Part shown: piece after piece, positions 1 through 32,000 of the stretch
Layout of the letters: each line of letters starts with the position of its first letter
Position numbering within the stretch: the stretch's first letter is position 1
NCBI RefSeq assembly: GCF_000392435.1
Contig: NC_021219.1
Span: 120,001-152,000, forward strand
Origin: Candidatus Saccharimonas aalborgensis
GTDB taxonomy: Bacteria > Patescibacteriota > Saccharimonadia > Saccharimonadales > Saccharimonadaceae
Direction of reading: 5' to 3'
Length of the DNA: 32,000 nucleotides
Notes under the pieces: generated by a model
Seen by the model: only the letters and a program-made list of their open reading frames with translations
What the model was told of the DNA's origin: nothing
The model's database searches: none
Translations under genes and position numbers: made by a program

Positions 1-726
1 ATACTCTTCGAGGAAGGCCTGAAGCGTGGCGATCAGCATACCCGCATGAACACCCTTTGCCACGTACACCCCCTCAACCTGATAAAAGGTGTGCTCGTGT
101 CGGGCATCAAGGTCTTCGTTGCGAAATGTTCTGTCGGGCACTATGACAGCGATGGGCTGGTTATTTTCGAGATTGTCATGATATTTCCTCATGACACGAT
201 TTTGCATTGTACTGGTATGGGCGGGTGCAATCAGCGGATCGCCGCTCGCATCTGTCTCTACTGTCATGAAAGTATCCCAGTCATCCCTGGCAGGATGGCC
301 TTTGGGAAAGTTTAGGCTCTCAAACATATGGTACTGGTCATCGATTTCACGAGACTCTTCGGTCACGAACCCCATGCGATTGAATATGTCGCTAATTGTT
401 TCGATTTCATTCATCAGCGGATGAATTGTTCCTTGATCACTAGGCAATAGCGCAGGCATTGCTGCATTTACATCAAACGGTGCCGTGATATCAATCGCTG
501 GCAGTTCTTTTGCACTAAGTTGTTCTTGGCGTTTCGCCACGGCGCGCGCAATTGTTTCTTTTAGCTCATTTACTTTCTGGCCAAATTCTTTTCGCTCATC
601 AACAGCAAGCGTCGGAATACTCGCGTACAATTCTCGAAACTCCTTGCTTTTTAAGATGTCTGCGGGAGTATCAGAGGCCGCAATCCGCGACTCAAGTTCA
701 ACTTTAAGAGAAGCAATATCGATCAT
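1..726 (-). CDS. pheS: Phenylalanine--tRNA ligase alpha subunit, N-terminal ~242 codons; the 3' end lies beyond the window start
   Basis: My own minus-strand translation from the ATG at 726-724 gives MIDIASLKVELESRIAAS...MFESLNFPKGHPARDDWDTF...HTSTMQNRVM. FPKGHPARD is the typical PheS-alpha motif. The ORF is missing from the ORF track because it has no stop inside the window. Confidence 0.85.
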   Translation of the reverse strand, partial: MIDIASLKVELESRIAASDTPADILKSKEFRELYASIPTLAVDERKEFGQKVNELKETIARAVAKRQEQLSAKELPAIDITAPFDVNAAMPALLPSDQGTIHPLMNEIETISDIFNRMGFVTEESREIDDQYHMFESLNFPKGHPARDDWDTFMTVETDASGDPLIAPAHTSTMQNRVMRKYHDNLENNQPIAVIVPDRTFRNEDLDARHEHTFYQVEGVYVAKGVHAGMLIATLQAFLEEY

Positions 727-747
727 TACCTCTTTAGTATACTACGA

Positions 748-1005
748 TTATGAGTTGACGCGGACTACAAAATAGATAAATACTGCTACCGCTGCCAAAA
801 AGATAGTTGCCCACACTCCGGCCAGACTTGTTGTATGCTTGGTACCTTTCATATACTCTGCGTCTTCTACACCATCAATTGCAGTATACGCAGTCGACGG
901 ATCACCTTCATCTTTGGCACGAGCAGCTGCCTTTGCACGCAAGTCTGCGGCAATTCGTTGTTGCAATTCGGAACGTGCTTGCGTTTGTTCAATATATCTT
1001 CCCAT
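748..1005 (-). CDS. Hypothetical 85-aa tail-anchored membrane protein
   Basis: ORF with a charged Ala/Arg-rich N-terminal part and one C-terminal TM helix (LAGVWATIFLAAVAVFIYFVV). A TATAAT box lies 14 nt upstream. Confidence 0.5.
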   Translation of the reverse strand: MGRYIEQTQARSELQQRIAADLRAKAAARAKDEGDPSTAYTAIDGVEDAEYMKGTKHTTSLAGVWATIFLAAVAVFIYFVVRVNS

Positions 1006-1076
1006 GCGTGACTTGTATTATACCATGAGCTCATTATGCTATAATAGCTGCATATTCACGATAAGGAGGGAATATA

Positions 1077-2027
1077 ATGGCTACCAAGAAAGCCGCTTCT
1101 ACCAAAAAAGCGACCGTCAAAAAGCCGGCCGTCGCAGCCAAAACTACAAAAACAAAAGTAACTGTCAAACCATTGGCAAAAGAAGTTACGCACCCAGCAA
1201 AATCAGTTGCGCACCCTACGGTTCGCGTCAAACGTGAAAGGACGAACCTTGCGCTTCCTGGCAACGTTGTCAACATCGTTTTTGCTGAGCTGATCGGTAC
1301 GTTTGTACTGACATTGGTTGCGCTGCTTGCGGCACAAACTGTCGATGTGCTCTATGTCGGCCTCACGTTAGTGGTACTGGTTCTGGCCATTGGCGCAATT
1401 TCAGGTGCACATGTCAATCCAGCCGTTACCTTTGCACAGTGGACAATGCGCCGCCTCAAGGGTGTACTCGTGCCATTTTACTGGGGAGCTCAATTCCTCG
1501 GGAGCATGCTGGCCGTTATTGTGATGAACCTCGTTGCAGGCGGCACACTCAAGCTCGATTTCAGTCATATGGGCTGGAATGTGTTTGATTGGTCAGTCTT
1601 CGGTATTGAACTCACTGCAACTGCTATCTTTGTCTTCGGACTGAGCGCAGTATTGAGTCGCCGAGATCTTGCAAATACCAGCCGCGCACTCGGCGTAGGA
1701 CTCTCGCTTATGGTTGGTCTTGTCGTTGGCGGTGGTCTTGTCAGTACCCTGCAAACCAACGTGCAAAAATCACTTGCTAATTCGAGCATTACGTCTCCAG
1801 ACCAGATACCGCACGCCTTGCGTGTAACAAATGCCACACTCAACCCGGCGGTAGCACTTGCGGTAACTGAGCGCCCAGATAGCGCCTTCAGCCGTGCCGG
1901 TGATACCAAGAATGACAAACAATACTCTCGACTAAGTATTGAGGTTATCACTGCAACGCTCGTAGGAGCTGCCTTAGGAGGCAACCTCTACTTGCTTCTC
2001 GCTGGACGCCGCAACACCGTCCTATAA
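1077..2027 (+). CDS. MIP/aquaporin-family channel with a Lys/Ala/Thr-rich N-terminal extension
   Basis: Two NPA boxes (HVNPAVTF and LNPAVALA) and 6 predicted TM segments. An AAGGAGG RBS lies 7 nt before the ATG, with a TATAAT box upstream. Confidence 0.9.
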   Translation: MATKKAASTKKATVKKPAVAAKTTKTKVTVKPLAKEVTHPAKSVAHPTVRVKRERTNLALPGNVVNIVFAELIGTFVLTLVALLAAQTVDVLYVGLTLVVLVLAIGAISGAHVNPAVTFAQWTMRRLKGVLVPFYWGAQFLGSMLAVIVMNLVAGGTLKLDFSHMGWNVFDWSVFGIELTATAIFVFGLSAVLSRRDLANTSRALGVGLSLMVGLVVGGGLVSTLQTNVQKSLANSSITSPDQIPHALRVTNATLNPAVALAVTERPDSAFSRAGDTKNDKQYSRLSIEVITATLVGAALGGNLYLLLAGRRNTVL

Positions 2028-2044
2028 GTTAGGCATAGGTCAAT

Positions 2045-2080
2045 AAAAAAACTCCTCGGTGGAACACGAGGAGTTTTTTA
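2045..2080. terminator. Bidirectional intrinsic terminator between the convergent aquaporin and rmuC genes
   Basis: Stem actcctcg (2051-2058) pairs with cgaggagt (2067-2074). It is flanked by an A-run on the left and a T-run on the right. Confidence 0.8.
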
Positions 2081-2090
2081 TTGCTTCTTC

Positions 2091-3158
2091 TTATTCCCCC
2101 GAGTTTGGTTTATCGAGCAGAAGTGGCTCGACAGCAGGAGTGGTTTCGGCAATTTTTACGACGTCTCTGTCAACTTTAGAGAGTTCTTTGTGGGCGGCGT
2201 TGAAGTGATTGACAGTAGTACCGAGTGCACCGCCAAGCTTGTGCATGTATTCATCAAACTTTGCGATATGTTGGCCAAGTTTACCGACGCGCAATTGGAT
2301 GTCCTTTGCTTGTTCTTCGATTTGTAAACTACGCAAACCCTGTAACACCGTTTGCAAATAGGCCATGAAACTTGTCGGGCTAGTGATGATAACGTGCTTG
2401 TCCCGAAAGGCGTACTCAATGAGGTCACGCGAACTTCCTCCACTGCCAACGTTATTGATAAGCAGATCATAGTAGAGTGATTCGCTCGGGATAAACATAA
2501 AAGCGAACTCCATTGTTTTTTCACTCGGCCTGATATACTTTGAGGTTTCATCAATTCTTAGTTTTAGATCGCCCTTTACTTTTGTGAGTAGGTCTTCCCT
2601 TTCCTTGCCACTCGCTTCGATCATTCGATTGTAATTTTCGAGACTAAACTTACTATCAATCGGTAATAATTTCCCCTTATCAAGATAAATCACCGCATCG
2701 ACGGCATCACCGTTTAAAAACTTATATTGGGTTTGATACTGTCCCGGAGCCAGTACGTTTTCGAGGACACTGCTCAGATAAAACTCACCAAATACACCGC
2801 GTTGTTTTGGATTTTGCAAAACATTTTGCAGCGTTTTTAGTTCGTCCGCTACATCAACGACGCGGCGATTTGTCTCATCGAGTTTTGCCAGACGTTGCGT
2901 GACATCGGCAACAATTTTTGCGCTTTCACTGAGTTGTTTTTGTACGGATTGTTGCATAGCAGTGCTCCCGCGCTCAATTTTGTCGCCCATCGTCTGCTGC
3001 AACCCTGCGATAGTACGAGTCAGCTCCGTCATATCTGCTTTTACCAGCTCAACAGCACTTCCCTGCTTTAGGTCATTGACACGCTGAAAGAGCAACAGTA
3101 GTCCACCCGCCATGAGAACGATTACGACAATAAGAAGTATGATAACGATATGTTCCAT
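2091..3158 (-). CDS. rmuC: DNA recombination protein RmuC
   Basis: N-terminal TM helix, long coiled coil and a C-terminal nuclease-like region (FAFMFIPSESLYYDLL), as in the RmuC family. The start is placed at MEHIVII (3158) because the longer track ORF runs into the upstream gene. Confidence 0.8.
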   Translation of the reverse strand: MEHIVIILLIVVIVLMAGGLLLLFQRVNDLKQGSAVELVKADMTELTRTIAGLQQTMGDKIERGSTAMQQSVQKQLSESAKIVADVTQRLAKLDETNRRVVDVADELKTLQNVLQNPKQRGVFGEFYLSSVLENVLAPGQYQTQYKFLNGDAVDAVIYLDKGKLLPIDSKFSLENYNRMIEASGKEREDLLTKVKGDLKLRIDETSKYIRPSEKTMEFAFMFIPSESLYYDLLINNVGSGGSSRDLIEYAFRDKHVIITSPTSFMAYLQTVLQGLRSLQIEEQAKDIQLRVGKLGQHIAKFDEYMHKLGGALGTTVNHFNAAHKELSKVDRDVVKIAETTPAVEPLLLDKPNSGE

Positions 3159-3181
3159 ACTGCTAGTATAGCATCGACAAG

Positions 3182-3679
3182 CTACGAGATCAGCATCAGT
3201 CGCGTAACTACGACAAGTACAGTCACAAGAACAACGGCAAGGATGAACGAACGGACACGAGATATCCACGTGAACAATCCGTAGCAAACACCAAACAGAA
3301 ACATCGTCGAAAGGATGGCCCAATACCACGACATCCCAAAGACAATCGGCTCAATCCCCCAAAGTGCTACTGCACTTGCGATAACAGTCAAAAGTGGACG
3401 AAAAACCCTTAGGCGAGCAAGCCCCACAACGCCCGCGATTGCGCCGATGACCATTGAAACAATCAATGAGTAAAGTGGTGCTTGGCTACAGTCGGCGCTA
3501 GCAGCTGTTCGACACAATACCGTCCCAAATAGATACTTATTCATTATCAACATGAGCGCCGACACCATCAATCCGACACCAATGCCACAGACAATTGCAG
3601 CCACGAGCTCACGCAGAGACATTTGCACCAGTGGTGAGACGGTGGAATTATCCACTTCACTATAGACTTCCTGTTTCAT
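3182..3679 (-). CDS. Hypothetical polytopic membrane protein (165 aa)
   Basis: 4-5 hydrophobic segments. An AAGAGGAG RBS lies 7 nt before the ATG. Confidence 0.55.
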   Translation of the reverse strand: MKQEVYSEVDNSTVSPLVQMSLRELVAAIVCGIGVGLMVSALMLIMNKYLFGTVLCRTAASADCSQAPLYSLIVSMVIGAIAGVVGLARLRVFRPLLTVIASAVALWGIEPIVFGMSWYWAILSTMFLFGVCYGLFTWISRVRSFILAVVLVTVLVVVTRLMLIS

Positions 3680-3711
3680 CCAACAACTCCTCTTTGTTAA
3701 ATGATATTTTA

Positions 3712-4206
3712 CTACCTATTTGTGTTTTTTACTAGTTTTTGTGAAAATATTTTTCCATAAGCAATATACCAGACGGCTCCCAGCACACCTACTATCATGC
3801 CGCCGATAACATCGATTGGTGTATGGACAAGAGCTAATACTCTTCCGATGGCCACCGTCACCGTCAAAACACCGAGCAGTATTGTCAACCACTTCAGGCG
3901 TGTTCCATACCACACTGCAAGCGTCAAGAAACTAGCAAAAAGTGTATGGTCAGACGGGAAGCCCGGGTTGTTGAGATAGGCGGCACCGGCAATTTGACCA
4001 CTTAGCTCGAACGGTCGAAGAGCTTCTGGCTGCCAAACAGCTCCAAGGTATTTAGCGAGGAGATAAGACGTCATACCGGCCATCAGTATACGAGTATACC
4101 GATCGTACCGACCTTTTTTAGGAACTCGTATCAAAAGTGCGTACCCAGCAAGCAATACTATCGGGAGCATTAGCCCATCGGCCAGGAGTTTAATCACAAA
4201 CTGCAT
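3712..4206 (-). CDS. PAP2-family lipid phosphate phosphatase
   Basis: PAP2 motifs PSDH and GRVLALVHTPIDVIGG (SR..H...D type), in a multi-TM protein. Confidence 0.85.
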   Translation of the reverse strand: MQFVIKLLADGLMLPIVLLAGYALLIRVPKKGRYDRYTRILMAGMTSYLLAKYLGAVWQPEALRPFELSGQIAGAAYLNNPGFPSDHTLFASFLTLAVWYGTRLKWLTILLGVLTVTVAIGRVLALVHTPIDVIGGMIVGVLGAVWYIAYGKIFSQKLVKNTNR

Positions 4207-4223
4207 ATACCTAGTATACTATC

Positions 4224-4955
4224 TTAGTCTCCAAACGTTGTGGCAAATAATACACGGGGCGATAACTCGCTATCTTCGATCCCTCCGGCGAACTTGCCCG
4301 TGACCGTACAGCCACTTCCTCGTCGTTCCGCTATCGGACCTATCACCTGTGTCATGCCTGCTGATCGTGCCGTCATATACATCGGGCTGTTGATTGTTGT
4401 CCGTTGGACGGCTGGAAGCCCGAGTGCTTGAGCACGTTCAAGTCGCAATCGGTAGAAATCATTACTGACTCCCCGTCCACGATAACGAGCGTCTTTTTGA
4501 ATGCCTGTCTCTGACAAATAATACAGACTTCCCGTGATGCCCACGCCAGCGAGAGCACCGACAACACGCTCGCGCATTTGATCAGTACGATATTTTTCAC
4601 GCGCGAGTACCCCAGGTGAAGCATATTTGAATGCCCAGCTAAACCCTGCTATCTGCACATCATCCTTCAGCACGAATAAGCTGGCTCCGGGACGAGTTAG
4701 TTCGCACTGAATATACTCGACAGTCTCTGCTGCCGGATATGCCAATTGTAACGGCTCATTACAGCACGCGCTTGGTTCACCCGGTGAGGTGGTTGCACCA
4801 AAAAACTTACCGTCAACTGGGCATTTTGTCCATTCGTTCCATTCATCCCACTTAAATGCATCGGCATACACCGCAGCGATTTGCAGTAGACTGCTCAAAT
4901 CAATCGCTTGTAAATCACCCTCCACCCTTTCAACTCTCAGTTCAGGATTTTTCAT
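4224..4955 (-). CDS. Putative GNAT-like acyltransferase
   Basis: RYRGRGVSNDFYRLRLERAQALG resembles GNAT motif A (R/QxxGxG). The start is moved to the ATG at 4955, which has an AAGGAG RBS 7 nt upstream; the track start at 4958 is a GTG. Confidence 0.45.
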   Translation of the reverse strand: MKNPELRVERVEGDLQAIDLSSLLQIAAVYADAFKWDEWNEWTKCPVDGKFFGATTSPGEPSACCNEPLQLAYPAAETVEYIQCELTRPGASLFVLKDDVQIAGFSWAFKYASPGVLAREKYRTDQMRERVVGALAGVGITGSLYYLSETGIQKDARYRGRGVSNDFYRLRLERAQALGLPAVQRTTINSPMYMTARSAGMTQVIGPIAERRGSGCTVTGKFAGGIEDSELSPRVLFATTFGD

Positions 4956-6114
4956 CACTATTCTCCTTATTCCATTGTTCTACTATTAATTGATAGAGGT
5001 TTGCCGCAACTTGAAGATCACTAATTGCTGCCGACTCATTCGCTCCATGGCGATTGTCCCCGCCTGCGCCAATCACATATATTGGACTGTCGATTACTTC
5101 AGCGAGTAACTGAACGTCGATATAGCCCCTGTAGCGAGGGTCGTCCGGCTGCCACAAAATACCAGCCTGTGTATAGCACGTCTTCAGAAATTGTTCTGAT
5201 ACCGTATCTCTTGTTTGATTCCAGACACCGAGATCAGCCCCCACTCGAATACTTTTTACCTCGAGACCACGCTCTTGAAGTAGCTGTCTGAGGAGAGTCT
5301 CGACCAGTTGAGCCGTCAGTTTCGTATCGGCAACGCGGAGCTCTATGATACCCTCAGCATAATTTGGAATGACATTTCCGCTGCGCTGAAGTATCTCAGG
5401 ATTATCAACATCCGTTGTCGCGCCGCCCCTAAGGTAAGCAATATTCATCGTCGTTTGTCCCAGTTCCGACGAGGTATACTGAGTCAGCTGCTGCTCAAGT
5501 GATGCCAGGCTCTCCATAAGCTGCGTGATAGCGTTGACACCATTGGCGGGATTTGATGCGTGACCGGATTTGCCGATAACTTCAATATCCATTTTGATGA
5601 GGCCTCTACACCCCATCAACGGTTGCAAATTTCCATCAAGTGATATAACAAGCTCTGGCGGCTGATCAACAAAAAGCTTATCGGCGATCACCTGTTTCAT
5701 ACCGGCAAATCGATACTCTTCGTCGACATAGATGAGCATACCTACGGTCGATCGTGCACTTTTGCTCATTCGTGTCAACGCCACCATGAGTGAGGCAATT
5801 GACCCCTTCATGTCCGCTACGCCCAAACCATAGAGTCTGCCGCTCTCACGAGTTAGTGTGAGCGGCGGTGTTTGCCAGCCGTTTGATATGGGTACTGTGT
5901 CGATATGCCCCACAAATAAGACTATAGGTGTCGGGGCGCCGACGTAAAGGTTTGCTCTACCGTCGGGGAGTGGTTGCCGTGTCAGCTTCATATCTGGTAG
6001 ATTCGTCACAAACCATTGTTCGAGCCACGCGACGACAGCAGTTTCATCACACCCATCAGCGACATAGCTTGCGATCGATACTAATTTCTCGGCCAATGAT
6101 ACGACATCGTTCAT
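4942..6114 (-). CDS. M20-family metallopeptidase/deacylase (ArgE/DapE-like)
   Basis: Metal-ligand motifs GHIDTVP, GVADMKG and GKSGHAS. A GGAGGAAAA RBS lies upstream. Confidence 0.85.
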   Translation of the reverse strand: MNDVVSLAEKLVSIASYVADGCDETAVVAWLEQWFVTNLPDMKLTRQPLPDGRANLYVGAPTPIVLFVGHIDTVPISNGWQTPPLTLTRESGRLYGLGVADMKGSIASLMVALTRMSKSARSTVGMLIYVDEEYRFAGMKQVIADKLFVDQPPELVISLDGNLQPLMGCRGLIKMDIEVIGKSGHASNPANGVNAITQLMESLASLEQQLTQYTSSELGQTTMNIAYLRGGATTDVDNPEILQRSGNVIPNYAEGIIELRVADTKLTAQLVETLLRQLLQERGLEVKSIRVGADLGVWNQTRDTVSEQFLKTCYTQAGILWQPDDPRYRGYIDVQLLAEVIDSPIYVIGAGGDNRHGANESAAISDLQVAANLYQLIVEQWNKENSDEKS

Positions 6115-6261
6115 ACGGTTTTCCTCCGCATAGCCAAGTCAGCCATTGATCCAAATACTCCTATCTGTAATTTCCTTTTCATATCTATCCCTTCGTTTTT
6201 AGTGATGCATAAGCAAAGCGCCAGCTAATGCCGGCGCTTCATACATCTGAATAGATAGAAA

Positions 6262-6579
6262 TTAGCCGACATCAACTGGCGGTGTATGGGCATGATCACC
6301 AGAGAGAATTGCTTGGTAGCCTCCGGTGCCATTGTCCATCCAGTCACGAATACGCGCAACGGTACGTGTCGACAAACGCGTTTCTTTGACGATCTGGTCG
6401 TATGTGTATCCAGCTCGTAGGAGCGCTGCTGCTTTTAGACGGGTGCTAACTTCACGTATTTCTTTTTCTGTCATCACGTCACGCAAAAATGCTTGCATGA
6501 GCGCTATGTCATCAATGCCAGCAAGCACCTGCGAAAATCGCTTCGCTTCTGGTGATTTCCATACGGTGGAGGTATTCAT
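6262..6579 (-). CDS. TrpR-like (YerC/YecD family) DNA-binding protein
   Basis: LRDVMTEKEIREVSTRLKAAALLRAGYTYDQIVKETRLSTRTVARI matches the Trp-repressor-like fold family. The start is set at MNTSTVW (6579). Confidence 0.75.
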   Translation of the reverse strand: MNTSTVWKSPEAKRFSQVLAGIDDIALMQAFLRDVMTEKEIREVSTRLKAAALLRAGYTYDQIVKETRLSTRTVARIRDWMDNGTGGYQAILSGDHAHTPPVDVG

Positions 6580-6586
6580 GAGATAC

Positions 6587-6615
6587 ATTTTACCAAAGTA
6601 AAGTATATTTGTCAA
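6587..6615 (-). promoter_or_regulatory. Sigma70-type promoter TTGACA-17 nt-TAAAAT, 7 nt before the trpR-like ATG (leaderless arrangement)
   Basis: The minus strand reads ttgacaaatatactttactttggtaaaatgtatctcATG. Confidence 0.5.
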
Positions 6616-6644
6616 TACCTCTTTATTTCATTCACTGCCCGCCC

Positions 6645-6673
6645 TTGAGTTAGCTCTCCTGCGGTGATATAAT
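6645..6673 (+). promoter_or_regulatory. Promoter TTGAGT-17 nt-TGaTATAAT aimed at the orphan tRNA-Gln 5' fragment
   Basis: -35 box at 6645-6650 and extended -10 box at 6665-6673. The orphan fragment starts 12 nt downstream. Confidence 0.55.
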
Positions 6674-6684
6674 TCCACTACTAC

Positions 6685-6715
6685 TGGGGATTCGCCAAGT
6701 GGTAAGGCACCAGGT
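6685..6715 (+). pseudogene. Orphan 5' fragment of tRNA-Gln (nt 1-31)
   Basis: 31/31 identical to 6976-7006 (tggggattcgccaagtggtaaggcaccaggt). No matching 3' acceptor strand follows it. Confidence 0.85.
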
Positions 6716-6975
6716 GAGAACTGCCATGGGGGCAGTTCGCAAGGCCGGAAGCCGGATGAGCCTGGGGCTCACCGACTGAGGCGGGTCTGCGAGCAATTTC
6801 TGAAGGAAATTGATGAGCAGACTGGTCCTGGCATTCGGAGTGAAGATTGCCCGTCGGCAATCTGCAAGGCGATCTCACAAATATGCTGTGCTTATTTGAC
6901 TGAGTCGTGAGCCCGCGGGACGTGGGTCGAATCCGATTCGAACTCCCGCACATTTCAGGTATAATATATGCATAC
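6716..6975 (+). other. Structured spacer between the orphan fragment and the intact tRNA-Gln
   Basis: It opens with the hairpin gaactgcc/ggcagttc (6718-6738). It contains a second tRNA-Gln piece (6822-6838, equal to tRNA nt 34-50), the hairpin gattgcc/ggcaatc (6846-6862), the hairpin aaatatgc/gcttattt (6879-6897) and the motif cgcgggacgtg. Confidence 0.5.
6937..6965 (+). promoter_or_regulatory. Promoter TTCGAA-17 nt-TATAAT directly upstream of the intact tRNA-Gln
   Basis: -10 box at 6960-6965. The tRNA starts 11 nt later. Confidence 0.45.
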
Positions 6976-7050
6976 TGGGGATTCGCCAAGTGGTAAGGCA
7001 CCAGGTTCTGGTCCTGGCATTCGGGGGTTCGAATCCCTCATCCCCAGCCA
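6976..7050 (+). tRNA. tRNA-Gln (anticodon CUG) with encoded CCA
   Basis: Manual cloverleaf: acceptor tggggat/atcccca, D arm gcc/ggc, anticodon arm ccagg-ttCTGgt-cctgg, T arm ggggg-ttcgaat-ccctc, discriminator g, then CCA. Confidence 0.92.
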
Positions 7051-8834
7051 AGAGGAATCTTACCTAAATCAACCATGCTATCGTATGGTTTTTTTAGTTC
7101 TATAACAGGGGTAGAGTCGTGTCCTGCTCGTAGGTTCGACACAAACTCATTACATATCGTATCAAGTACCGTGATGTCAGTGGATTGAAGGAACTCTAAC
7201 ACCTTGAATTTAGTGAGTTCGTAAAATTCTTTCTCAGTGGGCAAAGTAACGTTCAATTTAGCCAGTTCCGCCTTGTTATCTGCAACAGCTTCTTCGTAGT
7301 ATTCGATTAGTTGCTTGTGATGTTCAAGTTTGCCATTGTGGTGTTTCTTATACTCTTCCGGATCATCAACCTGGAACGTCTGATACTTGGCATACTGTCG
7401 TTCGTTCTCTTTTAGTTGTTGTGTAGCTTCAGATAGTTTGTTCTTTATTACCGCTTTATCTGATGCAATACGCTGTTCAAGGCCGTTGATATACATGCGG
7501 TATGCTTCTGTACTCTGTTTCGTGAGATGTCGTAAATGCCACTCAATACCTGCTAGTACATATTTGGCACGGATACTTTTCGAGAGTTTGATCCCACGGT
7601 TCTTTTGTTCTTGTGGGTTATGTCGTAAACAAACCCTGTTCCGGCAGTAGTAACTAATCACATACCTGCCTTTTTTCGTTCCCTTAGTTATCGGCTGGTG
7701 CTGGAATTGCATCGGAACACTACAGTAATCGCAGATCACTTTGTTACGAAGCAGACCGTAGTCTAGCTTCTGAGGCTTACTAGACTTGATCGTACTAGTT
7801 TTACCGAAGTCCTTAGATATATCAGCATTCAGGGCAATGAATTCATCAGGAGAAATAAGCGGCCTAAAGTTGTACTGATCCGTTAGTACAGTCAGTAAAT
7901 TGCCGTACTTGTACAGTCCTAAGTAGAATGGATCTGCAAAGAAATCACCAACCATTTTCTTCGTAAATTTAACCAATCTTGGACTATCATTCTCAAACTT
8001 TCGTTCTGTAAATTTATGATCTAGCAGGAACTGGGCGATCTCTGGATTATTCTTACCCTCGTATAATCGCATATCAACAGCCTTGCGAAGTAATTTCCAG
8101 TTATAATCATCCGGCATAAAGTTCCCAGTTGCTTCATCAACGTAGTAGCCTTTCTTGAGTGAACCATTGTATTTACCTTCGGAGATATTCCCGGTATTAC
8201 CACGCTTCACATCAACTGATAATTTGTCAGAGTACTGCTTTGAAGTTGCGAAGAGTATTCCCAGCATCATCTTGCCGTTCGGGTTATTCTCAAAGGCATA
8301 AGTCCGGAAGTGGAGATCCTGTATAGTCTCTTCGTCAACCATCTCAATCACTTCACCAGCTTCTTTCATGTTGCGAGACAAACGATCAGGAGACCAAGAG
8401 ATAAGCCCGTGATATTTTCCAGTTCTAAAGCCTTGCAGCATTTCATTGAATATCGGTCGATTACCGGACTTTTTAGCTGATGCATGTTCTTCGAATATGT
8501 CTTCATCTCGAATCACTGTCTTAACTGTATTGCTAGCAAGTACTAAACATTCCTTACGTTGATCATCTATCGAACGCACTTGCTTGTCTTCACTATCAGT
8601 AGACTTACGCAAATAGATTGCATACCTACGTTTTGCCGTTGGAAGTAACTGCTTGGCATTGCTGGTCGCTGCTTTAAAGTATTCAGCAAGATCATTGATG
8701 CTTCTCTCGCTACTAGTAATGGCAGTTTCTCGATATGAAGAAGTAAGGTCTTGCAGTTTTTGCAGGGCTATTAGATCAGCCTCATTTGCTAACTGTATAT
8801 CTCGTTTTTTCCGGTTAGTAGTACCCTTTGGCAT
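7038..8834 (-). CDS. Large serine recombinase (LSR1)
   Basis: Resolvase-type N-terminal domain (AIYLRKSTDSEDKQ...SIDDQ, SWSPDRLSRN), a recombinase domain, a Cys-rich zinc ribbon (CDYCSVPM...YYCRNRVC) and a coiled coil. The last 13 nt overlap the tRNA-Gln 3' end. Confidence 0.9.
   Translation of the reverse strand: MPKGTTNRKKRDIQLANEADLIALQKLQDLTSSYRETAITSSERSINDLAEYFKAATSNAKQLLPTAKRRYAIYLRKSTDSEDKQVRSIDDQRKECLVLASNTVKTVIRDEDIFEEHASAKKSGNRPIFNEMLQGFRTGKYHGLISWSPDRLSRNMKEAGEVIEMVDEETIQDLHFRTYAFENNPNGKMMLGILFATSKQYSDKLSVDVKRGNTGNISEGKYNGSLKKGYYVDEATGNFMPDDYNWKLLRKAVDMRLYEGKNNPEIAQFLLDHKFTERKFENDSPRLVKFTKKMVGDFFADPFYLGLYKYGNLLTVLTDQYNFRPLISPDEFIALNADISKDFGKTSTIKSSKPQKLDYGLLRNKVICDYCSVPMQFQHQPITKGTKKGRYVISYYCRNRVCLRHNPQEQKNRGIKLSKSIRAKYVLAGIEWHLRHLTKQSTEAYRMYINGLEQRIASDKAVIKNKLSEATQQLKENERQYAKYQTFQVDDPEEYKKHHNGKLEHHKQLIEYYEEAVADNKAELAKLNVTLPTEKEFYELTKFKVLEFLQSTDITVLDTICNEFVSNLRAGHDSTPVIELKKPYDSMVDLGKIPLGWG
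7071..7095 (+). terminator. tRNA-Gln terminator embedded in the LSR1 coding region
   Basis: Stem aaccat (7071-7076) pairs with atggtt (7085-7090), followed by a T-run. Confidence 0.55.
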
Positions 8835-8892
8835 ATATAAAATCCTTACTACTAGTGTACAAAATTTGTGCTGTAATGTAAACTATTGTTAT

Positions 8893-9075
8893 ATGAATAA
8901 TGATTTACCTGAATATCTAACTCTGCCGGAAGTCGTGAACATCCTGAAGGTACATCCGAATACACTCCGGAACTGGGATAAAGACGGAACACTTAAGGCT
9001 ATAAGGATCGGCAAGCGTAATATCAGACGCTGGAAGAAAGCTGATGTGCTGCAATTCATACAAGACAATCAATAA
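8893..9075 (+). CDS. Excisionase-family/MerR-like HTH protein (60 aa), candidate recombination directionality factor
   Basis: LTLPEVVNILKVHPNTLRNWDKDGTLKAIRIGKRNIRRWKKADV is a typical HTH_17 pattern. The gene is divergent from LSR1. Confidence 0.7.
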   Translation: MNNDLPEYLTLPEVVNILKVHPNTLRNWDKDGTLKAIRIGKRNIRRWKKADVLQFIQDNQ

Positions 9076-9229
9076 GCTCTCAGAACAGCCAATACTCACG
9101 CATTATCCGGCTTAAATAAGCATCTTCTTTGCATTTTTATTTCATAGACGGACTTAGAGTCAACTTTTTATTTTAAACGCAAGATTCGCATCAGCGTCAG
9201 GGGCGTTTCTCGTAACTTTGATATATAAT

Positions 9230-9375
9230 CAGAGAGTCTAGATTCAACAATTAGAATAATGAAGTCAACAGACTTTTCGTTTGAACCGTAAATACGGCAA
9301 CTCCTTGCGAAAGCATTTAGGTTCAAACCTGATTGTTGAGTCTAGACAACCCTAGTAAGGGGTTGTCGTTTTTAT
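9230..9375 (+). ncRNA. Candidate structured leader or small RNA ending in an intrinsic terminator
   Basis: An extended -10 box TGaTATATA (9219-9227) precedes a nested hairpin. The outer 16-bp stem pairs 9236-9251 with 9332-9347, and an inner 9-bp stem is gtttgaacc/ggttcaaac. The terminator gacaaccc/gggttgtc plus TTTTT lies at 9345-9373. Confidence 0.35.
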
Positions 9376-9396
9376 TAGCAAGGAGTACAGCATCAT

Positions 9397-9672
9397 ATGA
9401 ATTCGTTAATCGCATACGATCCAGTAATACAAGGTGGAAGCAATTCAACTGTAGACGGTTTAAATGAAGACCGTGAACAGTACTATCAGCAACAAGCAAA
9501 TCAGAGCAACAAGCAAGAAGAGCTCAAACTTGAACAGCAAAAGCTACAGCTACAACAGCAACAGCAGGACACGAACCAACAACTCGTTATTGGTGGTTTA
9601 GTCTTAGGCGGTGTCTTAGTCATTAGTATCGCAATATACCTATTAGCAAAGACATTCAAGAAGAAAAAGTAA
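9397..9672 (+). CDS. Gln-rich tail-anchored small protein (91 aa)
   Basis: AAGGAG RBS, a Q-rich coiled-coil-like middle, a single C-terminal TM helix and a KKKK tail. Confidence 0.5.
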   Translation: MNSLIAYDPVIQGGSNSTVDGLNEDREQYYQQQANQSNKQEELKLEQQKLQLQQQQQDTNQQLVIGGLVLGGVLVISIAIYLLAKTFKKKK

Positions 9673-9829
9673 GCTACTTAGAAGCAGTGTCATATAGTGC
9701 CAATGTATATAATTGAACATAACCAAAAACTGCTAGTTTACGCCGGATTCTCACTGTTAAACACATAAGGGTCGTATCACATGGTTATGGTATGGAGTTA
9801 TAGGAGTAATTCATTGTATAATATACCTC

Positions 9830-11755
9830 ATGACTAATCTGACAAACATCCTCGCAAAATTGACTGCACTCATCGAAAAAAACAAAGCATACATCATAGA
9901 CGGATCCTTAAATCGAAACCTACTTGCAGCTGATGCTCGTAAGTATGACCCTGAACTACTAAACCTTCTGCAGAAGGATGCTGAACTCAAAGAACACTTC
10001 TTCGCTGCTACTGATGGTGGGCTTGTATTCAAGAAAGATGTTTTCTTGCAGTTCATCATGAACAAAGAGTTTTTGCCGGATAGCTACACAAAGTACAAGA
10101 TCAAGATCGGGCTTGGAGCTGACGACGGATCACTTTTATCGGAGAGTGGAGATGTCGTTCTAAATTGGCCATATAAAGATGCGATCCTTGAAGGCGGACA
10201 GGACAAAGAAGATCAAAAACGAAGCGAAGTCTTTTTCAATGAGGTACTAGCCCCAGATCAAATTACACGCCTGTTCGATGATAAAGTTTTCACTAATTGG
10301 AAACGATACGATAAAGACGGCGAACGCGATCTCGATGAACTTAAAGACGATGACAATTTAATCATCAAAGGCAACAACCTTGTCGTGCTTCATAGTCTCA
10401 AAAAGCGATATGCCGGTAGGGTGAAAATGATCTACATAGATCCGCCTTACAATACCGGAAATGATAGTTTCGGGTATAACGACCGCTTTAATCATGCGTC
10501 TTGGCTAACATTTATGCGGAATAGGCTCAATGCAGCAAAAATGCTTCTCGCTAATGATAGTGTGCTAGCTATTCAGATCGACGATGATGAGCATGCGTAC
10601 CTCAAGGTTTTAGCAGACGAAATCCTTGGAAGAGATAACTTTGTAAAATCGATTGCACTCAAGATGTCTACAGCCTCGGGTGTTAAAACTGCTCACCGTG
10701 ACCGCACTATTTTGAAAGAGAAAGAACATATTCTCATATACAAGAGAGGTACTTTAAGGGTTACACCAGAATACATTAAGGCTGATGAGTGGGATAGTGA
10801 ATTTCAATTCGTACTCGAAGGAAAAGAATCTGGTAAGTATAAAGTTATAAAACTTAGTGAATACTTAAAGCAGAATAATATCGATGCAAATGCCAACAGT
10901 GACGAATTCAAAGAGTTCGTGATAAAAAATGCCGATATCATCTGGAGACGAGCATTCATCAGGGGTTCATGGAAGGAAAAATCACTTGCGAATCCTAGTG
11001 AAGTGATAGTCAATAAGGGAGAAAACGGGATCGCATACTACTATGGTGGTCGGCAAATGTACTTCTATAAAGAGAAATTTCATGAATTTTATGATGAGAA
11101 TACAAAAAAGTTTGGCCCGAGCAGTTTACTTGGAGATCTGTGGGCGGATATTAATACTGGGCGTATTTTTAATGAAGGCGGAGTAGAACTAAGAAACGGT
11201 AAAAAAGCAGAACAGATTCTAGCAAGGCTATTGCGAATGTTTACAAAGCCTGGCGATCTGGTGATGGATTATCATTTAGGCTCAGGAACTACCTCAGCCG
11301 TTGCTCATAAGATGGGTCGGCAATACATTGGCATTGAACAGCTCTACTATGGCGATAACGATCCTATGAATCGATTACAGAATGTCATTAACGGTGATCA
11401 GTCAGGCATTAGCAAAGGTGTAAACTGGCAAGGAGGGGGCAGCTTTGTTTATGCGAACATTATGAACAATTCGAACAAGTTCCGAAAGCGAGTTGAGGCT
11501 GCTATGAATGATTCAGATTATTTAGCTCTGTTAAAGGAAGCGACTTCGTCTTCATTCCTGAGTTACCGTGTTGATCCTAAGAAACTCAACGAAGAAGAAT
11601 TCCGGAAACTAAGTTCCGCTGAAAAACGACGGCTCCTACTTGAACTTATCGATAATAATACTCTCTACGTAAATTATGAAGACATCAATGATCCTCTATT
11701 CAAGGTGAGTGAAAAAGATAAAGAGTTTAACAAGAAGCTTTACGAAAAGAATTAA
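9830..11755 (+). CDS. mod: Type III restriction-modification methyltransferase (Mod)
   Basis: Catalytic motif IYIDPPYNTGND followed later by the AdoMet motif DYHLGSGTT (beta-class order). It lies directly upstream of res. Confidence 0.9.
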   Translation: MTNLTNILAKLTALIEKNKAYIIDGSLNRNLLAADARKYDPELLNLLQKDAELKEHFFAATDGGLVFKKDVFLQFIMNKEFLPDSYTKYKIKIGLGADDGSLLSESGDVVLNWPYKDAILEGGQDKEDQKRSEVFFNEVLAPDQITRLFDDKVFTNWKRYDKDGERDLDELKDDDNLIIKGNNLVVLHSLKKRYAGRVKMIYIDPPYNTGNDSFGYNDRFNHASWLTFMRNRLNAAKMLLANDSVLAIQIDDDEHAYLKVLADEILGRDNFVKSIALKMSTASGVKTAHRDRTILKEKEHILIYKRGTLRVTPEYIKADEWDSEFQFVLEGKESGKYKVIKLSEYLKQNNIDANANSDEFKEFVIKNADIIWRRAFIRGSWKEKSLANPSEVIVNKGENGIAYYYGGRQMYFYKEKFHEFYDENTKKFGPSSLLGDLWADINTGRIFNEGGVELRNGKKAEQILARLLRMFTKPGDLVMDYHLGSGTTSAVAHKMGRQYIGIEQLYYGDNDPMNRLQNVINGDQSGISKGVNWQGGGSFVYANIMNNSNKFRKRVEAAMNDSDYLALLKEATSSSFLSYRVDPKKLNEEEFRKLSSAEKRRLLLELIDNNTLYVNYEDINDPLFKVSEKDKEFNKKLYEKN

Positions 11756-11773
11756 CGAGGATTATCGATCATT

Positions 11774-14422
11774 ATGAATAATAATCCTCAAGACAAAATG
11801 CTTAAAAGTGACGAATACGATATCCTGAGTCGATTTCAGGGTGGTTTTACGACAGTACCTGAGCACATATCACTCAATCTTCGCCATGAACTAAGGCCAT
11901 ATCAGACGGAAGCACTCGGACGGTATTTGCATTACTACGATAGCGACAAGAATCGTGATCAAACTCGTGGCATGCAATTGCTTTTCAACATGGCAACCGG
12001 ATCCGGCAAGACGATGATCATGGCGGCACTTCTGCTTGATCTATATAAGCGTGGACAGAACAAGATCGTATTCTTTGTGAATACCACCAACATCATCGAG
12101 AAGACACGAGAGAATTTTCTCGATTCGTCTTCTAGTAAGTACCTCTTCGCTGAAAAGATTGTCATCGATGGTGAAGTTGTAAACGTTCGTGAACTAACTG
12201 ACTTTTCTGATGCACGTGATGATTCGATCAATATCGTCTTCACGACTATCCAAGGGCTACACACTACGCTCAAAGCACCTAGAGAAAACAGTTTAACGTA
12301 TGACGACCTGACTGAACATGATCTCGTACTGTTAAGCGATGAAGCACACCATTTGAACGGTGATACCAAGAAGCTAAACGCTGATGAGAAAAAAGATAAT
12401 ACTTCATGGGAGAGTACGATTAATGCCGTCATGAACGGCAACCCTATGAACCATCTCTTTGAGTTTACGGCAACGATTGATCTTGATGATAAAGAGATCT
12501 TCTACAAGTACAAGAACCGTATCATCTACCGCTACGACCTCCGAGCATTTCGTGAAGACGGCTACAGCAAAGATGTCTGGATCTATGACGTTGCAGCCGA
12601 TCTCATGGATCGTGCTATTCAAGCAATGATCATCTCACAGTACCGTAAGAAAATCGCATTGGCAGCTGGCGTCTGGCTCAAGCCGGTCATTCTCTTTAAG
12701 TCATTCAGGATCGCAGATGCAAATGACTTCTATGATGAATTTGTACTGAAGGTTAAATCAATTTCACATACTGACATTGATAAACAACGTAAGATCGCAA
12801 CCGGGATTCTCGAACGTGCATTTGCGTACTTCGATCAAGAAGGTATCAGTGGATCCGATCTTGCAGATGAACTTCGTTTCGACTTTGCGGAAGAACGACT
12901 AATATCAGTCACTAAAAAAGCTATCACCCCAGAAGATCAACAACGACTCAATTCACTGGAAGATCGGGACAATGAGATCCGTGCAGTATTTGCTGTTGAC
13001 GTGTTGGATGAAGGCTGGGATGTCTTGAACCTCTTCGATATCGTTCGCCTGTATGACACACGTGACAGCAAGAACGGACGACCCGGTAAGACAACGATGC
13101 GAGAAGCACAGTTAATCGGCCGTGGAGCCAGGTATTATCCGTTTGTATTAGATGGAGATGAAGAGAAACGATTCGTTCGGAAGTTTGATGACAATGAGCT
13201 AGAACCACTCCGTGTTATTGAGCAACTGCACTATCATTCAGCAAGTAATCCAAAATACATCCAGGAGATTCGTCAGACACTTCGTGAGACGGGTATTATG
13301 CCGGATATCAACACGGTTAAGCGTGAATTAAATCTGAAAGACTCGTTCAAGGAATCTCACACTTACAAAACGGGTGTCGTCTGGAAGAACGAGCAAGTTG
13401 AAGCCACTGCTATTCCTGAGCAGACGGTATTCCTCGGAGGAGAAGGATACAAACTGCAAGATATTTATGAGATATCTGTTCCTGTAGGCATCTCCCACGA
13501 CCGTCAGATCTTTGTAGATAATAGTGATCTCGAGGCACAAACAAGAAGCGAAGAGCATACCTTCAATGTTACGTTCTCAAGATTCCCTAAGAACCTTGTA
13601 CGTCATGCGGTGGATCGTAACAAAAAACTCCGATATGACATTGTCTCAGAAAAGATTAGTGGTCTCGTTAGTCTTGAAGGCTTCTTGACCGGAGATAAGC
13701 AGCTAGGCGGCGTTAAGATCGCCGTAACAGCTGGAGTTGATCGATACGAAAAACTTACCACAGACGAGCGTCTGTTCATCGTAGAGAAGCTGCTCGCATT
13801 AGTTGCAAATGATATTGCACTGAATGAAAAGAGCTTCGAGGGCACAAAAGAATTTAAGCCTCATCCAATCAAGGAAGTGTTTGATGAACGCATTCTTAGG
13901 AATTACACGATTACAAACAATGATGCGGAGTTCGGCATCTCACAATCTCACCCGGGTAGCTATGATCAACGAGGATCACAATACTATCTCGATCTTTCAA
14001 AAGAAGATTGGCATGTATACGATGACAACTTCGGAACATCTGAAGAAAAGAAACTTGTTCTACTCATGAAGAAACTCATCGAAGATCTCCGTGAAAAATG
14101 GGACGATATCTATCTTGTTCGCAATGAAGGATCATTCAAGATCTACGAATTTGGCAAACCTGGACGTGCTTTCGAACCTGACTATGTGCTGTTTGCAAAT
14201 GACAAACGCAACGCTTCAGTTAGCTGGCAGATATTTATTGAGCCTAAAGGTAACCACTTGATTGAGCACGATGCATGGAAACAAGACTTCTTATTGAAGC
14301 TCAGTAAGGAAGCAAAGATAGTCGGTGAAGACGCAGATACCCGAGTGATCGGAGTACCATTCTTTAATGGTGATATAGAAAAACAATCACACGTCATTGA
14401 AGAAGCTTTAAAAGCACTATAA
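11774..14422 (+). CDS. res: Type III restriction enzyme, Res subunit
   Basis: Helicase motifs NMATGSGKT and LLSDEAHH. The C-terminal PD-(D/E)xK-like nuclease motif is EPDYVLF...IFIEPKG. Confidence 0.9.
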   Translation: MNNNPQDKMLKSDEYDILSRFQGGFTTVPEHISLNLRHELRPYQTEALGRYLHYYDSDKNRDQTRGMQLLFNMATGSGKTMIMAALLLDLYKRGQNKIVFFVNTTNIIEKTRENFLDSSSSKYLFAEKIVIDGEVVNVRELTDFSDARDDSINIVFTTIQGLHTTLKAPRENSLTYDDLTEHDLVLLSDEAHHLNGDTKKLNADEKKDNTSWESTINAVMNGNPMNHLFEFTATIDLDDKEIFYKYKNRIIYRYDLRAFREDGYSKDVWIYDVAADLMDRAIQAMIISQYRKKIALAAGVWLKPVILFKSFRIADANDFYDEFVLKVKSISHTDIDKQRKIATGILERAFAYFDQEGISGSDLADELRFDFAEERLISVTKKAITPEDQQRLNSLEDRDNEIRAVFAVDVLDEGWDVLNLFDIVRLYDTRDSKNGRPGKTTMREAQLIGRGARYYPFVLDGDEEKRFVRKFDDNELEPLRVIEQLHYHSASNPKYIQEIRQTLRETGIMPDINTVKRELNLKDSFKESHTYKTGVVWKNEQVEATAIPEQTVFLGGEGYKLQDIYEISVPVGISHDRQIFVDNSDLEAQTRSEEHTFNVTFSRFPKNLVRHAVDRNKKLRYDIVSEKISGLVSLEGFLTGDKQLGGVKIAVTAGVDRYEKLTTDERLFIVEKLLALVANDIALNEKSFEGTKEFKPHPIKEVFDERILRNYTITNNDAEFGISQSHPGSYDQRGSQYYLDLSKEDWHVYDDNFGTSEEKKLVLLMKKLIEDLREKWDDIYLVRNEGSFKIYEFGKPGRAFEPDYVLFANDKRNASVSWQIFIEPKGNHLIEHDAWKQDFLLKLSKEAKIVGEDADTRVIGVPFFNGDIEKQSHVIEEALKAL

Positions 14423-14621
14423 GCCCGGCGAAGATGCATGGGGTATGGATAATCCAAAATATACTATTTTGTATTTTTAGCCCTGTAACTTCCATACACC
14501 GCTATTGATAAGGCTTATTCCTCAGGTATAGCCTACCGTACCCCACCATGATCCAGATAATCACACTAAAATAAACCTACTCTATATATTTAGGTTCAAC
14601 ATTCTTTTCGTTAGTTATGAA

Positions 14622-14822
14622 TTACTTCTTGATCGGTTGAATATCCGGACTCGGAGCTCTTCGTGCTCGCTTACGTTCAGGGCCGTTTAGCATTATTTCA
14701 CGCTTCTTGTTTTGTTTTTTGAGATCATCAACACTCTTTGCTACCGGAGTAGTAAATACTTTATCATCCCAGTTTGATGTATCTGTAGGCGAAGTTTGAG
14801 GTGGTAGTTTGTTATCACTCAT
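14622..14822 (-). CDS. Hypothetical small basic protein (66 aa)
   Basis: ORF only, with no recognisable motif. The C-terminus is basic. Confidence 0.3.
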   Translation of the reverse strand: MSDNKLPPQTSPTDTSNWDDKVFTTPVAKSVDDLKKQNKKREIMLNGPERKRARRAPSPDIQPIKK

Positions 14823-14987
14823 TAACTACTATTATAACAAAAAGTCTATGCTGGAGGCACGATCAGACCTGACAGGATCCGCCAGCTTCTTATTCAAGGC
14901 CTCAATGCCTTTTTTGATGTTATTAAATTCCAACAGTAGTGCATGCAACTTCATAATTGCAGGTTCGTTCAAAGTACCTTCTCGGCA

Positions 14988-15037
14988 GCCAAGAAAAAAC
15001 TCTGTGAGTATCTATACTTACAGAGTTTTTTCTTGGC
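14988..15037. terminator. Perfect 18-bp hairpin with A/T runs (bidirectional terminator)
   Basis: gccaagaaaaaactctgt pairs with acagagttttttcttggc. Confidence 0.65.
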
Positions 15038-15149
15038 TCATTTTTACGTCTTGCCCGAACTCATTTTGCGACCAAATGTGAGAAATGAGACTTTTCGGCG
15101 GGTCGCCCCCGACCCGAGCCGCCGAAAGTCTCATAAACGGAATTATTTT
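15035..15149 (+). repeat. Arm A of the inverted repeat flanking the TauE gene
   Basis: 15035-15078 and 15122-15149 match the reverse complement of 16021-16093 with a few mismatches. The extra ~43 nt (15079-15121) form their own hairpin, atgagacttttcggcgg/ccgccgaaagtctcat. Confidence 0.8.
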
Positions 15150-15249
15150 CGAAGAACAATGTGCAATTGTTTTATTTTTTCGTACCCTACTTGAGTCTAA
15201 GATTTTGTCATATAATCGTATATATGACCACATCAGATAAGAGGTTGTC

Positions 15250-15987
15250 TTGGATATAACGCTTCTATTAACTTTTTTTGTTTCGTTTATTGCAAGTGTT
15301 CTGAGTGGTATAGCAGGCGGTGGTGTCAGTTTTGTTACAACACCTTTCTGGCTTGTTATTGGTCTAACGCCCGCACAAGGGGGTGCGACTGGGGCATTTA
15401 TGGCTACCGGGATGTCCCTAGGCTCACTGGCAACCTTTAGGAAATCTGGTCATATACCAAAAGATAGAAAACTTTTTTATATTTTAGCTGTAGTGACGCT
15501 TATTGCATCTATACTAGGAGTGTTTGTAGTTCCGAAGATAGACATAAGTGTGTTTCGGACGGTACTAGCCATTATCACACTAGCCGCTTTACCCCTGCTA
15601 TTCGTAAAGCCTAGCACAAAGTACAATTTGAAAAAGTATAAAAAACTTGGATTAGCGTTAGCTGCTGGACTAATGGTAATTGGCTCTATAATCATAAGTG
15701 GAGCGTTTTCAATTCTTTTTACTTTGGTACTTGTAGTGTTCTTTGGCATGTCAGTCTTGCAAACAACTGCCATGAAGCGGCTTCTGTTTTTCCTACAATC
15801 CGTTGTGCTGCTCATTGGGTTTGCCGTACAAGGCTATCTGCTTCTACAATATGCGGCTGTAGCCTTTTTCGGGGGTATACTCGGCGCACACATAGGAACT
15901 AAATATGCAGTAAAAAAGGGTGAAAACTTCGCAAAGTATGCACTTGCAGTAATGGCATTGGTTGGAGCAATAGCGCTGCTGGTATGA
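15250..15987 (+). CDS. TauE/SafE-family anion exporter
   Basis: ~8 TM segments with a GIAGGGVSFVTTPF motif. It has a TTG start, an AAGAGG RBS 5 nt upstream and a TATAAT box upstream. Confidence 0.75.
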   Translation: MDITLLLTFFVSFIASVLSGIAGGGVSFVTTPFWLVIGLTPAQGGATGAFMATGMSLGSLATFRKSGHIPKDRKLFYILAVVTLIASILGVFVVPKIDISVFRTVLAIITLAALPLLFVKPSTKYNLKKYKKLGLALAAGLMVIGSIIISGAFSILFTLVLVVFFGMSVLQTTAMKRLLFFLQSVVLLIGFAVQGYLLLQYAAVAFFGGILGAHIGTKYAVKKGENFAKYALAVMALVGAIALLV

Positions 15988-16020
15988 TCGTTCCGGCCAG
16001 TAGACAGTCATAGTAACAAC

Positions 16021-16093
16021 AAAATAATTCCGTTTATGAGACTTTCGGCATTTGGTCGCAAAATGGGTTCGGGCAAAGGCGTAAAAGTGAGCC
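16021..16093 (-). repeat. Arm B of the inverted repeat flanking the TauE gene
   Basis: Reverse complement of arm A, read directly from the sequence. Confidence 0.8.
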
Positions 16094-16161
16094 ACGCTAA
16101 GAGCTCACCAATAGGTGGGCTTTTTGCGTGGCTCGTTATTAGAATCGAACACCCGAGTGAA

Positions 16162-16290
16162 GCATTCGGGGTGAAGATTGCCTGCGGCAATCTGCAAGGC
16201 GATGTCACCGACGAGCTATGCTCATCGGCCCGACTCGCGAGGTCGGGTTAGTGTAACCGAATCCTCCAACTCGCTCAAGCATAACCAACA
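16162..16290 (+). repeat. Second copy of the module seen at 6831-6950
   Basis: 16162-16208 aligns to 6831-6878. It differs by only two substitutions and the hairpin loop (tgc versus cgtc). The next hairpin (16209-16227) has the same geometry as 6879-6897 but a different sequence. Confidence 0.7.
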
Positions 16291-16351
16291 TCGAACTCCA
16301 CTATTAGAGTTCTTTTGATTTGCGGTTGTTTATCTATTATTAAATTCTAGA

Positions 16352-16769
16352 ATGAGTAGCATGGCAAAAAGCATTACTCAGAAATTAGATTACGGCTGCG
16401 GTGTAGCTTGCTTTGCATTTGTCTGCAATATGAATTTTGATGAGGCAATTAAATTCCTTGGAAGAGAATATAGCGTAAAAAATGGATGGCGACCTAGCGA
16501 TTTATCGAAGGAGCTAAACAGCTTTGGTTTCAATTACAAAAACTACTACGTGCGCAAAAAGGTTCATATTGAATACCCGCTAAATTCTATCGTATTGATC
16601 GAGAAATCACAGCAGTACTGTTGGTCATTACTTAGTCTTAACACCGAAAGGCTGGATGGATCCTTGGATAAATTTGCCCAAAACGAACGATATTCGCAAA
16701 GCAAAGTCAGGATTTAGAAAAAATCTACCAGGAAAAGCTATGTATGCATTGATACCAATTTCTTCCTAA
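16352..16769 (+). pseudogene. C39-like papain-fold cysteine peptidase domain protein, interrupted by a +1 frameshift
   Basis: Frame 1 encodes LDYGCGVACFAFV (catalytic Cys region). The +1 frame from about 16605 encodes VGHYLVLTPKGWMDPWINLP (catalytic His region) and stops at 16769. Confidence 0.5.
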
Positions 16770-16784
16770 AGCTCACGGCTATTC

Positions 16785-17630
16785 TCAGCGCTTGCGACGA
16801 AACGTGGGCATCATCTCAGGAATTGATTCTTTGACGCGGACAATATGCGACCGCACGGGTCGGCCAAAATAGTTACCGACGCTGGCGCCGGCGGCAATCG
16901 ATAGCGCAACACTGAGCGCCGTCAGGAGCAGCATGTTGCCTTCTGCGACCGATGATGCGGAGGGCTTATCGACAAACTGCATTAACCCGTTGTAGAGCGC
17001 GAGTCCCGGCACCAACGGCACAACACCGGCATCGATGAGAGCGATCGATGGCGAACGATACACACGAGCGATGATTGCCCCCGCAAATCCGACTAATACT
17101 GCTGCAACACCGTTTGCCAGTGCCTCGCCACTTGCAGCGGTCAACATATAGACGCCCCATCCCAACCCACCGATTATTCCCGCCCACACGACAGCAGCGA
17201 GTTTCGACTGCATAAACAACGCCCAACCCGCTGCAATAACAACCGCACCCATCACTTGCCAAAATGGATCACCGAGTGCCACAGGATCAGGTGATACAGC
17301 AATTTTACTTCCTGCCGCGTGAGCGACCAAAAGCCCGATCACAATCCCCATCACAATTCCGGCAGTCATCACAAATGTCTTCATGAAACGCGCACTCGCC
17401 GTCACATAGAACTCGTCGATCGCATCCTGAGCAGTCGCCACCACCATAAGGCCAGCCACCAGCATGACAATCCCCCCGACAACGATGAGCGTGGGATTAA
17501 CGCCAACAAACGGCCAGACGCCGCGATTGCCAAGCTCCACAACCAACGTTGCACTCATAGTAATCGTAAACGAAGATATCGCTTGAACAAAAAAACTAAG
17601 CACCTGCCGGGCTTCAAGCCAGCGAATCAC
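16785..17630 (-). CDS. ThrE-family (threonine/serine exporter-like) membrane protein, C-terminal part
   Basis: ~9 TM segments, Gly/Ala-rich. The GTG start overlaps the upstream ORF by 17 nt. Confidence 0.65.
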   Translation of the reverse strand: MIRWLEARQVLSFFVQAISSFTITMSATLVVELGNRGVWPFVGVNPTLIVVGGIVMLVAGLMVVATAQDAIDEFYVTASARFMKTFVMTAGIVMGIVIGLLVAHAAGSKIAVSPDPVALGDPFWQVMGAVVIAAGWALFMQSKLAAVVWAGIIGGLGWGVYMLTAASGEALANGVAAVLVGFAGAIIARVYRSPSIALIDAGVVPLVPGLALYNGLMQFVDKPSASSVAEGNMLLLTALSVALSIAAGASVGNYFGRPVRSHIVRVKESIPEMMPTFRRKR

Positions 17631-18150
17631 GGTCGACCAAGCATCCTACCAAAAAAGTTGTCACCACAACAACCCACGAATTGGTAAATAACATCGTCGC
17701 ACCAGCGGTCACGCTCGCGTTTCCGATCATCGTCAGCCAACTTGGGTAGGTTGGCTTGACAGCAATTATTTTTTCGAATCTCGCTTCCGCCGAATCGAGA
17801 CTGAGTCCTCCGCGAATACTCCTCACCAAATCTTGCATCTCTTGGACAATAAGATTGTTGGGATTTTGCATCGAAACGGTGCGAATGAGCGTCAAGGGTT
17901 CTCGATCAATACCGCGATCCTGCGATGCCATGATAGACGTAGCGTTGATATCAATATGCACCCGCCGCTGACAAAGTGTCTCGGTTATATCCAGTGCGCT
18001 ATCTACTACATCGTGTGCCGACACGCCGTGACAAAGCAGCTGCTCGGCAATACGCATCGTCAGGCGTAGTGCCCGCATATTTGGTGTCAGATCACGACCA
18101 ACTTTTTGGGTATCAGTAGCAGCAGGAGTGATTGCCCTCTCATAAATCAT
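17614..18150 (-). CDS. ThrE-family protein, N-terminal (DUF1212-like) part
   Basis: A soluble N-terminal region (LRLTMRIAEQLLCHGVSAHDVVDSALDIT) is followed by the first TM segments. The ORF ends within what is normally a continuous domain. Confidence 0.65.
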   Translation of the reverse strand: MIYERAITPAATDTQKVGRDLTPNMRALRLTMRIAEQLLCHGVSAHDVVDSALDITETLCQRRVHIDINATSIMASQDRGIDREPLTLIRTVSMQNPNNLIVQEMQDLVRSIRGGLSLDSAEARFEKIIAVKPTYPSWLTMIGNASVTAGATMLFTNSWVVVVTTFLVGCLVDRDSLA

Positions 18151-18170
18151 ACTCTCTAGTATACCGATAG

Positions 18171-18665
18171 TTACTGTTCGCGAGAACCCCTCGATGATGT
18201 TGACCGATGAGGCAATTCACGAATAACGATAACGACTGCGCAAACGAGAAGTCCAGTAAACAGCACCATCCACGTCCCGACGGGGAGAAGTAGCGTCCCT
18301 CCAAAGAGACCTGACTCAGCAGTGTAATTTCCTTGAATATTGAGAATGAGGGCGAGGAACAACCACACTATGGCTGTCGCAAGTGTTGCTACCCTGGATA
18401 CTGCCCACCATCGGTAAGCAAGTTTCATCGAGAGTAGAAACGGCAAGGAAAGAACTTCCAGGAGTGGTATCGAGAATGCTAACACTGTCGCCGTTATCTT
18501 GCCCCCCGCCAAGCCATATGCGGCCGTTATATCGGCAAATTGCTCGTAGGTAAATAACTGCATAATCGCCAAAAAAAGGTAGACACCGGCAAGCGTGAAT
18601 CCACGCCAATAAGCAGGATTACCGAAGAAAACACTAGGGAATACGGACCGAAAATAAGTCTTCAT
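18171..18665 (-). CDS. MauE/DoxX-like 4-TM membrane protein
   Basis: Four TM helices. The start is set at MKTYFRS (18665), 6 nt downstream of a TATACT box. Confidence 0.45.
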   Translation of the reverse strand: MKTYFRSVFPSVFFGNPAYWRGFTLAGVYLFLAIMQLFTYEQFADITAAYGLAGGKITATVLAFSIPLLEVLSLPFLLSMKLAYRWWAVSRVATLATAIVWLFLALILNIQGNYTAESGLFGGTLLLPVGTWMVLFTGLLVCAVVIVIRELPHRSTSSRGSREQ

Positions 18666-18796
18666 ATCCTTAGTATACTGCTGTCTTGCACGGCAAACTG
18701 TTGTTTTTTTGTACATACTGCTTGCGCTTTTTGAAAACAGAGTGTATTGTACTGATAGCGAACGTTACAAAAACAAACACCACAAAAAAATCTTGT

Positions 18797-19205
18797 AGAC
18801 GCCGAGGTCGCGTAGGGCAATGCGCGTGACGGCCGCGTTGAGTTGCCCCTGGGAGCGGTAGGCTCCCTGGAACAGTCGGGTGCGGTCGGCGCGGTCACTG
18901 AAGATGCGAAACATCAACTACCTCCGTGGTCGGGGATTTGGACACTACAATAGTAACATAAAAATTGTGAGTAGTCAAGTAACCCTCGATTCAGTCTCCT
19001 CTCCTCCCCCGACAGACAGTTGGCCCTGATGGGCCAAGGCCCGCCAAGGCGAAGGCTAATCAGTTTGCGGCGGGCCGGTTGTCTGGAGTGGGGAAGTGGG
19101 GAGACTCGGGTACGTGGCAATAAGGGTACGCTCATTGACACCAGAGGCCGAACAGTGTACACTTGTGTGAAGTGATAATACTATGTTAAAAGAGTAAGTA
19201 AAGGA
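18797..19205 (-). repeat. Left arm of a perfect 409-bp inverted repeat (a truncated copy of the GC-rich element)
   Basis: It is the reverse complement of 21674-22082. The ORF-track peptides across both arms are identical. This arm ends at about codon 40 of the small ORF. Confidence 0.9.
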
Positions 19206-19217
19206 AGTATTCATTTT

Positions 19218-19631
19218 ATGCTCGCAATTCGTTTGCAACGGTTGGGCCGCAAAGCCTATCCTGTCTACCGTCTCGCTGTTCAGGAAGCACAGCGTCATCC
19301 TTCGAGCGGCCGTGTGGTTGCCTACGTCGGAACCTACAACCCCCACACAAAAGAAGTTAGTATTCAGACAGAAGCTGCTCAGAAGTACCTCGATAACGGT
19401 GCTCAGCCAACACCTCGAGTCGTGAAGCTTCTCAAAGATGCCGGTGTGACATTGCCAAAGTGGGTCAAAGAATTTGATGGTTCAAAGGCAAAATCAGTCA
19501 AAAAAGCTGATAAGCTCCGCAAAAACCAGCCAAAAGAGGAAGTGACTGAAGTAGAGCAAGAAACTCCTGAAGTTCCTGCCGACGAAGTTGTGGCTGACAC
19601 TACTGTTAGCGAAGAACCAACTGCCGAATAA
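19218..19631 (+). CDS. rpsP: 30S ribosomal protein S16 with a Lys/Glu-rich C-terminal extension
   Basis: MLAIRLQRLGRKAYPVYRLAVQEAQRHPSSGRVVAYVGTYNP is canonical S16. Confidence 0.92.
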   Translation: MLAIRLQRLGRKAYPVYRLAVQEAQRHPSSGRVVAYVGTYNPHTKEVSIQTEAAQKYLDNGAQPTPRVVKLLKDAGVTLPKWVKEFDGSKAKSVKKADKLRKNQPKEEVTEVEQETPEVPADEVVADTTVSEEPTAE

Positions 19632-19655
19632 GTTACACTAATGCAAACGAACACA

Positions 19656-19686
19656 CTACCTCTCTCGCTCAGAGAGGTAGTTTTGT
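19656..19686 (+). terminator. Intrinsic terminator after rpsP
   Basis: Stem ctacctctc/gagaggtag followed by TTTTGTATT. Confidence 0.7.
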
Positions 19687-19761
19687 ATTATGCCTTCAGC
19701 AGCGTGGTACAATGAAATATAGCGATATTAACAGTGAGACCAGAACAGGAGGCTAGTGGGC

Positions 19762-20166
19762 ATGTCAACTATCGACCAGCAATTTGTAGAATATATCGTC
19801 AAATCACTTGTAGAACATCCCGATGATGTGATCGTTGATCGTATCGTCGATGAAAAAGGGGTGCTTCTGACGCTGACCGTCAATCCAGAGGATCTCGGCA
19901 GAGTGATTGGACGCCGCGGCGTTACAGCCCAAAGCCTGAGAACACTTCTCAGGGCACTCGGAACAAAAAACACCGCTCGTTACAACCTAAAGATTGTCAA
20001 CAATGACGACCCGAATGATTCAACGGTTATTTCATCTGATGATGCAACTGATGACGCTGTGGAAAATGTGACCGAGGATACTGTGGAAAACGAGTCAGAA
20101 AAAGAGAGTGATTTCGCAAAAAAGTCTCGCCAAGAGCTTGCGGAACTCGATGATCTCGATATATAA
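19762..20166 (+). CDS. KH-domain RNA-binding protein (UPF0109/YlqC-like) with an acidic C-terminal tail
   Basis: VEHPDDVIVDRIVDEKGVLLTLTVNPEDLGRVIGRRGVTAQSLRTLL matches the family. An AGGAGG RBS lies 9 nt before the ATG at 19762. Confidence 0.85.
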   Translation: MSTIDQQFVEYIVKSLVEHPDDVIVDRIVDEKGVLLTLTVNPEDLGRVIGRRGVTAQSLRTLLRALGTKNTARYNLKIVNNDDPNDSTVISSDDATDDAVENVTEDTVENESEKESDFAKKSRQELAELDDLDI

Positions 20167-20264
20167 TCATAAACAGTTCATGCGAGAATCTTGAACTTGA
20201 ACGACAAAAGCTCTTGCGAGCAAACCACATGTGTTACTGACCCAAGAAGAGATAAAGACCTGTC

Positions 20265-20588
20265 TCACAGGATACGGGTGGAAAGTATGTAGGTTGCGAC
20301 AGTCAAGATCGTGACGACCACTCCCCCTACCAAAAAGGTGACGATATGTCCTGATCGAGCGTGCTCATGCTGATACTCATGCGCCCCAAGCTCGCCGCGT
20401 GTCTGTTCTGTGTCAATAGGAGGGTTTGCAAGGGGACCAGCAACAAGATGCTGGTTGACGACTTGTTCGTCTGGCAAGTCGTCGGGTTTGACGTTATCTG
20501 TGAGCGGCTGAAGCGTCAAATCGCGCTCTTGAGCAGCAAGCACCTCCGCACTTGGCATGTCGTCACTCGTCGATAACTCACTGTCCAT
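20265..20588 (-). CDS. Hypothetical acidic tail-anchored protein (107 aa)
   Basis: A single C-terminal TM helix (IVTFLVGGVVVTILTVATYIL). A TAGTAT box lies 7 nt before the ATG. Confidence 0.5.
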   Translation of the reverse strand: MDSELSTSDDMPSAEVLAAQERDLTLQPLTDNVKPDDLPDEQVVNQHLVAGPLANPPIDTEQTRGELGAHEYQHEHARSGHIVTFLVGGVVVTILTVATYILSTRIL

Positions 20589-20655
20589 ATTGTTTATACT
20601 ATACCACGAAAGTAGCCCGCCGAGCGAGCGAATCCTGAGGCCATGTTGGCTCGGA

Positions 20656-20814
20656 TCAGGCTACAATCGACGGGCGTGCCCGTAGGGGGGGGTGAGTGGG
20701 GGTCAGTCGTCGCTGTCGACTCGTGCATCCAGCCTCGCGCGGTGCTCTGATGCGATGATCAGAGACGCCAGCGCGGATGAAGGCGACAATGACGATAAAG
20801 AAAATGCTGCTCAT
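20656..20814 (-). CDS. Candidate 52-aa small hydrophobic peptide in a GC-rich insert
   Basis: My own translation gives MSSIFFIVIVAFIRAGVSDHRIRAPREAGC... An AAGGAG RBS lies 6 nt upstream and a TTGCTT-17-TATAAT promoter lies at 20853-20881. It is below the ORF-track length cutoff. Confidence 0.3.
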   Translation of the reverse strand: MSSIFFIVIVAFIRAGVSDHRIRAPREAGCTSRQRRLTPTHPPLRARPSIVA

Positions 20815-20943
20815 ACCAGCTCCTTACGGGTTGGGACTGTCAGGAATTGACAGTAATATCATTATAGCATAAGAACAATAAAAAAGCAATACATCGGATG
20901 CAACCACTAGCATAATTTGTCAATAGGTGCTATGATACTTTTT

Positions 20944-21597
20944 ATGAAAAAGTTCCAAGTCATCACTCTTTTTCCCGAGATGTGCGGAGGTGTGTTTGGC
21001 AACAGTATGATGTGGAAGGCCCAAAAAGACGGACACGTTACACTTGAGACAATACATCTACGAGAGTTTGGTATTGGCCCTCGCAAACAAGTTGATGACA
21101 CCCCCTATGGAGGTGGTGATGGCATGCTGTTGATGGTAGAGCCACTGTGGAACGCCATTATGCAGGCAAAGAGCCTTGATCCTTCGGCAAAGGTGCTCTT
21201 GATGACACCGAGAGGCAGTCGATGGAAGCAGGCCGATGCCCGCAGCTACAGCGAGTCAACGCACGGGTATATTTTTGTATGCGGACGCTATGAGGGCTAT
21301 GATGAGCGAATTATGTCGCTCGTCGACGAGGAAATAAGCGTCGGTGACTACGTGCTGACCGGTGGTGAGCTGCCAGCTATGACGATTATCGACAGCATCG
21401 TACGCCTTATTCCGGGTGTTCTCGGTGGTTCTGAGAGCGCGGCGGTAGAAAGTTTTGTTGATGGGAAAACGCTGGAGTATCCTCAATATACACGACCAGA
21501 AGTTTGGCAGGATATGCGCGTACCCGATGTCTTACTAAGTGGGCATCATGGTCAGATTGCTGCCTGGCGGGCTAAGCATAGCAAGAAGGCAGGCTAA
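20944..21597 (+). CDS. trmD: tRNA (guanine37-N1)-methyltransferase
   Basis: Motifs VITLFPEM, DDTPYGGGDGML, CGRYEGYDERI and GDYVLTGGELPAM. The start is set at MKKFQVI (20944), 7 nt after a TATGAT box. Confidence 0.92.
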   Translation: MKKFQVITLFPEMCGGVFGNSMMWKAQKDGHVTLETIHLREFGIGPRKQVDDTPYGGGDGMLLMVEPLWNAIMQAKSLDPSAKVLLMTPRGSRWKQADARSYSESTHGYIFVCGRYEGYDERIMSLVDEEISVGDYVLTGGELPAMTIIDSIVRLIPGVLGGSESAAVESFVDGKTLEYPQYTRPEVWQDMRVPDVLLSGHHGQIAAWRAKHSKKAG

Positions 21598-21772
21598 TAA
21601 AATGGCAATACCCCGCGAAAAGCGGGGTACCACACAATATATGTTGTGGTGGATATATCGTAGAGCGATATGCTCCTTTACTTACTCTTTTAACATAGTA
21701 TTATCACTTCACACAAGTGTACACTGTTCGGCCTCTGGTGTCAATGAGCGTACCCTTATTGCCACGTACCCG

Positions 21773-21886
21773 AGTCTCCCCACTTCCCCACTCCAGACAA
21801 CCGGCCCGCCGCAAACTGATTAGCCTTCGCCTTGGCGGGCCTTGGCCCATCAGGGCCAACTGTCTGTCGGGGGAGGAGAGGAGACT
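21773..21886. other. GC-rich three-way-junction structure (mirror copy at 18993-19106)
   Basis: A long imperfect outer helix (agtctcc...cagac pairing with gtctg...ggagact) encloses ggcccgcc/ggcgggcc and ttggccc/gggccaa hairpins. The expressed strand cannot be told from the sequence. Confidence 0.35.
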
Positions 21887-21900
21887 GAATCGAGGGTTAC

Positions 21901-21929
21901 TTGACTACTCACAATTTTTATGTTACTAT
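21901..21929 (+). promoter_or_regulatory. Promoter TTGACT-17 nt-TACTAT for the GC-rich small ORF
   Basis: Read directly from the sequence. It is followed by a GGAGG RBS at 21954-21958. Confidence 0.5.
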
Positions 21930-21964
21930 TGTAGTGTCCAAATCCCCGACCACGGAGGTAGTTG

Positions 21965-22189
21965 ATGTTTCGCATCTTCAGTGACCGCGCCGACCGCACC
22001 CGACTGTTCCAGGGAGCCTACCGCTCCCAGGGGCAACTCAACGCGGCCGTCACGCGCATTGCCCTACGCGACCTCGGCGTCTGTGACGTCGAGCGCGTGG
22101 GCGAGCATGACCTCCGGGTCACGCTCTACTCCTGCGTCGAGTGGAGCGACTGGCTCGCCGAGCAGATTGCGGCCGAGTTTGCCGCCTGA
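21965..22189 (+). CDS. GC-rich hypothetical protein (74 aa)
   Basis: MFRIFSDRADRTRLFQGAYRSQG... Third codon positions are almost all G/C. It has a GGAGG RBS 6 nt upstream, its own promoter and its own terminator. Confidence 0.5.
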   Translation: MFRIFSDRADRTRLFQGAYRSQGQLNAAVTRIALRDLGVCDVERVGEHDLRVTLYSCVEWSDWLAEQIAAEFAA

Positions 22190-22211
22190 TCGCAGCCACG
22201 GGACACCCCTC

Positions 22212-22248
22212 GGGTACCGGCCGTTTGCCACACAAACGGCCGGTACCC
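22212..22248. terminator. Perfect 16-bp GC-rich hairpin between the small ORF and the convergent rnc gene
   Basis: gggtaccggccgtttg pairs with caaacggccggtaccc. Confidence 0.7.
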
Positions 22249-22272
22249 TGCTTGATTTCTAGCCCCCTTATC

Positions 22273-22986
22273 TTATGAATCGCGTTTTTCGTACGCCTTT
22301 AGGGCAGCACGTGCCGCCTGTTGCTGTGCAAACTGCTTACTTGGGCCAGTACCCTTGCCCATCAAGACACCACCGACATAGGCACCGAGAGTAAACTCTT
22401 TATCGTGATCGGGACCTTCTTCACTAATGACTTTATAGACAGGGGTCGCGCCATCAAGACGCTGCGATACCTCTTGGAGGTGCGACTTTGGGTCACGCCA
22501 CGAGCCTTCGTCGAGGATTGATTCGAGTTTGCTGAGGATATGGGTATGAATGAAATCGCTGGCTGCCTGATACCCTTGGTCGAGATACAGAGACCCAATA
22601 GTTGCCTCAAAGGCGTTGGCGAGTATCTGTAAACGGGCGCGTTCAGAACCATTTTTTTCGCCCTTGCTCATGCGTACCAGCGGCTCATAGCCGAGACGCA
22701 TACCCGCCTCACCAATGCTTTCGGTGCGTACGAGTGCCGCCCGCCAACTTGTCAGGATGCCCTCTGGTTCCGAGAATGTCTTGAACAAATAGTCTGTCAC
22801 CACCAGCTCCAGCACCGCATCGCCCAAAAATTCAAGCCGCTCGTTGTGCTCGCTGACGCTCTTACGGTGCTCGTTGACATAGCTGCGATGTGTCAATGCA
22901 GTGATAAAAAGTTGAATATCATTGTAGGTAATCCCCAACGTTTCCTTGGCAAACTGTACATATGGTCCAATCGGCATTCCACTCAC
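22273..22986 (-). CDS. rnc: Ribonuclease III
   Basis: Signature NERLEFLGDAVLE plus a C-terminal dsRBD. Confidence 0.92.
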   Translation of the reverse strand: MSGMPIGPYVQFAKETLGITYNDIQLFITALTHRSYVNEHRKSVSEHNERLEFLGDAVLELVVTDYLFKTFSEPEGILTSWRAALVRTESIGEAGMRLGYEPLVRMSKGEKNGSERARLQILANAFEATIGSLYLDQGYQAASDFIHTHILSKLESILDEGSWRDPKSHLQEVSQRLDGATPVYKVISEEGPDHDKEFTLGAYVGGVLMGKGTGPSKQFAQQQAARAALKAYEKRDS

Positions 22987-22988
22987 GG

Positions 22989-23483
22989 CTACAGCCCCTC
23001 CTGTCGAATACGTTTCTTGGCAAGCAACATTAGCTTTCCTATATCTTCATATTCAATGAGATCAAGTGCTTCGGCAAAGGAAAACCACTTGATACCATTC
23101 ATCCATTCTTCTTTCTGTATCGCATTGGTATCGCCCTTTGCTCGCACGAGATATATTTGCGTTGTCATGAGAACAAGTCGATCGAGCCGACGATAGCGAA
23201 AATGTATCTTACCTAACCAACCGAGCATATCAACATCTGTCAGGCCGGCCTCCTCGCCAATCTCGCGACGTGCCGTCTGCAGCGCCGTCTCGCCTTCTTC
23301 GATATGACCTTTTGGAATTGTCCATCGATCTTTTGCATCCTGAATCAATAGAATCTCTAAGTCACCCGTCTTACCATGACGAAATACAATCCCGCCGCTA
23401 GTAGGCTCGCGGACGATTTCTTGGATGGATGGCTTGTGTTTACCTAAATATTTCTTAAAACGATCAAACTTTGGCGCCGGCAT
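22989..23483 (-). CDS. Nudix hydrolase (164 aa)
   Basis: Nudix box GHIEEGETALQTARREIGEEAGL. The start is set at MPAPKF (23483). The longer track ORF runs through nusB in another frame. Confidence 0.85.
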   Translation of the reverse strand: MPAPKFDRFKKYLGKHKPSIQEIVREPTSGGIVFRHGKTGDLEILLIQDAKDRWTIPKGHIEEGETALQTARREIGEEAGLTDVDMLGWLGKIHFRYRRLDRLVLMTTQIYLVRAKGDTNAIQKEEWMNGIKWFSFAEALDLIEYEDIGKLMLLAKKRIRQEGL

Positions 23484-23925
23484 TGTCTGGTTTCTCCTCG
23501 ACAAGCGTACGATACGCAGTCCCCAGGACTCCGTTGATAAACTTGCTTGAGTTATCAGAACCAAACGCTTTAGCGAGCTCAACCGCCTCGTTGATGGCGA
23601 CCTTTGGCGGCACTTTGTCGCTGCCAAAAAGTAGTTCGTAGAGTCCGAGTCGCAGAACTGATCGGTCGATGCGGGCAATCTGCTCAATTGGCCACTCTGG
23701 AGCAATCGGCTGGATGGTTTCATCCAGGTGTGCTTGCTCCTTTACGACACCCTCTACGAGAGATTTGACAAATGCCGTATCATCGATGGCTGATTCGTAA
23801 CGCTCAAGATTTCGCGCCAATATCTCATCGAGATCAACACTTGGATCCTCTGACTGCGTACGAAACTCATACTCGTAGAGAGTTTGGAGAGCGACGATAC
23901 GCCCAAGATGACGATTTGAGGCCAT
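23464..23925 (-). CDS. nusB: Transcription antitermination factor NusB
   Basis: MASNRHLGRIVALQTLYEYEF... and LAINEAVELAKAF-like motifs. Confidence 0.88.
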   Translation of the reverse strand: MASNRHLGRIVALQTLYEYEFRTQSEDPSVDLDEILARNLERYESAIDDTAFVKSLVEGVVKEQAHLDETIQPIAPEWPIEQIARIDRSVLRLGLYELLFGSDKVPPKVAINEAVELAKAFGSDNSSKFINGVLGTAYRTLVEEKPDNAGAKV

Positions 23926-23983
23926 TGCTGTTTGGTTCTTTCCTTGTTAAATTATCCCACCTAGTTCCACAAAAAGTAGCAAC

Positions 23984-24127
23984 CTACTTTTTCTTGCCCG
24001 TCTCGTTTTTTGTGGTACGGACTTTGACGGGTGATGTGGCATTTACCTTACGCGCAAGCTTGAGCACCAGGTGGCTGCGACGTAGACCTGTCTTGCGAGG
24101 GCTCGTCTGCTTCTTTGGCTGTGCCAT
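23984..24127 (-). CDS. rpmF: 50S ribosomal protein L32 (47 aa)
   Basis: My own translation gives MAQPKKQTSPRKTGLRRSHLVLKLARKV... (the MAxPKxKxS...RRSH pattern). An AGGAG RBS is present. The ORF is below the track length cutoff. Confidence 0.85.
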   Translation of the reverse strand: MAQPKKQTSPRKTGLRRSHLVLKLARKVNATSPVKVRTTKNETGKKK

Positions 24128-24235
24128 GAAATGTTCTCCTGTTTAGGATGTGATAAAACTTGTTTATTAGTGTACTTGATTATGCGGTTTTTCTCAAGGG
24201 GGTTGACTATAGCTGATTTTTATATCATAAGCTTA

Positions 24236-24264
24236 TTGACAAAATATATATAAAGTAGTATAAT
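24236..24264 (+). promoter_or_regulatory. Perfect consensus promoter TTGACA-17 nt-TATAAT
   Basis: ttgacaaaatatatataaagtagtataat, about 55 nt upstream of the GC-rich ORF. Confidence 0.65.
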
Positions 24265-24321
24265 GACAATTGTCGGACAGTCGTCTGGCACCCGTACTTC
24301 CCCGGCCCCTAGGAGGCTCGC

Positions 24322-24615
24322 ATGTTCTACAACATCGCTGTGTACGCCGGCCTAACCGTCCTCGAGGCGATTGCCATCGTGATGATGGCGCGATCAGTCC
24401 AGGACGCGCAGACGCGCCGGCTCGGCGCGGCCATCATCCTGGCGGTCTGCGCCGTGGCCGCCTACCTCGGCGTTTGGGTTTCCCCCGCGAGGGGGAGTGC
24501 CGCCGAGGATGGCCTGCGGCCGTTCCTCTGGTTCGGCCTTCTGAACGTCATCGCGTTCGTGGTCTTCGTGATCACGTCGCGGCTGAAGTACGGAAAGCCC
24601 CGCTCCTCCTCGTGA
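24322..24615 (+). CDS. GC-rich 3-TM membrane protein (97 aa)
   Basis: AGGAGG RBS, with third codon positions nearly all G/C. It has three hydrophobic helices. The terminator-like hairpin agccccgc/gcggggct lies at 24596-24625. Confidence 0.6.
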   Translation: MFYNIAVYAGLTVLEAIAIVMMARSVQDAQTRRLGAAIILAVCAVAAYLGVWVSPARGSAAEDGLRPFLWFGLLNVIAFVVFVITSRLKYGKPRSSS

Positions 24616-24657
24616 GGGCGGGGCTCTTCCCGTTTTTAGGGGAGTTATTTTGCTATA

Positions 24658-27531
24658 TTAGACAACGATACTCAATAATTTGTGTTTGATGTAGATAATC
24701 TTTTTTGGCTCACCACTGAGATAGCCCGCTACAGCATGATCAGCAAGCGCCAGCGCCGTAATCTCTGCCTCATCTTTGTCGACACCGACAGTGAGTTTAG
24801 CACGAACCTTGCCATTGACTTGCACCACAATCGTCATCGTATCGCTCACCAAATATTCGTCATTCCATGCAGGCCACCCAGACTCTTCAAGCGAAGATTC
24901 GTTGCCGAGCTGTTGCCATAGCTCAGCGCCAAGGTGGGGAGCCATCGGTGCGATCAGGCGGGCGAGCGCATCAACAGCTTCTGCCCACTCTGGCCCCGCG
25001 AAGCCATCCAGCTTGTACTTGTAGAGTTCGTTGACGTATTCCATCAATGCGGCAATTGCCGTGTTGAAGCTTAATCGACGATAATCATCAGTTACTTTCC
25101 TGATAGTGCGATGCGTCAAAGAGCGGACTGCAGTCGCCTGCGCGGAAGTGCCTTCATGATCGCTCTCCAGGTATTCCTGTGTCAGTGTCCAAGTACGATT
25201 GAGAAATCGATAGATCCCGGCGATTCCCCGACTACTCCAGCTCGAGTTTTCGTTGATTGGCCCGAGAAACAGACAAAATACTCTGAGAGCGTCGGCACCA
25301 TACCCCTGATCGATAACATCCAGCGGATCGACGACATTGCCGAGACTCTTGCTCATCTTTCGTCCATCCTCGGCACCTATGAGCCCGTGATACACCAGTT
25401 GTTTGACAGGCTCATCGAACTCAACTAGTCCCATGTCGCGAAAAACGTGTGTCCAGAAGCGTACATAGAGCAGATGAGCGACTGCGTGATCGCCACCAAC
25501 GTACATGTCGAGTGGTGCCCAAAAATCCGCTTTTTCTTTCGACCATGGTGCATGCTCATTGAGCGGATCAGTGTAGCGAAAGAGGTACCACGACGAACAC
25601 GCGTAGCCATCCATCGTATCGGTCTCGCGCTGTGCCGGACCGCCACAGGCTGGGCACGTGGTATTAACCCAATCTGTTTCGCGTGCAAGTACAGACTTTC
25701 CATCACCTTTTGGTGCATGATCTTCGACAGGCGGCAACAACACCGGCAACTCATCGGCCGGTACGGCTACCGCACCATCCTTTTCGCAGTGAATAATCGG
25801 GATCGGCGCGCCCCAATACCGCTGACGGCTCACCAGCCAGTCACGCATCTTGTAGGTTATCTTTGCACGACCTATCCCCTGTTGTTCGAGCCACGCAACG
25901 ACTTGCTCGCGCGCTTCATAACTTGTCATTCCATCAAATATACCGGAATGCACCAGTACGCCTTCGTTTGCGAACAGATTTTTTTCTCCCTCAAGCCATC
26001 GCAAAATATGCTGAAGCTCAGAAATGGGTTTTAACGTGGGCAAGACGTCTTTTTTCACCCACATGGGCTCAAAGTCTTCATGAGCTTCACGCTGAAGCTC
26101 GACGGAATCAAGTGAGTTGAGACGAAAGCGCACAACAGTCGTCAGAATATTACGGTTGACATCCTTGTGGGCAGCATAAAACTTACTGTTTATCTTTGCG
26201 GGCATGGCCTCAATAAACGTCATATCGGTATAACCGGTTTCCTCTGCGATTTCTCGCCGCGCCGCTTCTTCGGCCGTTTCGCTATCCTCGACACCGCCCA
26301 TGACAAATCCGTGCCATGGCAGCTTATTCCACTTGAGCGTCAGGTACTCGCCATTTGTCGGGTGTTCGATAATACACATTACGACATTTCTATCAGTGTC
26401 TTGTTTGCCTTTTTGAGGGGGATTTTCCTGATCATAGAGGCTTTCGGCGATGACCTGAACAATCGGTAAATCAAACTTCGATGCAAATTCATAGTCACGG
26501 GTATCATGAGCTGGCACCGCCATGATTGCACCCGTGCCATAGCCCCAAAGCACATAGTCGGCTACCCATATCGGGATACGTTCACCGTTCGCAGGATTGA
26601 TGGCATAGGAGCCCGTTGGAACACCCGTTTTTTCTTTGCCCTCGCTCATTCGCTCTATTTCTGAACGCTTCAGAGACGCATCAATATATGACTTTACTAC
26701 CTCGTAAGTATCAGCGTTCGTAAGCTCAAGGGCAAGTGGGTGTTCGGGAGCAAGCACGAGAAAGGTCGCACCAAATACCGTATCGGGGCGTGTCGAAAAA
26801 ACGGTTAATTGTGCTTTGGTTTTTTCGACAGAGAAGGTAATCTCTGCCCCCTGGCTCTTGCCAATCCAGTTTTCCTGCGCGGTCTTGATTTTATCTGGCC
26901 AATTGAGAGCCGGCAACTCCTCAAGCAATGCCTCGGCATAATCAGTAATCTTGAAAAACCACTGTTTCATCGATTTCTTCACTACTTCGTTTTCGCAGCG
27001 CCAGCATTTGCCGTCGATCACCTGTTCGTTCGCAAGTACGGTCTTATCGACAGGACACCACCACTGCATCGATTCTTTTTGATATGCTAAGCCACGCTTG
27101 AAAAATTCAGCAAAAATCCACTGCGTCCATTTATAATATGACGGATCGCTGGTGTTGATTTCTCGCGACCAGTCGAGGCTTGCTCCCATGCGCACAAGCT
27201 GATTCTTGAAGCTAGCGATATTGTAACGCGTCGTTTCGGCAGGTGGTTTGCCAGTCTTGATCGCATAATTTTCTGCAGGCAGACCAAAGGCATCCCATCC
27301 CATAGGGTTAAGTACGTTGTAGCCCTGTTGTCGATGAAACCGCGCTACCGAGTCGACAATGGCATGCTCAAAGGCGTGCCCAGTATGCATGCCGGCCCCG
27401 CTGGGGTAAGGAAACATGCAAGAAATATAGTATTTATTTTTGGCCGAATCCTCGACAACATCATAGCGATGGTCGTTCGCCCATTGTTGTTGCCATTTTG
27501 GCTCGATACTTGCAGGATCATAGCGCTTCAT
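24658..27531 (-). CDS. leuS: Leucine--tRNA ligase carrying an inserted Nudix domain
   Basis: Segments PYPSGAGMHTGHA (HIGH-type), AVPAHDTRDYEF, RDWLVSRQRYWGAPIP and KMSKS. The start is set at MKRYDPASIEPKWQ (27531), 7 nt after a TATACT box. Confidence 0.92.
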   Translation of the reverse strand: MKRYDPASIEPKWQQQWANDHRYDVVEDSAKNKYYISCMFPYPSGAGMHTGHAFEHAIVDSVARFHRQQGYNVLNPMGWDAFGLPAENYAIKTGKPPAETTRYNIASFKNQLVRMGASLDWSREINTSDPSYYKWTQWIFAEFFKRGLAYQKESMQWWCPVDKTVLANEQVIDGKCWRCENEVVKKSMKQWFFKITDYAEALLEELPALNWPDKIKTAQENWIGKSQGAEITFSVEKTKAQLTVFSTRPDTVFGATFLVLAPEHPLALELTNADTYEVVKSYIDASLKRSEIERMSEGKEKTGVPTGSYAINPANGERIPIWVADYVLWGYGTGAIMAVPAHDTRDYEFASKFDLPIVQVIAESLYDQENPPQKGKQDTDRNVVMCIIEHPTNGEYLTLKWNKLPWHGFVMGGVEDSETAEEAARREIAEETGYTDMTFIEAMPAKINSKFYAAHKDVNRNILTTVVRFRLNSLDSVELQREAHEDFEPMWVKKDVLPTLKPISELQHILRWLEGEKNLFANEGVLVHSGIFDGMTSYEAREQVVAWLEQQGIGRAKITYKMRDWLVSRQRYWGAPIPIIHCEKDGAVAVPADELPVLLPPVEDHAPKGDGKSVLARETDWVNTTCPACGGPAQRETDTMDGYACSSWYLFRYTDPLNEHAPWSKEKADFWAPLDMYVGGDHAVAHLLYVRFWTHVFRDMGLVEFDEPVKQLVYHGLIGAEDGRKMSKSLGNVVDPLDVIDQGYGADALRVFCLFLGPINENSSWSSRGIAGIYRFLNRTWTLTQEYLESDHEGTSAQATAVRSLTHRTIRKVTDDYRRLSFNTAIAALMEYVNELYKYKLDGFAGPEWAEAVDALARLIAPMAPHLGAELWQQLGNESSLEESGWPAWNDEYLVSDTMTIVVQVNGKVRAKLTVGVDKDEAEITALALADHAVAGYLSGEPKKIIYIKHKLLSIVV
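25978..26400 (-). other. Nudix-fold insertion inside leuS (about residues 395-535 of the track ORF)
   Basis: Nudix box GGVEDSETAEEAARREIAEETGY is encoded at 26230-26298. Confidence 0.8.
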
Positions 27532-27591
27532 TGGCATTAGTATACCAAAATCGCCCCTGATTGTCAGGGGCGATCGTTGCATCTGTCTTAC

Positions 27592-29028
27592 TTAGCAACC
27601 GCCCATACTGAGGCTACGCGTAACCGGGGCCATTTTTGTTTCATCGTAGTACACCACTTTTCCTGCATCAGTACCACAACGGACATACTGAATGGTCGAC
27701 TTATTGCTTGGAGGCGTGCTTACCACTGTAAAGGAAGGGTCATCGAGACGTGAATCGGTATTTTTCGCAAAATCTGCGATGGTCGCTGGATATTCACCTT
27801 CTAGGGCATAATAGACTTCAGCTTTTTTTATCACCATATTTGCATTTGTTTGAGCGGTCGTCGTATTGGCTTTTGCTGTAATCGACATGCTACCTGAAAC
27901 AACACTTGGTTCGACATCCTGTACGAAGTCAGAAAAAGACGTCACCCATTCTTTGGCCGTCATCGTATCTCGTGGAGGAGTCGATACTACAGATTGATCA
28001 TAGGTAAGGTCTGAGACCATAGTAAGAGACAGGTCTTTTCCATCTTGTTGAGCTCCTTTGACAACTGTTGCCGCGTCAACTCTCCGTAGCGTATGGCTCC
28101 ACGGATCAACCCAGAGGGTCACAGTTGGCCCGAGGTCAGGCATAGAATCAACGGTCATTGCTTGATCGACGCCACTCGCCGATGAGAGCGCTTCGGTCGA
28201 TGGATTGCAGGCATCTACTGCCTTGAAATATGCCGTAGTCTTCATCGCTGTCGAGAAATCGCTCGCCTTTGCTTTGTCAATCGTTATTTCGTAGCCATTA
28301 AGCCCATCTTTACTTTTGGTTGTTCCGCTCAGTTTTATAAACGGATGCGCGAGATAGAGCTTTTTTATCTCTTCCGTCGCCGCTTTATCGCGGTCAATAC
28401 GCTTGTAGGCGTCAATGAGGCAACTATAGGTCTTTGCGGCATCGGGCGCATCGGCTTTCATTTCTTGCAGAGTATACTTGGCCCATTTGCCATCAATTTT
28501 GTCCAGGTCGTCCTGTGCTTTTTGTGGCAGCGAGGGATTGCCGGTGTATTTTGAGGCTAGCTTACTCAGTATTTCTTTTATGCCACTTAGCTTGAAATAG
28601 ATATCACCGCTATCGGCGACATACGCAGCGCCTTTTGTGGTGTAGTCCTTTCCATCCCAGGTGAACTCAACTTCGGCATTTTCATCCGCGAGCGACTGCA
28701 TACTGGCACGTGAGTCAAAGGTCAGACGCTTGATCGTGAAGGTCCCGCTCTCACCACCGTCAACTTTCCAATTTGAGGTAATGGTCGTTTTTGACTGAAC
28801 AGCCCGTGCAGACATAAGATTCATGATAGCGTCGCTAACGACTTTCTCCGGCCGCTGATAGATGAGCGCCAGGGCAGTCCCCGTTCCAGCAAGGATGAGT
28901 GCCGACGCGCCGGCGACAATGCCGATGATAAGTTTTTTGCGCGACTTCTTAACATCGTTCTGGTTAGGAGCGTGTGGTAACTGTGTTGGATCTTTTTCGA
29001 CTGGGGTAGTTGGTTCTTGCGGTAACAT
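27592..29028 (-). CDS. Hypothetical membrane-anchored extracellular protein (478 aa)
   Basis: N-terminal TM anchor (LIIGIVAGASALILAGTGTALALI). The C-terminal part is reminiscent of pilin-like domains (AEVYYALEGEYPATIADF). Confidence 0.55.
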   Translation of the reverse strand: MLPQEPTTPVEKDPTQLPHAPNQNDVKKSRKKLIIGIVAGASALILAGTGTALALIYQRPEKVVSDAIMNLMSARAVQSKTTITSNWKVDGGESGTFTIKRLTFDSRASMQSLADENAEVEFTWDGKDYTTKGAAYVADSGDIYFKLSGIKEILSKLASKYTGNPSLPQKAQDDLDKIDGKWAKYTLQEMKADAPDAAKTYSCLIDAYKRIDRDKAATEEIKKLYLAHPFIKLSGTTKSKDGLNGYEITIDKAKASDFSTAMKTTAYFKAVDACNPSTEALSSASGVDQAMTVDSMPDLGPTVTLWVDPWSHTLRRVDAATVVKGAQQDGKDLSLTMVSDLTYDQSVVSTPPRDTMTAKEWVTSFSDFVQDVEPSVVSGSMSITAKANTTTAQTNANMVIKKAEVYYALEGEYPATIADFAKNTDSRLDDPSFTVVSTPPSNKSTIQYVRCGTDAGKVVYYDETKMAPVTRSLSMGGC

Positions 29029-29069
29029 AGCGTGTTATTCCTTTAGTATCCTCTTGGACTCCATTATAG

Positions 29070-30389
29070 TTACTTTTGTTCAGAAAATTGAGAGAAAAAC
29101 TCATTTTTTTTGGCCATCCATGCCTCTGATTGTCTGACGAGTTCCTTGTCTTCAGTCATGTCACAGAGTATCTTAACGGCTTCCTCAAGATAACTATTAT
29201 CTTGTGAGCCGGTTGCCAGAATCACCGACCCCTCCTCTGTTACTGTCCTGATAAACTCGCCCGCCTCGACAGCAGTTCTGCAGCACTTCACCTGGCAACC
29301 TCGTTGACGAGCAATTGGTGCGAGATAGTTCTGAGTATCATTGCCGACCGTCACTACCCACGCAAGCATATTGGGGTCACAGAGGGCACCAATCTTCTCA
29401 TGCTCGATCTGGCTTGATTGTCCCAAATTGTGCATATCACCAATGAGAGCAATGCGCTGAGGGGCTTGGTCAAAGAGATACAGCACCTGGATAGCGGCCG
29501 AAACGGTAGAGGGGTTTGACGTATAGGTGTCATCGATGATTATCGTCCCGCCAATGCCACGCAGTAGTTGCATGCGGCCGGGCACTGATCGGATCAAATC
29601 AATGCCTTTTCGGATTTCTTCAGGTGTAAGCATCATTTTTGCCGCCACCGCCACCGCTGCCATGACCGGACGAATACTGTGTTCCCCCACCACGTTTATT
29701 GTCACGGGAAACGGACTGGGGTATTCGGGCGCAATGATAACGCCGCTATAGCCTTGATACGGCGCAAAGTCTTGCTGTTCGAATCGATACTCTGCGGCTC
29801 CTGATGTACCATAGGTCGAAAAGTTAGGATTTGTCTCCAGGTTGGCAAATCGTCCGTCGACATCGTCGCGATTGATCAACACCTGGCGCGAAAAACCAGA
29901 AATAGACAGTTCCTCTTGCGCAACCGATTCGATCGAACCGAATTGTTCGATATATTCGGAGGAGACTGACGTCACGACTGCAATATCCGGTACCAGGTAC
30001 CGAGTATAGATTGCCATGGTGTTTGGATGATCAATTTGCAGTTCTACGATAATGACGTCGGTATCAGTTGCAGAGGCTATATGACGTCGCGCTGTCTTGA
30101 ACACCGACCTCCATTCGCGGATACTTCCGACGTCCTGCGGAGGAGTTATGCCGAGGATCGCAAGTGGTACCGCTAACTCACTATCGACAGCAACCTCACC
30201 TTCATGCATCCTGATACGAAACCGACTAGACAACACATCGGCGATCGCACGCTTGGTGCTTGTTTTGCCGACAGTGCCAGTCACGACAATGATCTTAACG
30301 TCAGGATGTCTCGCAACATACTTTTTGACATACTTTTCGAGCTTTGATTGCACATATTTCTTTAGCATACTGCCTTTATCATACTGCAT
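29070..30389 (-). CDS. Mur ligase family protein (MurF-like)
   Basis: P-loop VVTGTVGKTSTK and a Mur-ligase middle/C-terminal layout (IIDDTYTSNP). Confidence 0.65.
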   Translation of the reverse strand: MQYDKGSMLKKYVQSKLEKYVKKYVARHPDVKIIVVTGTVGKTSTKRAIADVLSSRFRIRMHEGEVAVDSELAVPLAILGITPPQDVGSIREWRSVFKTARRHIASATDTDVIIVELQIDHPNTMAIYTRYLVPDIAVVTSVSSEYIEQFGSIESVAQEELSISGFSRQVLINRDDVDGRFANLETNPNFSTYGTSGAAEYRFEQQDFAPYQGYSGVIIAPEYPSPFPVTINVVGEHSIRPVMAAVAVAAKMMLTPEEIRKGIDLIRSVPGRMQLLRGIGGTIIIDDTYTSNPSTVSAAIQVLYLFDQAPQRIALIGDMHNLGQSSQIEHEKIGALCDPNMLAWVVTVGNDTQNYLAPIARQRGCQVKCCRTAVEAGEFIRTVTEEGSVILATGSQDNSYLEEAVKILCDMTEDKELVRQSEAWMAKKNEFFSQFSEQK

Positions 30390-30419
30390 ACGCCTAAGGG
30401 AGACTAGTCTGTATGAGTC

Positions 30420-30448
30420 TTGAAAAAACGTTACTCCCGAGATATACT
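30420..30448 (+). promoter_or_regulatory. Promoter TTGAAA-17 nt-TATACT aimed at the orphan tRNA-Gly 5' fragment
   Basis: Read directly from the sequence. The orphan fragment starts 21 nt downstream. Confidence 0.5.
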
Positions 30449-30468
30449 CACTTAGTACAGTAAAATAC

Positions 30469-30492
30469 GCGGGTTTAGCTCAGTTGTTAGAG
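30469..30492 (+). pseudogene. Orphan 5' fragment of tRNA-Gly (nt 1-24)
   Basis: 24/24 identical to 30647-30670 (gcgggtttagctcagttgttagag). Confidence 0.85.
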
Positions 30493-30646
30493 TGAGAATC
30501 TCCGGCAGAGATTCGGAAACGGACTTTCCGATGAAAACTACGTTTTCAATAGTGAAATCCGGGGGTCGCGGGACGTGACCTGCCTTGCAAGGCCAAGGAA
30601 GCTAACACAGGAGCGCACCTCGTACGCACATTGTTACCAACCATAC
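30493..30646 (+). other. Structured spacer between the orphan fragment and the intact tRNA-Gly
   Basis: It opens with the hairpin gaatctc/gagattc (30496-30514), then cggaaa/tttccg and gaaaac/gttttc hairpins and the motif cgcgggacgtg. It also holds an anticodon-arm-like piece, ccttgc-aagg-ccaaggaag. Confidence 0.5.
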
Positions 30647-32000
30647 GCGGGTTTAGCTCAGTTGTTAGAGCGCTTCCTTGCCAAGGAAGAGGTCGAGAGT
30701 TAGAGTCTCTTAACCCGCACCAAATATTTGAATTATGAGCCGAAAGGCTCTTTTTCTTTGCCTCAACGATGGTTCTAAAGGGGTCGTTTAGTATATAAGA
30801 CAGCTTTTTGTCCTTTAATTCAATGTTTGAAAGTACGTATTCCAATAACTTCTGTCGTAGCCCCTCATCGCTCTCTTTGAACAACTGGTCAGCCCGTTGA
30901 GCCAAGTCTAACAGGTAAGAGGCGGTTACTTGGAACTGTTTGTTATCATTTGTTAGCAACTTTAGGCGGTCATTCAGTTCCTGCTGTTTCTTTTCTAGCT
31001 CAGTTGCAATTTCATCGTGGAATGTCTGTGTAATACGACCCTCAAGTAAGTCATAGTAAACCTTACGCATTTTGTCCTTGAGCTTGTCGTACTCAGCACG
31101 GGTCTGCTCAATGTTTTGCGTAAAGTAGGTTTGCTGGTCGTTATGACGGTTACGCAGCTCGGCAATGACTTTATCTAACCAATTTTCTGGCACGTCTATA
31201 AACCCTATATCTGCCGCTACTTCATCAATTACGAGGCTCACGGCTGTATTAGGATTATCGCACTTGGAGTTAGCACATCGCAAATACACTGTGTTGCGAG
31301 CCTTGAATGGCGATACTGCACGTCCGCACTTGCCGCACTTCACTATCTTTTTGAGTGTAAAGTCTTTGCTATCGTACTTAGTCTTTTCGTGTTTACGCTC
31401 ATCACGGACACGCTGCACTTGGTTGAACAAGGCACGGCTGATTAGCGGCTTGTACTTGTGTGGGTACTCTCTGCCAGCGTGTACCATAACGCCATAGTAG
31501 AATGGGTTGCTCAAGATGCGTTCAAGAAACTGCTTACTTGGTGCTTTACTGCCAGCGATATTGCTACGAAAACCCATCTCACGAAGTTCTTTTGCAATGA
31601 CAGCATACGACATACCTCTTGCTCGCAGTTCATACGCTTTTACAATGTAGTGTGCCTTTGCATCATCAACTTCAATATCTTTGAGTGGTTTCTGTGGCGT
31701 ACCGCCCTTCAGCACGTTTAGATAGCCAATAGGAGCACGATGTACCCAAATGCCCTCACTCAGCATCTGCTCAAAGCGGCGTTTTACATTATCACGGATA
31801 CTATCTGAGTAGTATTTTGCCAGTGCCATACCAATACCTAGCCGAAACCAATCAGCAGCCGATGAGTTTTTATCAATGTACAGGCTATCGTTAGGGAAGT
31901 GCAGCTCAATCTTGCCTTGTTTGACCAACTGCTGCAATGCTTTTACTTCTTCTTGGCTACTATCACGAGTAAGGCGGTCTATCTTATCAAAGACTACGTA
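30546..32000 (-). CDS. Large serine recombinase (LSR2); the N-terminus lies beyond the window end
   Basis: The frame is open to the window edge (YVVFDKIDRLTRDSSQEEV..., the resolvase DRLxR motif). It has a zinc ribbon CGKCGRAV...RCANSKCDN and a coiled coil. The ORF reads antisense through tRNA-Gly. Confidence 0.85.
   Translation of the reverse strand, partial: YVVFDKIDRLTRDSSQEEVKALQQLVKQGKIELHFPNDSLYIDKNSSAADWFRLGIGMALAKYYSDSIRDNVKRRFEQMLSEGIWVHRAPIGYLNVLKGGTPQKPLKDIEVDDAKAHYIVKAYELRARGMSYAVIAKELREMGFRSNIAGSKAPSKQFLERILSNPFYYGVMVHAGREYPHKYKPLISRALFNQVQRVRDERKHEKTKYDSKDFTLKKIVKCGKCGRAVSPFKARNTVYLRCANSKCDNPNTAVSLVIDEVAADIGFIDVPENWLDKVIAELRNRHNDQQTYFTQNIEQTRAEYDKLKDKMRKVYYDLLEGRITQTFHDEIATELEKKQQELNDRLKLLTNDNKQFQVTASYLLDLAQRADQLFKESDEGLRQKLLEYVLSNIELKDKKLSYILNDPFRTIVEAKKKSLSAHNSNIWCGLRDSNSRPLPWQGSALTTELNPRMVGNNVRTRCAPVLASLALQGRSRPATPGFHY
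30647..30722 (+). tRNA. tRNA-Gly (anticodon GCC) with encoded CCA and an unusual elbow
   Basis: Manual cloverleaf: acceptor gcgggtt/aacccgc, D arm gctc-agttgtta-gagc, anticodon arm cttcc-ttGCCaa-ggaag, T arm gagag-ttagagt-ctctt. Confidence 0.85.
30737..30755 (+). terminator. tRNA-Gly terminator embedded in the LSR2 reading frame
   Basis: gagcc-gaaa-ggctc followed by TTTTT. Confidence 0.6.

Follow-up and report, generated by a model that had tools for sequence, protein, structure and literature searches.

Within the 32,000-nt stretch of Candidatus Saccharimonas aalborgensis DNA analysed here (the window), the intact tRNA-Gln gene is preceded by an orphan 5′ part of the same tRNA and a hairpin-rich spacer, and is followed directly by the gene for a large serine recombinase (Pfam domains Resolvase and Recombinase). 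Are the orphan fragment and spacer the scar of this recombinase, the remnants of older insertions, a resident tRNA disrupted by an incoming replacement, or a functional RNA? The best explanation, which we consider probable, is that 6643-7050 forms a composite cassette in which a truncated tRNA-Gln copy carries two structured insertions, X and Y, both being non-autonomous mobile elements of a Saccharibacteria family.

The tRNA-Gln block and the neighbouring recombinase island

The features of the block, and of two further cassettes of the same kind that replicate the arrangement within the window (16141-16277 and 30465-30646), are the following:

6645-6673, + strand: promoter P1, TTGAGT, 17-nt spacer, TG-extended TATAAT (10/12 positions matched)
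6682-6715, + strand: direct repeat 1, TAC and tRNA-Gln nt 1-31, i.e. 5′ acceptor strand, D arm, 5′ anticodon-stem strand and first loop U (exact 34-nt repeat; the left flank stops at tRNA nt 31)
6716-6821, + strand: element X in the anticodon loop, replacing U33 (covariance model R1, 79.6 bits, E 2.7e-15)
6822-6838, + strand: tRNA-Gln positions 33-49, i.e. anticodon CUG, 3′ anticodon-stem strand, variable loop and T-stem start (exact 17-nt repeat)
6841-6927, + strand: element Y, sister type of X, in the T loop after T54 (R1, 26.9 bits, E 3e-4, full model length)
6928-6934, + strand: T-loop remainder and start of the 3′ T-stem strand, CGAATCC, directly after Y (read from the sequence; family-wide resumption rule)
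6935-6949, + strand: T-arm inverted copy GATTCGAACTCCCGC, which can pair back onto the Y flanks (inverted repeat I3, 93% complementary to 7022-7035)
6960-6965, + strand: −10 box TATAAT of a second promoter, P2, before the intact tRNA (read from the sequence)
6973-7050, + strand: direct repeat 2 and intact tRNA-Gln(CUG), 6976-7050 (ARAGORN, Rfam, exact repeat)
7051-16089, no strand assigned: large-serine-recombinase island, outside the feature and given as a boundary marker (empty sites L002, L007 and L183)
16141-16277, + strand: downstream cassette, natively about 90 nt past tRNA-Gln (79% identical to 6831-6911, with compensatory hairpin changes; R1, 19.8 bits, E 0.01)
16141-16157, + strand: inverted T-arm copy of the downstream cassette
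16162-16171, + strand: sense GCATTCGGGG of the downstream cassette
16172-16257, + strand: element Y′ of the downstream cassette
16258-16277, + strand: decayed 3′ tRNA fragment of the downstream cassette
30465-30722, + strand: independent second example, tRNA-Gly cassette and gene (repeat, Y-type element, intact tRNA)
30465-30492 = 30643-30670: exact 28-nt repeat of the tRNA-Gly cassette, ATAC and tRNA-Gly nt 1-24
30494-30579, + strand: Y-type element upstream of tRNA-Gly
30647-30722: intact tRNA-Gly(GCC) (ARAGORN, Rfam)

The upstream copy holds nt 1-31, 33-49 and 55-61 of tRNA-Gln. Its first part, recognized as 6685-6715 in the initial annotation, does correspond to nt 1-31 of the gene, but the repeat is really 34 nt long (6682-6715 = 6973-7006), 3 nt more than claimed. 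The second piece is the exact 17-nt repeat that had been described (6822-6838 = 7008-7024), numbered nt 34-50 there and as sequence positions 33-49 here; this 17-mer of tRNA-Gln occurs at just two sites in the 32 kb with up to two mismatches allowed, and shuffles give an expectation of 0. ARAGORN and Rfam (59 bits) both call the intact tRNA-Gln(CUG), and the only other tRNA that either of them calls is that at 30647-30722. That is, neither calls the upstream copy, which therefore lacks the complete cloverleaf seen by tRNA detectors in a functional tRNA. The strong promoter that had been placed before the orphan fragment is present, and the spacer region, in which hairpins had been noted, folds better than shuffled sequences (z = -3.9 over 6685-6975, z = -4.6 over 6685-7050). 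As for the internal promoter, a TATAAT box stands before the intact gene as reported, but no good -35 box was found for it; near P2, the motif TTCA(A)GGTATAATATA is kept in locus L083. P1 is predicted from its sequence to be a native promoter driving the truncated tRNA copy that carries the elements. The conserved block common to the window and strain L183 begins at 6643, and -10 boxes comparable to that of P1 precede other class-b cassettes. The neighbouring ORFs encode an M20 peptidase, a YerC/TrpR-like protein and the recombinase. When 79 other Saccharibacteria yerC loci were compared, yerC was found to adjoin tRNA-Gln in this species only; two of these 79 loci (L083 and L009) hold related cassettes by chance.

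The island spans 9 kb, starts exactly at the 3′ end of tRNA-Gln (7051) and contains the recombinase, an excisionase-like HTH protein, a type III restriction-modification system and TauE (Pfam matches), with a GC content falling to about 0.40. An intact tRNA adjoining the recombinase had been taken to depart from the classical integrase footprint, whereas this arrangement is in fact the usual one for tRNA-integrating elements. Comparison of strains separates the block from the island. The orphan-spacer-tRNA arrangement is carried by L001-L007, L118 and L183, i.e. the cassette is fixed in all nine of the S. aalborgensis contigs seen, and 6643-7050 is nearly unchanged in the eight contigs other than the window's own (0-11 of ~410 nt substituted). 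True empty sites are seen in three of these contigs (L002, L007 and L183), where 7050 directly abuts 16090 and no recombinase intervenes; the contig of L118 stops about 100 nt beyond the junction and is uninformative on the presence of the island. The block is thus kept in strains both with and without the island, which refutes the link to the recombinase: the orphan half and its spacer are not a scar of the neighbouring recombinase, and the cassettes are independent of the island. The initial annotation had itself named the same arrangement in relatives without a recombinase as the observation that would dissociate the two. Its proposal of a resident tRNA disrupted by an element that supplies its own replacement falls with the same three strains, and its alternative of older-insertion remnants survives in spirit only, in that insertions they are, but of ~100-nt non-coding structured elements and not of decayed recombinase islands.

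It could still be argued that the tRNA duplicates are attL/attR-type remnants of the present island or of earlier integrase-borne islands, with the island supplying the intact tRNA. Such integrations classically leave the inserted DNA between duplicated tRNA segments, and the 3′ end of tRNA-Gln is a recombinase hotspot, L003 having a different large serine recombinase at the same point. We regard this as extremely improbable. For the present island it is refuted by the island-free strains, in which the duplicated tRNA segment persists where no island has integrated. Moreover, the island junction lies at the CCA end (7050/7051), shares just 5 nt (AGCCA) and does not coincide with the repeat boundary at 6715/6716, and a cassette of this type is also present at tRNA-Gly, at a distance of 23 kb, and, among the matches listed, at more than 100 other tRNAs with no recombinase nearby. 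Furthermore, X was absent from the phage, plasmid and viral collections searched: BLAST of the spacer against phages and plasmids gave no match, and in viral contigs an X pattern of 19 specified bases was matched by chance only, within coding sequence, and a longer pattern not at all.

Structure and insertion sites of elements X and Y

We defined X by the helices H1-H2-H3, the invariant strands AAGGCCGGAAG...CUGAGGCGGG, and insertion behind GGT, within a loop of a truncated tRNA copy that adjoins the intact gene. In the window, 6715-6821 scores over the full model, lies between nt 31 and 33 of tRNA-Gln, 154 nt upstream of the intact gene, and folds into H1 (6715-6725 with 6731-6741), H2 (6744-6782) and H3 (6786-6821), the whole being closed by the anticodon stem (6710-6714 with 6827-6831). 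The window copy is one of the 37 seed sequences of model R1, and at 80 bits versus a typical 105-119 it is a diverged family member. Across the family, 95.9% of the cells are paired over the 34 pairs of the fold, 22 of which show compensatory changes, a result equalled by none of 500 shuffles, and the covariation score is 0.394 versus at most 0.08 with slid partners. H2 is nearly invariant, paired positions included, which suggests a bound protein or a catalytic core. It also holds a conserved C-A mismatch, equivalent to G-U on the opposite strand, and H3 holds an invariant G-U pair; overall, counts of G-U versus A-C favour the tRNA-sense strand, only mildly.

The Y type was defined as UGAR-H1-GCAAGG, a variable H2′, and then (C)GGGG-H3 (GUCGCG...CGUGAC), following the insertion rule of X. 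Three copies in the window have this form (6841-6927, 16172-16257 and 30494-30579); together with 11 copies from other loci they make up an alignment with 31 pairs, 25 of them with compensatory changes. The fold of the first comprises H1 (6841-6851 with 6856-6866), H2′ (about 6869-6908) and H3 (6912-6926). Neither Y nor a 67-nt mini version in locus L125 has the invariant H2, and both show the same insertion behaviour as X. Judged from sequence and covariation, X and Y are one family of 65-115-nt elements with three hairpins in a row (H1, H2 and H3) closed by a host helix, which is widespread in Saccharibacteria and previously uncatalogued.

At least 120 metagenome stretches match X, and the named loci and looked-up proteins among them are from Saccharibacteria. 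A scan with R1 gave 134 matches in 707 kb of the metagenome loci, among the matches listed; in 397 kb of unrelated Saccharibacteria loci, matches were confined to two loci (L083 and L007), the homologue in L083 adjoining tRNA-Glu. An identical H1 subtype occurs beside different tRNAs. The covariance search that had been suggested for the spacer returned no family: X matches none in Rfam 15, and searching the region and 18 related loci with the gathering threshold and with E<=10 gave gathering-score matches to tRNAs and one partial 16S rRNA only, the sub-threshold ones being chance-like. A literature search, literal sequence strings included, found no published description of the X element, but its coverage was partial, so that novelty is unproven. 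Among other identities considered, tmRNA, SRP RNA, RNase P RNA, T-box, Y-RNA-like and CRISPR homing-spacer RNAs were rejected, as no models matched and the neighbouring genes did not fit, and so were OMEGA, bridge-RNA and retron systems, no TnpB, IscB, IS110 transposase or reverse transcriptase being present among the neighbouring ORFs.

The insertion sites follow a strict rule. Among the matches listed, X copies sit in a truncated copy of a tRNA with the intact copy of the same tRNA nearly always adjacent; an intact same-strand tRNA lies within 450 nt of 95 of the 112 X copies. These 95 tRNA-adjacent copies involve 22 anticodons and are of two types, 53 being downstream (tRNA, terminator, element, 3′ fragment) and 42 upstream (5′ fragment, element, promoter, tRNA), the latter being the case of the window. 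In 64 of the 68 scorable cases among the matches listed, exactly one tRNA nucleotide is replaced, at GGT^T in the D, anticodon or T loop. The junctions share the consensus GG|T...GTGAC|C/A, or ...RGG-T^[element]^C/A... on the host side, and the cassette is flanked by a 28-65-nt tRNA copy and not by a 2-10-bp duplication. In many copies the flanking tRNA fragments have freely decayed. We also considered the inverted T-arm copy as a universal partner of the element flanks, and rejected it: such copies are found in many other cassettes but not in all, and their pairing with the flanks is only weakly enriched (13.6 pairs of 16 versus 12.4 in shuffles).

Mobile element, host RNA, intron or ribozyme

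Several arrangements of the elements are informative about mobility. Copies of Y are nested within H3 of X in L102, L111 and L119, L111 also carries a tandem array of three upstream cassettes and one downstream cassette, and in a pair of strains with 99% identical flanks the site is filled in one (L127) and empty in the other (L201). Nested copies, tandem arrays and this filled/empty pair together point to mobility, although the difference between L127 and L201 might reflect the removal of a cassette through recombination of its repeats instead of a gain. No transposase, integrase or reverse transcriptase was found associated with the elements. In S. aalborgensis the cassette is fixed in every contig seen, so nothing shows current mobility there.

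Under the preferred explanation, X and Y would be mobile but non-autonomous, would fold as the tRNA-sense strand (in RNA, or possibly in single-stranded DNA), and would spread among tRNA genes by insertions that leave a direct repeat of a tRNA segment. The topology of such an insertion would be that of a single crossover (Campbell-type), and we propose that a single-copy essential tRNA would thereby survive and that the insertion could be reversed via recombination between the repeats. The cassette of the window is ordered as P1, the truncated tRNA copy (its anticodon loop holding X and its T loop Y), the inverted T-arm copy, the second promoter and the intact gene. In upstream cassettes of this kind, P1 may transcribe the pseudo-tRNA, X and Y as a long structured leader, which RNase P would cut off the tRNA. 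A more speculative version, which we hold to be rather unlikely, is that X and Y represent a new mobile class autonomous in RNA: by itself, or together with a host protein bound to H2, the folded RNA of ~100 nt would steer its integration into exposed loops of tRNA genes or transcripts, behind GGU, and would serve as template for the partial duplication, which would make it the counterpart, in bacteria, of minimal group III-like introns or of retroelements borne by ribozymes; or else the tRNA fragment would guide an RNA-guided enzyme.

That the block is a transcribed functional RNA is supported indirectly by its sequence, since it starts at a promoter, the helices of X and those of Y covary strongly, and L183 keeps the closing helix by two wobbles (CCAGG has become CUGGG, which still pairs with CCUGG), a change that also speaks for the tRNA-sense strand as the folded one. 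X and Y might accordingly be thought of as domesticated, vertically inherited leader or trailer domains co-transcribed with tRNAs, i.e. a processing, stability or regulatory module or a protein platform, with the tRNA fragments serving as scaffold and as RNase P/Z handles. The retention of P1 at the start of the conserved block and the near invariance of H2 agree with this, as does the absence of any difference in 6200-7050 from L006, a strain that differs by 2.1% overall. Moreover, the orphan tRNA-Gln pieces are identical to the gene at 51 of 51 nt in a cassette that looks old, with Y and Y′ only 79% alike; identical tRNA pieces beside a diverged X copy and diverged Y and Y′ require gene conversion or selection on the fragments, a hint that the elements serve the host in some way and are not purely selfish. 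We still judge the domesticated-RNA account unlikely, because among the matches listed the elements adjoin 22 different tRNAs, at varied loop positions and in lineage-specific combinations, because downstream-type copies stand behind a terminator, and because the fragment decay, nesting, arrays and filled/empty pair described above do not suit it. Host function and mobility are in any case compatible, not mutually exclusive. The same holds for the possibility that X represents a small ribozyme of a new class, self-cleaving (or ligating) and comparable to twister, hatchet and pistol near mobile DNA, which would be compatible with the mobile-element explanation but seems improbable. X is multi-copy and has a multi-helix junction with invariant purine-rich joining strands and covarying peripheral helices, and its core presumably bears a loose resemblance to that of twister; this likeness, as well as those to the hairpin ribozyme and to group II domain V, we take as a lead only. 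However, no ribozyme family of Rfam 15 was matched (E<=5-10), the Y type and the mini version lack the invariant H2 with insertion behaviour unchanged, and no cleavage site could be inferred from X.

An intron identity (group I, group II/III-like or protein-spliced), with the interrupted copy as a functional gene, is very improbable. Bacterial group I introns do occur in anticodon loops, and the elements lie in tRNA loops closed by tRNA stems; their ends, with the last host G counted, read GUGAG...AC. H3 has an A that is left unpaired 8 nt before the 3′ end, with a hairpin starting with AGC 3 nt upstream; these are, we presume, reminiscent of group II domains V and VI, and nested X/Y copies presumably recall the twintrons of Euglena. 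The resemblance to group II/III introns, in the (G)UGAG...GAC ends and the A that stays unpaired some 8 nt before the 3′ end, is a loose one. The group I and group II models of Rfam gave no match even at E<=10 (Intron_gpI in 6500-7200 and 8 other loci). When X was excised in silico, with the boundaries shifted over 9 x 13 offsets, a tRNA resulted at any of the 117 combinations for just 1 of 108 copies. Removal of X thus restores no tRNA, and X is not an intron. This agrees with the tRNA nucleotide missing in nearly all scorable cases and with interrupted copies that lack the 3′ or 5′ part of the tRNA beside an intact copy.

Significance and comparison with known systems

Saccharibacteria and other ultrasmall bacteria have streamlined genomes with single-copy tRNA genes, yet many Saccharibacteria tRNA genes are flanked by arrays of a structured, uncatalogued element. 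If mobile, the elements would exploit the GGTTC of tRNA loops, which is universally conserved, in a manner new for selfish DNA or RNA, the host being spared by the coupling of each insertion to a partial gene duplication; if functional RNAs, they would be an abundant new class whose invariant core is possibly protein-binding or catalytic. The cassettes may also explain contig breaks at tRNAs in assemblies of Saccharibacteria and other ultrasmall genomes, and orphan tRNA fragments beside tRNAs should not automatically be read as integrase scars.

Among known systems, the attL/attR footprints of genomic islands and prophages with tyrosine or serine recombinases, whose integration reportedly takes place at anticodon, T-loop or 3′-end sublocations of tRNA genes, share with the cassettes an insert bounded by a partial tRNA direct repeat, an intact gene kept on one side, and symmetric tRNA loops as insertion points. 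Unlike them, X/Y inserts are just ~150-300 nt long, non-coding and without recombinase; one conserved X element serves 22 different tRNAs (among the matches listed), with duplications of both the 5′ and the 3′ type; X shows covariation of the RNA type; and the cassette is present regardless of the recombinase island. The small non-autonomous repeats of reduced genomes, i.e. MITEs, REP/BIME and the Rickettsia palindromic elements that enter protein and RNA genes, are likewise short, non-coding, multi-copy and hairpin-forming, polymorphic in presence between close strains, and tolerated only where host function survives. X and Y differ from these in having neither terminal inverted repeats (the ends of X, TGAGA... 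and ...GTGAC, are not inverted) nor an ordinary short target-site duplication, in their three different hairpins with an invariant core, in their strict GGT^T target in tRNA loops, and in being tied to a partial duplicate of the host gene.

With the introns of tRNA genes, namely the group I introns of bacteria (anticodon loops), the mobile non-canonical introns of Thermoproteales and the group III introns and twintrons of Euglena, the elements share location in tRNA loops, spread among tRNA genes and nesting, and X is similar in size (~100 nt) to group III introns; they are set apart from all of these by the failure of X removal to restore a tRNA, by the truncated host copy and by the lack of any Rfam intron match. 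Finally, X resembles twister, twister-sister, hatchet, pistol, hammerhead and HDV-like ribozymes in size, in its multi-helix junction with invariant joining nucleotides and in its patchy, multi-copy distribution, but matches none of their covariance models.

The tRNA-Gln block and its relatives in the window

The cassette at 6643-7050 is of a widespread kind and consists of a truncated tRNA copy, carrying structured elements of two sister types, X and Y, beside an intact gene for the same tRNA. Two more cassettes are present in the window, at 16141-16277 and 30465-30646.

Features of the window
6645-6673, TG-extended promoter P1, ahead of the orphan tRNA-Gln copy
6716-6821, element X
6841-6927, element Y
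6976-7050, intact tRNA-Gln(CUG)
7038-8834, minus strand, large serine recombinase ORF, neighbour of tRNA-Gln
16141-16277, downstream cassette behind the native tRNA-Gln terminator (16101-16126)
30465-30722, tRNA-Gly(GCC) cassette, of which 30465-30646 lies ahead of the intact gene
30494-30579, Y-type element of the tRNA-Gly cassette, 86 nt

The initial annotation had described an orphan 5′ part of tRNA-Gln with its own promoter and a structured spacer, and these sequence facts were confirmed. An exact 34-nt repeat (6682-6715 and 6973-7006) comprises TAC plus nt 1-31 of tRNA-Gln, and an exact 17-nt repeat (6822-6838 and 7008-7024) follows. This second piece covers tRNA positions 33-49; it has no further occurrence in the window with up to two mismatches allowed, and none is expected by chance. 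The intact gene was called as a tRNA, the upstream copy was not. The spacer is more stably folded than its shuffled versions (z = -3.9 and -4.6), and an inverted copy of the T arm adjoins the element at 6935-6949, as in many cassettes, though not all. Divergent from P1 and about 50 nt away, a yerC/TrpR-like gene (6577-6615, minus strand) is apparently leaderless, with TTGACA-17-TAAAAT ending at 6587 and ATG at 6579.

Sequence 6831-6911 recurs at 16162-16241 with 79% identity and compensatory changes in the hairpins, natively about 70 nt past the tRNA terminator. The cassette containing this copy, made up of an inverted T-arm copy, GCATTCGGGG, a Y-type element (Y′, 16172-16257) and a decayed 3′ tRNA fragment, has been parted from tRNA-Gln by insertion of the recombinase island. 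The tRNA-Gly cassette opens with an exact repeat of 28 nt (ATAC and tRNA-Gly nt 1-24), followed by the Y-type element, a decayed anticodon-arm piece and the intact gene. A module of a hairpin plus GCAAGG occurs three times in the window.

Structure and distribution of the X and Y elements

Relatives were found in two other Saccharibacteria species. In one locus (L083) a tRNA-Glu 5′ fragment (nt 1-17) precedes a clear homologue of the 106-nt window X, after which come a conserved region with TATAAT and the complete tRNA-Glu gene; the other (L009) has a related element behind a 16-nt tRNA-like 5′ end. A metagenome scan with a pattern of two invariant blocks retrieved at least 120 stretches, and the same pattern had no match in IMG/VR viral contigs. 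Proteins on three long contigs were annotated as Candidatus Saccharibacteria, or as 'Candidatus ...' with an incomplete name.

X is about 101 nt long and folds into three successive hairpins.

Hairpins of X
H1: UGAGA, hairpin, GCA
H2: GCCGGAAGCCGGAU, short hairpin, ACCGACUGAGGC; nearly invariant, with tandem G-A pairs and a C-A mismatch
H3: GUCGCG...CGUGAC; contains an unpaired A and a G-U pair that does not vary

RNAalifold predicted 34 pairs, 22 of them with compensatory changes. In the alignment 95.9% of cells are paired, none of 500 shuffles matched it by any of five measures, and the covariation score of 0.394 fell to 0.08 or less once partners were slid. A covariance model built from 37 copies scored the window X (6715-6821), itself a member of the seed alignment, at 79.6 bits, and matched 6841-6926 (26.9 bits, E = 3e-4) and 16172-16257 (19.8 bits, E = 0.01), in all three cases over the full model length. 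It gave 134 matches in 707 kb of pattern-selected loci, and within 397 kb of unrelated Saccharibacteria loci its matches were confined to L083 and to L007, a contig of the same species as the window. The Y type was defined from the weaker matches. It shares the 5′ module (UGAR-H1-GCAAGG) and the 3′ module (CGGGG-GUCGCG-loop-CGUGAC) of X, whereas its middle hairpin, unlike that of X, covaries freely; compensatory changes affect 25 of the 31 Y pairs. One locus (L125) holds a 67-nt mini version entirely devoid of H2. Neither X nor Y matched a family in Rfam 15.

As for the strand that folds, the orphan strand of the anticodon stem in the same-species contig L183 reads CUGGG instead of CCAGG, and two wobble pairs, which on the opposite strand would become A-C mismatches, preserve its pairing with CCUGG. 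Among single changes G-U is commoner than A-C, and the G-U pair of H3 is invariant, although the conserved C-A mismatch in H2 is a counterpoint. With moderate confidence, the folded strand is taken to be the tRNA-sense one, either as RNA or as single-stranded DNA.

The recombinase island

The main reading of the initial annotation tied the orphan arrangement to the adjacent recombinase island. An exact-protein look-up of the M20 peptidase, whose gene neighbours the block, returned six same-species contigs, all 99.6-100% identical over 6200-7050, with divergence starting exactly past the tRNA 3′ end. Window position 7050 is joined straight to 16090 in L002, L183 and L007 (the species representative of Candidatus Saccharimonas aalborgensis, 96.4% identical), and therefore the island spans 7051-16089. 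Its GC content is about 0.40 versus 0.49 in the surroundings, and AGCCA (5 nt) is found at both junctions. These three island-free relatives carry the same block with no recombinase nearby, which refutes the proposed tie: the 6643-7050 cassette is unrelated to the recombinase. In L183 the genes of 4224-6642 are absent and the block is kept from 6643, the -35 box of P1, on; the 244-aa ORF, the M20 peptidase and yerC are all missing there (L183 4546-4611).

The recombinase ORF crosses the left junction (7038-7095), its last four codons and stop being antisense to the tRNA 3′ end, and the island supplies its own hairpin and T-run (7071-7090) right behind the tRNA, in place of the displaced native terminator. 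Its cargo (8653-9075, 9830-14422 and 15250-15987, all plus strand) comprises a small HTH_17/MerR-like protein that is divergent from the recombinase and may serve as an excision factor, Mod and Res of a type III restriction-modification system, and an exporter of the TauE family. In another same-species contig (L003, 2-1303) the tRNA-Gln 3′ end is occupied by a different recombinase of the large serine type, with Resolvase, Recombinase and Zn-ribbon domains, making that end a hotspot for serine-recombinase islands. Several contigs (L004, L005) stop exactly at the tRNA, as expected if these repeats break assemblies. L001 (1-5064) is 99.96% identical to the window as far as the tRNA end, past which lie rpsP/KH/trmD-like genes, inverted and only about 75% identical to window 19201-21669; this switch could reflect a further island, a recombination event or a chimera created at the tRNA during metagenome assembly.

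Insertion sites in tRNA sequences, possible turnover and known systems

An intact same-strand tRNA lies within 450 nt of 95 among the 112 X copies whose ends are defined, and these tRNAs represent 22 anticodons. The downstream type (53 cases) runs from the tRNA through a terminator and about 35 nt to X, which is followed by a 3′ tRNA fragment spanning T loop to CCA; here the T loop is the sole insertion site. The upstream type (42 cases) opens with a promoter and a 5′ tRNA fragment; X comes next, then a few nucleotides of tRNA, another promoter and the tRNA, with insertion in the D, anticodon or T loop. Where both flanks could be matched to the adjacent tRNA, 64 of 68 cases obey one rule: with nt p, a T preceded by GG, as the last tRNA position on the left, the right flank picks up at p+2. 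For the window X, p = 31 and U33 is replaced; Y separates T54 from C56. When X was removed in silico at 117 boundary combinations, just 1 of 108 cases yielded a tRNA. A few X copies had no detectable adjacent tRNA (L138, L176 and L204, over about 100 nt around X; L117 and L197). These are flanked by long complementary sequence or lie near a GGGGCGGACCGGGCGACAGGACC motif, and possibly sit in another stable RNA gene; no Rfam family was recognised at these sites.

Y-type elements are nested within H3 of X in L102, L111 and L119, and in L111 a single tRNA-Gln is surrounded by three upstream cassettes in tandem and one downstream cassette. Two loci with 99% identical flanks, L127 and L201, are told apart by extra sequence in L127, namely X, tRNA-Ile nt 22-28, 13 nt of filler and positions -14 to +20 a second time. 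L127 may have gained this stretch, or L201 may have lost it through repeat recombination. Despite 99% identity upstream, the two also differ in the first ~60 nt downstream of tRNA-Ile, where L127 has a partial tRNA-Ile copy (nt 28-53) and then unclassified sequence, and L201 a terminator and a downstream X cassette. Such differences on either side of tRNA-Ile suggest that tRNA flanks turn over fast. We infer present or past mobility for the elements, of a non-autonomous kind. Insertion coupled to partial duplication would retain an intact tRNA gene, a topology expected if a small DNA with the element and a tRNA segment entered by a single crossover. P1 would transcribe a putative leader made up of the pseudo-tRNA, X and Y. 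The window tRNA fragments are identical to the gene at 51 of 51 positions, yet Y and Y′ are only 79% alike, which argues for gene conversion or selection on the fragments. A functional RNA, the third alternative of the initial annotation, is plausible.

No description of X or Y was found in the literature searched or in Rfam 15, a coverage too incomplete to prove novelty. The elements form an abundant and apparently undescribed structured family at Saccharibacteria tRNA genes. In topology the cassettes resemble tRNA-integrating islands, in size and copy number repeats of the MITE or RPE type, and in location tRNA introns, but they fail a defining test of each of these systems.

Follow-up and report, generated by a model that had tools for sequence, protein, structure and literature searches.

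Invertible promoter switches are known from fimS, hin and the 'invertons', and intramolecular replicative transposition of the IS26/Tn3 type places an additional, inverted copy of the element at its target and inverts the DNA in between. Plastid inverted-repeat isomers are one example of flip-flop inversion. A further example is found in Staphylococcus aureus, in which unstable, reversible chromosomal inversions arise by homologous recombination between long inverted repeats (PMC6778178), and in Drosophila chromosomes the staggered-break model attributes inverted duplications of unique sequence at inversion breakpoints to non-homologous end joining (PMC1885836). The locus described here lies in the genome of Candidatus Saccharimonas aalborgensis, a wastewater bacterium whose reference genome was the first closed one for Saccharibacteria, and it carries a perfect inverted repeat that we regard as the likely product of a real, very recent and strain-specific inversion with breakpoint duplication. 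The rearrangement is an ordinary chromosomal event, not a new genetic, regulatory or defence system, and the repeat accounts for both the odd local gene order and the spurious 49-aa 'gene' L336_0133.

The window analyzed here is a 32-kb stretch (32,000 nt) of this genome, the proteins of which have consecutive GenBank accessions (AGL61841-AGL61852, Ca. S. aalborgensis). A repeat search confirmed the perfect 409-bp inverted repeat reported in the preliminary description, with two arms that are 100% complementary and enclose 2468 nt (Table 1). No other inverted repeat of at least 30 nt occurs anywhere in the window, and we estimate that chance alone would give exact inverted matches of up to ~14-15 nt in a sequence of 32 kb. 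In the following, X denotes the duplicated piece, X' its inverted counterpart and S the enclosed segment. X measures 408-409 nt, as one nucleotide (T) could belong either to the duplicated piece or to the target site, and comprises the first 118 nt of a gene for a 74-aa protein together with the 290-bp divergent promoter region that this gene has in common with rpsP. The left arm is the copy with the truncated 74-aa ORF, and it ends 12 nt upstream of the rpsP ATG with the AAGGA of the ribosome-binding site inside the arm. At its outer end the right arm leads, as it does in relatives, into the remainder of the 74-aa gene; at its inner end it meets the trmD-distal spacer in a novel junction. The position of the left arm relative to rpsP, the TTGACA-17-TACACT promoter candidate within it and the enclosed gene content (rpsP, a KH gene, a minus-strand ORF and trmD) agree with what had been described before. 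GC skew is positive in S and negative in the surrounding backbone. That S is inverted relative to every relative, that each arm consists of a piece of the 74-aa gene plus divergent promoters, and that the whole follows a known pattern of inversion plus breakpoint duplication had been overlooked in the preliminary description.

Table 1. Features of the inverted repeat and its surroundings, with positions counted from the first nucleotide of the window.
Feature	Position	Strand	Remarks
164/181-aa membrane protein gene	18171..18716	-	
Truncated 74-aa gene copy, L336_0133 / AGL61844	18765..18914	-	49 aa
Left arm (X)	18797..19205	.	Outer end meets 164/181-aa gene side, inner end meets rpsP
GC-rich hairpin element, ~140 nt, between divergent promoters	18974..19114	.	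Second copy 21765-21905
rpsP promoter-like site	19135..19163	+	TTGACA-17-TACACT
Enclosed segment S	19206..21673	+	rpsP, KH gene, 107-aa ORF (minus strand), trmD
rpsP	19218-19631		Ribosomal_S16
KhpA-type KH gene	19756-20166		
Strain-specific 63-nt deletion site	20235..20240	.	Terminator hairpin after KH gene removed
107-aa ORF	20265-20588	-	Called as gene in relatives too
trmD	20932-21597		
Hairpin and T-run 3' of trmD	21605..21633	-	Scores as minus-strand terminator
Right arm (X')	21674..22082	.	Exact reverse complement of left arm
74-aa gene promoter-like site	21901..21929	+	TTGACT-17-TACTAT with TG
Complete 74-aa orphan gene, L336_0140	21965..22189	+	RBS GGAGGT; ~64% GC
Terminator-like hairpin after 74-aa gene	22212..22248	+	
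rnc (RNase III)	22273..22986	-	Conserved flank beside complete 74-aa gene

X is single-copy in each of 18 other contigs of the species; three of these are the closed genomes CP064959.1, CP065015.1, and CP065017.1. The relatives share the order rnc–74-aa gene/X/rpsP-KH-107-aa ORF-trmD/164-aa gene–thrE, in which S is co-oriented with its flanks and joined directly to the 164-aa gene side; with A standing for rnc and the 3' part of the 74-aa gene, and B for the 164-aa gene and thrE, this arrangement is A/X/S/B. In the orientation of the finished assembly the window reads B'/X/S/X'/A', so that, relative to all relatives, S is inverted against both flanks, and the 164/181-aa gene, found directly downstream of trmD in relatives, here lies downstream of the truncated 74-aa copy. 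The second X is placed, inverted, exactly in the old trmD/164-aa spacer, which contains no X-like sequence in the reference. At the junctions no bases were lost, no target-site duplication is present and the ambiguity is limited to 1 nt (T), with the reference reading ...GATATGC-T-ACAAG... and the window ...GATATGC[TCCTTT...GGCGTC]T-ACAAG.... Removing X' and flipping S in silico rendered the window colinear with its relatives, the colinearity extending gap-free over the old junction. The locus thereby combines the features of an inversion with breakpoint duplication, namely an X that is single-copy beside one breakpoint, copies of X that are inverted around an inverted S, and non-homologous junctions.

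Close relatives of the window constrain the age of the event. The sister-strain contig L014 (APMI01) is 99.9-100% identical to the window on both sides of the breakpoint, and contig L016 is 100% identical to the window allele at the breakpoint, yet both have the ordinary S/B junction and lack the second X; because they carry the window's breakpoint allele, the event is recent. The earlier claim of a very recent duplication is borne out by these near-identical contigs, by the single-copy state of X in the 18 relatives and by the colinearity that is restored when the event is undone. L014 represents a different strain, since it keeps a 63-nt segment that is missing from the window and from the contig L015 discussed below; at this deletion site, identity to relatives falls from 99.8-100% to 95-97%.

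The ordinary S/B junctions of L014 and L016 would also be expected if the repeat were an artefact of assembly, finishing or amplification, with one real X and a chimeric second arm and junctions. Chimeric inverted joins are a recognized type of artefact, and exact scans for both junctions in two large collections, genome_contigs and metagenome_contigs, returned no match; nor did the 49-aa junction ORF have an exact counterpart in the contig index. Because the junction scans were empty, the variant is rare. However, the S/X' junction is present in L015 and the B/X junction in L034, each in exactly one fetched locus. Both are Logan contigs from run SRR29904087; they match the window at 100% identity, and each breaks off 30 nt (k-1) into an arm, precisely what a true repeat predicts at k=31. 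The listing for run SRR29904083 has contigs that agree with them in layout and end points. The Logan contigs were built separately and with a different assembler, from runs that are possibly not independent of the 2013 data; because both junctions recur in them, with ends 30 nt into the arms, an assembler artefact is unlikely. Moreover, the old spacer is split exactly and without loss, an outcome that random chimeras would not give, the repeat lies well within a long contig and not at one of its ends, and the ordinary junction of L014 belongs to a different strain. An artefact appears very improbable to us. The caution about artefacts voiced in the preliminary description is thus largely cleared for the junctions and retained for the orientation of S, which is given by the finished assembly only.

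It is at this point that a second reading has to be weighed, in which the duplication is real and S is un-inverted, or inverted in a minority only, so that a 408-bp inverted X simply follows trmD (A/X/S/X'/B). The set of junctions is the same in both orientations, and arm-spanning sequence exists in the finished genome only, all separately built contigs ending within the arms, 30 nt from their edges. An un-inverted S would call for a single event and would leave the rpsP operon co-oriented with its neighbors, as in all relatives, and it implies that, in the finished assembly, the 2.5-kb segment was oriented arbitrarily or on weak pair evidence. Yet the deposited finished genome has the inverted order, its annotation agrees, nothing in the data contradicts the deposit, and the finished assembly presumably used paired reads spanning 409 bp. 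We consider an un-inverted S unlikely, though the more credible of these two alternatives to inversion with breakpoint duplication. An inverted S sets a ribosomal-protein operon against all of its neighbors, an orientation that selection usually disfavors.

Under an inversion with breakpoint duplication, the ancestral A/X/S/B was converted to A/X/S'/X'/B, of which the window shows the reverse complement. The junctions, being non-homologous (1 nt of ambiguity, with neither duplication of the target nor loss), point to an illegitimate origin. The conversion may have taken place in one step, as an inversion accompanied by breakpoint duplication through staggered breaks or replication template switching, or in two, with X first inserted as an inverted duplicate and S then flipped by homologous recombination of one arm with the other. 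Here, template switching is no weaker a candidate than staggered breaks with end joining, and we know of no established bacterial mechanism for a 409-nt staggered break followed by end joining.

With identical arms, S could be re-inverted by recombination between the two, and judging from the sequence a flip-flop of S by homologous recombination, raised alongside gene conversion in the preliminary description, is plausible. The 32-kb window contains no recA; a gene for RmuC is located at 2091-3329. Such flipping would not constitute an expression switch, because both orientations share the four junctions and the local promoter–gene pairings. Since each arm holds both promoters, rpsP and the full 74-aa gene would keep their native 5' regions either way, and with the local pairings unchanged no phenotype switch is predicted from flipping. 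A bolder version holds that the essential rpsP-KH-trmD block flips freely in living populations, that the isomers coexist and are both fully expressed from the operon promoter present in every arm, and that the arrangement arose by a one-step breakpoint-duplicating inversion; we put this forward tentatively and consider it doubtful as a whole. If true, it would provide a natural, orientation-neutral invertible ribosomal-protein operon in a reduced-genome Saccharibacterium, formed by a mechanism whose documented cases are so far mostly eukaryotic.

Each arm carries two conserved divergent promoter-like sites. The site of the 74-aa gene, whose TTGACT and TACTAT hexamers are kept in all relatives aligned, has its second copy on the minus strand at 18978-18950, now directed toward the 164-aa and thrE genes, and the second copy of the rpsP site (21744-21716, minus strand) is directed antisense toward the trmD 3' spacer. 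The by-products of the rearrangement include a 74-aa gene promoter that faces the 164-aa gene and thrE, an orphan rpsP promoter that faces the trmD terminator, and the truncated 49-aa ORF. The hairpin and T-run 3' of trmD would be expected to halt antisense transcription from the second copy of the rpsP promoter ahead of trmD. L336_0133, which crosses the junction newly formed at 18796/18797, is made up of 40 native codons followed by 9 new codons and a stop. The complete 74-aa protein belongs to no Pfam family and, among 1.84 billion representatives, falls only into its own 50% cluster, with no relatives outside the clade. Its AlphaFold model is confident (pLDDT 88) and predicts a ferredoxin-like fold, with weak, generic ferredoxin-like matches in the PDB (best E 0.035).

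The element between the divergent promoters is a GC-rich hairpin with strong predicted folding (z ~ -4.5). A conserved RNA was rejected as an explanation for it: the hairpin is a present/absent indel among relatives and is missing from more distant ones, its 4 variants contain no compensatory pairs, and Rfam yielded nothing but tRNAs for the whole window at the gathering threshold, none of them in the arms, and nothing beyond chance-level matches for the arm at E<=10. A multi-copy MITE was rejected as well, since neither the window nor the fetched loci contain the hairpin core at any further site. The apparent 'insertion' within the hairpin in the loci L007 and L024 is non-biological, a scaffold gap (Ns) accompanied by foreign sequence.

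The locus offers a clean, datable case of a long inverted repeat formed from unique bacterial sequence, for which ancestral and derived states are available at near-100% identity, and it is a possible test case for distinguishing template switching from break-and-join, and for the speed with which such repeats flip or are lost.

Similarly to fimS, hin and the invertons, the locus has a promoter region associated with inverted repeats. A programmed invertible switch of this kind (inverton or shufflon), with a site-specific recombinase governing either the ribosomal-protein operon or the 74-aa gene, would be in keeping with promoter-containing inverted repeats that bracket a gene-bearing segment and with the two large serine recombinase genes in the window. 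However, the repeat occurs in no relative and so is not a conserved device, and there is no adjacent invertase, with no invertase or recombinase gene in or beside 18797-22082. The arms, at 409 bp far longer than those of invertons, are made of ordinary sequence duplicated from a gene and its promoter region and not of short recombinase sites. To judge from the anatomy, the promoters would face the same genes in either orientation, and inversion would alter no promoter–gene pairing, the arms being identical. A programmed switch therefore strikes us as scarcely credible. The serine recombinase genes themselves, at 7038-8834 (~10 kb off) and 30546-31937 (~8.5 kb off), border tRNA-linked islands and were rejected as candidates.

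The product has the same topology as that of IS26/Tn3-type inversion, but X has no transposase, terminal repeats, target-site duplication or other copies. Arms derived from a mobile element were rejected, X being a host-gene 5' fragment with its promoter region and no target-site duplication. The likeness to flip-flop inversions (PMC6778178) lies in a long identical repeat, a sufficient RecA-type substrate, that brackets a segment inverted relative to its relatives; unlike those inversions, the segment is a tiny 2.5 kb, the arms are a fresh duplication and not IS, rRNA or prophage sequence, and a single orientation is known here. Staggered-break inversions (Ranz et al., 2007; PMC1885836) differ from the present case, which concerns a 2.5-kb segment in a reduced-genome bacterium with one of two breakpoints duplicated, but they share with it the A/X/S'/X'/B topology, an X that was ancestrally single-copy, non-repetitive sequence from a gene and its flank, a duplicate that lies inverted at the other breakpoint, and breakpoints at which no repeat existed before.

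A repeat search confirmed the perfect 409-bp inverted repeat of the preliminary description: the left arm (X) and its inverted second copy (X') are 100% complementary and lie 2468 nt apart, enclosing a block (S) with rpsP, a KH gene and trmD. No further inverted repeat of at least 30 nt was found anywhere in the 32-kb window, and the longest inverted match expected by chance is, by our own estimate, about 14-15 nt. From its outer end inward, each arm comprises the opening 118 nt (40 codons) of a 74-aa gene, a promoter-like site for that gene (TTGACT-17-TACTAT with TG), a roughly 140-nt GC-rich hairpin and, as described earlier, the promoter-like site of rpsP (TTGACA-17-TACACT) and part of its RBS, the rpsP ATG lying 12 nt beyond the left arm. 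The complete 74-aa ORF continues from the outer end of the right arm; in the left arm it is cut at codon 40 and followed by nine new codons. The resulting 49-aa ORF is identical to the GenBank hypothetical protein L336_0133, whose annotation the locus helps to correct; the deposited annotation (AGL61841 to AGL61852, accessions in window order) has the same gene order.

Features of the locus and its surroundings (window positions)
Feature	Position	Strand	Remark
RmuC-family gene	2091-3329	-	
34-nt exact duplicate	6682-6715		of tRNA-Gln 5' half
tRNA-Gln	6976-7050		
Large serine recombinase	7038-8834		
Low-GC island	7051-16089		9 kb, ~40% GC
Type III mod	9830-11755		
Type III res	11774-14422		
thrE	16785-18150	-	frameshifted
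49-aa junction ORF	18765-18914		
X	18797-19205		
GC-rich hairpin	18974-19114		second copy 21765-21905
S	19206-21673		
rpsP	19218-19631		inside S
KH gene	19756-20166		KhpA-type; inside S
63-nt deletion	20235-20240		
107-aa ORF	20265-20588	-	inside S
trmD	20932-21597		inside S
Hairpin scoring as terminator	21605-21633	-	
X'	21674-22082		
74-aa ORF	21965-22189		RBS GGAGGT, ~64% GC
Terminator-like hairpin	22212-22248		belongs to 74-aa ORF
NUDIX gene	22989-23486		
Leucyl-tRNA synthetase	24658-27582	-	
Recombinase-like ORF	30546-31937	-	overlaps tRNA-Gly
tRNA-Gly	30647-30722		

The 74-aa ORF is a real coding sequence: its homologues are equal in length and their substitutions conservative. Its protein is an orphan, with no Pfam family and, among 1.84 billion representatives, a match to its own cluster only; the structural model is confident (pLDDT 88), with weak, generic, ferredoxin-like matches. 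The arms matched no Rfam family. The GC-rich hairpin (fold z about -4.5) separates the divergent promoters of rpsP and the 74-aa gene; close relatives have it, and it is cleanly missing from three related loci (L044, L045 and L049). It had no covariation, no Rfam match and no further copy in the fetched DNA, and several short-read contigs break, or have N gaps, within it.

Many same-species contigs were collected by exact-protein look-ups, three closed genomes (CP064959.1, CP065015.1 and CP065017.1) among them. All of these relatives have X once, in the order leuS…nusB-nudix-rnc (forward), 74-aa gene (reverse), X, rpsP-KH-trmD (forward, with a reverse 107-aa ORF before trmD), then a 164-aa membrane protein gene and thrE (forward). 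With A for the rnc/74-aa flank, B for the 164-aa/thrE flank and primes for reverse complements, BLAST block coordinates give the window as B'-X-S-X'-A': S is flipped relative to both flanks and an extra inverted X occupies the former S-B boundary, a direct junction in 18 distinct contigs. When X' is deleted and S flipped, the rebuilt ancestral state is colinear with the closed genomes straight over the old junction. There the reference has …GATATGC-T-ACAAGATT… where the window has …GATATGC[TCCTTT…GGCGTC]T-ACAAGATT…, a gain of 408 nt plus one ambiguous T with zero bases lost and, in this base-level comparison, no target-site duplication. GC skew is positive in S and negative in the surrounding backbone, compatible with a recent flip, though gene direction also shapes skew.

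Other variation touches the same block. In one metagenome contig (ERZ27268723 k119_151193, L006:9400-10000), a different upstream context (secE-nusG … rplK … VanY, 78-aa ORF) precedes rpsP and the inner 203 nt of X. The breakpoint, at window position 19003, coincides with the hairpin base and reflects either a further rearrangement at this spot or a chimeric contig. Within the block, variation is greatest in the spacer between the KH gene and trmD, with its ORFs of 107, 97 or 39 aa, and in CP064959.1 (L001:11274-12259) and CAXWIU010000004.1 (L002:11754-12743) an IS30-like gene (HTH_38) lies between these genes.

The preliminary description cautioned that such a repeat could be an amplification or assembly artifact. 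This is unlikely: both novel junctions recur, 100% identical, in separately built Logan contigs of run SRR29904087, and were thus present in reads assembled by another pipeline. The only fetched locus with the S-X' junction (L015) matches window 19176-21703, comprising S and, on each side, exactly 30 nt of arm; the only one with B-X (L034), a contig of 11,850 bp, matches 13171-18826 across the portion that was fetched and ends exactly 30 nt into the left arm. Ends k-1 = 30 nt inside a repeat would be expected of a true repeat in a k=31 graph. Contigs of run SRR29904083 have matching layout and end points (106 nt past trmD, 161 nt before the 164-aa gene). Two large collections scanned for exact matches yielded neither novel junction; the variant is therefore rare.

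Contigs of both runs also carry the window strain's private markers: the thrE frameshift, which yields ORFs of 178 and 281 aa (455 aa in relatives), the 178-aa product occurring only in this genome and these runs, and the strain-specific 63-nt deletion, which takes out the terminator hairpin that follows the KH gene. Exactly at this deletion, the match with relatives shifts from 99.8-100% to 95-97% identity, which suggests a recombination mosaic. Two contigs, L014 (99.9-100% identical; 63 nt kept) and L016 (100%), have the ordinary S-B junction with the window's breakpoint allele and belong to a sister strain, so the event postdates the divergence of two nearly identical strains.

For the inverted orientation of S the evidence is the deposited assembly, since A-X-S-X'-B and A-X-S'-X'-B have the same four junctions and, among all contigs, only the finished genome spans an arm. 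Flip-flop of S, with both isomers coexisting, is plausible. Judging by the anatomy, native upstream regions would be retained either way by rpsP and by the complete 74-aa gene; the second copy of the 74-aa promoter, together with the truncated ORF, would now point at the 164-aa gene and thrE, the latter frameshifted anyway, and the duplicate rpsP promoter at the trmD 3' spacer, where the minus-strand hairpin should halt transcription. A programmed switch was rejected: the second arm is missing from all relatives, inversion leaves promoter-gene pairings unaltered, no invertase adjoins the repeat, and the window's two serine recombinases, about 10 kb and 8.5 kb off, border tRNA-linked islands.

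Elsewhere in the window, the island adjoining tRNA-Gln carries, besides the recombinase and the type III restriction-modification genes, a TauE exporter and is missing from related contigs (e.g., L033). The second recombinase-like ORF has Recombinase and zinc-ribbon domains, with no resolvase N-terminal domain detected; relatives have a resolvase/recombinase gene of 518-553 aa at the corresponding place. In the leucyl-tRNA synthetase, a shortened editing domain (covering model positions 1-146 of 185) is directly followed by an inserted NUDIX hydrolase domain (aa 401-516). This architecture is also recorded for the enzyme in relatives; the free-standing NUDIX gene is 1.2 kb away. One RmuC-family gene is also present; in E. 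coli, RmuC has been associated with keeping down inversions that occur at short inverted repeats.

The recent duplication proposed from sequence alone is thus upheld and sharpened: with X once in relatives and an ordinary junction in the sister strain, the locus is most likely a strain-specific inversion with breakpoint duplication in the Ca. S. aalborgensis reference genome. Intramolecular replicative transposition, which would give the same topology, was rejected: X has no transposase, terminal repeats, target-site duplication or other copies. Unique sequence beside one breakpoint recurs as an inverted duplicate at the other, with non-homologous junctions. An equal product would result from replication template switching or from an inverted duplicative insertion that recombination later flipped, and these routes and a staggered break are equally compatible with the locus. 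The rearrangement type is already known and not a new system: inversions with breakpoint duplications leave such a signature under the staggered-break model (Ranz et al., 2007; PMC1885836), whose duplication pattern this locus matches, as a clean natural example of a long inverted repeat born from unique sequence.

Follow-up and report, generated by a model that had tools for sequence, protein, structure and literature searches.

The window, a 32,000-nucleotide stretch of the Candidatus Saccharimonas aalborgensis genome (NC_021219.1, positions 120,001 to 152,000), carries on its minus strand an uninterrupted leuS open reading frame (24658-27582), which is 974 aa in its longest form. Because homologues start MKRYNP, the true start is probably M18 at nt 27531, which would give a protein of 957 aa. 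In profile searches the product matches the bacterial leucyl-tRNA synthetase (LeuRS) model TIGR00396 leuS_bact at 988.9 bits (cut-off 548.4) in two stretches that flank an insert, and it matches Thermus thermophilus LeuRS (1h3n) with E = 9.6e-244. As the original prediction held, the continuous frame retains the LeuRS landmarks. The N-terminal half of the catalytic (Rossmann) core (26875-27531, minus strand) includes the HIGH-type motif HTGH (aa 66-69, nt 27376-27387). It is followed by the first part of the CP1 editing domain (aa 237-379, 26446-26874, minus strand), identified by PF13603 and by two motifs: the threonine-rich STRPDT (aa 263-268, nt 26779-26796) and AHDTRD, with the conserved editing aspartates (aa 358-363, nt 26494-26511). 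In an alignment of 113 LeuRS, the editing residues (T, R, D, T and both D) never vary. The Pfam match to PF13603 (aa 237-384) covers model positions 1-146 of 185 and is incomplete because the insert interrupts the domain. Domain matches and alignment assign 24661-25977 (minus strand) to the rest of CP1, the second half of the core with the KMSKS motif (aa 742-746, nt 25345-25359), the anticodon-binding domain and the C-terminal domain. The protein thus shares the full domain set of bacterial LeuRS (1h3n/2byt from T. thermophilus, the E. coli 4aq7 family), except that the leucine-specific domain of the T. thermophilus enzyme (Tt about 580-637) has no counterpart here. Judged by these features it is a complete LeuRS, presumably in working state.

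What sets this synthetase apart is a second enzyme domain nested in CP1. The original prediction of about 160 extra residues proved accurate, as 159 residues separate FDLPIVQVIA (aa 370-379) from NEGVLVHSGIFDG (aa 539-551). Alignment to 1h3n pairs residues 18-379 with Tt 1-363 and residues 536-737 with Tt 376-579; the insert of about 156 residues (aa 380-535, 25978-26445, minus strand) therefore takes the place of some 12 residues (Tt 364-375), and insert-less orthologues have 10 residues at this point. The alignments map the insertion inside CP1, to a surface loop that is only 10-12 residues long in ordinary LeuRS. The span first proposed, 25978-26400, covers aa 395-535 but falls short of the whole insert.

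Several lines of evidence identify the inserted segment as a Nudix hydrolase domain. The Pfam model PF00293 scores 44.2 bits over aa 401-516 (E = 2.4e-11), above its curated cut-off of 21.1, and the Nudix box GGVEDSETAEEAARREIAEETGY (aa 429-451, 26230-26298, minus strand) fits the canonical GX5EX7REUXEEXGU, as originally read. Across 112 inserted LeuRS the successive defining residues of the box are almost unchanged (G 112/112, R 106/112, E 112/112, E 112/112, E 111/112 and G 112/112). AlphaFold2 models the insert with a pLDDT of 89-96 and both junctions with confidence in the full-length protein, and the isolated insert with a pLDDT of 93.7 and a pTM of 0.87. The model is an alpha/beta/alpha sandwich that Foldseek relates with probability 1.00 to many Nudix structures. 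These results bear out the view that the in-frame insert is a whole Nudix domain whose catalytic motif is intact, rather than a common variable region of LeuRS that lacks the fold. From its conserved residues the domain appears catalytically competent.

The domain also carries a signature of its own. Downstream of the box lies an X-loop motif, KFYAAHKDVNR (aa 467-477, 26152-26184, minus strand), defined by conservation counts: Y469 is Y or F in 96 of the 112 inserts, K473 is kept in 111 and N476 in 101, and further on W508 is also conserved. PMC5389931 ascribes a role in substrate specificity to the loop that follows the Nudix box by about 17 residues and, in its summary of Dunn et al. 1999, treats a tyrosine there, about 16-18 residues past the box, as a mark of Ap_nA hydrolases; Y469 lies 18 positions past the box. 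The top Foldseek matches of the insert are RppH, NudI and Ap4A hydrolase, with RppH ranked first (E = 6e-10, TM 0.69) and NudI, MutT-type and other Nudix proteins close behind, while structural and profile matches add AvrM14, a decapping effector, and Ap4A hydrolases from lupin and Aquifex. With E. coli RppH/NudH (6vck/4s2y), Aquifex 3i7u, lupin 1f3y and AvrM14 (8dp8) the insert shares the fold, the box and the X-loop aromatic, but identity to these proteins is just 17-24% with TM-scores of 0.6-0.7; compared with RppH and the Ap_nA hydrolases, it has its own conserved K473, N476 and W508 and is nested in another enzyme instead of standing alone. It does not reach the NCBIfam equivalog cut-offs for RppH (PRK00714.1-3, 27.2 bits against 118; PRK00714.1-5, 23.6 bits against 116). 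By these comparisons the insert belongs to a distinct Nudix subfamily with RppH, Ap_nA hydrolases and decapping enzymes as its nearest relatives.

Other genomes share the arrangement. The insert is present in most of the close LeuRS homologues, which are named Candidatus Saccharibacteria, and in 111 of the 120 best LeuRS homologues. In 75 of 80 genome loci retrieved, the Nudix subfamily lies inside LeuRS open reading frames, and these loci include other Patescibacteria and some low-GC gut MAGs. On these counts the insert is the usual state in Saccharibacteria LeuRS and widespread in Patescibacteria; insert-less orthologues occur in the same lineage. The possibility that a chimeric join at 25.9-26.4 kb produced the architecture is negligible. 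A protein of 959 aa that is identical, with the same gene order around it, is encoded on an independent ENA contig from a metagenome assembly; more than 100 homologues with the same architecture come from NCBI, JGI, ENA and Logan; and the reading frame is continuous across the confidently modelled junctions. We therefore exclude an assembly chimera.

Beyond this site, the Nudix subfamily is found at several positions in LeuRS, most within CP1 and some outside it, with up to three copies per protein. The subfamily is also fused to archaeal-type prolyl-tRNA synthetases (ProRS; P0189, P0275 and P0276), a fusion that is independent of the one with LeuRS. In an exhaustive search, wherever a host was identified for a long protein of the top 150 matches, it was an aminoacyl-tRNA synthetase, nearly always LeuRS and once ProRS. 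Members also exist as free-standing proteins of 150-190 aa; none was seen adjoining leuS in five free-standing loci, and none of the insert type lies within 10 kb on either side of insert-less leuS genes.

Aminoacyl-tRNA synthetases produce Ap4A from aminoacyl-adenylate and ATP. The original prediction accordingly suggested that the Nudix domain could be coupled to its host, clearing LeuRS-made Ap4A/Ap_nN or misactivated adenylates at their source. That the same subfamily has been fused independently to the unrelated class I LeuRS and class II archaeal-type ProRS speaks for such a link, as does the presence, among the nearest neighbours, of Ap4A hydrolases from lupin and Aquifex and of RppH, which hydrolyses Ap_nA too. 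A much more Ap4A-hydrolase-like protein is nevertheless encoded only 1.2 kb from leuS, by a stand-alone Nudix gene of the Ap4A-hydrolase type (22989-23483, minus strand) between nusB and rnc. The original prediction correctly recognised this gene (PF00293, E = 2e-18) but took the insert for an additional copy of it. The two belong to different subfamilies and align with 35% identity over 54 residues only, so we reject the idea that the insert is a recent duplicate of its neighbour. The best solved matches of the stand-alone protein are genuine Ap4A/Ap6A hydrolases, with Aquifex Ap4A hydrolase 3i7u first (E = 2.9e-14), then Ndx1, CT771, NUDT2 and 1kt9. The four related loci examined all have the gene, including two whose LeuRS is insert-less, and overall it is found in 5/5 loci. 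The proposal of Ap4A clearance is weakened because an Ap4A-hydrolase-like gene is present regardless of the insert. The existence of insert-less orthologous LeuRS in the same lineage, the RppH equivalog scores of 23-27 bits against cut-offs of 116-118, and the occurrence in the same loops of two or three divergent Nudix copies and of unrelated Ham1 and HAD modules also count against coupling. As for misactivated adenylates, an aminoacyl-adenylate is no nucleoside diphosphate derivative, and no Nudix enzyme is known to hydrolyse such adenylates. The aromatic residue 18 positions past the box (Y/F in 96/112), a mark of Ap_nA hydrolases in the summary given by PMC5389931, again favours coupling, and on balance we regard the idea as possible but doubtful.

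The other occupants of these loops suggest a different perspective. At the same LeuRS hot spots, relatives carry Ham1/ITPase (match E = 4e-54), HAD, serine-hydrolase (Ser_hydrolase), ASCH and DUF559 modules, and one LeuRS, P0139, has a Nudix module followed by a HAD phosphatase module. Nudix copies within one LeuRS are 20-47% identical, whereas positional counterparts in other proteins reach 60-74%, which suggests that the copies differ in specificity. Mean identity is 72% for the LeuRS core and 33% for the insert, with a correlation of r = 0.25 between the two. A pair of proteins, P0109 and P0123, have LeuRS cores that are about 99% identical and cassettes that are unrelated: in DNA, the flanks are 98.9-99.4% identical and the stretch between hot spots 91%, and the cassettes have no similarity. 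Judging from such alignments, cassettes have been swapped between near-identical alleles. Together, the multiple Nudix copies, the unrelated hydrolases and the swapping suggest that something wider is at work than one coupling specific to LeuRS.

Alternatively, surface loops of leuS could act as landing sites for mobile in-frame elements that are tolerated owing to their surface position, with the Nudix domain as neutral or selfish cargo of little use to the cell, or in a non-catalytic structural role confined to stabilising or binding something. DUF559 endonuclease-like modules sit in frame at the same hot spots (P0226, E = 7e-31; P0254, E = 1.5e-26), the distribution is patchy with insert-less orthologues included, there is a mosaic patch of recombination, and modules of the same type occur at different sites (L030 at site 227 and P0145 at site 379/538, 66% identical), all as expected of cargo. 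Yet the catalytic Glu and Arg and the family K and W are essentially invariant over 112 very divergent inserts, which argues for selection for enzyme function. Base composition also resembles the rest of leuS (GC 47.2% in the insert, 50.9% in the core and 46.8% in the window), no flanking repeats were found at the borders of the insert, and its junctions (VIA before ESLYD at the start, GEKN before LFANEG at the end) lack intein-type splice residues; Pfam gave no Hint/intein match within it. We consider cargo or a purely structural role quite unlikely, and an intein or mobile-element origin is rejected as far as border signatures go, there being no repeats, no splicing residues and no compositional anomaly.

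We favor a model, to which we assign a probability of roughly one half, in which a complete LeuRS hosts a self-contained house-cleaning or salvage Nudix domain, the commonest of a set of interchangeable cassettes traded by recombination. The domain would be a self-contained Mg-dependent pyrophosphatase acting on a putative nucleoside-polyphosphate compound: a dinucleoside polyphosphate, an NDP-X compound, a non-canonical NTP or an RNA 5' end are the candidates. It would therefore supply a house-cleaning or salvage activity that is expressed with LeuRS but plays no part in leucylation or editing. Patescibacteria, along with a handful of other lineages with reduced genomes, would have such cassettes (Nudix, Ham1/ITPase, HAD phosphatase, serine hydrolase and ASCH) in a few permissive loops of LeuRS, and recombination would exchange them. 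For the other modules, the house-cleaning label is a putative one derived from family names. Against this model, simple co-expression leaves the host range unexplained: that every host identified for long proteins of the top 150 matches is a synthetase hints that the domain is functionally linked with tRNA or with the chemistry of synthetases.

CP1 is the LeuRS domain that handles the CCA end of tRNA. From there, the Nudix domain might be aimed at the ends of RNA or tRNA and, together with the HAD, esterase and ASCH modules, might form a repair or counter-toxin toolkit; its targets could be a 3'-pyrophosphate left by RelA/SpoT-homologue toxins, or a 5' triphosphate, NAD or Np4A cap. The best solved relatives, RppH and the decapping effector AvrM14, point in this direction, as do tandem-Nudix relatives that match the Nudt16-like family, the tRNA-binding hosts just described, and the placement of most insertions within CP1. 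Fast evolution and strain-level cassette exchange are reminiscent of loci under conflict, and the Nudix and HAD modules of P0139 could in principle convert a terminal diphosphate to a hydroxyl. However, Ham1/ITPase modules use free nucleotides, some insertion sites are not in CP1, and the defence and phage searches gave generic Nudix similarity and nothing more (PADLOC, a 19.7-bit generic match; PHROGs, generic Nudix families alone). We therefore judge this reading unlikely. The same holds, a little more strongly, for an extended version in which Patescibacteria LeuRS and DPANN-like archaeal ProRS are docking platforms whose hydrolase cassettes (Nudix, HAD, esterase, ASCH) clean tRNA ends by removing toxin-installed or damage-derived 3'-pyrophosphates, acyl groups and caps. 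A tRNA-repair or counter-toxin system under diversifying selection would account for both the synthetase-only hosts and the cassette swapping.

Appended domains occur on eukaryotic synthetases, and an isoleucine--tRNA ligase with an N-acetyltransferase domain (NCBIfam NF040702) likewise joins a synthetase to an unrelated extra domain. Unlike in these fusions, the hydrolase described here is nested in an editing domain, and the type, number and site of the modules vary among close relatives and are exchanged by strains. NadM-Nudix proteins (NMN adenylyltransferase/ADP-ribose pyrophosphatase; for example NADM_SYNY3, mentioned in PMC5389931) similarly fuse a Nudix domain to an adenylate-handling enzyme, but end to end and with a clear metabolic link, whereas the LeuRS domain is an internal insertion. 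Inteins and in-frame homing-endonuclease insertions occur in conserved essential genes, and the LeuRS modules resemble them in being in frame in such a gene, patchy and laterally exchanged; relatives also carry the endonuclease-like DUF559 modules at the same sites. In contrast to inteins, the insert has neither a splicing domain nor junction residues, its enzymatic motif is under selection, and it presumably stays in the mature LeuRS.

The original prediction knew of no description of such an insertion, and we found no published account of it in the literature searched on LeuRS, synthetases, Nudix proteins, Saccharibacteria or Patescibacteria. Aminoacyl-tRNA synthetases are among the most conserved enzymes, and extra catalytic domains are rare in bacterial ones; we know of no report of a hydrolase nested in a synthetase editing domain. 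A 2017 survey of the Nudix clan (PMC5389931) mentions neither tRNA nor synthetase. The only annotation given to proteins of this kind is leucine--tRNA ligase or "class I tRNA ligase family protein"; genome-based metabolic reconstructions therefore miss their extra activities. A scan with Rfam of the GC-rich stretch downstream of leuS gave nothing credible. The case is open to direct testing, with a small domain, catalytic residues that are easy to pick out, and genetic tools that have become available for cultivated Saccharibacteria.

Altogether, the LeuRS of an ultra-small, host-dependent lineage tolerates variable, exchangeable enzyme modules and appears to benefit from them. If the modules are house-cleaning enzymes, they would give minimal genomes a new means of packaging and trading accessory metabolism within an essential gene. 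If instead they act on synthetase products or tRNA ends, they would add a new level of quality control in translation, or of defence.

Our results establish that the leucyl-tRNA synthetase (LeuRS) encoded in the window carries a complete Nudix domain in frame, an observation that is real and robust. The leuS ORF (24658–27582, minus strand) runs uninterrupted for 974 codons, and translation probably starts at M18 (nt 27531), because homologues begin with MKRYNP. By all sequence criteria available the product is a bacterial LeuRS: it scores 988.9 bits against TIGR00396 in an HMM search (cut-off 548.4), matches Thermus thermophilus LeuRS (E = 9.6e-244), contains both class I motifs, HTGH and KMSKS, and retains the CP1 editing motifs STRPDT and AHDTRD, with no variation at the editing positions across 113 aligned relatives. 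In the alignment, the leucine-specific domain (T. thermophilus residues 580–637) has no counterpart. The extra segment lies between FDLPIVQVIA (aa 370–379) and NEGVLV (from aa 539), and Pfam NUDIX matches it at aa 401–516 (E = 2.4e-11; 44.2 bits, cut-off 21.1), with a 23-residue Nudix box at nt 26230–26298 on the minus strand. Query residues 18–379 align to residues 1–363 of the T. thermophilus structure sequence and 536–737 to 376–579, so about 156 residues (nt 25978–26445) stand in place of a 12-residue loop. This loop falls within the CP1 editing domain, which we take to span T. thermophilus residues 224–417. Consistent with this location, the Pfam editing-domain match breaks off at model position 146 of 185. 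An AlphaFold2 model of the full-length protein, built with a 113-sequence alignment, has a mean pLDDT of 88 and a pTM of 0.78, with values of 89–96 in the insert; modeled by itself, the insert reaches 93.7. The GC content of the insert is ordinary (47.2%, compared with 50.9% for the LeuRS core and 46.8% for the window), and no flanking repeats were found at its borders in the window. The architecture, a predicted catalytic Nudix domain within the LeuRS editing domain, is a new variant, and literature searches found no published description of it.

The insert is neither an artefact nor unique to this genome. A chimeric assembly was ruled out by a metagenome contig in ENA from another assembly, which encodes an identical 959-aa LeuRS and has the same downstream gene order (leuS, a small antisense ORF, a 47-aa ORF, nusB and a Nudix gene), ending in a partial ORF where the window has rnc. 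The insert is widespread: it is present in 111 of the 120 best LeuRS homologues (57–70% identity), whose named sources are Candidatus Saccharibacteria or Saccharimonas. The remaining nine, at about 810 aa, have a loop of just 10 residues instead, and both insert-less leuS genes checked occupy the same syntenic position. When the insert profile was run against a single genome from each GTDB species, it returned 80 loci, 75 of which have the Nudix match within a LeuRS ORF. Their records are labeled Saccharibacteria, Paceibacterota/Parcubacteria, Berkelbacteria, Moraniibacteriota, Taylorbacteria and Adlerbacteria, along with uncultured Bacilli or Tenericutes that form a separate low-GC clade with LeuRS 40–47% identical to the others. 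Low-GC gut MAGs labeled Bacilli, Bacillales, Tenericutes or Muribaculaceae carry the Nudix at the same CP1 site (loci L023, L034, L037, L038, L051, L054, L056, L057, L061–L065, L071, L073 and L074); five measured have 27–35% GC. The LeuRS proteins of L023, L037, L056, L073 and L074 form their own clade (49–72% mutual identity, 40–47% to Patescibacteria). These genes may reflect ancient origin, lateral transfer or mislabeled bins.

Several other features of the window deserve mention. Between leuS and rpmF, a 97-codon ORF antisense to leuS (24322–24615, plus strand) has hydrophobic stretches and looks by eye like a membrane protein. Its GC content of 66.7%, against 46.8% for the window, suggests a possible origin in a high-GC organism. 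Relatives have small antisense ORFs at the same position. A GC-rich, hairpin-like inverted repeat immediately follows the leuS stop, and an Rfam scan of this 3' region found no RNA family. The 47-codon ORF at 23984–24127 (minus strand; MAQPKKQTSPRKTGLRRSH...) resembles ribosomal protein bL32 (rpmF) by eye, and gene calls of similar size are found at the equivalent position in related loci. Recombinases beside tRNA genes are the usual signature of integrative elements. A large serine recombinase with Resolvase and Recombinase domains (7038–8834, minus) adjoins or overlaps a tRNA (6976–7047, plus), and an ORF with a Recombinase-domain match only (30546–31937, minus) abuts or overlaps another (30647–30719, plus). 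Downstream of the first recombinase lies a type III restriction-modification pair (9830–14422, plus; Mod with N6_N4_Mtase and TypeIII_RM_meth, Res with ResIII and helicase domains) that may belong to a mobile island. A ThrE-family exporter occupies two overlapping minus-strand ORFs, 16785–17630 and 17614–18150, one holding the N-terminal part of ThrE and the other the C-terminal part plus ThrE_2, consistent with two separate genes or with a frameshift.

The catalytic motif of the inserts is strongly constrained. Among 112 inserts the G, E, E and G of the Nudix box are invariant, the remaining E is kept in 111 and the R in 106, one small subclade having M for this R and Q for the first E. Family-specific residues include W508 (112/112), K473 (111/112) and N476 (101/112). 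No curated Nudix subfamily model reached its cut-off, with RppH equivalogs scoring 23–27 bits against 116–118. The closest solved structure to the insert model is E. coli RppH (E = 6e-10, TM 0.69), and its nearest structural neighbors also include NudI, an E. faecalis MutT/Nudix protein and Ap4A hydrolases. In profile comparisons it sits closest to the decapping effector AvrM14, lupin Ap4A hydrolase, NudI and RppH (E = 1e-10 to 1e-8). The X-loop residue 18 positions past the Nudix box is aromatic (Y or F) in 96 of 112 inserts, and a tyrosine in this loop correlates with diadenosine polyphosphate activity (PMC5389931). Because of these neighbors, the X-loop aromatic and the lack of a curated match, the insert is best described as a distinct subfamily on the RppH/Ap_nA-hydrolase/decapping side of the superfamily.

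The original prediction regarded the stand-alone Nudix gene between nusB and rnc (22989–23483, minus) as another copy of the insert, and this view did not hold, as the two have different relatives. The best solved relative of the stand-alone protein is Aquifex 3i7u (E = 2.9e-14), followed by Ndx1, CT771, human NUDT2 and C. elegans 1kt9, and it aligns over its full length to Ap4A/Ap6A hydrolases. Since it resembles genuine enzymes of this kind and is kept between nusB and rnc in relatives both with and without the insert, the cell probably already has an Ap4A hydrolase.

Comparisons among relatives suggest that the inserts are exchanged. Over 6216 pairs, mean identity is 72% for the LeuRS core and 33% for the insert, with a weak correlation between them (r = 0.25). 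In two LeuRS proteins, P0109 and P0123, core identity is about 99% and amino acid identity between the Nudix inserts only 24%; P0109 has in addition a Ser_hydrolase module. We compared the DNA of their loci (L082 4001–7423 and L083 878–3745, respectively): flanking sequence, including neighboring genes, is 98.9–99.4% identical, identity is 91% across the CP1 segment that separates the two hot spots, and the cassettes have no detectable similarity. The alleles thus differ by a roughly 1.4-kb mosaic patch, which indicates recent recombination, effectively within one species, with exchange of the inserted modules. That the Nudix is selfish or neutral cargo strikes us as improbable, the least favored of the readings we weighed.

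An exhaustive search with the insert yielded 354 cluster representatives, the best 150 of which were mapped with an HMM of the insert and an insert-less LeuRS core. Among these 150, the subfamily is found as free-standing proteins of 150–190 aa and inserted at the canonical CP1 site, at either the core/CP1 junction or the first CP1 hairpin (query 224–255, single or tandem), and at query 601–605 and 641–651, with as many as three copies in one protein. Copies sharing a protein are 20–47% identical, with up to 60–74% identity to positional counterparts elsewhere, and some types occur at differing sites in different proteins. The same loops in relatives also hold Ser_hydrolase-type alpha/beta hydrolases, ASCH domains, HAD phosphatases, a Ham1/ITPase module (E = 4e-54), DUF559 endonuclease-like domains and at least two further types with no Pfam match. 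In-frame Ham1/ITPase, DUF559 or HAD modules lie at these few loops in P0182 (aa 958–1152), the L076 ORF (aa 69–272), P0226 (aa 248–402), P0254 (aa 337–499) and P0139 (aa 648–857). One no-Pfam type reads YRSYVMGQ...FWNEYVGE; the other, GTKTIETRALNPEE..., is ASCH-like by eye. A second, independent synthetase host is ProRS: P0189 (643 aa), an archaeal-type enzyme, has a Nudix of this subfamily placed between the anticodon-binding domain and the C-terminal domain, and the fragments P0275 and P0276 share this architecture (58% and 50% identity). The nearest insert-less relatives of these ProRSs are named Nanoarchaeota.

These data bear on the proposal that the Nudix is coupled to synthetase side products such as Ap4A. 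The conserved Ap4A-hydrolase-like gene, the multiple divergent Nudix copies per LeuRS and the presence in the same loops of Ham1 and HAD modules, which are unrelated to Nudix, disfavor Ap4A clearance as its specific reason. A synthetase- or tRNA-linked role stays alive because the only identified hosts are LeuRS and, independently, ProRS, which would be hard to obtain by chance. We consider coupling to side products unlikely, at something like one chance in five, and action on tRNA or RNA ends more doubtful still. At a probability of about one half, we favor a model in which the nested Nudix would be a self-contained, active pyrophosphatase, independent of LeuRS, and, together with the other modules, one of several swappable "house-cleaning" cassettes that lineages with reduced genomes may house in permissive LeuRS loops.

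Follow-up and report, generated by a model that had tools for sequence, protein, structure and literature searches.

A four-helix element beside Saccharibacteria tRNA genes: possible signature of very small mobile cassettes that restore the tRNA gene on insertion

Two tRNA genes of Candidatus Saccharimonas aalborgensis are preceded by a fragment of themselves, and the spacer between fragment and intact tRNA is a copy of an undescribed structured element, termed here the “Unit”. The Unit consists of four strongly base-paired helices in 88–107 nt (about 90) and starts at its 5′ end with TGA[GA][GA]A. It appears to be the signature of very small mobile cassettes, each restoring the tRNA gene into which it inserts. 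Four copies lie in the window, by which we mean the whole stretch of 32,000 nt analysed here (NC_021219.1, positions 120,001 to 152,000), and are listed with their surroundings in Table 1. Covariance model search of metagenome contigs provided 128–132 further Units; the counts of genomic context given below rest on 132 of them and the pairing statistics on 128 model-aligned copies. With more than 140 other occurrences showing covariation, the layout that the first-pass annotation had suspected of being recurrent and family-specific, rather than a product of chance, has turned out to be just that. A scan of Rfam 15 matched only tRNA and nothing on the Unit (E ≤ 10 for the window loci, E ≤ 1 for 12 other Unit loci), a literature search found no description of it, and searches of IMG/VR, phage and plasmid sequences returned no match.

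The consensus structure comprises three hairpins and one enclosing helix, namely the P1 hairpin, P2 around P3, and the P4 hairpin, with P1 and P4 at the two ends of the Unit and ..GG as its left flank. RNAalifold detected compensatory changes in 18 of 28 pairs from 11 copies. In the 128 aligned copies, 96.2% of the cells are paired compared with 77.6% in shuffles and 28–46% in slid controls, and both-sided changes are found in 26 of the 28 pairs, giving 571 compensatory cells. The covariation had at first been proposed for a single hairpin, based on three consecutive base pairs that do differ between the two loci yet remain paired; in the larger alignment it is real and reaches all four helices. 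To read the fragments as decaying relics of old rearrangements, similar at two loci by chance, would be in keeping with diverged orphan fragments (e.g., 42/62 and 36/51 matches) and with truncation among the Units, but is refuted by the covariation statistics and by more than 140 copies of one architecture, and half of the orphans retain perfect identity, so that we give this reading next to no credence.

G·U and U·G pairs are common in the Unit, occurring for instance in 98 of 114 sequences at one P4 pair, and since these would be A·C mismatches on the opposite strand, it is one strand, that of tRNA-sense polarity, that folds. The orientation of the Unit is tRNA sense in every case. This strand asymmetry disfavours a palindromic, att-type double-stranded protein site, which had been offered as the alternative to an RNA structure. 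The attP and attB sites of LSRs (large serine recombinases) are double-stranded, about 40–50 bp long and of imperfect dyad symmetry, and need no intrastrand pairing, whereas the Unit is an 88-nt four-helix fold. The two types present in the window, A and B, share P1 and the basal last helix and differ in the middle part; type A has homologues in six other loci (L078, L074, L108, L133, L169 and L190, by nhmmer and regex). Some Units are truncated. A K-turn or box C/D reading of the P2–P3 internal loop was rejected, as the loop sequence varies between subtypes.

In the window, the 5′ part of tRNA-Gly is duplicated 178 nt upstream exactly as first described (30465–30492 equals 30643–30670, 28 nt at 100% identity, composed of ATAC and nt 1–24), the promoter ahead of the orphan holds at 10 of 12 matches, and the spacer indeed measures 154 nt (30493–30646). 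The same layout recurs at tRNA-Gln, where 6682–6715 equals 6973–7006 over 34 nt at 100%. Both spacers begin with T followed by GAGAA and a hairpin, contain cgcgggacgtg (6914–6924 and 30568–30578), carry a later piece of the cognate tRNA, and end in catac, all of which the first-pass annotation had noticed; cgcgggacgtg belongs to the 3′ hairpin of the conserved element, P4, which reads ggtcgcg-gga-cgtgacc in the tRNA-Gly Unit. The arms of the first hairpin had also been read correctly (gaactgcc/ggcagttc at tRNA-Gln, gaatctc/gagattc at tRNA-Gly), but the loop at tRNA-Gln is the five-nucleotide atggg and not a four-nucleotide one. Likewise, the tRNA-Gln spacer does have Unit content, but in place of a single element it holds two nested or adjacent ones, type A followed by type B, and a third type B copy of the window at 16172–16258 lies beyond the two loci of the earlier description. 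The modified piece that follows the tRNA-Gly Unit, ccttgcaaggccaaggaag, is also present at 7 other tRNA-Gly loci. That the intact tRNAs lack a promoter of their own is true of tRNA-Gly at best, with no −10 box in 30602–30646, but not of tRNA-Gln, where gattcgaactcccg provides a −35-like TTCGAA (6937–6942) that is followed after 17 nt by TATAAT (6960–6965), the two forming, as judged by sequence, the promoter of the intact gene.

Table 1. Features of the two tRNA loci and the associated island, in window coordinates
Feature	Position	Strand	Basis or remark
Promoter TTGAGT-17-TATAAT	6645–6673	+	would drive orphan tRNA-Gln fragment
Orphan, copy of tRNA-Gln nt 1–31	6685–6715	+	sequence repeat
Unit type A, middle part CCGGAAGCCGGATGA...ACCGACTGAGGCGGG	6715–6821	+	nhmmer and regex homologues
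tRNA-Gln nt 33–49 piece between two Units	6822–6838	+	sequence match
Unit type B	6841–6927	+	covariance model R1, 78.7 bits
T-loop piece tcgaatcc, then inverted T-arm copy gattcgaactcccg	6927–6975	+	read from sequence
Intact tRNA-Gln(CTG)	6976–7050	+	tRNA search
LSR1, Resolvase and Recombinase domains	7038–8834	-	overlaps tRNA-Gln 3′ end by 13 nt
LSR1 island	7051–16094	.	putative boundaries at 5-bp repeat AGCCA (7046–7050, 16090–16094)
Xis-like HTH, in LSR1 island	8860–9075		
Type III R-M, in LSR1 island	9830–14422		
TauE, in LSR1 island	15250–15987		
Inverted T-arm copy agaatcgaacacccgag and direct copy of tRNA-Gln nt 42–51 (gcattcgggg)	16141–16171	+	sequence
Unit type B, downstream kind for tRNA-Gln	16172–16258	+	R1, 70.4 bits; repeats D1, D19; alignment A1
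Terminator ending downstream module	16293–16312	+	sequence
Promoter TTGAAA-17-TATACT	30420–30448	+	10/12 matches; would drive orphan tRNA-Gly fragment and Unit
Orphan, copy of tRNA-Gly nt 1–24	30469–30492	+	identity extends 4 nt upstream (ATAC)
Unit type B	30493–30580	+	R1, 81.6 bits, E 7.5e-16
Post-Unit piece, anticodon-arm-like ccttgcaaggccaaggaag	30583–30601	+	tRNA-Gly nt 34–43 exact at 30592–30601
AT-rich spacer, catac at end	30602–30646	+	sequence
Intact tRNA-Gly(GCC)	30647–30722	+	70 bits
Terminator hairpin directly after tRNA-Gly	30737–30750	+	inside antisense read-through tail of LSR2 ORF
LSR2 ORF, Recombinase and Zn-ribbon domains	30546–32000	-	N-terminus beyond window

Every Unit sits within a truncated copy of the adjacent tRNA, upstream of the cognate gene in 60 of the 132 cases and 72–94 nt downstream of one in 44. 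The upstream order is promoter, tRNA nt 1 to c, Unit, a short stretch of tRNA, a spacer that has a −10 box of its own, and intact tRNA. Here 30 of the 60 orphans match the tRNA at 100% over the whole stretch between +1 and the junction, the junctions cluster at tRNA nt ~17, 23–25, 37–38 and 50–54 (62–65 in Leu and Ser tRNAs), and 39 of 50 homologous spacers have, 14–21 nt before the tRNA +1, a −10 box in which 5 or more of the 6 positions match. In the downstream order, the tRNA and a terminator come first, then an inverted copy of the T-arm and the Unit, and last the tRNA 3′ end with a second terminator; these modules are bracketed by terminators. The 5′ junction is invariably ..GG followed by TGAG, and the duplicated tRNA stretch spans 17–64 nt. 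The 16172–16258 Unit of the window fits the downstream order once the LSR1 island is taken out in silico, which leaves 77 nt between it and tRNA-Gln, the usual downstream spacing; its closest relative is the 6841–6927 Unit, and from its sequence it was probably displaced from tRNA-Gln by the island. An exact-match test for a splint upstream of the Units that is complementary to both flanks failed, and only an inverted T-loop motif was loosely enriched there. The notion of a tRNA cassette enclosed by two Units was also abandoned, since Units on both sides occur at only 3 of the 72 Unit-bearing tRNAs that have sequence on both sides.

The strong promoter immediately before orphan and Unit raises the idea that the Unit is a cis-acting RNA domain of the host, a leader or trailer of the tRNA transcript that controls tRNA maturation or expression, for example through an orphan 5′ strand competing for the acceptor 3′ strand. 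Folding of the whole transcript indeed pairs the acceptor strand of the orphan with the real tRNA 3′ end while the Unit helices form (z-scores −2.9 and −4.6), the orphans follow lineage-specific tRNA variants, and the missing −10 box of tRNA-Gly in the window would fit as well. So would a pair of orthologous loci, L090 and L200, in which the Unit is 84% conserved against 73–77% for the flanks, a difference that hints at a function in place. However, the distribution is patchy, with Units at only 10 of 134 tRNAs (~7%, counted in LSR-anchored genome loci), and they occur on either side of the tRNA, the downstream ones behind a terminator and with no promoter noticed by eye. Most intact tRNAs have a promoter of their own, Unit type and tRNA type do not match, and arrays, nesting, truncated copies and cargo genes sit poorly with a host RNA domain, which we therefore consider unlikely.

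In both window loci an LSR gene converges on the tRNA, as reported before: LSR1 overlaps the 3′ end of tRNA-Gln, and LSR2 runs antisense through all of tRNA-Gly and stops at 30546, its last ~60 codons lying opposite the tRNA, the spacer and a portion of the Unit. The proposal that the LSR is part of the architecture did not survive the wider survey, in which only 3 of 132 metagenome Units have an LSR homologue on the contig and the Unit is independent of LSR in cis. Genes downstream of 10 upstream-type loci are ordinary ones (MraY, QueA, PheS, RsmA, glycosyltransferase, Fic, GGDEF). Conversely, an upstream orphan with Unit accompanies only 3 of 63 tRNAs that abut an LSR1-family gene, about the background frequency, and an 84%-identical homologue of LSR1 adjoins a tRNA-Gln that has no orphan. 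On our best reading, each LSR gene of the window is part of a larger, separate island integrated at the 3′ end of its tRNA, which for LSR2 is tRNA-Gly. An integrase of their own is encoded by these two islands and by the element at locus L037, not by the Unit modules. L037 consists of two perfect tandem copies of an active LSR element of 4,101 bp, and its Unit directly abuts the 20-bp att core AAGTCCTGTCACCCCGACCA. It is the exception among Units, which in general lack the position of an LSR att site next to an LSR gene of the same element that uses it.

This case, the co-occurrence of Unit, tRNA and LSR at both window loci and at L045, L055, L074 and L202, and a conserved scaffold flanked by tRNA pieces identical to the target might together suggest that the Unit specifically serves the neighbouring LSR gene, as an arm of its att site or as a guide-like RNA in cis. 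Against it stand the 129 of 132 Units without LSR on the contig, the background frequency just mentioned and the close LSR1 homologues without Unit; in addition, LSR1 and LSR2 are only 25% identical yet share the same Unit type, and the Units of the window lie on the tRNA side opposite to an LSR crossover at the 3′ end. A dedicated accessory is thus very improbable in our judgement. Three schemes of att bookkeeping (an element between repeats; an element of Unit, full tRNA and LSR; deletion from a tandem array) were dropped as well, because the displaced 3′ tRNA part they predict is absent from the window, L045 and L055, and because most Unit loci have no LSR.

Several loci bear signs of mobility. 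Orphan and Unit are repeated three times in tandem at L169, the outermost copy being the most decayed, Units are nested at the tRNA-Gln locus of the window and in four other loci (L133, L200, L102 and L047), and Unit–ORF–Unit arrays and cargo without recombinase are found at L190, L175 and L084, though arrays of either kind are few in all (L190, L175 and L169). L090 and L200, though orthologous, are set apart by three additional Units and 3.2 kb. The patchy occurrence of Units, at 10 of 134 tRNAs, counts as a further such sign. The sequence type of a Unit does not follow the identity of its tRNA: the nearest neighbour of a Unit sits at the same tRNA type in 9 of 64 cases, where 11% is expected by chance, and nearest-neighbour relationships cross the upstream and downstream types.

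Given these contexts, we tentatively propose, as a reading that is quite possible though short of probable, that the Unit serves as the folded, cis-acting part of small cassettes, most of them non-autonomous, whose integration sites are tRNA genes. The cassettes it marks would insert site-specifically into Saccharibacteria tRNA genes and rebuild the gene. The upstream cassette would consist of Unit, short tRNA piece, promoter-bearing spacer and tRNA nt 1 to c, so that after insertion the old promoter would drive a dead 5′ fragment fused to the Unit, the orphan. The downstream cassette would be its mirror image, with tRNA 3′ end, terminator, inverted T-arm copy and Unit. The form in which the Unit works may be a folded single strand, RNA or single-stranded DNA, with the polarity of the tRNA sense strand, and the recombinase would act in trans, prime candidates being the abundant tRNA-targeting LSRs. 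Several points weigh against the proposal. No excised circle, empty site or strict presence/absence pair was found for an upstream cassette, and the search for empty orthologous sites returned only re-sampled identical loci and the L090/L200 pair. Cargo is absent from the upstream cassettes, and at 150–230 bp a circle would be very small as a recombination substrate. Different tRNAs are accompanied by one and the same Unit lineage, which implies either Unit swapping or a tRNA copy made from the target, and simple site-specific integration does not explain such copying. Moreover, LSRs act on double-stranded sites and are not known to require a folded strand.

The junctions fall at single-stranded positions of the tRNA, that is the D loop, nt 26, the anticodon loop and the T loop, and the duplicated parts start at the mature +1 or finish at CCA. 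These features, the constant tRNA-sense orientation, a compact and strongly conserved fold, and a 5′ boundary that is sharp whatever precedes it, as in ribozymes cleaving their own 5′ end, could point to an intron-like or ribozyme RNA that attacks exposed tRNA loops, with the chimeras copied back to DNA beside the gene. However, CCA is encoded in the genes, so gene ends coincide with mature ends anyway; a complete tRNA interrupted by a Unit was never seen, no reverse transcriptase was noticed among the ORFs examined in Unit loci, Rfam ribozyme and intron models gave no match, and the promoter-bearing spacer and the terminator are left unaccounted for. We think such an RNA distinctly improbable. 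Less conservatively, the Unit could belong to a new mobile system in which a folded single-stranded module of RNA or DNA directs insertion into exposed tRNA-gene loops and duplicates the gene end, possibly with serine recombinases in trans; the tRNA would survive because the insertion brings a new promoter or terminator. That would amount to an integron-like or ribozyme-like cassette mechanism in candidate-phyla-radiation bacteria with tRNA genes as docking sites, which we regard as rather unlikely.

The Unit adds a large and well-supported family of structured nucleic acids to a phylum with few known non-coding elements, and the tRNA genes of Saccharibacteria seem to be bordered by a dynamic layer of tiny cassettes distinct from recombinase-bearing islands. 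Were the Unit to prove a recombination or targeting module, it would represent a compact natural system that inserts DNA at tRNA genes while keeping their function, and it might uncover a need for a structured strand that serine recombinases are not known to have. Should it instead be an RNA, it would found a new RNA class whose members capture tRNA promoters. Annotation of Saccharibacteria genomes is affected as well: artefacts arise easily from orphan tRNA fragments and from recombinase ORFs running antisense through tRNAs.

Among known systems, tRNA introns (bacterial group I, archaeal non-canonical and split tRNAs) resemble the Unit in being sense-oriented interruptions at loop positions. 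In contrast, the copies interrupted by Units are all truncated with an intact gene alongside, and the Unit is too small for a group I core (P3–P9) and has no match to Intron_gpI. The bridge RNA of IS110 carries internal loops complementary to target and donor. Bridge RNA and seekRNA (IS110, IS1111) are likewise structured non-coding element ends by a recombination site with target-like flanks, whereas the recombinases here are serine and not DEDD (IS110) enzymes, the tRNA-like pieces of the Unit are sense copies outside the scaffold rather than loops within it, and most Units have no recombinase gene nearby. IS200/IS605 PATEs have subterminal hairpins at both ends and insert 3′ of a fixed short target without target duplication. 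Like these and the REP/BIME hairpin elements, all moved by HUH enzymes, Units are small and strand-specific, have end hairpins without terminal inverted repeats and a left end sharply defined behind a short constant flank (..GG), and show nested insertions. Unlike them, Units are strictly tied to tRNA sequence and come with a long target duplication (17–64 nt of tRNA) and a spacer, and no TnpA/RAYT gene was seen in the loci read.

Tycheposons insert in a tRNA gene, regenerate it by an element-borne tRNA part, and leave partial repeats and tandem pile-ups (10.1101/2020.12.28.424599). At the Units, too, a partial tRNA repeat lies beside a regenerated tRNA, the mark of a tRNA-targeting integrative element, and the L037 dimer, the L190 and L175 arrays and the AGCCA-bounded LSR1 island all recall tRNA-targeting islands such as phages, ICEs and tycheposons. 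Most Unit modules differ from these in measuring 150–230 bp without integrase or cargo, half of the modules exchange the 5′ side and supply a promoter, and their partial tRNA copy is always interrupted by the covarying four-helix element. The attC site of integrons is a single bulged hairpin built from R″-L″/L′-R′ boxes and containing extrahelical bases, with GTTRRRY marking the edge of the cassette. It shares with the Unit a structure conserved over sequence and the folding of one strand, and integron cassettes are comparable in being short and bounded by the element; they form arrays, of which a few were seen among Units, and rely on a recombinase in trans, as proposed here for the Unit cassettes. 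On the other hand, the Unit has four helices and the boundary GG followed by TGA[GA][GA]A in place of GTTRRRY, no IntI was noticed among the loci that were read, the site entered would be a tRNA gene and not attI, and the cassettes of the Unit carry a promoter or terminator plus a tRNA part.

The first-pass annotation had described one layout at two tRNA genes of the window, and this finding is real and wider in scope than was then supposed. An exact copy of the first 24 nt of tRNA-Gly together with 4 upstream bases lies 178 nt upstream of the gene, and at tRNA-Gln the first 31 nt with 3 upstream bases are repeated exactly 291 nt upstream. Each orphan repeat is preceded by a good sigma-70-type promoter, and each tRNA is adjoined by a converging ORF for a large serine recombinase (LSR). 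Both spacers between orphan and intact tRNA open with T-GAGAA and a hairpin, the two stems being distinguished by three compensated pairs, and both contain cgcgggacgtg and, further on, an exact match to part of the cognate tRNA, and both close with catac, all as originally read. LSR1 (Resolvase and Recombinase domains) and LSR2 (Recombinase domain and Zn-ribbon) are 25% identical.

Features of the window (positions from the window start)
Feature	Position	Remark
Unit A, tRNA-Gln locus	6715-6821	
Piece of tRNA-Gln, nt 33-49		between Unit A and Unit B of the tRNA-Gln spacer
Unit B, tRNA-Gln locus	6841-6927	
TTCGAAC about 17 nt upstream of TATAAT	6937-6965	
tRNA-Gln(CTG)	6976-7050	
LSR1 island	7051-16094	AGCCA repeats at both bounds; Xis-like HTH, type III restriction-modification system, TauE
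Complete type III restriction-modification system	9830-14422	Mod 641 aa, Res 882 aa; cargo of the LSR1 island
Unit B, third copy	16172-16258	
ThrE-family exporter as two overlapping ORFs	16785-17630 and 17614-18150 (-)	N-terminal half; C-terminal half plus ThrE_2
Separate NUDIX protein	22989-23723	
Leucyl-tRNA synthetase, 974 aa	24658-27582 (-)	NUDIX domain at aa 401-516, inserted past the editing domain
Antisense run of the LSR2 ORF	30546-30735 (-)	63 codons through tRNA-Gly, spacer and part of the Unit
tRNA-Gly(GCC)	30647-30722	

Among LSR1-family loci compared from 79 genomes, nearly all Saccharibacteria, this type of spacer sequence recurs in L045, L055, L074, L067, L037, L047, L069 and L078, and defines a four-helix element here termed the Unit. 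It starts with TGA[GA][GA]A and an 8-10-bp hairpin (P1, the hairpin noticed at first), followed by GCAAGG or GGAAAC, a helix P2 enclosing hairpin P3, and a 3′ hairpin P4 of the form GGGYCGCG-GRA-CGTGRCC, to which the shared cgcgggacgtg belongs. Subtype A has P1 and the base of the last helix in common with subtype B and differs in its middle part. RNAalifold on 11 copies predicted 28 pairs, 18 of them with compensatory changes, and a covariance model built from these copies matched 19 copies in the window and genome loci and 128 copies in 100 of 120 metagenome loci retrieved by the P1 pattern. In the 128-copy alignment, whose fitting to the model inflates pairing somewhat, 96.2% of cells were paired against 77.6% in shuffles and 28-46% in slid controls; both sides change in 26 of the 28 pairs, with 571 compensatory cells, and independent MAFFT and RNAalifold analysis agrees in direction. 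That the copies are relics or chance matches is hardly credible. Since G·U and U·G pairs abound in the helices, it is the tRNA-sense strand that folds, and a symmetric protein site on double-stranded DNA is improbable.

Placement was counted on 132 pattern-defined Units, which fall into two mirror-image layouts. In the upstream type (60 cases; tRNAs Gln, Gly, Glu, Lys, Pro, Leu, Ser, Trp, Val, Arg and Thr) a promoter comes first, followed by tRNA nt 1 to a junction c, the Unit, another short stretch of tRNA, 40-60 nt of AT-rich spacer and finally the intact tRNA. Junctions cluster at about 17, 23-25, 37-38 and 50-54, and at 62-65 in long-arm tRNAs, and the orphan is the tRNA from +1 with full identity in 30 of the 60. 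A -10 box (at least 5 of 6 positions) lies 14-21 nt before +1 in 39 of 50 spacers, often with TTCGAAC, an inverted T-loop copy, about 17 nt further upstream as -35. The same spacing from TATAAT was noted in the window and in the spacers of L085, L098, L099, L102, L146, L163 and L167, so this tRNA-derived palindrome seems to serve also as the -35 of the intact tRNA's promoter. In the downstream type (44 cases) the tRNA is followed by a terminator, an inverted T-arm copy with the 5′ strand of the T-stem, the Unit (beginning 72-94 nt past the tRNA), a copy of tRNA nt ~55-76 and another terminator. In both types the inverted T-loop motif shows enrichment on the side where it is expected. That the Unit is a leader or trailer RNA of the host is possible, if unlikely.

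The supposed tie between spacer and LSR proved incidental, as only 3 of the 132 Units have an LSR homologue on the same contig. Ordinary genes lie downstream of ten upstream-type loci examined. In the LSR-anchored genomes, LSR genes end at a tRNA with an overlap of a few nt in 63 of 79, mostly at tRNA-Pro; only three of these 63 tRNAs have orphan and Unit, a frequency similar to the background of 10 in 134 tRNAs overall. An LSR1 homologue of 84% identity adjoins a plain tRNA-Gln. Locus L037 holds a tandem dimer (100% identical; reverse-complement coordinates 34-8256) of a 4.1-kb (4,101-bp) LSR element at tRNA-Pro(GGG); a 20-bp att core, which the Unit touches, is present three times, so at least some LSR elements carry a Unit. 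A site or guide dedicated to the LSR is a very improbable role for the Unit. Immediately downstream of the dimer is an older module whose Unit is of another type (CGAAAACAGCC...). The far ends of many LSR1-family islands (L042, L043, L048, L001, L072, L076), ~5-9 kb from tRNA-Pro, hold an inverted T-arm copy, another hairpin-rich stretch of ~100 nt (e.g., TGAATTTTGC-TATA-GCAAAATT) and the final ~18 nt of tRNA-Pro; such stretches probably represent further Unit types that escape the covariance model. The closest LSR1 homologue, P0002 (86%; L080 and L081), adjoins no tRNA and sits at a mini-hairpin ending ...gctcAGCCA, with AGCCA alone in common with tRNA-Gln; this could be either an attP still unintegrated or a secondary site, and another LSR gene is found at a distance of 4 kb.

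At the tRNA 3′ ends, the two LSR islands form a layer of their own, either later than the Units or separate from them. When the LSR1 island is removed in silico, the third Unit B comes to lie just 77 nt past tRNA-Gln, with a T-run hairpin and inverted T-arm copy before it and a terminator after it. This is a standard downstream module, which brings the Units of tRNA-Gln to two upstream and one downstream, against a single upstream Unit at tRNA-Gly. The antisense read-through of LSR ORFs into the tRNA looks like a by-product of an att site placed where the ORF ends, and the consensus tail of the family is of like character. Among the LSR1-family proteins P0001-P0120, many database homologues have 600-666 aa and tails typical of antisense tRNA; the C-termini predicted for them therefore vary with the site of integration. 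The split ThrE-family exporter may reflect a frameshift or a pseudogene, or else a true arrangement as two genes.

Several observations, the L037 dimer among them, speak for mobility. Units occur in tandem (three orphan-plus-Unit repeats in L169), nested inside one another, and in arrays that include single ORFs or cargo but lack a recombinase; L200 is orthologous to L090 and exceeds it by three Units and 3.2 kb of cargo. Unit similarity is independent of tRNA identity and of upstream or downstream type, nearest-neighbour Units sharing tRNA type in 9 of 64 cases against 11% by chance. We tentatively favour, at somewhat less than even confidence, small integrative cassettes in which the Unit would be a cis-acting folded module and the recombinase would be provided in trans. 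Such cassettes account for the regenerated tRNA, for the logic of promoter and terminator, for the arrays and for what is seen in L037; they give no account of one Unit lineage serving many tRNAs, nor of the need for a folded strand, and neither a circle nor an empty site was seen for them. An invader acting at the RNA level, like an intron or ribozyme, seems distinctly unlikely.

As for known systems, no Rfam family matches the Unit, nothing like it was found in IMG/VR, phage and plasmid collections, and we found no description of it in the literature; the Unit itself appears to be an element undescribed so far.
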